The notes under the pieces: generated by a model | Database searches by the model: none | What the model saw: the letters and a program-made list of their open reading frames with translations, nothing else | What the model was told of the DNA's origin: nothing | Program-made: the position numbers and the translations under genes | NCBI GenBank assembly: GCA_964401865.1 | Contig: CAYNZZ010000006.1 | Location: 41,870-73,869 of the forward strand | Direction of reading: 5' to 3' | DNA from: an uncultured Erysipelotrichaceae bacterium | GTDB lineage: Bacteria > Bacillota_I > Bacilli_A > Erysipelotrichales > Erysipelotrichaceae | DNA: 32,000 nt | Shown: positions 1-32,000 of the stretch, piece after piece | Layout: the number at the start of each line of letters is the position of its first letter | Position numbering within the stretch: the stretch's first letter is position 1

Positions 1-314
1 TATTTGGTCCCTTGTCCGTAATCAACCAATTTATAATCACCATAAGGTTTTAAAGTATAATCATAAATTCTATCATCTTTAACGCCTTTGCATAATGATT
101 CAGCCACTTTTCCGCCATTATCTGTTCCATTTGGATAAAAAACCAAACAATGAGCATTCTGATATTTTGCCGAATTCTCATGAATGCTTTTTTTGCCAAT
201 GAATTTAAAATTAAAACTCGTGAATAAAAAAAGCAGTAATCCAATAATACAAATAATTATAATTAAAAGTACAATAAGTGCACTCTTACGAACTTTCCTT
301 ACTTTTTTAGCCAT
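1..314 (-). CDS. membrane-anchored hypothetical protein, N-terminal part (gene runs off the left edge)
   Basis: Absent from the ORF track because it has no stop in the window. My translation from ATG 314..312 reads MAKKVRKVRKSALIVLLIIIICIIGLLLFLFTSFNFKFIGKK... and stays open to base 1. It has a basic N-terminus and one hydrophobic helix. A GGTGA-like RBS lies about 5 nt upstream. The listed ORF 50..244 is in another frame. Confidence 0.5.
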   Translation of the reverse strand, partial: MAKKVRKVRKSALIVLLIIIICIIGLLLFLFTSFNFKFIGKKSIHENSAKYQNAHCLVFYPNGTDNGGKVAESLCKGVKDDRIYDYTLKPYGDYKLVDYGQGTK

Positions 315-369
315 TATATATCACCACAATTAACATTATACTATTTATTTAATAATAATGTAATCCAAG

Positions 370-378
370 TGGTATAAT
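370..378 (+). promoter_or_regulatory. putative extended -10 promoter element (TGgTATAAT) for the 402..1436 gene
   Basis: TGgTATAAT lies 24 nt upstream of the ATG and ahead of the AGAGGTGA RBS. The -35 region is weak. Confidence 0.3.
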
Positions 379-401
379 CATAAATTATAAGAGGTGAATT
401 T

Positions 402-1436
402 ATGCATTATTTTGTCAATGATTACAGCGAAGGCGCACATAGTACTATTCTAGAAGCTCTTTCAAATAGTAACTACGATTTCTGTGATGGTTATGGAAAT
501 GATATATACTCAAAAAGAGCTGGTGAAAAAATAAAGAAAATAATTGAAAATCCAAATGTCGATATTCATTATGTATCAGGCGGTACTCAAGCTAACCGCC
601 TATGTCTAGATGCTTTCTTAAAAGGTTATGAAGCCATTATTGCAGTTGATAGCGCCCATATTAATGTCCACGAAGCAGGAGCTATCGAAGCGACCGGACA
701 CAAAATTATTCAAGTTCGTGGCAAAGATGGGAAAATTAGCAAAGAAGAAATATTAAGAGTTTTAAGTATCCATCAGGATGAACATATGGTTAAACCAAAA
801 TTGGTATTTATCACCGATGCAACAGAAGTAGGAACAGTATATACCAAACAAGAATTAGTAGAAATATCTAATGTCTGCCACCAAAACAATCTATACCTTT
901 ATCTAGATGGCGCAAGATTATCTAATGCTCTTTGTGTGAAGGATACCGATTTAAATTTAAAAGATATTGCTAAACTGTGTGATGCCTTCTATTTGGGCGG
1001 AACTAAAAATGGTGCTTTGCTTGGAGAAGCAATTGTTATCACAAACGATGAACTAAAAAAAGACTTCCGCTACATCATGAAACAAAATGGTGCTATGTTA
1101 GCGAAAGGAAGATTAATCGGTATTCAATTCGATACTCTTTTAAATGATGGATTATATTTAGAATTAGCTAATCATGCCAACACTATGGCTCAAATGATAC
1201 AAGACGCAATAATTGATTTAAATATTCCATTATATGTCAAATCAGCAACTAATCAAATATTCCCGATATTAACAAATGATGTAGTTGAGGAATTGAGTAA
1301 AGATTTTGCTTTCTCTAATTGGGAAAAGATCGATCAATACCACACAATAGTAAGGTTTGTTTGCTCATGGGCAACAAAAAAAGAGGATATCTTAGCGCTG
1401 ATTGATAAACTAAAGACAATTTATGCGAATAAATAA
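402..1436 (+). CDS. threonine aldolase / beta-eliminating lyase family PLP-dependent enzyme
   Basis: 344-aa ORF with an AGAGGTGA RBS. FVNDYSEGAH, SGGTQAN and YLGGTKNGALLGEA (PLP-lysine region) match my recollection of low-specificity threonine aldolases. Confidence 0.75.
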   Translation: MHYFVNDYSEGAHSTILEALSNSNYDFCDGYGNDIYSKRAGEKIKKIIENPNVDIHYVSGGTQANRLCLDAFLKGYEAIIAVDSAHINVHEAGAIEATGHKIIQVRGKDGKISKEEILRVLSIHQDEHMVKPKLVFITDATEVGTVYTKQELVEISNVCHQNNLYLYLDGARLSNALCVKDTDLNLKDIAKLCDAFYLGGTKNGALLGEAIVITNDELKKDFRYIMKQNGAMLAKGRLIGIQFDTLLNDGLYLELANHANTMAQMIQDAIIDLNIPLYVKSATNQIFPILTNDVVEELSKDFAFSNWEKIDQYHTIVRFVCSWATKKEDILALIDKLKTIYANK

Positions 1437-2130
1437 ATTTATAGCTTCAACCGGTATATGTTCTAGAAGAAAAGCTGAAGAATATATCAATGGCAAAAGA
1501 GTTAAGATCAATGGCGAAATAGCATATCTTCACTCAACTGTCGATGAAACAAAAGACATCGTCACTTTGGATGATAAAGCAATAGAATTAAAAGAAGATA
1601 AGATTTATATATTATTTAACAAGCCAGTCGGGATAATTTGTACAACCGAAAGGCACATTAAGCATAATATTATCGACTATATAAACTACCCAATTAGAAT
1701 ATTTCCTATTGGCAGACTAGATCAAGACAGCCATGGATTAATTGTGCTCACTAATGATGGTGATATAGTAAATAAAGCTCTTCGTTCTGAAAACAATCAT
1801 TCCAAAGAATATGTAGTTACTGTCAATAAAGATATTGATGATAACTTTATTCAAAAGATGCAAAACGGCGTAACTATATATAATCCAGTCCATGATACAA
1901 TGGTAAAAACCAAAAGATGTGAATTGATGAAAATTACTAACCGTAAATTTAAAATCATTTTGACGCAAGGGTATAATCGTCAAATTAGAAGAATGTGCAA
2001 AGCCTTAGGCTATGATGTCATCGATTTATGTCGCACACGTTTTTTAACTTTAAAAGATTCTAAATTAAAGACAGGAAAATGGCGTTTAATAAGTGGTGAA
2101 GAATTAAATATTTTTCTAGACTCTCTATAA
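1423..2130 (+). CDS. rluF: 23S rRNA pseudouridine synthase, RluF/RsuA family (S4 domain + PseudoU synthase)
   Basis: N-terminal S4 motif MRINKFIASTGICSRRKAEEYI. Catalytic motif FPIGRLDQDSHGLIVLTNDG, followed by KEYVVTVNK as in RluF. Overlaps the upstream gene by 14 nt. Confidence 0.85.
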   Translation: MRINKFIASTGICSRRKAEEYINGKRVKINGEIAYLHSTVDETKDIVTLDDKAIELKEDKIYILFNKPVGIICTTERHIKHNIIDYINYPIRIFPIGRLDQDSHGLIVLTNDGDIVNKALRSENNHSKEYVVTVNKDIDDNFIQKMQNGVTIYNPVHDTMVKTKRCELMKITNRKFKIILTQGYNRQIRRMCKALGYDVIDLCRTRFLTLKDSKLKTGKWRLISGEELNIFLDSL

Positions 2131-2136
2131 GTACAT

Positions 2137-2163
2137 AAAAAGGCAATTTTATCTTGCCTTTTT
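2137..2163. terminator. bidirectional Rho-independent terminator between convergent rluF and sortase genes
   Basis: Stem aaggcaa (2140-2146) pairs with ttgcctt (2154-2160) around a 7-nt loop. An A-run precedes it and a T-run follows. Confidence 0.7.
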
Positions 2164-2167
2164 ATGT

Positions 2168-2932
2168 TTATTTTATTCTTCTAGCCACGACTACAAAACG
2201 ACCATTTTCCTTATGATAACTACATGTAGAAAGAGTTAGTATCTGGTCGCCATATTCAGCAGTAATGCCTGTATCGTATAATGAAGAACTAAGTGCTGCA
2301 GCAATATAATAATCAAAAGTATCAGGATCACTCAAATCAGGATAATTATAATATCTGAAATATCCCACATCATAGGAAGTATATACTTCGCTATAAAACA
2401 CGGACATTATTTCATATTCTCCCTTTTGTTCTAAGGTATCATATTTAATAGTCGGATGATTTTTAAAATAATTATAACTATCATAGTTTAATAGATAGCC
2501 AAACATCGAACCGTCCGCTTTAACATTATGACCATATATTATTACATGATTACCATTTGGTGTACAACCATCAGATATGAATAAACTACCACTGAAAGCA
2601 TATTTTTTATCAAAACCTCTTCGCATATAATATTCCGGATTATTTGGAGTATACATTACCGGGTAGTCTAAACCAGTTCCTTCAATACTAATCCATCCTG
2701 CCATATCCTCATTTTGTTTGTGAAGTTCTTCATATACCATATCAAGAGCTAAATCAGCAGCAAAGGGCGCATCATCTCTAACATTTTTAACTAAATCGGC
2801 AATTTGGTCATTTGCTCGATGTTCTTTAATTGTAAAATAATAGTCTTTCATTACGAAGAAAGCGAAAATTAAAAACAATGACAAAAATACAATCATTAAA
2901 ATTTTTAATTTGATATCTCGTTTTGTTTTCAT
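2168..2932 (-). CDS. srtB: class B sortase
   Basis: Catalytic-Cys motif LTLSTCSY, His motif IIYGHN, and class-B-like GWISIEGTGLDYPVMY and SGSLFISD, plus an N-terminal TM anchor. I moved the start to ATG 2932 (MKTKRDIK, GGTGG RBS) because the track extension to 2992 runs into the terminator hairpin. Confidence 0.85.
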   Translation of the reverse strand: MKTKRDIKLKILMIVFLSLFLIFAFFVMKDYYFTIKEHRANDQIADLVKNVRDDAPFAADLALDMVYEELHKQNEDMAGWISIEGTGLDYPVMYTPNNPEYYMRRGFDKKYAFSGSLFISDGCTPNGNHVIIYGHNVKADGSMFGYLLNYDSYNYFKNHPTIKYDTLEQKGEYEIMSVFYSEVYTSYDVGYFRYYNYPDLSDPDTFDYYIAAALSSSLYDTGITAEYGDQILTLSTCSYHKENGRFVVVARRIK

Positions 2933-2960
2933 ATTAAACAACCACCAATCTAAATATTTA

Positions 2961-3000
2961 AGAAAAAACTGTAAGTACAGAATTTTCCACACTTACAGTT
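2961..3000 (-). terminator. Rho-independent terminator after the adhesin gene
   Basis: Perfect 10-bp stem aactgtaagt (2967-2976) / acttacagtt (2991-3000), followed on the minus strand by TTTTCT. Confidence 0.7.
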
Positions 3001-3008
3001 TTTATTTA

Positions 3009-6000
3009 TTACTGTACTTTATAATTTCTACGTTTTTTTACTACAAAGTATGCAGTTAGAGAAGTAATCATTCCGAGCATCATCCAAGGTGTCATTGAAT
3101 CATCACCAGTATTCGGAGAATAATCACTCACCGGATCACCTGTAGATGGTGTATTTGGTTTGATATATACGGTATCATATCCAGGGTTTGCTTCGCCGTT
3201 TGGATAGATATTCTTATCAGGTTTCCATCTATCATCAACACCATTGCCGTCTTCGTCAACAGGCTTGCTTCTGTCACTGCTGACAGGTCCTCTGCCATCA
3301 CCCTTATCGATATTAGTATCAGGCTTCCAAATACCATCGGCATTACCACCTTCGTTACTAGGTTTCCAAATACCAGTATTATCAGTATCGATATTAATAT
3401 CAGGATATCCATCGCCATCAATATCAATATTTACATCAGGGAATCCATCGCCATCAGTATCGATGTTCAAATCAGGCTTTCCATCGTAGATGTAATTTGG
3501 ATTATCTGGGTCAGGACTATCAGGGTCTGGATATGGAATATCGATATTTGTTTTAAATACATCACCAATAACAACTACAATACTGTGATTAGCTTGCACA
3601 TCTTTGAATGTGAATGTACTCTTTCCTACCAAATCAGGTCTTGATACACCATCAATAATTACATCCTTAACTTTATAATCATGTCCAGCTTCCGGAGTTA
3701 CTTTCCAATCGACCTTATAATCATTGCCAGCCATTACCGAACCACCAGAAGTAATTGTACCTGTAGCCCCTTTAATAGCAGTTGAGATTGTGTATGGATC
3801 TTCATGGAATTCTTTATCAACAGGAACATCTTTATCATTTGTAACTTCTTTTTGAACATAGATCACTACATTCTTATCAGAGTCGATGTTATCCAATGGT
3901 AATTCACTTCCGATAAACGTAACAGGATTACCATCAATTTCCACTTTAACAATCTTGTAGTTTGAAGGTATTCCATTCCATTTAATTGTAGTGCTTTCAC
4001 CGTCTTCAAAAATTCCGTTGCCTTCAACATTACTTGGAACTTTTACAGAATCATCTTTAATATCCTTAATTGTCGCTGTAACATTCCACAATTCTTTGTC
4101 ATTAATATCAATAATTACCGGAATTTCTGGGCCAGTTGGATTATCTGGATCTGGAGTTGTAATTGGATTTCCGGTTTCAGGATCGACTGCTTGCTTTGCA
4201 AAATATGCAGTTATTTCATGGTCGTTAGAAATGTTTGTAATGGCCATTGTAAATCCAGATGTATCAGCAGTACCTAGTGAAACTTCAGGTGTTTCTTCAG
4301 CAACTATTCTAAATGCGCCAAATAGATTATTGAACAAACTAGATTCTGATGTTTCCTCATTTAGTTCTTCAGTACTTTCAGAAACTTGAGGCTCACTTAT
4401 TTCTGGAGTCTCGATTATTTCTATATCATTTGAAACTTCATTATTTGTATCAGATTCTTCACTATTCTCAGGACTAGATACATTATTATTTTCTGTTTCA
4501 TCTGTTGGCTCTGGAGTTGGCTCGACCGGTACCTGAACTTGCAATTTATCTGCACCACTTACTTCAACTTCTTCACCATCGACTACTAATTTAACTAAAT
4601 AGCTTCCAGCATTCGGTTGAGCTTTAATATCTATATAACTTTGTCCTTTATATAAAGTCTTAGATACTGAAATTGAGCCATCACCATATTTTTGAGTTGC
4701 TACATCATATAATACTGGTTTTACTTCAACGACTACTCGTGTATCTTCGTTAACTTTACCTAAATCAACTTTATTATCTTCGCTGATTTCAACTTCTTTG
4801 CCATTTACGGTTACGCTCGTAATCTCGTAGTATTTGTAATCGTCAGAATCAGGATCTACCCAAGTAGGAAGTTCCCATTCAACATCGTATTCACTGCCTT
4901 TTTCAATGATTGCGCCGCCAGTAATAGTTCCAGGACCACCGACAACCTGTGTATCTACTTTAACAGATTCTTCATTGAATATAGGTTCTTTAATATCTTC
5001 GCCCTCTTTAGGTTTTTCAGCATAGTAAATATCAACTACATGATTACCATGCATATTTTTAAGTAGATTGAAACCCTTAGTTGCACCATCGACATCTTTA
5101 CTTCTTAAAGTAATTTCTTTACCATCAACTAGAACTTTATATACTTGATAATTATCGTTTTCAACATCCCATAGAACTTCATAATTATCACCTTTATTAA
5201 CAACCTTAGAAGGTGATACTACTAAGCTACCATCACCACCATATTTATTAACAGTGACTGTGTAATAACCATCTGTATGGTCACCACCAATAGTTGGTAA
5301 TTTTTCAACCTTGACAACAATTACGTGATTAGAAGCTATTGAATTAAAATCCATTGAAGTTTCACTGATATTTGGATAATCAATGCCATCAACAGTAATT
5401 GATGTAACTCTATATCCACTAGATACAGTCCAATTAACCGTTACGTTTTCACCAGCATTAACTCTTGTAGTAGGAGTTATTGAACATGTACCATCTGTGC
5501 ATCCTTCAAAATAAGTTTCGACAGAATATTGTTTAGGAGTATCATCAGGATTTGTTGGTTCGCTTGGTGTGCTACCAATTCCAAATTCAACATAAACTGT
5601 ATGATTACCACTGATATTTGTAAATTCTATTCCACCCTCATTGATTAAATCATCACGAACCGTACCATCGACTAATACTCTAGTTACATGATAGCCAGTA
5701 GCTGGTGTCCATGATGCAACCGGATTTGTGCCTTCCTTGACATTTTCTAAGCTATTACCGGTTCCGTTACCTTTGGTAATAACACGAACATTCAGATAAC
5801 GGTCGTAATAAAGTTTCAAGGCTAATGCAGGGCTTCCAGTAATTTCGCCACTTAATACATTGCTAGTGTTCGCTTCATTAAACCAATATTTAGTGCCATC
5901 AATTTCTAATTCTGGCAATTTGTTTTCATTTGGCAATGTAACATTTGCCCCAGTAGTACCAGTATGAGTAGCACCCATATCACTTACTTTTCTATAAATG

Positions 6001-9000
6001 AATGAACCGGTTGGGGTCTTTTCACCCGTATTATACCAATACTCAATTGTGTACTTAGTATCATTTCTTGGAGTCCAAATAGCACGGAAACCATGATCGT
6101 TGTTATTAGTAATGTTAGTACCAACTGCAGGATACTTAGAACTTGTAATATTATTACCGTCAAGTAAACGCCATTCTACAAAATCATAACCAGGTTTTGT
6201 TGGTGTTGGTGCTTCAGGATATACATTATTTGCTGTCTTATTGAACGCAATGTCCTTTATAGTATTTCCACCATCGGTATCAAAACTAATAACAAATCTA
6301 GCTGGGTCTTCTGCCCATATTGCATAGACTGTCATATCACTAGCTGGCATTTTTACATCTTTTGCAGTTCCGCTAACTGGTTTAAACATACCAGATGCAT
6401 CTCTAGTTGTTGACCAACCTTTGAAAATATATCCTGGTTTTGTCGGAATACCTCTACCAGTTACCGGAATGGCTTGAACGCCAGTATCATCACTGATATC
6501 AGTCGCAATTATACTCTGCTGATATTCTACATTTTCAAAAGATCTAACATTACCTAATGAACCACCATTGGCATCAAAGCGTAATGTATATTTAGAAATA
6601 TCATATTGAGCAATTAAATAATAGTAATCGTCTGCAACAAAATTCTCTTGTTTACCTTGGTTAGCTGAAGCACTAGCTTTTTGATCGGATATTACTTCAA
6701 CATTAGCTGCATTGTTGATATACGAACTATTGTTTGCATTATTTGCATCATGTGATTTCAATAATTTCCAACCAGTAAATGTATATCCTTCTCTTTCAGG
6801 AACAACATCTTGATCTCCTACTTTTTGTAAGATAGAAGCACCAGCAGTGACGTAGAAAGTTTCTTCACCTTTTTCAATTGTTCCGCCATTAGCCTTATAA
6901 ACAAGAACTGCTTGGTCTTTAGAATAGTTTGGTCTGATTATAATTTCGTGATTATCATCAGGATCGGGAGTTGTACCAGGAGTAACAGGATCTTTATCTG
7001 GAGTTTCCCATCCGCTGAAATAATCGTCATCGTCATCACTAGGTGGTACATCCTCATCAGGAGGCAATACGATAATAGGTTTATCACCAATTACATAATA
7101 ATCATCAATCGGATTACCATCAGGGTCTTCAACTCTTACATGAGTAGGTTGGAATACTGCTTTATTACCAATATTTCCACATTCATCTTTTACCCATACT
7201 ACGATTGGATCAGTAGAAGTAATAGGAACATTTATTTCTTGCGTATGATTCAATTCCCCAAAGTATTCCCAATCAGTTTCTTCAGGAGTAAGTGTAGTGC
7301 TGTTTGTAATCCAATATGCTGCTACACCAGAACCACGATTATCGCTAACGAAAGTAATACCATCTTCGTCGATACCTTCACCTGTATCAGTGAATACGAC
7401 TTTAAACTTATTCTTTTCGCTATTTTCTGCTTCAATATATGGCTCTTTATTGTCAAGATAAGCAGTTAAATATGTTTGGAATGTCTTTGATTTTTCTCCA
7501 TCATCATCTTCAACAGTTAATTCAAATACATAAGTACCTGAAATACTATTTTTGGTAAAAGTGTAATTTGGAACTTTCTTAATATCGTCATATGTTCCAT
7601 TAAATATTTCGGTTCCATTAGGATCGTATAACTTACAATAATATTTTACAATTTTTGCTCCAGATGAAGCCGGCATTGATTTATCGACAATATTGACGCT
7701 AACAGTTTCATTTGTCTTTACTAAATGTTGTAGGTGTAAAGTCATCAATTGTTTTCCATCGGCTTTATTGACAACGTGGAAGTTTGCTAAAGGTATTTCA
7801 CTTACAATTTCTTGAGGAACAAAATGATTTTTCTCAAAGTAGTTCTTAGCAATGTATTCAGCCATCTGCGATGCATAATCATCTTGAGTAGCAATTATGC
7901 CATTAGAAGCACCTAAGCCTTGGCTGATTACTTTTCCATTTTCGTCTTTGACATTATCGCGAACAATTTGACCATCTTGAACATTTGAAATATAGAATAT
8001 TTCATCTTGTGTCATTTGGTTAATACCATCGTTAAAGTCCTTTGTTGTATCTTTAGGCACATTTGGATTGCCACTATCACCAACTAAATTAATGAAATAT
8101 TTCCATTCAGCACCTTGATAGTATTGAACATATTTAAGAGCATCAAATGCGCTTGCCTCATATGACATTTCTAGATCGGTATAAATAATGGCTGAGAAAG
8201 CATTACAACCATGTGAAGAATAACCAACCCAAGGTCCTAAACCATTTAATGTACCGCTACTAGCAAATTGTGGAATTGCAAAATTACGCAAGACATCAAC
8301 CGGATCACTCAAGTTTCCATTTGCATCGTATGCCTGCTGTTGGATAGTTAAACTATCTTTCTTTAATTCAACGGTTAAACGTACTTTCTTTTGTGTGCCT
8401 AAGCTAAAAGACTTAGCACTACCCGACATATCGGTGCCACCTGTAAATGTAGAAGTTGATGAATCTGCTACTACATTATTAACTTTTTTAATTACAACAT
8501 TACCAGTACCGTTTGCCGCACTGCTTGCATTAAAATATAACAAATAACCAGACACCATATCATCACTGGCAGTAGGAGTGCTTGAACCAGCAGTTATTCC
8601 AGCATTCATCCAAAAACCAAAAGCGGTTAATGTATGAGTATTAATAACTGAAGCATCAATATTAAAACTAAATGTTCTGGTTGTTGAGCTTGGTGCTGGA
8701 TAAATCATATAGTCAGAATATGCAGGTTTACCATAACCGGCAAAAGCCATATTACTTGCACCTGTATCACTTTGATAGATACCAATATGTCTATTAAATT
8801 GAATACAAGCTGTATTAATAAATTTATTAGTAACCTTATTGATATAATTCAAAATATTTGCATTGGCTGGAGCATCCATCGATGAGGTACCTGCATTACG
8901 ATATGGTTGCAGACCTCTTTGATCAGCAGGTACTAATGAATCATATCCTCCTGACTTGGTATGATAGTGGTCATATACATGCCATCCATCCATACTGGTT

Positions 9001-9266
9001 GTATCAATAGAAACAGCCGTACTTGTGATACGGAAAGTAGAAGGATCCATACCTTGATCCACTAATTTTTGTGTTAATTCTTTTTTGAAGTCTAGGAATG
9101 TTCCTGGATAATCAGATGGAACATTTACTGCAATATCGATCACTGGTGTTGGGTTGTTACCAACATCGACTGCGGCATAAACTTCTTTTGCGTTACTTTG
9201 AGCATAAGCGAAACATCCAATCAGCATCGAAAAAACTAATAGGATGTTTAAAATTTTGCGTTTCAC
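3009..9266 (-). CDS. giant cell-wall-anchored surface adhesin (2085 aa), multi-domain
   Basis: GTG start at 9266 with an AAGGAGGAGA RBS. Signal peptide MKRKILNILLVFSMLIGCFAYA. PKD-like segment (GTYVFELTVEDDDGEKS). Three Listeria-Bacteroides (Flg_new) repeats (GYTFTGWKLL, GYIFKGWSTT, GYDFVEWRLL). At least 7 copies of an ~80-aa beta-sandwich module. Asp-rich TSP3-like repeats. C-terminal SPNTG + hydrophobic helix + KKRRNYKVQ. Confidence 0.9.
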   Translation of the reverse strand: MKRKILNILLVFSMLIGCFAYAQSNAKEVYAAVDVGNNPTPVIDIAVNVPSDYPGTFLDFKKELTQKLVDQGMDPSTFRITSTAVSIDTTSMDGWHVYDHYHTKSGGYDSLVPADQRGLQPYRNAGTSSMDAPANANILNYINKVTNKFINTACIQFNRHIGIYQSDTGASNMAFAGYGKPAYSDYMIYPAPSSTTRTFSFNIDASVINTHTLTAFGFWMNAGITAGSSTPTASDDMVSGYLLYFNASSAANGTGNVVIKKVNNVVADSSTSTFTGGTDMSGSAKSFSLGTQKKVRLTVELKKDSLTIQQQAYDANGNLSDPVDVLRNFAIPQFASSGTLNGLGPWVGYSSHGCNAFSAIIYTDLEMSYEASAFDALKYVQYYQGAEWKYFINLVGDSGNPNVPKDTTKDFNDGINQMTQDEIFYISNVQDGQIVRDNVKDENGKVISQGLGASNGIIATQDDYASQMAEYIAKNYFEKNHFVPQEIVSEIPLANFHVVNKADGKQLMTLHLQHLVKTNETVSVNIVDKSMPASSGAKIVKYYCKLYDPNGTEIFNGTYDDIKKVPNYTFTKNSISGTYVFELTVEDDDGEKSKTFQTYLTAYLDNKEPYIEAENSEKNKFKVVFTDTGEGIDEDGITFVSDNRGSGVAAYWITNSTTLTPEETDWEYFGELNHTQEINVPITSTDPIVVWVKDECGNIGNKAVFQPTHVRVEDPDGNPIDDYYVIGDKPIIVLPPDEDVPPSDDDDDYFSGWETPDKDPVTPGTTPDPDDNHEIIIRPNYSKDQAVLVYKANGGTIEKGEETFYVTAGASILQKVGDQDVVPEREGYTFTGWKLLKSHDANNANNSSYINNAANVEVISDQKASASANQGKQENFVADDYYYLIAQYDISKYTLRFDANGGSLGNVRSFENVEYQQSIIATDISDDTGVQAIPVTGRGIPTKPGYIFKGWSTTRDASGMFKPVSGTAKDVKMPASDMTVYAIWAEDPARFVISFDTDGGNTIKDIAFNKTANNVYPEAPTPTKPGYDFVEWRLLDGNNITSSKYPAVGTNITNNNDHGFRAIWTPRNDTKYTIEYWYNTGEKTPTGSFIYRKVSDMGATHTGTTGANVTLPNENKLPELEIDGTKYWFNEANTSNVLSGEITGSPALALKLYYDRYLNVRVITKGNGTGNSLENVKEGTNPVASWTPATGYHVTRVLVDGTVRDDLINEGGIEFTNISGNHTVYVEFGIGSTPSEPTNPDDTPKQYSVETYFEGCTDGTCSITPTTRVNAGENVTVNWTVSSGYRVTSITVDGIDYPNISETSMDFNSIASNHVIVVKVEKLPTIGGDHTDGYYTVTVNKYGGDGSLVVSPSKVVNKGDNYEVLWDVENDNYQVYKVLVDGKEITLRSKDVDGATKGFNLLKNMHGNHVVDIYYAEKPKEGEDIKEPIFNEESVKVDTQVVGGPGTITGGAIIEKGSEYDVEWELPTWVDPDSDDYKYYEITSVTVNGKEVEISEDNKVDLGKVNEDTRVVVEVKPVLYDVATQKYGDGSISVSKTLYKGQSYIDIKAQPNAGSYLVKLVVDGEEVEVSGADKLQVQVPVEPTPEPTDETENNNVSSPENSEESDTNNEVSNDIEIIETPEISEPQVSESTEELNEETSESSLFNNLFGAFRIVAEETPEVSLGTADTSGFTMAITNISNDHEITAYFAKQAVDPETGNPITTPDPDNPTGPEIPVIIDINDKELWNVTATIKDIKDDSVKVPSNVEGNGIFEDGESTTIKWNGIPSNYKIVKVEIDGNPVTFIGSELPLDNIDSDKNVVIYVQKEVTNDKDVPVDKEFHEDPYTISTAIKGATGTITSGGSVMAGNDYKVDWKVTPEAGHDYKVKDVIIDGVSRPDLVGKSTFTFKDVQANHSIVVVIGDVFKTNIDIPYPDPDSPDPDNPNYIYDGKPDLNIDTDGDGFPDVNIDIDGDGYPDINIDTDNTGIWKPSNEGGNADGIWKPDTNIDKGDGRGPVSSDRSKPVDEDGNGVDDRWKPDKNIYPNGEANPGYDTVYIKPNTPSTGDPVSDYSPNTGDDSMTPWMMLGMITSLTAYFVVKKRRNYKVQ
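3012..3119 (-). other. C-terminal cell-wall sorting signal (SPNTG, TM helix, basic tail)
   Basis: Codons tct ccg aat act ggt at 3119..3105 encode SPNTG. They are followed by DDSMTPWMMLGMITSLTAYFVV and KKRRNYKVQ. Confidence 0.8.
3216..3485 (-). repeat. Asp-rich thrombospondin-type-3-like calcium-binding repeats inside the adhesin
   Basis: NIDTDGDGFPDVNIDIDGDGYPDINIDTDNTG, then three WKP-containing repeats and DEDGNGVDD. The repetitiveness produces the shadow ORFs 3128..3427 and 3244..3489. Confidence 0.6.
3567..5795 (-). repeat. array of at least 7 divergent ~80-100-aa beta-sandwich modules (InlB B-repeat-like) in the adhesin
   Basis: Recurrent pattern Y-x-V-T...G-x-G-x-I/V...V-x-W-x-P-x-x-G-Y-x-V-x-x-V-x-V-D-G...N-H-x-V-x-V. 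By my count the modules start at aa 1158, 1247, 1334, 1434, 1519, 1726 and 1824. Confidence 0.6.
6069..6911 (-). repeat. three Listeria-Bacteroides (Flg_new-type) repeats in the adhesin
   Basis: The pattern F/Y-x-A/T-N/D-GG...P-x-x-x-GY-x-F-x-G/E-W occurs three times (aa ~786-1066). Confidence 0.65.
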
Positions 9267-9480
9267 TTAATCTCTCCTCCTTTTCTAAATAAAGAGAAAA
9301 ACAAAAAAAAATAATTCTCATTTATACGCAATTATTTTACCCCCTCCCCGGTCATTTTGTAAAGGCTTGCATTCCGTTTTTTAAACTTTTCCATATAAAA
9401 AGTGAACCTTATTAATTTGCTTGCCCAAACTTTAAGATTCACTTCAACCTGCATCACATTTTATCTATATTAATTTTTAT

Positions 9481-10665
9481 CTATATTAAATTAAAAAATT
9501 CTTCTACCACTTCAGTGAAATCACCACATACGATTAAATGGTGATTACCGATAGGATCGTTCAAGAAATAATCAACACCATCATCTAAATGTACCATAAT
9601 TTGCGTGCGGCACAAATTATTTTCATTTAAGTTCTTAATGATTTCGCCCTTTTGAACATAGTATCTCGATAAATCACCAGCACATTTAAACATGGTACAT
9701 TTTCCTAATGGAATCTCACCTGCAATTGCCACTCCTAAATTAGATTCAAAGTGCGTGTTTAATTTATAGCTACACGGCATATTTAATGGAAGCGTACAAT
9801 GAGCCAATGTGATATTTTTATCAGTCGTGCTTATCCTTGAAGGATTGCACATAAATACCGGTTTGTCGCTCAATTCTCCAAGCAATACCATCGAAACAAG
9901 TGTTTGCATGTCTCCTTCGCATCCACCATAAATTCCACAAGCATTTAAAATGGCTAATCCTAAGCAACCAGTAGTCTTGAATGGTTTTAATAAATCAAAG
10001 CATCTAACGGTTATTGCCTTTAAATTGTATTCATCTTTTATTCTCTTGAATGCTCCATAAACATATAAAGCATTTTCCAACTCATCTCTATCAAAATCAT
10101 GGTTTTTCAAATCAAGAGTAAATTCATCATCTTCATATTGATTCTTAGATATTTCTTCAAATACTTCCTGCATTGAAACATGCACAACTTCCATACCTAG
10201 TGTATCATTGATTTTTTCTTCATCAACATCAGAAGCAATCAACCAATCAGAAGCTTCTCCTAATTTGCCTAAACGCATACCCTTTAAATTATGTAACACC
10301 ATCTTTACTTTAACTAAATTATTTAAGCGTTTTGCAACATCATCAACATCACCATGAAGAATAAGACCTTTCTTACCCATTTTCTTGAAATAAGATAAAA
10401 TCTCTAAACTGGCTGCCAAGGAATTATTTTCGCCAGTAGTCAATAGAATAACAGGTTCCTGAAATTTATTAATCAACGCTTTTAATTTTCCTTCGGTGCC
10501 ACCACCACCAATTAATATAACTTCACTCGCATTATCGACATGATTATCTATATGAAATCTCATTCCTGTCTTTAAACTTAACTCATTTAAAAATACTTCA
10601 TTATGTTCTTTATGAATTTCTTCATTTTCATTATCACTTAGAAAAAAATGTACATTTACATCCAT
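9481..10665 (-). CDS. FucI/AraA-like sugar isomerase family protein (tentative)
   Basis: The ORF is solid. The start is moved to ATG 10665 (MDVNVHFF), which has a GGAGG RBS 7 nt upstream, because the track start at 10719 overlaps the upstream terminator. The GGCEGDMQT and PIGNHHLIVCGD motifs recall the fucose/arabinose isomerase family. The function is uncertain. Confidence 0.5.
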   Translation of the reverse strand: MDVNVHFFLSDNENEEIHKEHNEVFLNELSLKTGMRFHIDNHVDNASEVILIGGGGTEGKLKALINKFQEPVILLTTGENNSLAASLEILSYFKKMGKKGLILHGDVDDVAKRLNNLVKVKMVLHNLKGMRLGKLGEASDWLIASDVDEEKINDTLGMEVVHVSMQEVFEEISKNQYEDDEFTLDLKNHDFDRDELENALYVYGAFKRIKDEYNLKAITVRCFDLLKPFKTTGCLGLAILNACGIYGGCEGDMQTLVSMVLLGELSDKPVFMCNPSRISTTDKNITLAHCTLPLNMPCSYKLNTHFESNLGVAIAGEIPLGKCTMFKCAGDLSRYYVQKGEIIKNLNENNLCRTQIMVHLDDGVDYFLNDPIGNHHLIVCGDFTEVVEEFFNLI

Positions 10666-10717
10666 AAAAGTTCCTCCACATTCAATTTTATATGATAAAT
10701 CTTCTATAAACAAATAC

Positions 10718-10754
10718 AAAAAAATGGCTTGGTAGCTATTTAGCCATCAAGCCA
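10718..10754 (-). terminator. Rho-independent terminator after the bile salt hydrolase gene
   Basis: Imperfect ~13-bp hairpin at 10725-10754 (tggcttggtagcta / tagccatcaagcca). It is followed on the minus strand by seven T (A-run 10718-10724). Confidence 0.75.
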
Positions 10755-10771
10755 CATTTAATAGATTGAAT

Positions 10772-11749
10772 TCATTTATTGATAAAATTAAATTTTTCAA
10801 CATCTTTAATAGGGTAGCTAATCATTTCATTTCCATCTAGATTCTCAGCATGCATATCAAGCGCATTAATTTGATGATTATTGTATGTAGTATAGTAATA
10901 AATACCCTTATCTAAGTTGCAACAAGATGTATAAATAGTATATTCATATGCACCTTTTCTAACTTCGCAACAACCCTTTTGCTGCTCAACAGATGCAAGA
11001 ATATGGAAAAACTGACTAACACTTTCCATTTCATTATCGTAAGTAAAAGAATTGACTTTCGTAAATGCCGCCTTGATAAAGCGTGATTGCGAAGATAAAT
11101 CACCCGGCAAACCAATGCCGCCCATTCCTCGACTATATATTTTTAGCGGTACTCCAAAATGATTTTCAGGATCCTTATTAGAAACATTAATATAATTATT
11201 CAAATTGAACATTTGATAATCAAATGGTGGATTATTAGTCAATATGCCAATTGTATTATCATAAATATTCAAGCCGTCTTTTGTTGCCTCAACCGTGATT
11301 GTTTCTCTGTTATCGGAAATTAACCAATGCAAAGCGGCAATAGGAAGTTTATCACTATATGGTTCATCAAGCAAATTTATGCGTGCCAATAATCTTTTAA
11401 CTTCTTCAATATTTGCGCATTGTCCTAAAACCCACGGAATAAACTCAAATTGAGTAATATTGTCTACATCATCATTTTCATTAAGCTTATTATATTTCGC
11501 ATTACCAACAAAATTAAGCCCCGCCATACCTAAGCCAGCCTCATTGATTGCATCATAAAATAATGGATCTTCATCTATAACACAAGCCATTCCGATTATC
11601 GAATAATGATTATCATTTAAACCAGCATGTCTGAAATGAAACGGATATTTCCTAGGTGTGATTACAACTTTTTCACCATAAGAAAAATCATAATCTAAAT
11701 TTCTTCCAAAATAAGCATCCTTTGAAAAATAAGTCGCTGCAGTACACAT
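10772..11749 (-). CDS. bsh: choloylglycine (bile salt) hydrolase, Ntn-hydrolase family
   Basis: The N-terminus MCTAATYFSKDAYFGRNLDY carries the Cys2 nucleophile. Length is 325 aa and the RBS is AAGAGGTGA. This is the typical linear amide C-N hydrolase signature. Confidence 0.85.
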   Translation of the reverse strand: MCTAATYFSKDAYFGRNLDYDFSYGEKVVITPRKYPFHFRHAGLNDNHYSIIGMACVIDEDPLFYDAINEAGLGMAGLNFVGNAKYNKLNENDDVDNITQFEFIPWVLGQCANIEEVKRLLARINLLDEPYSDKLPIAALHWLISDNRETITVEATKDGLNIYDNTIGILTNNPPFDYQMFNLNNYINVSNKDPENHFGVPLKIYSRGMGGIGLPGDLSSQSRFIKAAFTKVNSFTYDNEMESVSQFFHILASVEQQKGCCEVRKGAYEYTIYTSCCNLDKGIYYYTTYNNHQINALDMHAENLDGNEMISYPIKDVEKFNFINK

Positions 11750-11955
11750 ATTATCACCTCTTAGCTTCTATACTTTCAGTGTAATCTTTAAAATCTAAAA
11801 ATACAATAATGGATATTTTCGCACCATCTAAAGAATACACTTTGATCTACAGTATTGGAATATTAAGATATTTGATGTCTTATGATTAAATATTCTTTAT
11901 AATGTGTGTGAATTAATAACGTCAAATTGTAATTTTATGCTCTGTAAACTTCTAA

Positions 11956-12279
11956 TTATTTATATTCTTCAATAAATTCTTTTTCGATAAATTCCATAGT
12001 TGAAGACAAGTCACTATATCCTTTATAGCATGGCCATCCTTCAGGATTATTATTAGAATACGTCAAATGATATATCCTATATTCACCATCAAACAAAAAC
12101 AGAACGTCATCTTTGGACTCGCATTTTGCTATTGAGGCGATTGTTTTGTCATGCGCTTTGTCACCTAATTCTTTTTTTAACTCTTCAATGAAATAATGAT
12201 TTGAAAAAGGGATCATCGTCCAATTGAAATCATCCCCGTATTTTTCATCAAAAACGGAAAACCAGTCTTCTGCAGTCAT
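11956..12279 (-). CDS. hypothetical protein (107 aa), last gene of the RhuM/recombinase unit
   Basis: ORF with a GGAG RBS, 50 nt downstream of the recombinase gene on the same strand. I recognise no motif. Confidence 0.5.
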   Translation of the reverse strand: MTAEDWFSVFDEKYGDDFNWTMIPFSNHYFIEELKKELGDKAHDKTIASIAKCESKDDVLFLFDGEYRIYHLTYSNNNPEGWPCYKGYSDLSSTMEFIEKEFIEEYK

Positions 12280-12329
12280 ATTTTTAATCTCCTTTAGAAT
12301 CCTTAGATTAGTGCAACAAATTAATCTCT

Positions 12330-13013
12330 CTATTTATTAATATCACTGGAAACGACCTTAGCATACTTGGAGAAGGTGTTTCTAGAGATATGATGCTTTC
12401 TTAAAAGTTCTGCAATGGAAATAGTCTTTTCACCAACATTCTGGCAAAGGTACTTCCTTATATCCTCTTTAAGTTCATCATTCATCTTATCTAAATGACC
12501 AATAGCTCTTCCTGGCTTTTTGTCAGAGGCAGCCATGCCATCTTTTGTACGCTTGGATAATGTCAATCTTTCCTGTTCTGCTCTATTGAGTTCAACAATC
12601 AGCAAAAGCTTAACAGTTGATTCTAAAGATACCTGCGCAACAAGATCCTGCTGCTCAGCAACACGAAGCAATTCTTTAATATACGCAGTAGAAACTGTTG
12701 GATTATCAATGAAGACAAGCTCTATGCCCTTCTTCATTAAACTCATGTATTTGTCATAACCATTAAGGGCTTCTCTTGTAAACCTTGAGATGTCTTTAAA
12801 GACGATGGTATCTCCAACTCTCGCCAATGCTTCCAGTTTTTGCCATTCTTTTCTGTTTTCAAAAGACTTGCCTGATTCATCTTCCATATAGCTTACAGAA
12901 TAGATGATGTTATTATCCCTGGCATACTGCTCTAAAGCTTTTTGCTGTCTGGCATACTTCTGTTTCTGTCTTTCTTCTTTTGTTGATATTCTCATGTAAG
13001 CAAAATAAGCCAT
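12330..13013 (-). CDS. small serine recombinase (resolvase/invertase family)
   Basis: N-terminal YMRISTKEERQKQ matches the catalytic Y-x-R-x-S-T motif. C-terminal HTH (ISIAELLRKHHISRNTFSKYAK). Length is 227 aa. Its ATG overlaps the TAA of the upstream gene (TAATG at 13011-13015). Confidence 0.8.
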   Translation of the reverse strand: MAYFAYMRISTKEERQKQKYARQQKALEQYARDNNIIYSVSYMEDESGKSFENRKEWQKLEALARVGDTIVFKDISRFTREALNGYDKYMSLMKKGIELVFIDNPTVSTAYIKELLRVAEQQDLVAQVSLESTVKLLLIVELNRAEQERLTLSKRTKDGMAASDKKPGRAIGHLDKMNDELKEDIRKYLCQNVGEKTISIAELLRKHHISRNTFSKYAKVVSSDINK

Positions 13014-13960
13014 TAGTCATGACCTCCCAGGAAATTCATGATCAATGTTACCATTGTTTCCTTCTCTTCTGGCCTGCTCTCTGCCACCATCAAAGTAATT
13101 GCCACTAAAGCACTATTAGAAATGACCTGGCTTCCATTTCTTCTTAATGCATTATTCTTATTTAAAAACTCAAGGAATATTGAAGCACCAATTCTCTTGC
13201 AGCCATCCGCAAAAGGGTGGTCCTTGATAAGGAAATAGAGAAGATTGGCAGCCTTCTCTTCAATGCTTGGATATACTTCCGTACCAAAGACATTCTGATA
13301 AACTGCTTCCAAAATACCATTCAGTTTGCCCTTCTCCTTTTCAACGCCAAATACATCAGAGTTAAACTTCATAGAATCAATCAGTTTTCTGCATTCCTCA
13401 TAGTTAAGACGATAAAGGGTATCATTGCCTTCTGGACGGTTTAAACTCTGATGATCATAGTCATCTAGAAGATCCAAGGCCTTTGTATATTCAATTACAA
13501 CCTTATAGACATCTTCCCCTTCAAACTCTAGTGCAGAAGCCAGCATCTTGGACTGAATCTCAATTGTCTTATTCAAAGACTCGAGTCTTTTCTCGTTGAT
13601 GGCATAACCCTTGAGAATGTAATCTTTCAAAACTGAACTTGCCCATCTTCTGAAGGCAATGCCCTGTTTTGACTTGACACGATATCCAACAGAAATGATC
13701 ATATCCAAGTTATAATGTTCTACCATTCGAGTTACGTCTCTTGTTCCTTCAGCTTGAACTGTCGCAAATTTTGCGACAGTTGAAAGTTCCGCCTCTTCCT
13801 TAAGAGCATTGTTGATATGTTTACCTATTGTTTTGATGTCTCTTCCGAATAATTGAGCCAACTGTTCACGATTTAGCCATACAGTTTCCTGCTTTGGATC
13901 AATCTGAACTTCTATTTCGAGTTCACCATCTTTATAAATAACTATTTCATTTCTATCCAT
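13013..13960 (-). CDS. RhuM-family N-terminal domain fused to a Doc/Fic-like domain
   Basis: RhuM signature VAKFATVQAEGTRDVTRMVEHYNLDMIISVGYRVKSKQGIAFRRWASSVLKDYILKGY. The C-terminal HPFADGCKR (13219..13193) resembles the Doc motif HxFx(D/N)(A/G)NKR, with Cys in place of Asn. Confidence 0.8.
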   Translation of the reverse strand: MDRNEIVIYKDGELEIEVQIDPKQETVWLNREQLAQLFGRDIKTIGKHINNALKEEAELSTVAKFATVQAEGTRDVTRMVEHYNLDMIISVGYRVKSKQGIAFRRWASSVLKDYILKGYAINEKRLESLNKTIEIQSKMLASALEFEGEDVYKVVIEYTKALDLLDDYDHQSLNRPEGNDTLYRLNYEECRKLIDSMKFNSDVFGVEKEKGKLNGILEAVYQNVFGTEVYPSIEEKAANLLYFLIKDHPFADGCKRIGASIFLEFLNKNNALRRNGSQVISNSALVAITLMVAESRPEEKETMVTLIMNFLGGHD

Positions 13961-13985
13961 GTTTAGTTGTCTCCTTATAAAGTAG

Positions 13986-14057
13986 TATATCGTGCGATAT
14001 ATTGATTACCCAGATTATACTATTCAAAATAGTCAAAATCCATTATTTTGACTATTT
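13986..14057 (-). promoter_or_regulatory. promoter/operator region of the RhuM-recombinase unit: two palindromes flanking a TATAAT box
   Basis: Perfect 13-bp inverted repeat aaatagtcaaaat (14027-14039) / attttgactattt (14045-14057) with a 5-nt spacer. Minus-strand TATAAT at 14019..14014. Second palindrome tatatcg-tg-cgatata at 13986-14001 in the leader. Confidence 0.45.
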
Positions 14058-14080
14058 AATCAATATCGATTATTTATTTT

Positions 14081-14115
14081 TAAAAAATGACCATCCTTTT
14101 TCAGAATTGGCCATT
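14081..14115 (-). terminator. possible terminator of the eight-gene operon
   Basis: 8-bp stem (14086-14093 / 14108-14115; the one non-Watson-Crick pair is G.U only on the minus strand) with a 14-nt loop, then a T-run on the minus strand. The large loop lowers confidence. Confidence 0.3.
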
Positions 14116-14283
14116 TTTAGGCATTTTAAGCAACGTTTTGTGTTGGATGATGAGTATCATTAACTGAACGAATTTAACCGGTCAATTTTGGATCACTTTT
14201 CTCATTCTACAAAACGTTATGAAAATGAAACAGCATGCCATATCACGCCAATTCATTCCTTAGTCCAATCACAGATAAGTGTA

Positions 14284-14493
14284 TTATTGGTTTTCTGGAA
14301 GGACTTCCATAACATCATCTATACTACATTCAAAATGTTTGCATATTTTGACCATTACTTCCATAGATACAATTTCATTCTTGCCAAGTTTTGCTAGAGT
14401 AGGACCACTGATTCCAACTTGCTTTGCAAACTGTGTTTTGCTTAATCCTTTATCAACGAGAAGTTTAAACAGATTGTTGTATTTGACATCCAT
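14284..14493 (-). CDS. XRE/Cro-type helix-turn-helix regulator (69 aa), copy 2
   Basis: MDVKYNNLFKLLVDKGLSKTQFAKQVGISGPTLAKLGKNEIVSMEVMVKICKHFECSIDDVM is a typical short HTH_XRE protein. AGGAG RBS. The gene starts 11 nt after the DGQHR gene stop. Confidence 0.8.
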   Translation of the reverse strand: MDVKYNNLFKLLVDKGLSKTQFAKQVGISGPTLAKLGKNEIVSMEVMVKICKHFECSIDDVMEVLPENQ

Positions 14494-14504
14494 ATCCTGA
14501 CTCC

Positions 14505-16811
14505 TTACAAAGTTAAAATGTTCATAATCCAGTCATAGATAGACTTAACATAGCTGTATTCATCAACAGGAACACTGTAGCTATCTTTTGCAAGCTTATT
14601 ATGGATAGAATTGACCTTAATAATCCAATCTGTCTTAACATCTTTTCCGCCTTTTAACTTTTCTTCTTCAGGGCGAACAAAGGTATCTTCGAAATGCATC
14701 GACCAGTTATTACCATTCAATAAGATTGGCTTACATTCAGAGAACGGAACATAATCCCAAATTGGAATTTCTACATCTTCACCATCATTGCTAATTAGCT
14801 CATACATAGCCTCATCAGCAAGACCTTTTGCCTTTGTATAGATGTTCTTCGGTACTCCTTTGACTAACCAACTATCTCCGTAATAGTCTTGCAATCTTTC
14901 GGAAATAATTGACTTTACCTTGCTTTCAATATCTTCAATCATTGCTTTAGTCTCGTCGTTGTAAATCTTCGTTTCATTTAACCAGTATTCCTCTAAACCA
15001 ACCGGTTTGAAATCCGGTCTAGCGTCAGCGATTGCCTTTTGATATGCTCTCCAGAACCTAGTGTCTGCTCCACCACCAAAATAACCTCTTAAGTCTTTCT
15101 TTTGTTCAGCAGTCATTTTATTGATATAGTCCGATAGTGGCTTTAGATAATAACTTATCAAACCGAACATATCGTCTGCATCTTGTTTCTTTGGTTCGAT
15201 CATTCCTTTGTCAACAAGCATGCACACAACATCATCCAACACCCTAATTACAGCTTGCATGCCTCTATTCATTGTCAACATACCACTGTCTTTATCGCCC
15301 TTGTCCCATTCATCCAGACATGCCTCTCTGAGGTATAAAAGGCATTTTTCTAGGAAAGGATAGAAAAGATCACACGTCTCTTGATTTTGCCCACAATCAA
15401 AAGTTCCTTCTTTTTGAAGGACATTCTTTTTGCCATATGTATTGAAGAAATTGCTTTTCTTTAATGCAACTTGGATAGCTTCAACAGTAATACATCTTTC
15501 AGGCGTTACTTCATTTTCACCTATTACAACTCTGCCATGTAAAGGAGATGTGGGTTCTTCGCCAAGCATCTGTGCAATTTTTGATCTTAGCGCCTGTCTC
15601 TGTTCACCTAAATCGCTCGATTCCCATAACATATCTGCATTCAATGTTACACGCAATGACTTCGGAACAGCTTTTTGGTTTTCATTGATATCCATGAACA
15701 GCTTTATTTGTTCTGTTCTTTCCAAATCAACAAATGCAACGACAGGTATCGTGTTAGTTGAGGCATATTTAGAATCTGAGTAACCATAAAGACGATGTTG
15801 CCCATCAATGATATACGCAGATCTATATCTCTTAGGAATATGTAAGACACCAATTTTAGATAAAGTTCCTTCTACTCTAGTAGATGATTGATCAAAAGTT
15901 AATCCCTTTCCGTTAGCGTCAATGCTGATGATGATTGAGTTTGGGAAATACCCTCCATTGTCAATAAATGATTTAACATCTTGTAATCTTTTCTTCTTAA
16001 TAATTCTTTGATAAGTAGGCATCATATTCTGGTTAGCTTCAGAGCGATGCAGCACATAGCCAATCTTTAATAATCTCTCCGGCTCAATCGAAAATGAGTA
16101 ATATGTATATCCACCCATTTTTCCTTGAATCGCAGGAACTCTGTCATCCATGTTTTTAATTTCCTGATTGGCAAATAGATTACCCAATAACTGGTATCTT
16201 GAACTTGAACCCAAATGTTTTGATAATTCTGAGTAGTACTCAACGGCAGAGTTATCAAAAAAGGTAATTCCATATTTATCAAGCTGAGCTAAGTCACGTC
16301 TATTTGTTATAAAGTTTCGTGATGCCCAGATAAATTTTATTTTTCTTCCTGGATATTGTTGGAGTATCTCCTTCCTCATGCCTTGTAGTTTGTTTCCGAA
16401 ATCATTTATTTCCTCATAGAAGCTCTTTTCAACGACAACATCAGAAGCTTTACATACAACTGCCAGTATTGTCTCGTCATCCGCTGCGATAATATCAATG
16501 TTTTCCTTTAATTTTGGATCATGAAAATCATAAGCAACCCTAACGCTTTCAAGAGAATTCATATTTGTAAAACCCATACTCAAAAAGAGTATCCATAGCT
16601 GATCTGTAAACTGTTCAATAGCTGGTTTTTCTTTTGAAACTGCAACAAACTTCGGATTCTTGAATTCCTTGGTTTTTTCCCAACCGAGGTCCACATATTT
16701 CGGAAGTTCAGATGCTAAGACCTTCTGGGTAACATCTTTCTTTTTTCTAGAATTCTTAATCGGCACTAAATCTTTTCCAGATACCATTACATCCCAATTA
16801 GTTCTTTCCAT
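14505..16811 (-). CDS. DGQHR-domain (DndB-like, ParB/Srx-fold) protein, 768 aa with extra N- and C-terminal regions
   Basis: YIIDGQHRLYGY is encoded at 15806..15792 (gat ggg caa cat cgt), followed by FMDINENQKAVPKSL. AAGGAGG RBS. The start overlaps the methylase stop by 14 nt. Confidence 0.75.
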   Translation of the reverse strand: MERTNWDVMVSGKDLVPIKNSRKKKDVTQKVLASELPKYVDLGWEKTKEFKNPKFVAVSKEKPAIEQFTDQLWILFLSMGFTNMNSLESVRVAYDFHDPKLKENIDIIAADDETILAVVCKASDVVVEKSFYEEINDFGNKLQGMRKEILQQYPGRKIKFIWASRNFITNRRDLAQLDKYGITFFDNSAVEYYSELSKHLGSSSRYQLLGNLFANQEIKNMDDRVPAIQGKMGGYTYYSFSIEPERLLKIGYVLHRSEANQNMMPTYQRIIKKKRLQDVKSFIDNGGYFPNSIIISIDANGKGLTFDQSSTRVEGTLSKIGVLHIPKRYRSAYIIDGQHRLYGYSDSKYASTNTIPVVAFVDLERTEQIKLFMDINENQKAVPKSLRVTLNADMLWESSDLGEQRQALRSKIAQMLGEEPTSPLHGRVVIGENEVTPERCITVEAIQVALKKSNFFNTYGKKNVLQKEGTFDCGQNQETCDLFYPFLEKCLLYLREACLDEWDKGDKDSGMLTMNRGMQAVIRVLDDVVCMLVDKGMIEPKKQDADDMFGLISYYLKPLSDYINKMTAEQKKDLRGYFGGGADTRFWRAYQKAIADARPDFKPVGLEEYWLNETKIYNDETKAMIEDIESKVKSIISERLQDYYGDSWLVKGVPKNIYTKAKGLADEAMYELISNDGEDVEIPIWDYVPFSECKPILLNGNNWSMHFEDTFVRPEEEKLKGGKDVKTDWIIKVNSIHNKLAKDSYSVPVDEYSYVKSIYDWIMNILTL

Positions 16812-17628
16812 CCTTTACCTCCTTCTCTGGTATGTTAGTGAATATGTATTCTTTTACTAACCCTCTTCTAGCGTTTCGGCCACCAATAACACTGTTTCTA
16901 TTTTCGACTATCAGTCTTCCTTTGCTTGCAAATATATCAACAATTGTTTCGTGTGCCGCATTTGTCATAATGTAGTACGCTCCAACGCTATTTATATGGT
17001 CAATTAATTCCCCTAACCTTCTTTGATCGTCCATTGAGAATAATTTAGCGTTGTATTGAAGAAAGCCGTTTTTTACTTCCGCAACAACATATGGAGGATC
17101 AAGAAACACCAAATCTCCTTTTTTTATATTCTTTTTTGAATCGGAAAAATCACCAGTACTAATTGTTGTGTTTTGTAGTTTACAACTTGCCCATTTTAAT
17201 TTATCTATGTCGTGTGTATAATTTCGATGCCCATACGGAACGTTGTATTTACCTTGACGATTGACGCGATATATTCCGTTAAACGACGTTGCGTTCAAGT
17301 AGATGAACTTTGCGGCTTTCTCACATAAAGTGTTTGGTTCAGATGATCGCATTGCATAATAGGCATCCTCTCCATTTTCATAGTTTTCTAAAACACCGGA
17401 AACACCATCTAAATCATCCCTTATTTGAACATAAGCATTAATTAAATCCTCATTTATATCAGATAAATACGCTTGCTTATCTCGCTCTAATGAAAAGAAA
17501 ATAGATGCACCACCTAAAAATGGTTCAATATAATTATTAAACTCCAATCCATCGATTAGTTCTTTCACAAAAGGGATCAGCCATTTTTTCCCTCCGGCCC
17601 AACGCAAAAAAGAATGATTATTCATCAT
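16798..17628 (-). CDS. Dam-family (D12 class) N6-adenine DNA methyltransferase
   Basis: N-terminal FLRWAGGKKWL and EPFLGGASIFF (AdoMet binding). The catalytic DPPY is encoded at 17100..17089. Length is 276 aa. Confidence 0.85.
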   Translation of the reverse strand: MMNNHSFLRWAGGKKWLIPFVKELIDGLEFNNYIEPFLGGASIFFSLERDKQAYLSDINEDLINAYVQIRDDLDGVSGVLENYENGEDAYYAMRSSEPNTLCEKAAKFIYLNATSFNGIYRVNRQGKYNVPYGHRNYTHDIDKLKWASCKLQNTTISTGDFSDSKKNIKKGDLVFLDPPYVVAEVKNGFLQYNAKLFSMDDQRRLGELIDHINSVGAYYIMTNAAHETIVDIFASKGRLIVENRNSVIGGRNARRGLVKEYIFTNIPEKEVKDGKN

Positions 17629-19211
17629 TAATACCCCCTTACTAACTCAAGCAGATAATACTTAGCCCTTGTGTAGGCTATGTAATTCATGTTATCGGTT
17701 GTACTTGGTGAATGTATATATACAACCATATCTGCTTCCAATCCTTTATATTCAAGAATTGATGCAACCCTGATTTCAGAACCAGAGGAAATTTTGTCAC
17801 CAACGAAAGACCATTTCGCAATGCCGTTCTTGTATTGTTCCATAAATTCTTCCTTATTATCAACAATCAAAATCATAGAAGAATTAGGCAAATGCTCATC
17901 GTCAATATACCTTTTAAACAGGATTTCTAAACGTTGAGTCATTAAATTATGACTGTTGATGGTTTCTGTTTGTGGTGTAGGACCTTCTACAGGGTTTGAT
18001 ACCATATCAGTACCTAAATTTGTTTTCTCTGCTGTCCAATTATAAATGTTGGATGTATTTCGTATATTTTCGTGAAGAAGGAATGGGGGAGTAGAAATTC
18101 CAAAACCCTCACCAAAACTATCCTGTCTTAATATCTGAACATCATCATAAAAAACTCCAAGAATAGATTTTTCACTATCTTTAAGAAGATGTTTTATTGT
18201 CTTTGCGCATTCTTCAGAAAAGTCCTGAGCCTCATCAACAAATATTGCATCGTATTTATTTAGGTCATTTTTTAGATTGCTATAAACCCCAATATAATAC
18301 GGGCCTTGCAGCATCTCAAAATCAGTTATTATTTCTTCAAATAACGACCTTATATCTCTTACCTCAACGCTATTCTCTGTTATTTCTCTTAAATATTCCG
18401 CAAGACATTTCGAAGCGCATAAGAAAAGTGTCTTTTTTCCAAAAGAAGCCTCTTTTTCGGCCATTTTCTTAGCAATCCATGTTTTCCCGGTTCCAGCTCC
18501 ACCTTTCATATAAAATTGGCGAATATTTTGGAGCAAATATACATAATTGTCTTGGACTCTATTTATTACGTTAAGTTGTTGGTCTTTGTATTGTACTAAA
18601 GCTCCTGCAGCAGCACTTATGGCCAATCGTTCTCTTACTAGTTCAAGAAAGGTTTTGTGTTGATTTGCAGGATAATACCAGCCGTATGGTTTCTTGTTGT
18701 AGAATTTAAAAATTCTTTTTATCTTACTGTAAAGGTTGTTTAAATCGTGTTGATCGATTGTAATCTCACGATGTCTATTATCTATTGCGTCTTCTTCGCC
18801 AATAGCGTGAAAAGGAAAGACCGCTGCAGCACCAAAAATGCCAGGGTAATCAATATAATTACGATTAGAATACTGATTTTTGAAATAATACATGCTTTCT
18901 TCTGCTTGATCATATGGAGATCTGTGTAGCTTTCTATCTCCATGAAGAGTATCCCCCACATACCAGACATTGTCTTTAATTGATAAATTACTGCCCCCCT
19001 TGACCTCTAAACAAAGAAAACCATATTCCGACGAAGTCACAACAAAATCCGATTCTGACTTAACAATCTTTCCATCTTTAATATCCGTCCATTTAACCGA
19101 ATAAAAAACTTCAAAAGAATCTGGCAATTGATTTTTCAATTCATAGTAAACTAATCTTTCCGAATCGGTTGGCATGTATTCTGCAATACTTTTGGGATAC
19201 ATAATAGCCAT
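17628..19211 (-). CDS. NERD nuclease-related domain fused to an SF1 (UvrD-like) helicase/ATPase
   Basis: NERD core SESDFVVTSSEYGFLCLEVKGG (D-x13-E-V-K, 19049..18999). Walker A GGAGTGKT, Walker B FVDEAQDF, and C-terminal EYKGLEADMVVYI plus AYTRAKYYL. Confidence 0.8.
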   Translation of the reverse strand: MAIMYPKSIAEYMPTDSERLVYYELKNQLPDSFEVFYSVKWTDIKDGKIVKSESDFVVTSSEYGFLCLEVKGGSNLSIKDNVWYVGDTLHGDRKLHRSPYDQAEESMYYFKNQYSNRNYIDYPGIFGAAAVFPFHAIGEEDAIDNRHREITIDQHDLNNLYSKIKRIFKFYNKKPYGWYYPANQHKTFLELVRERLAISAAAGALVQYKDQQLNVINRVQDNYVYLLQNIRQFYMKGGAGTGKTWIAKKMAEKEASFGKKTLFLCASKCLAEYLREITENSVEVRDIRSLFEEIITDFEMLQGPYYIGVYSNLKNDLNKYDAIFVDEAQDFSEECAKTIKHLLKDSEKSILGVFYDDVQILRQDSFGEGFGISTPPFLLHENIRNTSNIYNWTAEKTNLGTDMVSNPVEGPTPQTETINSHNLMTQRLEILFKRYIDDEHLPNSSMILIVDNKEEFMEQYKNGIAKWSFVGDKISSGSEIRVASILEYKGLEADMVVYIHSPSTTDNMNYIAYTRAKYYLLELVRGY

Positions 19212-19213
19212 AT

Positions 19214-21118
19214 TTACATCTCCCAGAAGCCAACTTTTATTTCTTTGGCTCCATCAATTGAATATAGATACTTTCTACCTAGTTCCAGATTAAAATGGTT
19301 ACATGAGATTTCAGGGAGAATAAGGCATGCGCTACATGCAGTATCGTCTCTTTCTGTGCAAATAGGATCAAAAACACAGTTCTTTGATTCGTCAAATGTT
19401 TTCTTTAAGTAATATAAATATCTCGATTCCGCCATGCCAGATAATGCACCTAATGGGATACCTTGGCTTGTCTGTGCATAAATAAAGATGCTAGCAGTTT
19501 CTACAATTATTATTTCGGTTAATGAATTGCTAGACAAACCACTTATTTCACCTGCAGATTCGATAAACGCATGTGACATAGAATGTAAAAGCGAATAAAC
19601 GTTTTTTGTAATTTCCTCGCTGTTATCGATGCTGCCAAACATCGGAATAGCATCACTATGAACATATTCTGCAAACCATTTCTTTACAGAGATTTCGTCA
19701 TCTAGATCTGGTACCATTTCTTCTCTGATGACACCATTTGCTAATAACCATTCAATGATTTTCCTTTGGTCAATCTCAAATAAAATACCTTCAGTATCTA
19801 ACCTAGAGCCAAAAACTAGATTAGTGTTTGAATTCTTGCTCCTGTCATATGCGTTTAGTTTCAACCTACAATTTTTATTAGTAGAATTGCTAGGATCAAC
19901 TGATCTTCTAGTATATCCATACGTACAATTTACGATTTGTGAGTCACAGGTAACTTGCATATTCTTGATACCAAGTTTTTTATTCATATCATACACTTCA
20001 TCCACAGAATCAATGAATTCCATATCCAATTGTCTCTGGATGGAGTCCTCTAAAGTGATGACTCGTTTAGCATCTTTTATCGTGTTGTATTGCATCAACT
20101 TAAAAGAGAAATTATTGATCCATTCATTATATGCGTTCGGATCATCTGATTTTCTTTTAGAAAATAGTTCATCACATGCAGTGACATAACGTTCAACACC
20201 TTTATCATTGGATTTGGTTTTCATTATCTGTGCAACCGTTTCATCAAATTTCTCAGGTGCAATAAGTCCAATAGCGATCAACCCATTAGCTTGATTTTCA
20301 GCCTCTTTTCTTACTGACTCGTCTTTATATTCGTCGCTAAAAGCAAGCTCAACATTATTTAATATGAAATCAAAATTTGATGGCGTAATTTTGTCGAACC
20401 ATTTAGATACTAAAACTTTTTGGGCGTCTAATCCTTTTTCATAAAACTTTCCACTTTGTGTATCAACTAGATTAATAATTCTTAATGTGAATGGTTTGTA
20501 ATTCTTTCCTGAGCTAGCATTATCTGGACGTAGATGTGAATTACAATTCGGACAAACTTGGATAAATTCAGCTGTTTTTTCACTATTCCCATTTCTATAT
20601 ATCATCTTATATGGGTTATCATTTGGACGATATTTGAAATCTTTGACATTTTTAACATAGGGAATCTTGATTGGCTGGGCATAGCCACATTCGCATGTAT
20701 AAATCATCTGTAGCTGCTTAACAGAATTCTTTTTGCATTCTGGACATCTCCATGTATATTTATCAACAGCGCCTGCACTTTTCTTTTCAAACGCGGTTCC
20801 GCATGAACCGCAATAAAAAACCAAAGGCGAAATTTCTCCCATAATATCTGGAGTGTTTTCAATACAAGCGGTCTCTACTATTTCAAATGATGGGGTGTTT
20901 TCTTGCAAATTGAATGCGGATATATCACCATTTCTATTCTCAAACAATCTTATTTGTCGCTTGATTTCACTGTCTATGAACTTGTCGTAAATGCCTTCCA
21001 TCTTTCTATAATTCCAATTTTTGATCTTGGCAGTTACCACTTCACTTGTATCATTCCTCTCAGAGATCCACATTTCCGGAAGGAATCTATATACTGCCTG
21101 ATTTTTGCTTCTTTTCAT
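19214..21118 (-). CDS. DUF1998-like zinc-ribbon protein (DrmB-like)
   Basis: C-terminal cluster C-x5-C-x7-CSAC-x7-C-N..L.L.R (19378..19301) fits the DUF1998 pattern as I recall it from MrfA/DrmB. There are extra CxxC ribbons (CGSCG...CPECK, CPNCN). Length is 634 aa. It sits directly downstream of an SF2 helicase. Confidence 0.65.
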   Translation of the reverse strand: MKRSKNQAVYRFLPEMWISERNDTSEVVTAKIKNWNYRKMEGIYDKFIDSEIKRQIRLFENRNGDISAFNLQENTPSFEIVETACIENTPDIMGEISPLVFYCGSCGTAFEKKSAGAVDKYTWRCPECKKNSVKQLQMIYTCECGYAQPIKIPYVKNVKDFKYRPNDNPYKMIYRNGNSEKTAEFIQVCPNCNSHLRPDNASSGKNYKPFTLRIINLVDTQSGKFYEKGLDAQKVLVSKWFDKITPSNFDFILNNVELAFSDEYKDESVRKEAENQANGLIAIGLIAPEKFDETVAQIMKTKSNDKGVERYVTACDELFSKRKSDDPNAYNEWINNFSFKLMQYNTIKDAKRVITLEDSIQRQLDMEFIDSVDEVYDMNKKLGIKNMQVTCDSQIVNCTYGYTRRSVDPSNSTNKNCRLKLNAYDRSKNSNTNLVFGSRLDTEGILFEIDQRKIIEWLLANGVIREEMVPDLDDEISVKKWFAEYVHSDAIPMFGSIDNSEEITKNVYSLLHSMSHAFIESAGEISGLSSNSLTEIIIVETASIFIYAQTSQGIPLGALSGMAESRYLYYLKKTFDESKNCVFDPICTERDDTACSACLILPEISCNHFNLELGRKYLYSIDGAKEIKVGFWEM

Positions 21119-21128
21119 GTACCTCTCC

Positions 21129-24100
21129 TTAATTTATTTTTATTTCAATCTGTTCTTCTGTGTCTCTCAAACTTCTCATTGGTTTCTTATTGCCTTTTGA
21201 GAATTTTGCGATTACATCTGATAGGAACTCATCTTTAGTGAAATTTCCTGTCTGAATACCAGTAAGAATATTAGTCGCTTCTTCATTAATTATTTCTGCA
21301 TAAGCAATAGACAATTTTTCCTGGCTATTACATCCATAAATTCCAATTAACTTTTCAACCACATCATCAACTCTGATTTTTCCATCGGCAAGTAACTTCT
21401 TGACTTTTGTTGCAAAGTATAAATTATCTTCGCCAGTCAAAACCGTATAATACTGCATCAATAAACCAGATAATAGGCCCGGCAATGTACTGTAAATAGC
21501 ATTTTTTGCCCATCTATTAATCGGAACTGACTCTACTAAATCATCTTTATTCTGGTGGAACACGACGAAATTCTTGAGGTATGACCTATCTCTTACTCTC
21601 ATTAGTCTGATGATATCTATAACAATTCCGGTGTACTTTCTGCCAGTTCTTGAATACGCCTGGATATACTCGGCATTATTATTTGGCATTCCAAAGAAAT
21701 ACATAATGTTAAAAGAATCTTCATCAACACCATGCGAAATAGTGCTTGTTGCCAACAACAAATTGGTGCTTTCAACATTCTTTCGATTAGCTTGAATATT
21801 AAACAGCGTTTGTCGAACAGATTGGAAGTCCGTGTCACTTGTCATCTGACTAATTACAAATTTAGGAACATTTTTGGCCTCTAGGAAGTTATTGCCCTGA
21901 TTCTGAAATGCATTTTCCAATTCCATGGCATCTTGTTTCCTGTTGTTATAAACAAGCTCAATCCAGTAATCAAACAGCTTTTCTTTAAGTTCTTCTTCTG
22001 AACCATTAAATCCTTTTTCCTGTAAATCTTTTAATACAGAATTTGTATTCTTCATCATGTAATGGATTAATAGCCTCATAAAATAAACCGATTCCCACAT
22101 TCCATCAGTGATTGAACGACCATATGGAGCATATCCTAACAAGATTCTTGAAATATCGTTTCCGTCGGTGTAGGAATAAAAATCTTCATCTGATTTTGTT
22201 GACGGATATTCACAAGGGAATCTTCTTCCCTGCATATGATACAGGTTGAGAATATGATCTTTGTACATGGAAATTGTTGCCGTAGCACCTATAAAACGAA
22301 TCTGTTTCTGTTGACTCTTAGGAACAAGATTTTTTGCATAATAACTCATAAATGACTCGTAATGCGAATCGAAAGTACCTAAGCTTTCCTTAACAAGATG
22401 CATTTCATCCTGAATAAATAATGTTGGAATAGGATCCTTTAGAACGCCCACATCTTCTAAGGCGTCTCTGTTTAAACAACTTGAGCACGTACATTTTCCA
22501 GTGGCAGAAAAGCCATGAATCTTACACTTTTTCTTTACTTGTCCAAAAAGCATTTTGAATTCATTGGTCGTGCCTAACATAGCCATCTTGTCAATCGTAC
22601 TAACCACAATAGATGGCAAATAACGATAGATTTCGCTATCCACAATAAGCAACGGTAACACTCCTGCTTTACAGTCAGGATTGTCACAAACATGTTCTAG
22701 TTTCCACGTACTCTTGTTAAATCGAACATTAACCATTTTTTTGCCACAGCACGGGCATGTATCGATAAATCTATAATATTCATTTAACGTATCTTGATCG
22801 CTCTCAAGAATTAAGTTTGTGTCTTTGCCAGCGCCTCTATCGCTTAATTTCTCATGTTCGTTAATTCTGTTTGGTGTGTTTTCTTTGCCCACAAAGAAAC
22901 CAACAGAAAATGGATTTGTCAGAGACAAATCGCTGTTATCCTTAACGATATTTGCTTTCATTACGATGTTTAATACTCTGTCTAACTGTTGAACCGCCAA
23001 TAAACGCAAAGGATACTTAAGAATTGCTGTGATTCCTTCGTCTTTGCCTCTTAAACGATCGAAGAACATAGCGAAAACGCTTATGCCCAAGAATGCCTCT
23101 GTCTTTCCGCCACCTGTTGGGAAATATAAAAGATTTGCGATTTCATTATCAGCTTCTTTTATAGTCGTATCATCTTTATATTCACTTCGTATGATTTCAC
23201 AAATCATCGATACTATAAATACTATCTGGAATAAACGCCATCCAACTATTGGCCTTTGATTATTGCCGAGCTTGGTCATAAAGGTTTGGTTGGTAAATAC
23301 AAACGCACGTTTTACATAATCTTTGTACTTAATCTGATCAATACCCTTTCTGAAACGTTTAATTTCTCTTTGGTATTCCTCTAACGACTCTTTGAACTTT
23401 GCTTTGGCTGCAGGCGATAATGTATGAGTATTCTTAAATTCTTTTTCACACTCGTTATAGTCAGATATCATCTCATCATATATAAAAGTCAAATTTGTAA
23501 CTGGATCTTCTATAAGTTTTTCGAACAGGACATACTTGTTTAAAGAATCTTTGGTTTTTAACCTCATCTGATAATACTTAGGAACATTATCTGTGCTGAT
23601 TGAATTACTCGCCTTGTCAAAAAATGCGGATGTATTCTCTGCAATAGCATAAACAGGATTTCTAGCTTTATAACTAGATTTAAAATAGTCTAACTCGATT
23701 TCGTTGAATATAATGCTGTCATTTCCGACAATTTTCATTCCAGCATTAAATACGCTAGGTAAATATCCAATATTCTTTCTGGAATCAATAGGCGTTTTAT
23801 TAACCATCTGTAAAAGGAATCTATATTTATCTCCTTCTTCAAAAAAAGTACAATAAATATCAATGGTCCACCTAGGACTAACTTTTTCATTTTTTATTGC
23901 GGTGCGAAGTTTGAATACTTCTTCACTCATCAAGTCACCAAAATGAACACGATCAGTCTGCATTATGCAAATTTCGTCGCTAATTTGATTGGATAGAGCC
24001 AGTAGTTTTTCAGTGATATTCGCCTCTAAATGAAATGATTTGTTTTTTAATTCTGCTAAATTAATCTCTATTCCGTCCCCCATTGTTTCTTCGATAGAGA

Positions 24101-24524
24101 TTTTTTTATACGTTAATGGTAAATAAAAGTATTCTTCTGGATAAACATCGGCTAATTGATTTATATCTTTATACTGAATATTATCCTTTTCAGTATATTT
24201 TTGAACAACAAAATCTATCGTTTTCTTATAATCTGGTTTGACAGTGTAGAAAAGAGAGCCTTTTGGAATAACTTTTAACACTCCGCTTTCATTTTTATTT
24301 ACCAAAAATGAAAGACTCATTGATGGCACACTTTCGAAACGAGTGTTGTTGTTTTCGACATATCCTCCAGAAAAACTTTCATCTACCCTGTTTTCTGCTA
24401 GCATGCCTACCATGACTCTCTTTTCAAGATCATCATCAACGAAAGTGCCATTAATGTCATCACCAGATACTCTCTCTATGTATTTAGAAACAATATAATC
24501 CGCTAATATTGCATAATCATTCAT
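21129..24524 (-). CDS. large SF2 DExH helicase (DrmA-like), 1131 aa
   Basis: Motif I FPTGGGKTEAF (23114..23100). Motif Ia YPLRLLAVQQ. Motif II IQDEMH (22409..22398). Motif III GATAT. Motifs V and VI are ATSTISHGVD and QAYSRTGR. Inserted Cys ribbons CPCCGKK...CDNPDCK. The N-terminal ~460 aa are unassigned. Confidence 0.75.
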   Translation of the reverse strand: MNDYAILADYIVSKYIERVSGDDINGTFVDDDLEKRVMVGMLAENRVDESFSGGYVENNNTRFESVPSMSLSFLVNKNESGVLKVIPKGSLFYTVKPDYKKTIDFVVQKYTEKDNIQYKDINQLADVYPEEYFYLPLTYKKISIEETMGDGIEINLAELKNKSFHLEANITEKLLALSNQISDEICIMQTDRVHFGDLMSEEVFKLRTAIKNEKVSPRWTIDIYCTFFEEGDKYRFLLQMVNKTPIDSRKNIGYLPSVFNAGMKIVGNDSIIFNEIELDYFKSSYKARNPVYAIAENTSAFFDKASNSISTDNVPKYYQMRLKTKDSLNKYVLFEKLIEDPVTNLTFIYDEMISDYNECEKEFKNTHTLSPAAKAKFKESLEEYQREIKRFRKGIDQIKYKDYVKRAFVFTNQTFMTKLGNNQRPIVGWRLFQIVFIVSMICEIIRSEYKDDTTIKEADNEIANLLYFPTGGGKTEAFLGISVFAMFFDRLRGKDEGITAILKYPLRLLAVQQLDRVLNIVMKANIVKDNSDLSLTNPFSVGFFVGKENTPNRINEHEKLSDRGAGKDTNLILESDQDTLNEYYRFIDTCPCCGKKMVNVRFNKSTWKLEHVCDNPDCKAGVLPLLIVDSEIYRYLPSIVVSTIDKMAMLGTTNEFKMLFGQVKKKCKIHGFSATGKCTCSSCLNRDALEDVGVLKDPIPTLFIQDEMHLVKESLGTFDSHYESFMSYYAKNLVPKSQQKQIRFIGATATISMYKDHILNLYHMQGRRFPCEYPSTKSDEDFYSYTDGNDISRILLGYAPYGRSITDGMWESVYFMRLLIHYMMKNTNSVLKDLQEKGFNGSEEELKEKLFDYWIELVYNNRKQDAMELENAFQNQGNNFLEAKNVPKFVISQMTSDTDFQSVRQTLFNIQANRKNVESTNLLLATSTISHGVDEDSFNIMYFFGMPNNNAEYIQAYSRTGRKYTGIVIDIIRLMRVRDRSYLKNFVVFHQNKDDLVESVPINRWAKNAIYSTLPGLLSGLLMQYYTVLTGEDNLYFATKVKKLLADGKIRVDDVVEKLIGIYGCNSQEKLSIAYAEIINEEATNILTGIQTGNFTKDEFLSDVIAKFSKGNKKPMRSLRDTEEQIEIKIN

Positions 24525-24536
24525 ATCTTCCCTCCG

Positions 24537-26480
24537 CTACTTTTTTAAAATCTCCTCCATTGGAGAACCTTCATCTAAATCGCTTAGCACATACAATACA
24601 TCCCTCGCTCTTGAACATGCTGTATACATCGATCTCATTTGACTTTGGAATTTTGATTGATATTCATCATCCATTTTTCGAATCGCTTCCCATGACTTAA
24701 TCTTTTTTTGTTTGCCCTCATCAGAGAATACAAAATTGTATGGATATAACCCCGCAAAAATTACCGCCTTAAAATCTAATCCAAGTGATGAATCTATTGT
24801 TGTGAGAACAACGCCGTTAGTGTCAGAAAATTTTTTCTTACCTGGCGCCTGCGTAATAATGGAGTAAGGTATTCCTTTTTCATTTAAAAGAGCTTCCATC
24901 CAGTTCATGAAAAAGTACATTACTCTTTTGTGCTGCTTGTATGGAAAAATAACAGCGATATCAGAATACGGAATCTTATGCTTATTGGTGATTTCTGTAA
25001 TTGCTGTAGCAACTTCCTGTTTTATATTGTTTCTGTCAATACCTGTTTTAATTTTTAAGGCCGTTGTCGGATTGCTGCCAATTTTGAACGTATTGTATTC
25101 ATATTCCATTGAATCAATTAGGCCTAACATGCTTAACCTTTTATTCATTAAACTCAACATAGATTTGATGTATTCACCAATAGCTTGACTATTACGATAA
25201 TTCTTTTCTATGTATTTAACTCTGCCTGTAAAATCTAGCTTTGTCCCAGCAATCTTTTTCCACGGGGCGTCCCCTTTTCTACTTAATGCTCTTACCGCTT
25301 GGTTCAAATCTCCAGCCATTAAAAATAAGCTGTCTTCTTCTTTTTCTAGTAATAGATAACAGAGTTCTAAGTATAAAGGGTCAAAGATTTGCACTTCATC
25401 AATCAAGATTGCCTTAAAACTCAATTGGATCTTTCCCAGCTTGACTGCTTCGATACACTTTTGTATTTCTTCCTCACTGGCGATGTTACTCTCTAAATTA
25501 ACCCCTAAACACTCCTGATAAATTTTCTTTACCAATTTATGGAATGTCATAATATACAAATTATTATTGTCTCCAAAATTTGCGCAACTTCTTTTGAATA
25601 GATATGAGTCTGCTAGATTATTGTTGTAGCAAGTTAATAGAACCCTTGATTCCTTATACATACTTGCGTATTTATACGCTTTTGAAAGAAGTAACACGCT
25701 CTTCCCTGCTCCTGGATTAGCCAGAATTACCCTGTGGCCTCTTCCCGTGTCGTTAACCTGCGAAACTTGGTATTCATCTAGAAAAAATGTTTTATACTCC
25801 AACTCTCTTCCGGTAATTTTTAATGCATCTTCAGATAGGAATCTTTTCTTGTTTTCAATCTTGGCATTTTCTAATTCAGTCATTACAACTGTATACTCTG
25901 GGGCTAAACGTTCAAAAATAGCCTTACATTCAAGCTCTGACAATGACGAAAAATCGCTATCATATCCTTTTCTAAAATTCGTAAATATTCTCAAATCTGC
26001 AAGAATCCGCGCCTTTCCTTTGATGTTGGTCGGTTGGAAGAATCCTAATGCTACAAAACCACTGAGATTCTCTTTTTGATCTTGCGATAACTTAATCGTT
26101 TCTAAACGTTCCTCAGGAAACAAAAAAATGTGCTTATATGGGAATTTTAAAGACTTATATTCACCTTGACGAACAATGAGCAATTTAGAGTCAAGCAGTC
26201 TTTCATAAATTTTATCTTCAACAAATTTGACACCTTGCTTGTACGCTTCGATATAATCAGGCGATAAATTCCCATTCTTTATTGAGAAGGTAACCAATCC
26301 TTCAGAAGTGGAAATGTAAAAGCCCATTTTTACATCTTTGCTGCTCATACCCAGCGGATCAATATCGACAGCAAAATGGCCACTTTTAAAATTAGCAGCC
26401 GCTTTTCTTAATAAAGCTTTTTCTGCTTTTGTAATGTGGTCTTTTCTTTCGTAATCTTGTGGCCATAATCGAACCGCCAT
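24537..26480 (-). CDS. SF1 (UvrD-like) helicase/ATPase with a degenerate NERD-like N-terminus
   Basis: Walker A NPGAGKSVLL, Walker B LIDEVQIFD, then NYRNS, SSLGLDFKAVIFAG and YTACSRARDVLYV. The start is moved from the TTG at 26489 to ATG 26480, which lies 9 nt after the AGGAG RBS. Confidence 0.75.
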   Translation of the reverse strand: MAVRLWPQDYERKDHITKAEKALLRKAAANFKSGHFAVDIDPLGMSSKDVKMGFYISTSEGLVTFSIKNGNLSPDYIEAYKQGVKFVEDKIYERLLDSKLLIVRQGEYKSLKFPYKHIFLFPEERLETIKLSQDQKENLSGFVALGFFQPTNIKGKARILADLRIFTNFRKGYDSDFSSLSELECKAIFERLAPEYTVVMTELENAKIENKKRFLSEDALKITGRELEYKTFFLDEYQVSQVNDTGRGHRVILANPGAGKSVLLLSKAYKYASMYKESRVLLTCYNNNLADSYLFKRSCANFGDNNNLYIMTFHKLVKKIYQECLGVNLESNIASEEEIQKCIEAVKLGKIQLSFKAILIDEVQIFDPLYLELCYLLLEKEEDSLFLMAGDLNQAVRALSRKGDAPWKKIAGTKLDFTGRVKYIEKNYRNSQAIGEYIKSMLSLMNKRLSMLGLIDSMEYEYNTFKIGSNPTTALKIKTGIDRNNIKQEVATAITEITNKHKIPYSDIAVIFPYKQHKRVMYFFMNWMEALLNEKGIPYSIITQAPGKKKFSDTNGVVLTTIDSSLGLDFKAVIFAGLYPYNFVFSDEGKQKKIKSWEAIRKMDDEYQSKFQSQMRSMYTACSRARDVLYVLSDLDEGSPMEEILKK

Positions 26481-26492
26481 ATCGCTCAACTC

Positions 26493-26696
26493 CTAACTAA
26501 AATTGATTTTCATAATGTCGTCAACCGAACAGTTGAGATATCGACAGATTCTAATAATTATCTCCATCGAAACAATCTCATTTTTACTAAGCTTTGCAAG
26601 AGTCGGAGCGCTTAATCTCACTCTCTTTGCAAATTCAGATTTCTTGATTTCCTTGTCAATTAGCAGTTTCCAAAGATTGTTATAACTAACATCCAT
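26493..26696 (-). CDS. XRE/Cro-type helix-turn-helix regulator, copy 1 (first gene of the operon)
   Basis: MDVSYNNLWKLLIDKEIKKSEFAKRVRLSAPTLAKLSKNEIVSMEIIIRICRYLNCSVDDIM. ATG 26696 follows a GGAGAG element and aligns with the MDV start of copy 2. The track start at 26708 is an alternative. Confidence 0.8.
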   Translation of the reverse strand: MDVSYNNLWKLLIDKEIKKSEFAKRVRLSAPTLAKLSKNEIVSMEIIIRICRYLNCSVDDIMKINFS

Positions 26697-26729
26697 ATTT
26701 CTCTCCATTGTTGTATTAATTCTAACACA

Positions 26730-26812
26730 AACGCTAATGGATATTAAGCGAATGCTAATATATTACGCCAATATATTAATTTTTCTCAATAGTTCACATT
26801 AATCGCCAATAC
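26730..26812 (-). promoter_or_regulatory. putative operon promoter with repeated TATTGGCG / ATTAGC motifs
   Basis: Read on the minus strand: TTGAGA (26789..26784), an 18-nt spacer, then TAATAT (26765..26760). TATTGGCG occurs twice (26811..26804 and 26773..26766). ATTAGC(A/G) occurs twice in the leader. Confidence 0.3.
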
Positions 26813-26857
26813 ATTTTCTCATAGTACGTTAGTACTAAAAAACAAAGCAGTTCTGGA

Positions 26858-27169
26858 TTATATGCAGTATGGCCTTTTGACAAATTGAAAGAAGCATCTT
26901 TTTGCTTTTTCCAATAGTTCAGGCTCATTTTCTACCATGTAAGCAAGCCACTTTCTACTTAAAAATATCATTGTATTTAGGCCCTCATAATCACCGAATG
27001 TATAAGGAATTTCATTAATTTCGTTAATTTTTGCGATCAGCTCGTTTTTACTGAGTCTCCATTCTTTTTCCGAAAAATTAAAGAATGGTGCTAAAAAACG
27101 GTAAGGAACATTCTGGATCAGGGCTTTTTTTAACAATAGCAAATAGTCATCACACCCTTCTTCAAGCAT
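26858..27169 (-). CDS. hypothetical 103-aa ORF, possibly a 5'-truncated gene remnant
   Basis: The ORF is open, but there is no Shine-Dalgarno sequence upstream (ttaagttaatgacatcATG) and an in-frame stop sits 5 codons upstream. I recognise no motif. Confidence 0.3.
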   Translation of the reverse strand: MLEEGCDDYLLLLKKALIQNVPYRFLAPFFNFSEKEWRLSKNELIAKINEINEIPYTFGDYEGLNTMIFLSRKWLAYMVENEPELLEKAKRCFFQFVKRPYCI

Positions 27170-27286
27170 GATGTCATTAACTTAATGACATTAGCAAAAA
27201 AGCCTTATTTTATGCGTCTTTCTAAGCGATTTACTATTATGATTTGTCTAACCAAAAGCAACCAAAAATAACCCTAAAAAAATCTG

Positions 27287-27307
27287 TCATTAGCAAGAAA
27301 TTAGCAA
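27287..27307 (+). repeat. 21-nt motif TCATTAGCAAGaaATTAGCAA (copy 1)
   Basis: Matches 29074-29094 at 19 of 21 positions. Further ATTAGCAA copies start at 27190 and 27300. Confidence 0.7.
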
Positions 27308-27458
27308 AAATTTATACGGCAAAGAAATGCACATACTCTTAGGTATATTTGAAAAGAACTAGTTTTCGTAGAGATGTGGGCTAGTTTTTTAACTATTAAA
27401 TAATCACGCTAATTTAGTTCTACACCGTTGCCAATAATCGAATATGTCCTATATGCAA

Positions 27459-28643
27459 TTAATGATATAACTCAAATTTTTGACACTCCCTAGATAAATC
27501 ATTTATTGTGCATACAGATACTCTCGAATAATTATCATAGTAAATGTATTCTTCATAATGACTAGGCTTTATTAAATCATCTTTTCTCATAATATAACCA
27601 TCATAATTGTAAGTATATACATACTCATAATCGTATGCCGAATTGTTATAATTTGTGCTTTTTTCATGAATAAGGCGATTGTTAGAATCAAACTCAAATG
27701 TATCGATAAATGATAGTTCATCATTAAAGTAATAAGTTCTTGATAACATCCTTCCATCTTTAGTATATTCGAATATTTCTTTGACTGTATGGGCATCTAT
27801 ACCAAATTCTTTATTTTCTTTAAAATCGGAATTTCTTATGATTTTTGATGGTGAACCATCAACATATCTTTCAAATTCAGTAATTATAATACCATTATCA
27901 TTAGTTTCAATGAGTTTTGATAAAAAATCATTTTTATCATATTCAAAAGTTAATTGTTCATTGAAGTTATTTTGAGAATCAATAGAACCTGATTTAATTA
28001 TTTTTCCATCTTTAAAACAGTCAATATAACCATCATCATTTATGTAGCATATTGTTCCATCATCGTTGTATTTGACTTGATAATGATTCTCTTTTAAATT
28101 ATAAAAACTTTTGCCTGCGACATCATATGTGTATTGGTAGATATCGCTGATAACATCTTCTTCATCTAGTAAATATATTGTGTAGTTACTATTTTTAAAT
28201 AACTCTTGATTATTCGATGATAGATACTTAGAAATATAGTATGAACTATCAAAGTTACCACCAATGCGTGGACAATTACCTTGATAAAAATCAATATTTC
28301 TTTTATCTTCATAAAATGGATCAAAGTTTATATCATAATCAATAAGTATTCTTTTAAAAAAAACATTATTTATATCATAAATATCATAACCATCTTTTAA
28401 ATCATTTATTAATTCTTTTGTCTGGATACCTTCAGAATACTTTAAAGATTTGTCTATTGTTCTTACTGCATTAAAATACTCATCATCAATGATGTAAGCC
28501 TTAAATAAATCAATATATGTTACTTCATTAGTATTATCTTCTTTCAACATATTGTTTAATGATTCAATCTCATTTTTTGCATTATATGATTTTTGACAAG
28601 ATACTAAAAAAATAATGATAAATATAGTTAGAAAACGTTTCAT
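27459..28643 (-). CDS. lipoprotein, Asn/Tyr/Asp-rich, with degenerate YD-like repeats
   Basis: MKRFLTIFIIIFLVSCQKS contains the lipobox LVSC. The start is moved to ATG 28643. Repeats include FEYDKNDFLSKL, FEYTKDGRMLSRTYY, FEFDSNNRLIHE and YTYNYDGYIMRK. Confidence 0.65.
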   Translation of the reverse strand: MKRFLTIFIIIFLVSCQKSYNAKNEIESLNNMLKEDNTNEVTYIDLFKAYIIDDEYFNAVRTIDKSLKYSEGIQTKELINDLKDGYDIYDINNVFFKRILIDYDINFDPFYEDKRNIDFYQGNCPRIGGNFDSSYYISKYLSSNNQELFKNSNYTIYLLDEEDVISDIYQYTYDVAGKSFYNLKENHYQVKYNDDGTICYINDDGYIDCFKDGKIIKSGSIDSQNNFNEQLTFEYDKNDFLSKLIETNDNGIIITEFERYVDGSPSKIIRNSDFKENKEFGIDAHTVKEIFEYTKDGRMLSRTYYFNDELSFIDTFEFDSNNRLIHEKSTNYNNSAYDYEYVYTYNYDGYIMRKDDLIKPSHYEEYIYYDNYSRVSVCTINDLSRECQKFELYH

Positions 28644-28852
28644 AAGTCCTATCTCTTTTATTAAATTATAGCATTTATTTGCTACAATTAGCACTTTTCG
28701 TGTAGGTATTAGTTTTTCTAGATGTTGTTAAAAGAGAAATTTTATTTTTGATAAAGAGCTGTCGAAAATGGGTAAAAATATTATGGTTTATGAATAAATG
28801 TTAAATGTATAAATGTAATAAATTTTAATGATCTTTAAACCTTCAAGAACAT

Positions 28853-28888
28853 TAAAAAACGGAAAACCTCGATGAATAAAGGCTTTCC
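28853..28888 (-). terminator. Rho-independent terminator just downstream of the tRNA fragment
   Basis: Stem ggaaaacc (28861-28868) / ggctttcc (28881-28888) with one mismatch, followed on the minus strand by gTTTTTT (A-run 28854-28859). Confidence 0.55.
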
Positions 28889-28899
28889 ATTGGTTTTTA

Positions 28900-28950
28900 T
28901 GGCCTCCCCAGTAGGAATCGAACCTACAACTAGCCCTTAGGAGCTAGGCC
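28900..28950 (-). pseudogene. 5'-truncated tRNA (T-arm + 3' acceptor strand + CCA only)
   Basis: The minus strand reads GTAGG-TTCGATT-CCTAC-TGGGGAG-G-CCA (28927..28900), a canonical T-arm and acceptor 3' end. No D-arm and no complementary 5' acceptor strand (CTCCCCA) lie upstream. The anticodon-arm region does not fold with a 7-nt loop. Confidence 0.7.
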
Positions 28951-29073
28951 TTTTTGCTAAAAAACTTGTATAAAAATGTGTAGAAAACCCTTTATTTATA
29001 AGGGTTTCAAAGCAATTAGCTGTTAATAGAAAACTAGCTAAAAATAGCTAAAAACAACCATAATTTAACGTTC

Positions 29074-29094
29074 TCATTAGCAAGTCATTAGCAA
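29074..29094 (+). repeat. 21-nt motif TCATTAGCAAGtcATTAGCAA (copy 2)
   Basis: Tandem 11-mers TCATTAGCAAG/TCATTAGCAAC. This is the direct-repeat partner of 27287-27307. Confidence 0.7.
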
Positions 29095-29205
29095 CGGCTA
29101 ATTTTACATCCCAGTATTTGAGTTAATTTGTTATCAAATAATACAAACTATTAATAATCAATAATAACTATAATATCTTTTAAATTTATAGGGAATTTAT
29201 AAGTT

Positions 29206-29266
29206 TTATTCCCAACTTTATTCCCAACCTTTGGCTGTTCTGCTACAATGTAGAAGTTGGGAATAA
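29206..29266 (+). promoter_or_regulatory. promoter/operator of the AlbA_2 regulator gene: three TTATTCCCAAC iterons around an extended -10
   Basis: Direct 11-mers lie at 29206-29216 and 29218-29228, and an inverted copy GTTGGGAATAA at 29256-29266. TGcTACAAT (29241-29249) sits between them. Confidence 0.55.
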
Positions 29267-29289
29267 AATAACTTATAAGGAGCGCTAAA

Positions 29290-30681
29290 ATGGATATCAA
29301 GAAAATAGTTTTAGATTTTTGTAGTTTAAGCGATGAACAAGAATGGTTTGAATTTAAAGAAAATTGGTTTCAACCTGAGGCATTAGGTGAATACATATCA
29401 GCTTTGTCAAATGCAGCAGCATTTCATTATAAAAAATATGCCTTTTTCATTTGGGGTGTAAATGATGAAACTCATGAAATTATTGGAACTATTTTTAATC
29501 AATATGCTCATTACAATGATGAGCCATATCAAAATTTTTTAGCAAGAAATCTATCTCCAAGCATTAATTTTACTTTTGAAGAAGTAGAAATTGAAGGAAA
29601 AAGAGTGGTTGTACTTGTGATTCCTGCTGCTGTTGAAATTCCAACTTCATTTAAGAATAATCGCTATATTCGTATAGGTTCTTCAAAATGTAATTTAAAA
29701 GATTATCCTAAAAGAGAAATTGAGCTATTTAAAATTCTTGATAAAAGAGAAAAAACAATTGAAACAATTAAAGCAAAATATCAAGATTTAACTTTTCAAA
29801 AATTATTTGGTTACTACGGATCAAAAGGAATTGTTCTTAATCAAAAGACATTTATAAAAAACTTAGGATTAAAAAACGATGATGGTGAATTCAATTTATT
29901 GGCACAATTACTTTCTGATAATTCGCATTTCCCTTTAAGAGTATCAATCTTTGATGGGAAAACGAAAGGATCTAACTTATTCTCGGTACGAGAATTTGGT
30001 AATAATTGCTTATTATATACTTTAGACGAACTTTTACGTTATGGTGATGTATTAAACATTATTCAAGCTGATGAAACAGGTCGTGTAGTAGAAAGAAAAG
30101 ATGTTTCTTTGTTTGATAATAAAGCTTTTCGAGAGGCGATAATTAACGCTGTTTTACACAATAAATGGGTTGAAGGAAATGAACCGATGATTTCTGTTTT
30201 TTCTGATAGAATAGAAATATTATCACGTGGTTCACTAGCACCAACACAAACAATTGAAGGTTTTTATTTAGGAGAATCTATTCCAGTTAATGAAAAACTA
30301 TCAGAAATCTTCCTTCAACTACACATAAGTGAAAAATCAGGCAGAGGTGTGCCTAAGATTATCGAAATGTATGGTAAAGAAGCTTTCACATTTAGAGAAA
30401 ATTCAATAGTTGTAACCATACCTTTCCAAAAAATAAACACAACTTCTAAAAATGTTGGGAATAAAATTGGGAATAAAAAAATATCCTTAAATTCAAGAAG
30501 ACAAACTATTCTTAAAGAAATAAGAGATAATGCGAATGTTACCGCCAAAGAATTATCTAGAATATTGAAAATTAGTGAAACAGCAGTAGAGAATAATTTA
30601 TCTTTCTTAAAACAGAATGATTATGTAGAAAGAATTGGTTCCAAGAAAGCCGGATATTGGAAAGTTTTAAAGGACAACTAA
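29290..30681 (+). CDS. AlbA_2 (Schlafen-like) DNA-binding domain protein with HATPase_c_4-like region and C-terminal winged HTH
   Basis: EQEWFEFKENW...FFIWGVNDETHEIIGT matches the AlbA_2 pattern. The KSGRGVPKIIEMY segment follows. The C-terminal wHTH is LSRILKISETAVENNLSFLKQNDYVERIGSKKAGYWKVL. GGAG RBS. Confidence 0.75.
   Translation: MDIKKIVLDFCSLSDEQEWFEFKENWFQPEALGEYISALSNAAAFHYKKYAFFIWGVNDETHEIIGTIFNQYAHYNDEPYQNFLARNLSPSINFTFEEVEIEGKRVVVLVIPAAVEIPTSFKNNRYIRIGSSKCNLKDYPKREIELFKILDKREKTIETIKAKYQDLTFQKLFGYYGSKGIVLNQKTFIKNLGLKNDDGEFNLLAQLLSDNSHFPLRVSIFDGKTKGSNLFSVREFGNNCLLYTLDELLRYGDVLNIIQADETGRVVERKDVSLFDNKAFREAIINAVLHNKWVEGNEPMISVFSDRIEILSRGSLAPTQTIEGFYLGESIPVNEKLSEIFLQLHISEKSGRGVPKIIEMYGKEAFTFRENSIVVTIPFQKINTTSKNVGNKIGNKKISLNSRRQTILKEIRDNANVTAKELSRILKISETAVENNLSFLKQNDYVERIGSKKAGYWKVLKDN
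30454..30476 (+). repeat. intragenic inverted copy of the 23-bp double iteron
   Basis: GTTGGGAATAAAATTGGGAATAA is the reverse complement of 29206-29228 at 22 of 23 positions. It encodes NVGNKIGNK. Confidence 0.8.
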
Positions 30682-30788
30682 TGGTGTAAGGTGTCACACA
30701 ACATCCAACCAGAAAAAATATATAGTTGTCATAATTGTATAAGATAAATGTTTTGTTTAAATAAACGATTCGGCAAAGGAGACAGTAA

Positions 30789-31331
30789 ATGAATAACATG
30801 ATAACGTATTTTGAAGATTATCATCGTACAGTAGATGAAATTAATACTGCATATAATAATTGTTCGATAAATATCAAAAAAATAGAACTAAATTTGATTA
30901 TTACCATTAAAGGTAGTAATCAGGATGAAATGCAAGATACAGAAATTTTACTAGAAGACTTAATATATGTTTATTGGGGTTGTTATCCTAAGCTGATTTC
31001 TCAAACTTATAACGAATCAAATATTGATATAAAAGAAAGAAGTTCCAAATTTTTTACACACAGAGAATTTATAGATAAGACTGTGTTATCTATATGTGAT
31101 ATCAATGACCAATCAGTAAACGATAAAATACTGAATGGTTTTGATGGATTAAACAAGTTATTTTTATCATCTATGCAATACATTACTTGTTCGAATTATA
31201 GTAAAGTAACTTCTACTCACAAATTAGTTTTACTTACACATGCCATAGATGGTGCTTATAACGCAATAAAAAAAGAGATGGCAATTATATTACAAAGGTT
31301 AAATGGTTGTGTGATAATTATTTTTTTCTAA
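30789..31331 (+). CDS. hypothetical protein (180 aa)
   Basis: ORF with a GGAG RBS (caaaGGAGacagtaaATG). I recognise no motif. Confidence 0.5.
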   Translation: MNNMITYFEDYHRTVDEINTAYNNCSINIKKIELNLIITIKGSNQDEMQDTEILLEDLIYVYWGCYPKLISQTYNESNIDIKERSSKFFTHREFIDKTVLSICDINDQSVNDKILNGFDGLNKLFLSSMQYITCSNYSKVTSTHKLVLLTHAIDGAYNAIKKEMAIILQRLNGCVIIIFF

Positions 31332-31342
31332 AAACAATAAAA

Positions 31343-31378
31343 AAGTCATACTTAGAAATTAAATTCTTTGTATGACTT
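31343..31378 (+). terminator. hairpin downstream of the 180-aa ORF (possible terminator)
   Basis: 9-bp stem aagtcatac / gtatgactt with an 18-nt loop. The trailing T-run is weak. Confidence 0.3.
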
Positions 31379-31602
31379 AACTATTTTATAGAGTTAATAA
31401 ATCTTTTATAATATGTGTAAGTTGAAATGTTAAATCGGAATTTGTAGGAATAGATATTCTGGAAAATATAGTGAAAACTGCGCATTTGCGGGGATGATAC
31501 GAATCGTGTCACACATGTGAAAGAGCGATTCTTTCGTCATTTTACGTTTTTTGATAAGGTGAAACTGTCGAAAAGACAAACCAATTATAGAAAGGACGTA
31601 GA

Positions 31603-32000
31603 ATGATGAAAAAAAGTGGAAAACAGGTTTTATTATTTGGAGGAATACTTATTGTAGCGTTTGCAGTATGGACAGCTTTTATCCAGATGGTAGACGTGCA
31701 GCCGCTGGGTCAGAACGGAACCAATATTGGATTTGCAACATTCAATTGTTGGTTTCATCGTTTGGCAGGTGTCAATATGACAATTTATACGATTACCGAT
31801 TGGATGGGACTTATTCCTTTAGTTGTATGCCTGATTTTTGCAGGTATTGGAGTGGTTCAGTTAATAAAGAGAAGAAGTCTCTTCAAAGTGGATCCAGATA
31901 TCATTATCCTTGGAGTTTACTATGTTGTCGTGATACTGGCATATTTGATTTTTGAAATGATCTCAATCAATTACAGACCGATTTTAATCAATGGAGTTAT
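31603..32000 (+). CDS. PAP2-family phosphatase, N-terminal part (runs off the right edge)
   Basis: Absent from the ORF track because it has no stop in the window. My translation is MMKKSGKQVLLFGGILIVAFAVWTAFIQMVDVQPLGQNGTNIGFATFNCWFHRLAGVNMTIYTITDWMGL...EMISINYRPILINGV. It matches the conserved N-terminal pattern of Firmicutes PAP2 proteins (VDVQPxGxNG..GFA, NYRP). AAAGGA RBS. The listed ORF 31668..31955 is in another frame. Confidence 0.65.
   Translation, partial: MMKKSGKQVLLFGGILIVAFAVWTAFIQMVDVQPLGQNGTNIGFATFNCWFHRLAGVNMTIYTITDWMGLIPLVVCLIFAGIGVVQLIKRRSLFKVDPDIIILGVYYVVVILAYLIFEMISINYRPILINGV

Follow-up and report, generated by a model that had tools for sequence, protein, structure and literature searches.

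A widely conserved, unnamed DISARM-related operon joins a DrmA/DrmB helicase module to a Dam methylase and a DGQHR protein

Class 2 DISARM operons are arranged in the order drmE-drmA-drmB-drmC-drmMII (Ofir et al., 2018, as recounted in PMC9142583), and DISARM and Dpd have been grouped in a single “DISARM-like” clade (Bell et al., bioRxiv 10.1101/2025.09.15.676423). The same preprint describes ARMADA, BRIGADE and TALON, which are multi-helicase DISARM-related operons centred on a YprA-family helicase, and notes “many uncharacterized DISARM-like ... classes”; it makes no mention of DGQHR or DndB. In Dpd, a DNA-modifying enzyme is accompanied by a DGQHR/ParB-like protein and by several helicases, one of which belongs to the YprA/DrmA family. 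In Dnd phosphorothioation, a gene for a DGQHR/ParB-superfamily domain likewise lies beside that for a DNA-modification enzyme, and its product, DndB, has been described as a ParB-like protein with a second domain (PMC3632139). Fusions of an N-terminal NERD domain to a C-terminal SF1 helicase form the effector of Nhi and are also associated with UG34 defence reverse transcriptases (PMC9226505). The locus described here resembles each of these systems in part.

The locus lies in a window of 32,000 nucleotides from an uncultured Erysipelotrichaceae bacterium (GCA_964401865.1, contig CAYNZZ010000006.1, positions 41,870 to 73,869) and comprises eight tightly packed ORFs on the minus strand (26493–26708, 24537–26489, 21129–24524, 19214–21118, 17628–19211, 16798–17628, 14505–16811 and 14284–14493). 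A first-pass annotation, made from the sequence alone, had read them as co-directional genes that overlap or are separated by 12 nt or less, and its coordinates proved exact: the intergenic gaps are 2–12 nt, the NERD helicase and Dam genes have one base in common (TAATG at 17628), and the Dam and DGQHR genes overlap by 14 nt (16798–16811). The motifs that it listed are likewise present in the translations, namely GAGKS/DEVQ/NYRNS (SF1), GGGKTEAF/DEMH/QAYSRTGR (SF2), D55-x13-E69-V-K71 with GAGTGKT/DEAQDF (NERD helicase), LRWAGGK/DPPY and DGQHR. A GGAG-type ribosome-binding site had been assigned to every ORF and is found before seven of the eight starts, but in XRE-1 a site (GGAGAG) occurs only before an internal ATG at 26696; this ATG aligns with M1 of XRE-2 and is probably the start of XRE-1. 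An AGGAG overlapping the XRE-1 TAG lies 9 nt ahead of ATG 26480, which is most likely the start of the SF1 gene rather than TTG 26489.

The DrmA/DrmB core of DISARM, proposed in the same annotation, was confirmed by profile and PDB searches. The SF2 (YprA-family) helicase of 1131 aa (21129–24524, minus strand) matches PADLOC DrmA over residues 190–1130 (2.6e-136) and chain A (DrmA) of PDB 7S9V (4e-49), and its GGGKTEAF and DEMH motifs are invariant among homologues. The DrmB-like zinc-binding partner of 634 aa (19214–21118, minus strand) matches PADLOC DrmB (9e-48) and chain B of 7S9V (1e-5, residues 496–618). It contains zinc ribbons at its N-terminus and a Cys cluster at its C-terminus, and the Cys residues are conserved among homologues; the Cys cluster had been called DUF1998-like, but the Pfam DUF1998 profile did not match this protein, which gave zinc-ribbon matches only. 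Both proteins score far below the NCBIfam cutoffs, which are set for curated equivalogs (DrmAS, 347 bits against 950; DrmB_fam, 78 bits against 240).

The nearest plasmid homologue of the DrmB-like protein, with 24% identity over 97% of its length, is encoded on Halorhabdus tiamatea pHTIA in a canonical class 2 DISARM locus, whose order DrmE-DrmA-DrmB-PLD-C5 MTase maps one to one by position onto SF1-DrmA-DrmB-NERD helicase-Dam. In both operons all genes run in one direction: DrmA, a split SF2 helicase, precedes a separate Zn-binding DrmB, a large accessory protein is encoded upstream of them, and the downstream genes are those for a nuclease and, after it, a DNA methylase. In contrast to class 2 DISARM, the window locus carries a small Dam/D12 methylase rather than a C5 or Eco57I-like enzyme and an additional DGQHR protein, and, as had been noted, DrmC, DrmD, DrmE, DrmMI and DrmMII were not found in or near the operon.

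The position of DrmE is instead occupied by a UvrD-like SF1 helicase of 647 aa (24537–26480, minus strand; UvrD-helicase, AAA_19 and UvrD_C profiles), in which Walker A, DEVQ and NYRN are conserved among homologues. Its AF2 model (pLDDT 77) retrieved SLFN11, PcrA, UvrD, Rep and Dna2 as top Foldseek matches (E ~1e-13 to 1e-11). The N-terminus (approximately residues 1–200) forms a conserved alpha/beta domain. BLASTP revealed no similarity of this protein to DrmE, and hhalign no profile similarity of its N-terminus to NERD, so that both identifications were rejected. Of the “NERD helicases” reported in the plural, one therefore stands: a NERD nuclease fused to an SF1 helicase, 527 aa long (17628–19211, minus strand; NERD 4.7e-8, plus helicase domains). 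Across 17 homologues of this protein, conservation of D55, E69, V70, K71, Walker A and DEAQD is 100%. The NERD-SF1 protein matches the PADLOC profile RTasNERD-Hel of the UG34 DRT-associated “cluster 485” over its full length (1.8e-45), but it sits in a DrmAB operon and the locus contains no reverse transcriptase; the match to Nhi is limited to the helicase part (1.7e-11). The slot that it fills is that of the PLD nuclease DrmC in DISARM, and it is the likely effector nuclease of the operon, although its place in that slot does not prove this role. ARMADA II shares a UvrD/GajB-like helicase at one end and TALON a NERD nuclease, whereas these systems use unsplit YprA helicases of the ARMADA/Druantia-like kind, accompanied by BrxHII and PglX in ARMADA and by TPR-CSD and TBP in TALON; none of ARMADA, BRIGADE and TALON includes a Dam or DGQHR gene.

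The remaining two large genes form a Dam+DGQHR module, completing the accessory set that had been named and that profile searches recovered. The first encodes a Dam-family (D12 class) N6-adenine DNA methyltransferase of 276 aa (16798–17628, minus strand; PF02086, 1.4e-46), which exceeds the cutoff of NCBIfam TIGR00571 dam (190 bits against 115) and has an invariant DPPY among homologues. Its best PDB match is the GATC methylase DpnM (4e-43), followed by EcoDam (4e-25), and its target is probably GATC or a similar site. In its methylase the module resembles a DpnII-type Type II restriction-modification system, and stand-alone Dam+DGQHR pairs resemble a mobile cassette of a methylase and a PD-(D/E)xK nuclease, but Dam is partnered by an NTPase-type ParB/DGQHR protein of 760 aa instead of a small Type II endonuclease.

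This partner, a ParB/DndB/DpdB-like protein of 768 aa (14505–16811, minus strand; TIGR03187 DGQHR, 7.5e-49), has three parts: a PD-(D/E)xK-like region (~60–200), a ParB-like DGQHR domain (~225–530) and a helical C-terminal region (~600–768). It matches PADLOC DpdB (1.9e-24) but falls under the NCBIfam cutoffs for DpdB (82 bits against 300) and DndB (40 bits against 328). Unlike Dpd, the locus lacks DpdA/TGT and preQ0 genes, uses a Dam methylase for modification, has a split DrmA/DrmB that keeps its Cys cluster, in contrast to the unsplit DpdJ, from which the cluster has been lost, and adds the nuclease-like N-terminal domain to its DGQHR protein; unlike Dnd, it lacks DndACDE and DndFGH genes, and its DGQHR protein is twice as long as DndB and begins with the nuclease-like domain. 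The AF2 model is poor for the central domain (pLDDT <50) and better for the N-terminal domain (pLDDT 80–91), for which Foldseek returned weak matches to Card1, Cdn1, N.BspD6I, AF1548, NucS and McrC (best E 5.7e-3). Together with a weak Hjc profile match, the model suggests a PD-(D/E)xK-like fold.

In every DGQHR homologue of the stand-alone Dam+DGQHR pairs, the canonical D...ExK motif is present (QQID...IVECK), and its strict conservation argues for a real nuclease there. Decay of the triad is confined to the clade of DGQHR proteins fused to the helicase module, which is monophyletic in a simple NJ tree: basal branches show the states xEK, DER and DEH, and the crown S/G - S/L/I/T/V - H/R/Y, indicating stepwise loss. 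The window protein has D106, V119 and K121, that is, E119V with D106 and K121 retained. D111 and E113 are invariant in all homologues, the fused clade included, which leaves room for a non-canonical active site in that clade. Across the operon, 12–19 homologues of 55–78% identity show no variation in DPPY, in DGQHR or in the catalytic motifs of the four ATPase/nuclease proteins.

The six large genes occur in the same order in approximately 16 species-representative genomes and approximately 42 metagenome contigs. The genomes with this order come from Pseudoflavonifractor, Ruminococcus, Gemmiger, Oscillospiraceae and other Clostridia, together with one Bacilli MAG, and the recurrence excludes the chance juxtaposition against which the co-occurrence check had been proposed. 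Only six of the eight genes first described make up the conserved unit, because XRE genes are missing or different in most relatives. The first-pass annotation had offered a fusion of two modules as an alternative, and this is what was found, since both modules also exist separately. The four-gene module of SF1, DrmA, DrmB and NERD helicase occurs without a nearby methylase or DGQHR gene at one locus (L016), a MAG in which the methylase could be elsewhere in the genome. In four further loci (L013, L015, L017 and L018; variant B), it is preceded by a Dam gene of 30% identity, the 768-aa DGQHR protein is absent, and in L013 housekeeping genes follow directly. The Dam+DGQHR pair stands alone between terminase and replication genes in one true phage genome (L037) and in approximately 22 metagenome loci that have no other genes in common. 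RefSeq names for the homologues are generic only, and searches of PADLOC, NCBIfam and Pfam profiles and of the literature found no named system with the same architecture, as had been anticipated. We regard the locus as a real, unnamed and widely conserved relative of DISARM that is common in gut Clostridia and has a predicted defence role.

On balance, we favour, with moderate confidence, the view that this is a composite anti-phage operon within the DISARM family, of the restriction-modification type, in which the methyl mark of one module is coupled to the DrmAB/NERD machinery of the other. With the DISARM mechanism as template (PMC9142583), DrmA and DrmB would assemble into an ATP-driven complex and load on invader ssDNA or 5′-overhang DNA, as suggested by homology with Serratia DrmAB; the NERD-SF1 protein would degrade the invader DNA, and the UvrD-like helicase may act as an accessory motor. 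The Dam+DGQHR genes would derive from a mobile restriction-modification-like pair, a DpnM-like m6A methylase and a PD-(D/E)xK-ParB(DGQHR) NTPase/nuclease, captured behind the first module, after which the methylase would mark host DNA as self. Having lost its canonical triad, the DGQHR protein may have been kept as a non-cleaving reader of DNA or methylation state, a loader or a regulator that couples the mark to DrmAB/NERD. The methylation-based self/non-self discrimination and phage protection first proposed for the operon would be its predicted functions in this scheme.

It is conceivable, although improbable, that the two modules are merely co-transcribed and work independently, each as when alone. 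Clustering is common among defence systems, and the four-gene module is autonomous in L016 and variant B, as is the pair in phage L037 and the metagenome loci. Against this, the fused order with junctions of 0–14 nt is kept across approximately 58 loci down to 57–60% protein identity; monophyly of the fused clade implies that the pair was captured once and that the modules were inherited jointly thereafter; the four-gene module mostly adjoins some Dam-family methylase; and triad decay only after fusion is unexpected if the pair still restricts on its own. Somewhat less probable again is a DGQHR protein that acts purely in modification, as DpdB does for DpdA or DndB for the Dnd enzymes: an NTPase for loading, stimulating or limiting Dam that was never a restriction nuclease, with DrmAB/NERD reading DNA structure (ssDNA ends) instead of methylation. 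The best named PADLOC and NCBIfam matches are indeed DpdB, an ATPase cofactor of DpdA, and DndB, and a phage carrying the pair could self-methylate fast as anti-restriction. DndB is reported to regulate modification (PMC4507180, PMC3632139), and DrmAB discriminates by DNA structure (PMC9142583). Such a role is difficult to reconcile with the motif conservation in stand-alone homologues, with scores so far below the DpdB and DndB cutoffs, and with variant B, where Dam has no DGQHR partner.

The operon is set in a defence-island context: a neighbouring gene is the PADLOC candidate PDC-S23, which adjoins a serine recombinase, a RhuM/Fic gene also flanks the cassette, and in sister strains the locus is polymorphic, the system being partly deleted. 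Restriction-modification-like pairs can be addiction modules, and these flanking genes and the polymorphism would suit a maintenance, addiction or DNA-processing module of a mobile island for which phage defence is not primary. We consider this highly improbable given that every recognisable component comes from a family established or enriched in anti-phage defence (DrmA/DrmB, NERD-helicase and DGQHR/ParB-nuclease) and that the cassette occurs in unrelated genomic contexts with no fixed mobile-element backbone.

The two Cro/C1-type regulators, XRE-1 (26493–26708, minus strand; HTH_26, PF13443, 8.7e-18) and XRE-2 (14284–14493, minus strand; HTH_26), are paralogous, as first reported, with 61% identity. 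They are lineage-specific and lie outside the conserved cassette: an XRE gene precedes SF1 in only six related loci (L004, L008, L009, L043, L074 and L117), and the sister strains L028–L031, which have lost most of the system, retain XRE-2 and a 3′ remnant of the DGQHR gene. We read XRE-1 as a regulator of local transcription that does not belong to the core. Upstream of XRE-1, a candidate promoter region (26719–26789, minus strand) contains two overlapping sigma-70-like sites, identified as consensus matches only (TTGAGA-18-TAATAT and TTAATA-17-TGnTAGAAT), with ATTGGCG boxes at 26804–26810 and 26762–26772, and a third such box is held in a terminator-like hairpin after XRE-2 (14231–14250, minus strand).

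The eight co-directional minus-strand open reading frames (ORFs) proposed in the first-pass annotation were recovered at exactly matching coordinates in an ORF listing, and all of the motifs quoted there were found in the translations. The set is bounded by two HTH_26 XRE regulators, XRE-1 (26493-26708) and XRE-2 (14284-14493), which are 61% identical to each other. Between them, all on the minus strand, are genes encoding a UvrD-like SF1 helicase (24537-26480), a DrmA-like SF2 helicase (21129-24524), a DrmB-like protein (19214-21118), a NERD + SF1 helicase (17628-19211), a Dam-family D12 methylase (16798-17628) and a DGQHR-domain protein (14505-16811). ORF-to-ORF gaps are 2-12 nt across the operon (10 nt between drmA and the drmB-like gene), the NERD helicase and Dam genes have one base in common (TAATG at 17628), and the Dam and DGQHR genes overlap by 14 nt. 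A GGAG-type ribosome-binding site, claimed for every ORF, was identified at seven of the eight starts; for XRE-1 it is found only before an internal ATG at 26696, which is most likely the true start, and the SF1 gene most likely begins at ATG 26480. Sigma-70-like sites were identified immediately upstream of XRE-1 (26789-26719, minus strand) and a terminator-like hairpin directly 3′ of XRE-2 (14250-14231, minus strand), both as consensus matches only; the gene spacing, candidate promoter and candidate terminator are compatible with a single transcription unit. The box ATTGGCG(A/T)N(A/T)(A/T)T occurs three times on the minus strand (26804-26810, 26762-26772 and 14242-14252), twice in the XRE-1 promoter region, where one copy adjoins a perfect TAATATATTA palindrome, and once inside the terminator-like hairpin. 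Strict matches number 2 against 0.28 expected, and the boxes may perhaps be XRE operators.

The UvrD-like helicase was assigned by domain matches and by a predicted structure (AF2, pLDDT 77) with a UvrD/PcrA/SLFN11/Dna2-like core; its N-terminal ~200 residues form a conserved alpha/beta domain. The NERD-SF1 protein matches the PADLOC model "RTasNERD-Hel" over its full length (1.8e-45), a protein type that accompanies UG34 reverse transcriptases (PMC9226505). It is the only NERD helicase of the operon: the plural used in the first-pass annotation does not hold, as the N-terminal profile of the UvrD-like helicase fails against the NERD N-terminal profile (hhalign probability 0.2%), and the lack of conservation of its "SIK" lysine also counts against a second NERD domain. 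Two other proposals for this helicase found no support, namely homology to DrmE (BLASTP against Halorhabdus DrmE, E 0.71) and recent paralogy of the two SF1 proteins (no significant BLASTP match). Pfam gave nothing above noise (E up to 5) for the N-termini of DrmA and the SF1 helicase or the C-terminus of the DGQHR protein, and direct sequence matches in the PDB were absent for the DGQHR protein and the SF1 and NERD helicases. DndB has been described as carrying a HEPN domain, but inspection of the DGQHR C-terminal domain by eye showed no canonical HEPN Rx4-6H motif. In several lineages (L008-L010, L022 and L025, with the SF1 gene at ~3990-6550, and L001/L024), the UvrD-like helicase is longer at its C-terminus by ~100-200 aa without a Pfam match, reaching 753 or ~852 aa vs 647 in the window; the accessory domain is variable.

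The proposed DrmA/DrmB core of DISARM was borne out by PADLOC and by structure-derived matches, although the NCBIfam scores fall short of their cutoffs and Pfam DUF1998 does not match. The DrmA-like helicase, of the YprA family, matches PADLOC DrmA (2.6e-136, residues 190-1130) and the DrmA chain 7S9V_A (4e-49), and scores 347 bits vs a cutoff of 950 for NCBIfam DrmAS, and is therefore placed in a divergent clade. The DrmB-like protein, encoded directly after drmA, matches PADLOC DrmB (9e-48) and the DrmB chain 7S9V_B (1e-5, residues 496-618) and retains the Cys residues; it scores 78 bits vs a cutoff of 240 for NCBIfam DrmB_fam, and a search of its C-terminus with Pfam DUF1998 gave nothing above noise (E up to 5). 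The remaining DISARM partners had been reported as missing, and none was matched in the operon or its flanks: there is no PLD/DrmC match, no DrmD (SNF2) or DrmE match with PADLOC, and neither DrmMI (Eco57I/PglX-like N6A) nor DrmMII (C5), the sole methylase being a 276-aa D12/Dam protein. That protein scores 190 bits with TIGR00571 (cutoff 114.85), its DPPY and FxGxG motifs are invariant, and DpnM is the nearest relative with a solved structure (4e-43). Among plasmid-borne relatives of the DrmB-like protein, the nearest is encoded in a canonical class 2 DISARM locus (DrmE-DrmA-DrmB-PLD-C5 methylase), whereas the order in the window is SF1-DrmA-DrmB-NERD helicase-Dam(-DGQHR), with the NERD helicase in the DrmC position. 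The non-core DISARM slots each hold an unrelated protein of analogous class. Because three defining components were absent when tested, the locus is best regarded, on sequence criteria, as a variant of the DISARM family outside class 1 and class 2.

The DGQHR protein scores 167 bits with TIGR03187 of the ParB/Srx superfamily (7.5e-49; cutoff 58.85), its DGQHR motif being invariant in homologues, but it reaches only 82 bits vs a cutoff of 300 with the DpdB model, and no match to DpdA (TGT-like) or to 7-deazaguanine synthesis genes was found in the window. It likewise reaches 40 bits vs a cutoff of 328 with the DndB model TIGR03233, and DndA, C, D and E are all absent. ARMADA comprises an unsplit YprA helicase with BrxHII-like and PglX-like proteins (definitions from Bell et al., bioRxiv 10.1101/2025.09.15.676423, in which neither DGQHR nor DndB is mentioned), whereas the helicase here is split into DrmA and DrmB and the operon genes gave no match to SNF2/BrxHII or PglX. 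No named system with this gene set was found in literature searches or profile libraries, in agreement with the first-pass annotation, in which the architecture was not recognised as a named system.

To what extent the operon is conserved was examined by scanning the DrmB-like protein against one genome per species, which yielded 22 loci, 21 of them substantial (L026 is a 46-residue fragment), across which all eight proteins were tabulated by tblastn; many of the related loci come from MAGs or metagenome contigs. The six large genes recur in window order, as the first reading had recommended checking, in Pseudoflavonifractor, Ruminococcus, Gemmiger, Oscillospiraceae, other Clostridia and a Bacilli MAG. 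Identities are 55-78%, the catalytic motifs are invariant, and the contexts from exact-protein look-ups agree with this table. The XRE genes are mostly missing, a few loci having one upstream of SF1, and in Pseudoflavonifractor a WYL gene lies downstream of the six-gene set instead; the conserved unit is thus of six genes rather than the eight of the proposed operon. In L036, a long-read metagenome contig, DrmA (11967-15370) and the NERD helicase (17306-18915) are each represented by two ORFs, which could be frameshift pseudogenes or sequencing errors.

Each half of the six-gene set was also found by itself. In L016, SF1-DrmA-DrmB-NERD helicase occur on their own, flanked by genes for a GNAT protein and a histidine kinase. 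In four loci of Lachnospiraceae, Oribacterium and Agathobacter (L013, L015, L017 and L018), the four genes are preceded by a Dam-family gene distinct from that of the window (30% identity) and no 768-aa DGQHR protein is encoded downstream; in L013, ROK, MFS and amylase genes come next. The Dam+DGQHR pair was recovered with a DGQHR profile in a true phage genome (L037), which carries only Dam (52% identity) and a 759-aa DGQHR protein (48%), flanked by terminase, portal and head genes to one side and by genes for DnaC, DnaD and RecT to the other. A metagenome scan with the same profile yielded 384 relatives, fused and stand-alone, the best 80 of which were analysed and separate cleanly. Among these, homologues of at least 60% identity belong to a six-gene set whenever upstream DNA suffices (42 loci), whereas at 53-59% identity Dam is the gene directly upstream and helicase genes are missing (~22 loci in which the upstream sequence is long enough, including four with 10 kb of it). 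Dam and DGQHR are the sole genes in common among 17 stand-alone loci compared. Since four-gene-only and pair-only loci both exist, the window operon is a fusion of two autonomous modules, an alternative that the first-pass annotation had already raised. In L017 (Oribacterium), the four genes are followed (12902-16006) by a Mrr_cat nuclease, a 249-aa protein, a 416-aa DndB-like DGQHR protein and an integrase; this DGQHR protein lacks the N-terminal nuclease domain and differs from that of the window, with the same core beside it.

The DGQHR protein itself was modelled with confidence at residues 1-200 (AF2, pLDDT 80-91) and in a C-terminal helical domain, and poorly for the DGQHR core. Foldseek matched the N-terminal domain to the PD-(D/E)xK nucleases Card1, Cdn1, N.BspD6I, AF1548, NucS and McrC (E 6e-3 to 0.1); these matches, weak in E-value yet coherent, provide modest structural support for a nuclease fold, and Pfam gives a weak Hjc match at residues 89-161. 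In the homologue alignment, the sequence QQID-VFAAD(D/E)ET-x-IVECK, with a canonical D...ExK motif, is present in every retrieved stand-alone protein. In a simple NJ tree with the phage sequence as root, the fused proteins form a monophyletic clade; the basal branches of this clade show xEK, DER (as in L074), DEH or DNR, and in its crown position 106 is S/G, position 119 S/L/I/T/V and position 121 H/R/Y. D106 and K121 are retained in the window protein, with V119 in place of the glutamate, and most fused homologues lack all three motif residues, while D111, E113, C120, the DGQHR motif and most remaining positions are invariant. From this pattern we infer that canonical nuclease chemistry was lost after fusion and that the protein was probably kept for another role.

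A mechanism may be sketched by homology with Serratia DrmAB (PMC9142583). DrmA and DrmB would form a complex whose ATPase is switched on by ssDNA or 5′-overhang DNA, the NERD-SF1 protein in the DrmC position would supply nuclease and translocase activity, and the UvrD-like helicase would act as an accessory motor. Dam would mark self DNA, and the DGQHR protein, a former nuclease with a ParB-like NTPase domain, would connect the effector module with DNA loading or with the state of methylation. We tentatively suggest, as a possibility we hold to be rather unlikely, that a captured PD-(D/E)xK-ParB/DGQHR restriction nuclease is now a non-cleaving reader of Dam methylation that licenses or blocks the DrmAB/NERD machinery. 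The two modules might instead be independent neighbours, a reading favoured by the stand-alone loci and disfavoured by the recurrence of the six genes in fixed order. The DGQHR protein might also be a purely modification-side helper resembling DpdB or DndB. Finally, the cassette might serve an addiction function of a mobile island: a serine recombinase (resolvase) gene (12330-13013, minus strand) overlaps the RhuM/Fic gene (13013-13960, minus strand; PADLOC single-gene defence candidate PDC-S23, 1.8e-129) that adjoins the operon downstream. An island-boundary search found no convincing att-like direct-repeat pair around 11.7-29.3 kb.

Were the DGQHR protein indeed such a methylation reader, the locus would represent a new DISARM class in which a dedicated protein that can be separated genetically links the methyl mark to DrmAB activation, and it would offer a tractable handle on self/non-self distinction in DISARM-type systems. 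The parts of DISARM that are uncertain, namely the coupling of methylation to DrmAB and the nuclease that destroys the invader, are those replaced here by the Dam+DGQHR pair and the NERD helicase-nuclease; DISARM can dispense with DrmC, which also fails to co-purify with DrmAB (PMC9142583). The modules alone, the fusion with an intact motif and the fusion with a decayed motif constitute natural "experiments" and therefore provide direct, testable predictions. Gut Clostridia carry the variant in abundance (an assembly collection indexes a single SF1 allele in 135 blocks, in addition to the 384 DGQHR-profile metagenome stretches), and defence censuses of gut bacteria may miss it because RefSeq gives its homologues generic names only and DrmA and DrmB score below the NCBIfam DISARM cutoffs.

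Sister-strain contigs (Logan DRR8155xx; among loci L027-L032) are 99.9% identical to the window over 15 kb (772-15705) but not beyond: the DGQHR gene is truncated at 15705, at about codon 369 (junction AAGCTGTTCATGG), and in place of the upstream DNA there are unrelated small genes, namely Zn-ribbon ORFs and one HTH-like gene of 228 aa. Another contig, L027, has the full system, so that within a single species it is polymorphic or has been deleted in part, a turnover typical of defence islands. In the related loci L034-L036, two Fic genes lie upstream of the six-gene cassette, so that Fic genes recur beside the system. A 21-nt direct repeat (27287-27307 and 29074-29094; TCATTAGCAAG.AATTAGCAA; 90% identical) flanks a 411-aa ORF (27459-28694, minus strand) that has no Pfam, NCBIfam or PADLOC match, whose exact sequence is absent from a 15-billion-protein collection and whose region has the lowest GC of the window (0.26-0.28). 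A protein with Schlafen AlbA_2, HATPase_c_4 and winged-HTH domains (29290-30681, plus strand), which weakly matches PADLOC PDC-S50, may be a further defence-related or regulatory gene at the island edge. Across window positions 1-32000, GATC is under-represented equally inside and outside the operon (observed/expected 0.61-0.65) and is therefore uninformative on methylase specificity; CATG, too, is low (0.67). Listeria-Bacteroides repeats occur in a 2085-aa protein (3009-9266, minus strand) encoded beside a sortase gene (2168-2992, minus strand); this is probably a surface protein anchored to the cell wall of a low-GC Firmicute, and a choloylglycine hydrolase gene (10772-11749) suggests a gut organism.

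What the first reader, a model, noticed from the sequence alone, without database searches (positions are those of the whole stretch)
14505..17628. Dam-type methylase translationally coupled to an oversized DndB-like DGQHR protein with no dnd genes
The methylase stop overlaps the DGQHR gene start by 14 nt. DGQHR/DndB proteins are known from DNA phosphorothioation (dnd) clusters as ParB/Srx-fold regulators. No dndA/C/D/E-like genes are in the window. At 768 aa the protein is about twice the size I recall for DndB. It has an extra ~230-aa N-terminal region (including NIDIIAADDETILAVVCK, vaguely PD-(D/E)xK-like) and a ~300-aa C-terminal extension. ParB-like domains fused or coupled to methylases are known from phages. 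This pairing may form a modification or readout sub-module.
Basis: partly seen in the sequence, partly recalled or inferred. Interest (0 to 1): 0.65.

Follow-up and report, generated by a model that had tools for sequence, protein, structure and literature searches.

The report
Dam methylase with DGQHR partner in DISARM-like operon
A DNA adenine methylase and a large three-domain "DGQHR" protein form a gene pair conserved across many bacteria, probably an uncharacterised restriction-modification-like defence unit; here it sits at the end of a DISARM-like helicase operon and its nuclease motifs are lost, so it probably marks or senses DNA rather than cutting it.

Summary
A D12/Dam methylase (16798-17628, minus strand) overlaps a 768-aa DGQHR protein (14505-16811) by 14 nt, and no dnd genes are present.

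1. The pair is the 3' end of one tightly packed minus-strand operon: UvrD-like, DrmA-like, DrmB-like, NERD-helicase, Dam, DGQHR, HTH. This is a non-canonical relative of DISARM, with no PLD DrmC and no DrmMI/MII.
2. The long DGQHR protein belongs to a large unnamed family. It has 500 or more 50%-identity clusters, and nearly all of the best 150 matches are about 760 aa. Its architecture is a PD-(D/E)xK nuclease (Card1/NucS-like), a DndB/DpdB-type ParB-fold NTPase core and a probable Swt1-like HEPN domain.
3. A DpnM-like Dam is adjacent in essentially every assessable locus, down to 27% identity and even where gene order is reversed. Flanking genes are otherwise not conserved, and the DrmAB module accompanies one clade only.

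Every stand-alone pair keeps at least one intact nuclease motif. Thirteen of the 14 full-length DrmAB-linked copies, including this one (E119 to V; HEPN Rx4H lost), keep neither. The DGQHR, QR and FxxxN motifs and the NERD D..ExK motif remain intact.

Best reading: an ancestral two-gene R-M-like unit was captured by a DISARM-type operon as its self-marking and NTP-gated sensing module. This is a new variant of a known kind, of moderate interest.

The parts
16798..17628 (-). Dam-family (D12 class, DpnM-like) N6-adenine DNA methyltransferase, 276 aa, with a DPPY catalytic motif. Its start overlaps the stop of the NERD-helicase by 1 nt.
   Evidence: PF02086 1.4e-46; TIGR00571 190 bits against a cutoff of 114.85. 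The closest solved structure is DpnM 2dpm at 4.1e-43. The NFNG(I/L)YRVN..NVPYG DNA-contact loop is conserved.
14505..16811 (-). 768-aa long DGQHR protein with three domains. It overlaps Dam by 14 nt.
   Evidence: Full-length AF2 model: pLDDT 82.7.
16167..16631 (-). N-terminal PD-(D/E)xK nuclease-fold domain (residues about 61-215). The catalytic triad is degenerate here: D106, V119 in place of E, and K121.
   Evidence: Foldseek matches to Cdn1, Card1, VC1899, AF1548, NucS/EndoMS and Can2. Card1_endonuc, Hjc and NERD Pfam hits occur in 17, 16 and 9 of 41 family members.
15222..16142 (-). DGQHR (DndB/DpdB-type ParB/Srx-fold) NTPase core, residues 224-530. It carries the QR pair (268-269), DGQHR (336-340, nt 15792-15806) and FxxxN (372-376).
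   Evidence: TIGR03187 7.5e-49; DpdB 4.7e-23; DndB 3.3e-10. The motifs are invariant in a 41-sequence alignment. This is the most conserved domain: 89% identity in the crown clade and 64-66% to the most distant clades.
14508..15011 (-). C-terminal helical domain (residues 601-768), probably a Swt1-like HEPN. The Rx4H motif is lost here (IHNKLAKD at 14577-14615).
   Evidence: HEPN_Swt1 is sub-threshold but recurrent: 17 of 41 members, best 5.8e-5, covering HMM positions 7-105 of 115. PADLOC PDC-M34B gives 4.4e-6. The RNxNxH motif is intact in the Bacteroidota-type and L037 clades. The fold search was inconclusive.
17628..19211 (-). NERD (PD-(D/E)xK) + SF1 helicase, 527 aa. The D..E-V-K motif is intact. 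This is the likely nuclease effector of the operon.
   Evidence: PF08378 4.7e-8; PADLOC RTasNERD-Hel 1.8e-45. The motif SE.DF..//..CLEVKGG is conserved in all DrmAB-linked loci.
19214..21118 (-). DrmB-like (DUF1998-type) protein, 634 aa.
   Evidence: PADLOC DrmB 9e-48. NF038324 scores 78 bits, below its cutoff of 240.
21129..24524 (-). DrmA-like SF2 helicase, 1131 aa.
   Evidence: PADLOC DrmA 2.6e-136. NF038325 scores 346.9 bits, below its cutoff of 950.
24537..26489 (-). UvrD-like SF1 helicase, 650 aa, with an unassigned N-terminal domain. It is the first gene of the operon.
   Evidence: PF00580 8.6e-10; PADLOC NERD+UvrD model 3.2e-19. It is co-conserved with the other genes.
14284..14493 (-). 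69-aa Cro/C1-type HTH, 11 nt after the DGQHR stop. It is a possible controller and is not conserved in sister loci.
   Evidence: PF13443 1.4e-15. It is absent downstream of DGQHR in L001-L013.
26719..26789 (-). Two promoter-like sites upstream of the first gene. These are consensus matches only.
14231..14250 (-). Terminator-like hairpin just after the HTH gene. This is a consensus match only.

Best explanation
The Dam / long-DGQHR pair is a functionally coupled, vertically co-inherited two-gene unit. In most genomes it stands alone as a restriction-modification-like defence cassette. A DpnM-like Dam, very probably GATC-specific, marks host DNA. The roughly 760-aa partner couples a DndB/DpdB-type ParB-fold NTP-binding switch to two nuclease modules (PD-(D/E)xK and Swt1-like HEPN) and acts on unmarked DNA.

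In the lineage of this window the pair was captured at the 3' end of a DISARM-branch operon (UvrD-like, DrmA, DrmB, NERD-helicase). That operon has no methylase and no PLD nuclease of its own. After capture, the catalytic residues of both nuclease domains in the DGQHR protein decayed, while the NTP-binding motifs stayed invariant.

Here, therefore, Dam supplies the self mark. The DGQHR protein most likely works as a non-cleaving, NTP-gated DNA or methylation-state sensor or loader, or as a Dam cofactor or regulator. Cutting is left to the NERD-helicase, assisted by DrmAB and the UvrD-like motor.

What is shown: gene arrangement, domain content, conservation of the pairing, monophyly of the operon-linked clade and the pattern of motif loss. 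What is inferred: the defence function, GATC specificity, the direction of capture and the sensor role.
For: Operon structure:
- Gaps and overlaps between the seven genes run from -14 to +12 nt.
- The six-gene order is conserved in 15 or more loci at 60-78% identity.

Conservation of the pair:
- Dam is adjacent in essentially all assessable loci of 47 genome loci spanning Bacillota, Bacteroidota, Melainabacteria and Actinomycetota.
- L048 has a divergent D12 methyltransferase upstream.
- L040, L054 and L055 have Dam downstream of DGQHR.
- Outside the DrmAB clade only Dam and DGQHR are conserved among 454 neighbouring ORFs.
- The Dam and DGQHR neighbour-joining trees are broadly congruent.

Domain evidence:
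- The family is large and keeps the full-length architecture.
- The N-terminal domain is a PD-(D/E)xK fold.
- E...D...ExK is intact in almost all stand-alone copies.
- HEPN Rx4H is intact in the Bacteroidota-type and L037 clades.

Motif-loss pattern:
- On the tree, every stand-alone locus keeps at least one nuclease motif, whereas 13 of 14 DrmAB-linked loci keep neither. L015, one of the two earliest-branching DrmAB-linked loci, still has D-E-K.
- DGQHR, QR and FxxxN are invariant, and the core is the most conserved domain.
- The NERD D..EVK motif is invariant in the linked helicase.

Dam specificity:
- Dam is closest to DpnM, with an identical DNA-contact loop across the family.
- L047 has R.DpnII between the Dam-like gene and DGQHR.

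Precedents for DGQHR proteins partnering DNA-modification enzymes:
- DpdB ATPase is required for DpdA (PMC10164549).
- DndB is proposed as a negative regulator in Dnd systems (PMC3632139; PMC4507180; PMC12839542).
- A DndB-like protein binds ATP and GTP (bioRxiv 10.1101/2025.10.10.680097).
Against: - There is no experimental evidence for defence, methylation specificity, NTPase activity or nuclease activity in any family member.
- No published description was found in the searchable library.
- The HEPN assignment is sub-threshold in Pfam, and the fold search of the C-terminal domain was not significant.
- The window's copy retains D106 and K121, so residual nuclease activity cannot be excluded.
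- The direction of evolution (capture of the pair by DrmAB, rather than loss of DrmAB elsewhere) rests on a midpoint-rooted NJ tree of about 45 sequences.
- The motif-loss correlation traces to essentially one evolutionary event (one clade), so it is suggestive rather than statistical.
- Loss of nuclease motifs also occurs singly in some stand-alone clades (L031, L037-L043).
Confidence: 0.5

Rival explanations
1. The DGQHR protein is purely a modification-side factor. It would be a DpdB-like ATPase that helps Dam act on DNA, or a DndB-like negative regulator that limits Dam expression or activity. On this reading it has no restriction or sensing role, either here or in stand-alone pairs.
For: - Both characterised or studied DGQHR proteins sit on the modification side (PMC10164549, PMC4507180).
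- The best specific HMM hits are DpdB (4.7e-23 and 1.9e-24; 41 of 41 members).
- The gene is always adjacent to, and often overlaps, the methyltransferase gene.
- The NTPase motifs are invariant, whereas the nuclease motifs can be lost without loss of the gene.
Against: - Stand-alone copies keep canonical PD-(D/E)xK and/or HEPN catalytic residues across phyla. This is unexpected for a mere cofactor or repressor.
- From general knowledge, DpnM/Dam-type enzymes are active alone and need no ATPase.
- A Dam plus a regulator, with no effector, would not explain the defence-island-like, variable neighbourhoods.
Confidence: 0.2
2. The locus holds two independent systems that merely sit side by side in a defence island: a Dam/DGQHR R-M-like pair and a separate DrmAB/NERD/UvrD helicase system. 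There is no functional integration. The DGQHR protein here is simply a decaying restriction gene next to a still useful methylase.
For: - The pair is autonomous in most genomes.
- Defence genes cluster (general knowledge).
- The nuclease motifs are degenerate in this clade, as expected for a dying restriction gene.
- Decayed versions exist: L014 has a deletion fusing a UvrD fragment to DGQHR residues 150-768, and L046 is fragmented and reads DGQHQ.
Against: - The junction between the NERD-helicase stop and the Dam start overlaps by 1 nt.
- The six-gene order and spacing are conserved in 15 or more species-level loci at 60-78% identity.
- The helicase module has no methylase of its own, although in DISARM (Ofir et al. 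2018, recalled) a methyltransferase is part of the system.
- The full-length 768-aa ORF is kept intact, with 89% identity in the DGQHR core and invariant NTP motifs. This indicates purifying selection rather than decay.
Confidence: 0.15
3. The pair is an abortive-infection or toxin-antitoxin-like unit. The DGQHR protein would be a latent HEPN RNase / PD-(D/E)xK toxin that is held inactive while Dam keeps DNA methylated, and that kills the cell when methylation fails or phage DNA appears.
For: - HEPN domains linked to R-M operons are proposed second-line suicidal effectors (PMC3710099; PMC3632139).
- The architecture combines two nuclease types.
Against: - This cannot apply to this window, where both catalytic motifs are lost.
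- The Firmicutes stand-alone clade lacks the HEPN motif altogether.
Confidence: 0.1

Closest known systems
DISARM (DrmA/DrmB/DrmC with DrmMI or DrmMII; Ofir et al. 2018, recalled; described in PMC12458937)
   Same: - The helicase (DrmA-like) and DUF1998-type (DrmB-like) genes are split, which is characteristic of the DISARM branch.
- A DNA methyltransferase lies in the same operon.
- Extra helicases are present.
- PADLOC DrmA and DrmB hits are 2.6e-136 and 9e-48.
   Different: - There is no PLD nuclease DrmC, no SNF2 DrmD and no DrmE.
- The methylase is a small D12/Dam enzyme rather than the PglX-like DrmMI or C5 DrmMII.
- NCBIfam scores fall far below the DISARM cutoffs.
- A NERD-helicase, a UvrD-like helicase and a DGQHR protein take the accessory positions.
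DpdB (the ATPase of the Dpd 7-deazaguanine DNA modification system; PMC10164549)
   Same: - The DGQHR/ParB-fold core is shared, and DpdB gives the best specific HMM similarity.
- Both are encoded next to the DNA-modifying enzyme, in a system that also contains DISARM-related helicases (PMC12458937).
   Different: - It scores 81.7 bits against a cutoff of 300.
- No dpdA, dpdC or preQ0 genes are present.
- It is twice the length, with N-terminal PD-(D/E)xK and C-terminal HEPN-like domains.
- Its partner is a methyltransferase rather than a transglycosylase.
DndB (proposed negative regulator in the phosphorothioation Dnd system; PMC4507180, PMC3632139)
   Same: - The DGQHR motif and PF14072 N-terminal half are shared.
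- DndB itself is described as ParB-like + HEPN (PMC3632139).
   Different: - TIGR03233 scores 39.6 bits against a cutoff of 328.
- There are no dndA, dndC, dndD or dndE genes.
- An extra nuclease-fold domain is present.
- It is paired with Dam.
GmrSD / SspE / BrxU-type enzymes (DUF262 ParB-like NTPase fused to a nuclease; PMC4619093)
   Same: - The design logic is the same: a ParB/Srx-fold NTPase with a DGQ(Q/H)R motif fused to a nuclease domain and tied to the DNA modification state.
- In SspE (recalled) the NTPase senses the host's own modification.
   Different: - The nuclease domains are PD-(D/E)xK and HEPN rather than DUF1524/HNH.
- Only 4 of 41 members give weak GmrSD_N hits.
- The partner modification is m6A by Dam.
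DpnII-type Type II R-M (DpnM + R.DpnII)
   Same: - The methylase is DpnM-like (4.1e-43 to 2dpm).
- The layout is two genes, a methyltransferase and a putative nuclease.
- One relative (L047) even carries R.DpnII between the two genes.
   Different: - The partner is an unrelated 768-aa multidomain NTPase-containing protein rather than the roughly 290-aa R.DpnII.

Membership tests
DGQHR domain proteins (TIGR03187) | Score above the curated cutoff, with the QR pair, DGQHR pentapeptide and FxxxN motifs present. | tested here: met
   166.9 bits against a cutoff of 58.85. Q268-R269, D336-R340, F372 and N376 are invariant in the 41-sequence alignment. The motif was translated.
DndB (TIGR03233 equivalog) | Score at or above 328 bits with a full-length match. 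| tested here: not met
   39.6 bits, covering only model positions 4-167 of 355.
DndB (TIGR03233 equivalog) | Genomic association with dndA, dndC, dndD and dndE. | tested here: not met
   No Dnd hits among the ORFs of the window that were profiled.
DpdB (NF041060 equivalog) | Score at or above 300 bits. | tested here: not met
   81.7 bits.
DpdB (NF041060 equivalog) | Association with dpdA (TGT-like) and dpdC. | tested here: not met
   None found in the window. The neighbour is a D12 methyltransferase in all loci.
Dam family methyltransferase (TIGR00571 / PF02086) | Score above cutoff, with the DPPY catalytic motif and FxGxG SAM motif. | tested here: met
   190.2 bits against a cutoff of 114.85. 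The alignment to DpnM and E. coli Dam shows the EPFLGGASIF and FLDPPY motifs.
Dam family methyltransferase (TIGR00571 / PF02086) | GATC specificity. | not testable with these tools
   This is inferred only. The DNA-contact loop is identical to that of DpnM. It needs SMRT or ONT methylome data.
DISARM | A DrmA helicase and a separate DrmB (DUF1998) gene. | tested here: inconclusive
   PADLOC DrmA 2.6e-136 and DrmB 9e-48. NCBIfam scores are 346.9 against a cutoff of 950 and 78 against a cutoff of 240, both below cutoff.
DISARM | DrmC PLD-family nuclease. | tested here: not met
   No PLD domain in any ORF of the operon or its flanks. Some relatives have a PLD-helicase-DUF3427 gene further downstream.
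DISARM | Class-defining methylase (DrmMI N6-adenine, PglX-like, or DrmMII C5) together with DrmD or DrmE. | tested here: not met
   The methylase is a 276-aa D12/Dam enzyme. No SNF2 DrmD or DrmE hits were found.
Type II restriction-modification system | An adjacent cognate methyltransferase and an endonuclease with an intact catalytic site. | tested here: inconclusive
   The methyltransferase criterion is met. The partner's PD-(D/E)xK triad is intact in stand-alone relatives but reads D-V-K in the window. Activity was not tested.
PD-(D/E)xK nuclease fold (Card1/NucS-like) | Structural match, plus E...D...ExK catalytic residues. | tested here: inconclusive
   The fold criterion is met: Foldseek probability is about 1.0 to Cdn1, AF1548 and Card1, with E-values from 3e-3 to 2e-2. 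The catalytic E119 is replaced by V in the window.
HEPN (Swt1-like, PF18731) | Score above the gathering cutoff, and an Rx4-6H motif. | tested here: inconclusive
   The best family member scores 23.8 bits against a cutoff of 27.5, and 17 of 41 members hit. RNxNxH is present in distant clades but absent in the window. The fold search gave E = 0.8 to Swt1.

The most novel reading that the evidence does not exclude
The DGQHR protein is a ParB-type, NTP-gated DNA clamp or switch that reads the Dam methylation state and licenses a DISARM-type helicase/NERD nuclease machine. In its ancestral stand-alone form the same switch directly controls its own PD-(D/E)xK and HEPN nucleases. That form would be a previously unrecognised, widespread class of NTP-dependent, GATC-methylation-guided restriction system. 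The window's clade would then be a natural example of an effector being converted into a dedicated sensor after fusion of two defence systems.
Probability: 0.25. Interest if true: 0.75.

Novelty: new variant of a known kind. Interest (0 to 1): 0.55.

Why it matters
If the reading is right, it has four consequences.

1. A family with hundreds of 50%-identity clusters is currently annotated only as 'DGQHR domain protein' or, wrongly, as 'DndB'. It would gain a role as the effector or sensor of a simple Dam-linked defence cassette common in gut Bacillota and Bacteroidota.
2. It would add a third kind of DNA-modification partner for DGQHR ParB-fold NTPases: methylation, beside phosphorothioation and 7-deazaguanine.
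3. It would extend the known accessory repertoire of DISARM-branch operons. How modified self DNA is distinguished from foreign DNA is still unclear for these systems.
4. The stepwise loss of nuclease residues after joining a helicase operon offers a tractable natural experiment on how defence modules merge and divide labour.

Tried and rejected
- **PDB sequence search.** A 41-sequence family profile gave no hit at E <= 1.
- **Fold search of the C-terminal domain.** The isolated domain model has pLDDT 89.5, but nothing was significant. The Swt1 C-terminal domain came third at E = 0.8. The HEPN call therefore rests on sequence motifs only.
- **PADLOC scans.** Scans of the window protein and of 41 family members found no named system beyond DpdB, DndB and PDC-M34B domain-level hits.
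- **Literature.** Searches for DGQHR, DndB-like + methyltransferase, DrmA + DrmB + DndB, DISARM + DUF1998 + NERD, DpdB + DISARM, and ParB-like + HEPN + Dam found no description of this pair or operon.
- **Phage origin.** Considered and rejected. There were only 4 full-length matches in the viral collection.
- **Membership of the dnd or dpd systems.** Considered and rejected on scores and context.
- **Third homologue search (DrmB).** It returned only the same clade at 69-100% identity. It did not show what other partners this DrmAB lineage has.
- **GATC counts.** 80 observed against 113 +/- 9 expected. The depletion is mild and not diagnostic.
- **Failed scripts.** One script call got no reply and one failed on a file name. 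Both were repeated.


Full report
**Observation**

Dam lies at 16798-17628 and a 768-aa ORF at 14505-16811, both on the minus strand, sharing 14 nt. A strong ribosome-binding site (AGAAGGAGGT) precedes the ATG at 16811.

Dam is a bona fide D12/Dam-family enzyme. It matches PF02086 at 1.4e-46 and scores 190 bits on TIGR00571 against a cutoff of 114.85. Its nearest solved relative is DpnM, and the FxGxG and DPPY motifs are present.

The large ORF passes the DGQHR-domain model TIGR03187 with 166.9 bits against a cutoff of 58.85, over residues 227-528. It fails the DndB equivalog (39.6 against 328) and the DpdB equivalog (81.7 against 300). No dnd or dpd modification genes were found among the window's ORFs.

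The pair is the downstream end of one tightly packed minus-strand operon. Inter-gene spacing runs from a 14-nt overlap to a 12-nt gap. The genes in order are:
- UvrD-like helicase, 24537-26489
- DrmA-like helicase, 21129-24524
- DrmB-like protein, 19214-21118
- NERD + SF1 helicase, 17628-19211, whose stop overlaps the Dam start by 1 nt
- Dam
- DGQHR protein
- a 69-aa HTH, 14284-14493

Promoter-like sites lie upstream of the first gene and a terminator-like hairpin follows the HTH gene. Both are consensus matches only.

PADLOC models call DrmA (2.6e-136) and DrmB (9e-48). The NCBIfam DISARM cutoffs are not reached, and there is no PLD DrmC, no DrmD or DrmE, and no DrmMI or DrmMII. According to a recent survey of YprA-family helicases, DISARM is the only branch in which the helicase and DUF1998 genes are consistently split, and it typically carries a PLD nuclease. 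That survey does not mention DGQHR or Dam partners (PMC12458937).

**The DGQHR protein family**

The long form is not a one-off. Word-indexed searches gave 4181 and 3261 clusters at E <= 1e-5 from two distant queries, and the best hits were all about 760 aa. An exhaustive phmmer search against 1.84 billion representatives gave 2108 hits at E <= 1e-3 and 500 at E <= 1e-30. The best 150 are almost all 745-790 aa and align end to end.

Scanning 41 diverse members against Pfam gave DndB in 40, Card1_endonuc in 17, HEPN_Swt1 in 17, Hjc in 16 and NERD in 9. The nuclease hits fall at residues about 90-160 and the HEPN hits at about 620-750.

An AlphaFold2 model (pLDDT 82.7) shows four regions: an N-terminal alpha/beta region, a ParB-like alpha/beta core, and two helical regions. 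Foldseek against the PDB returned PD-(D/E)xK nucleases (Cdn1, AF1548, Card1, VC1899, NucS/EndoMS, Can2, McrC) and a ParB N-terminal domain. The C-terminal domain modelled alone (pLDDT 89.5) gave no significant fold match, and the Swt1 C-terminal domain ranked third at E = 0.8. HEPN therefore remains probable rather than shown.

The architecture is PD-(D/E)xK nuclease, then DGQHR ParB-fold NTPase, then a helical region, then a Swt1-like HEPN. This fits earlier computational notes that ParB/DGQHR/DUF262 domains are often fused to PD-(D/E)xK, HNH or HEPN nucleases and linked to R-M systems (PMC3632139; PMC3710099).

**Is the pairing conserved?**

A scan of one genome per species returned 47 loci from Bacillota, Bacteroidota, Melainabacteria and Actinomycetota, at 33-79% identity. 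tblastn with the window's proteins found Dam immediately upstream on the same strand in nearly all of them. The exceptions are explained as follows:
- L041 starts at a contig edge.
- L024 and L014 are fragments or deletions.
- L048 has a divergent D12 methylase upstream.
- L040, and the viral-collection loci L054 and L055 (27-28% identity), have Dam downstream instead.

Clustering 454 neighbouring ORFs from 27 loci that lack DrmAB showed that only Dam and the DGQHR protein are conserved. The Dam and DGQHR neighbour-joining trees are broadly congruent. The pair is an autonomous, co-inherited two-gene cassette.

The DrmA / DrmB / NERD-helicase / UvrD-like set accompanies only one monophyletic clade, at 60% identity or more to the window.

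**Nuclease motifs track the context**

Stand-alone copies almost always show the canonical E...D...ExK pattern (FED ... QQIDV ... VECK). Bacteroidota-type copies and the L037 clade also have an intact HEPN RNxNxH motif.

Each stand-alone locus keeps at least one of the two motifs:
- Firmicutes stand-alone copies keep PD-(D/E)xK only.
- The L037-L043 clade keeps HEPN only.
- Most Bacteroidota copies keep both.

Within the DrmAB-linked clade the pattern is different. L015, one of the two earliest-branching members, still has D-E-K, L013 has D-E-H, L016 has D-N-R and the window has D-V-K. The crown group has S/G/C at the D position, V/L/S at the E position and H/Q at the K position. None of the clade has the HEPN motif.

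In contrast, the QR, DGQHR and FxxxN motifs are invariant. The DGQHR core is the best conserved part, at 89% identity in the crown clade and 64-66% to the most distant clades. The nuclease-fold domain shows 59% and 29-39% respectively. The NERD domain of the adjacent helicase keeps D...E-V-K in every linked locus.

This pattern is what one expects if the effector role moved to the helicase-nuclease genes while the NTPase core kept an essential role. It stems from essentially one clade, so it is suggestive and not a statistical proof.

**The methylase**

The DNA-contact loop (S/N)FNG(I/L)YRVN...NVPYG is almost invariant across all partner Dams. It matches DpnM and the E. coli Dam positions equivalent to R124, N126 and P134 (residue roles recalled from the Dam-DNA structure literature). 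In L047 an R.DpnII gene (PF04556, 5.4e-95) sits between a Dam-like gene and the DGQHR gene. GATC specificity is therefore likely but unproven. GATC is mildly depleted in the window, at 80 observed against 113 +/- 9 expected.

**Mechanism**

Known DGQHR proteins act with DNA-modifying enzymes. DpdB is an ATPase required for DpdA-catalysed base exchange (PMC10164549). DndB is regarded as a negative regulator in the phosphorothioation system (PMC4507180, PMC3632139, PMC12839542). A DndB-like protein binds ATP and GTP (bioRxiv 10.1101/2025.10.10.680097). DUF262 relatives such as GmrSD couple the same fold to nucleases (PMC4619093).

I therefore favour the following, at about 0.5 confidence:
- In stand-alone cassettes, Dam marks self DNA and the DGQHR protein is an NTP-gated nuclease acting on unmarked DNA.
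- In this window, Dam is the self-marking enzyme of a DISARM-like machine. The catalytically degenerate DGQHR protein acts as an NTP-dependent sensor or loader, or as a Dam cofactor. The NERD-helicase does the cutting.

Three rivals remain:
- a purely modification-side cofactor or regulator (0.2)
- two independent neighbouring systems (0.15)
- an abortive-infection toxin (0.1)

**Comparison and novelty**

The locus works like an R-M/DISARM hybrid but is not a canonical member of DISARM, Dnd or Dpd, because tested defining features are not met. I found no paper describing the Dam + long-DGQHR pair or this operon, and PADLOC 2.0 has no system model for it.

The components and the general fusion logic are known, so I rate it a new variant of a known kind. 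Interest is moderate (0.55). It is a widespread, cleanly defined and experimentally tractable candidate, and the domain-decay story is attractive, but it is not categorically new.

Noticed in passing
window 12330-13960 (-): Directly downstream of the operon lie a RhuM/Fic-DOC protein (PADLOC candidate PDC-S23, 1.8e-129) and a serine recombinase/resolvase. The two genes overlap by 1 nt. This suggests the whole block sits on or next to a mobile or defence island.
   Followed up: partly
window 29290-30681 (+): A 463-aa protein combines Schlafen AlbA_2, a HATPase_c_4 (RecG C-terminal-like) domain and a winged HTH. It lies in a low-GC stretch (26-29% GC at 27-30 kb). It may be another defence-related or regulatory gene bordering the island.
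   Followed up: no
window 2168-9266 (-): A 2085-aa repetitive surface protein with a C-terminal membrane anchor is followed by a sortase gene. This is typical Gram-positive host content and unrelated to the finding.
   Followed up: no
L047 6579-10391: In a Chitinophagaceae MAG a DpnII restriction endonuclease gene (PF04556, 5.4e-95) sits between a Dam-like methylase and the long DGQHR gene. The DGQHR protein thus coexists with a classical GATC restriction enzyme.
   Followed up: partly
L014 515-3481; L046 whole locus: These are decayed versions of the operon. L014 has a deletion joining a UvrD-like fragment (residues 4-371) directly to DGQHR residues 150-768, with DrmA, DrmB, NERD and Dam all missing. 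L046 shows only fragmentary matches to all six genes and reads DGQHQ in place of DGQHR.
   Followed up: partly
L031 5872-7020; L041 2288-3436; L033 12310-13419; L032 7249-8862: Several Bacteroidota loci carry a second, short (369-537 aa, DndB-sized) DGQHR paralogue within a few kb of the long one.
   Followed up: no
L001-L003 13355-16516; L017 14300-17464; L018 12813-16007: A roughly 1050-aa PLD + SF2 helicase + DUF3427 gene recurs a short distance downstream of the DGQHR gene. It appears in a DrmAB-linked locus (after a WYL gene) and in two stand-alone Paenibacillus loci. It could be a recurrent partner or simply a defence-island neighbour.
   Followed up: partly
L026 12417-16350; L027 12274-16229; L030 12315-16265: A three-gene set abuts the pair in three unrelated genomes: a calcineurin-like phosphoesterase with a wHTH, an ORC-CDC6-like ATPase (PF24389, 4e-89) and an unannotated gene of about 315 aa.
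   Followed up: partly
window 14284-14493 (-): The 69-aa HTH at the operon's end best matches the VanU regulator model (6.8e-20, below cutoff). It is not found at this position in sister operons, where a WYL-domain gene or a transposase follows instead. L014 has a 46%-identical HTH upstream of its UvrD-like fragment.
   Followed up: partly
window, whole: GATC occurs 80 times against 113 +/- 9 expected from dinucleotide-preserving shuffles. This is mild avoidance of the probable Dam target.
   Followed up: partly
window 24537-26489 (-), residues 1-230: The N-terminal 230 or so residues of the UvrD-like helicase are well conserved among sister loci (for example the GHxxVxIDPLG motif). They match no Pfam, NCBIfam or PADLOC model.
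   Followed up: no
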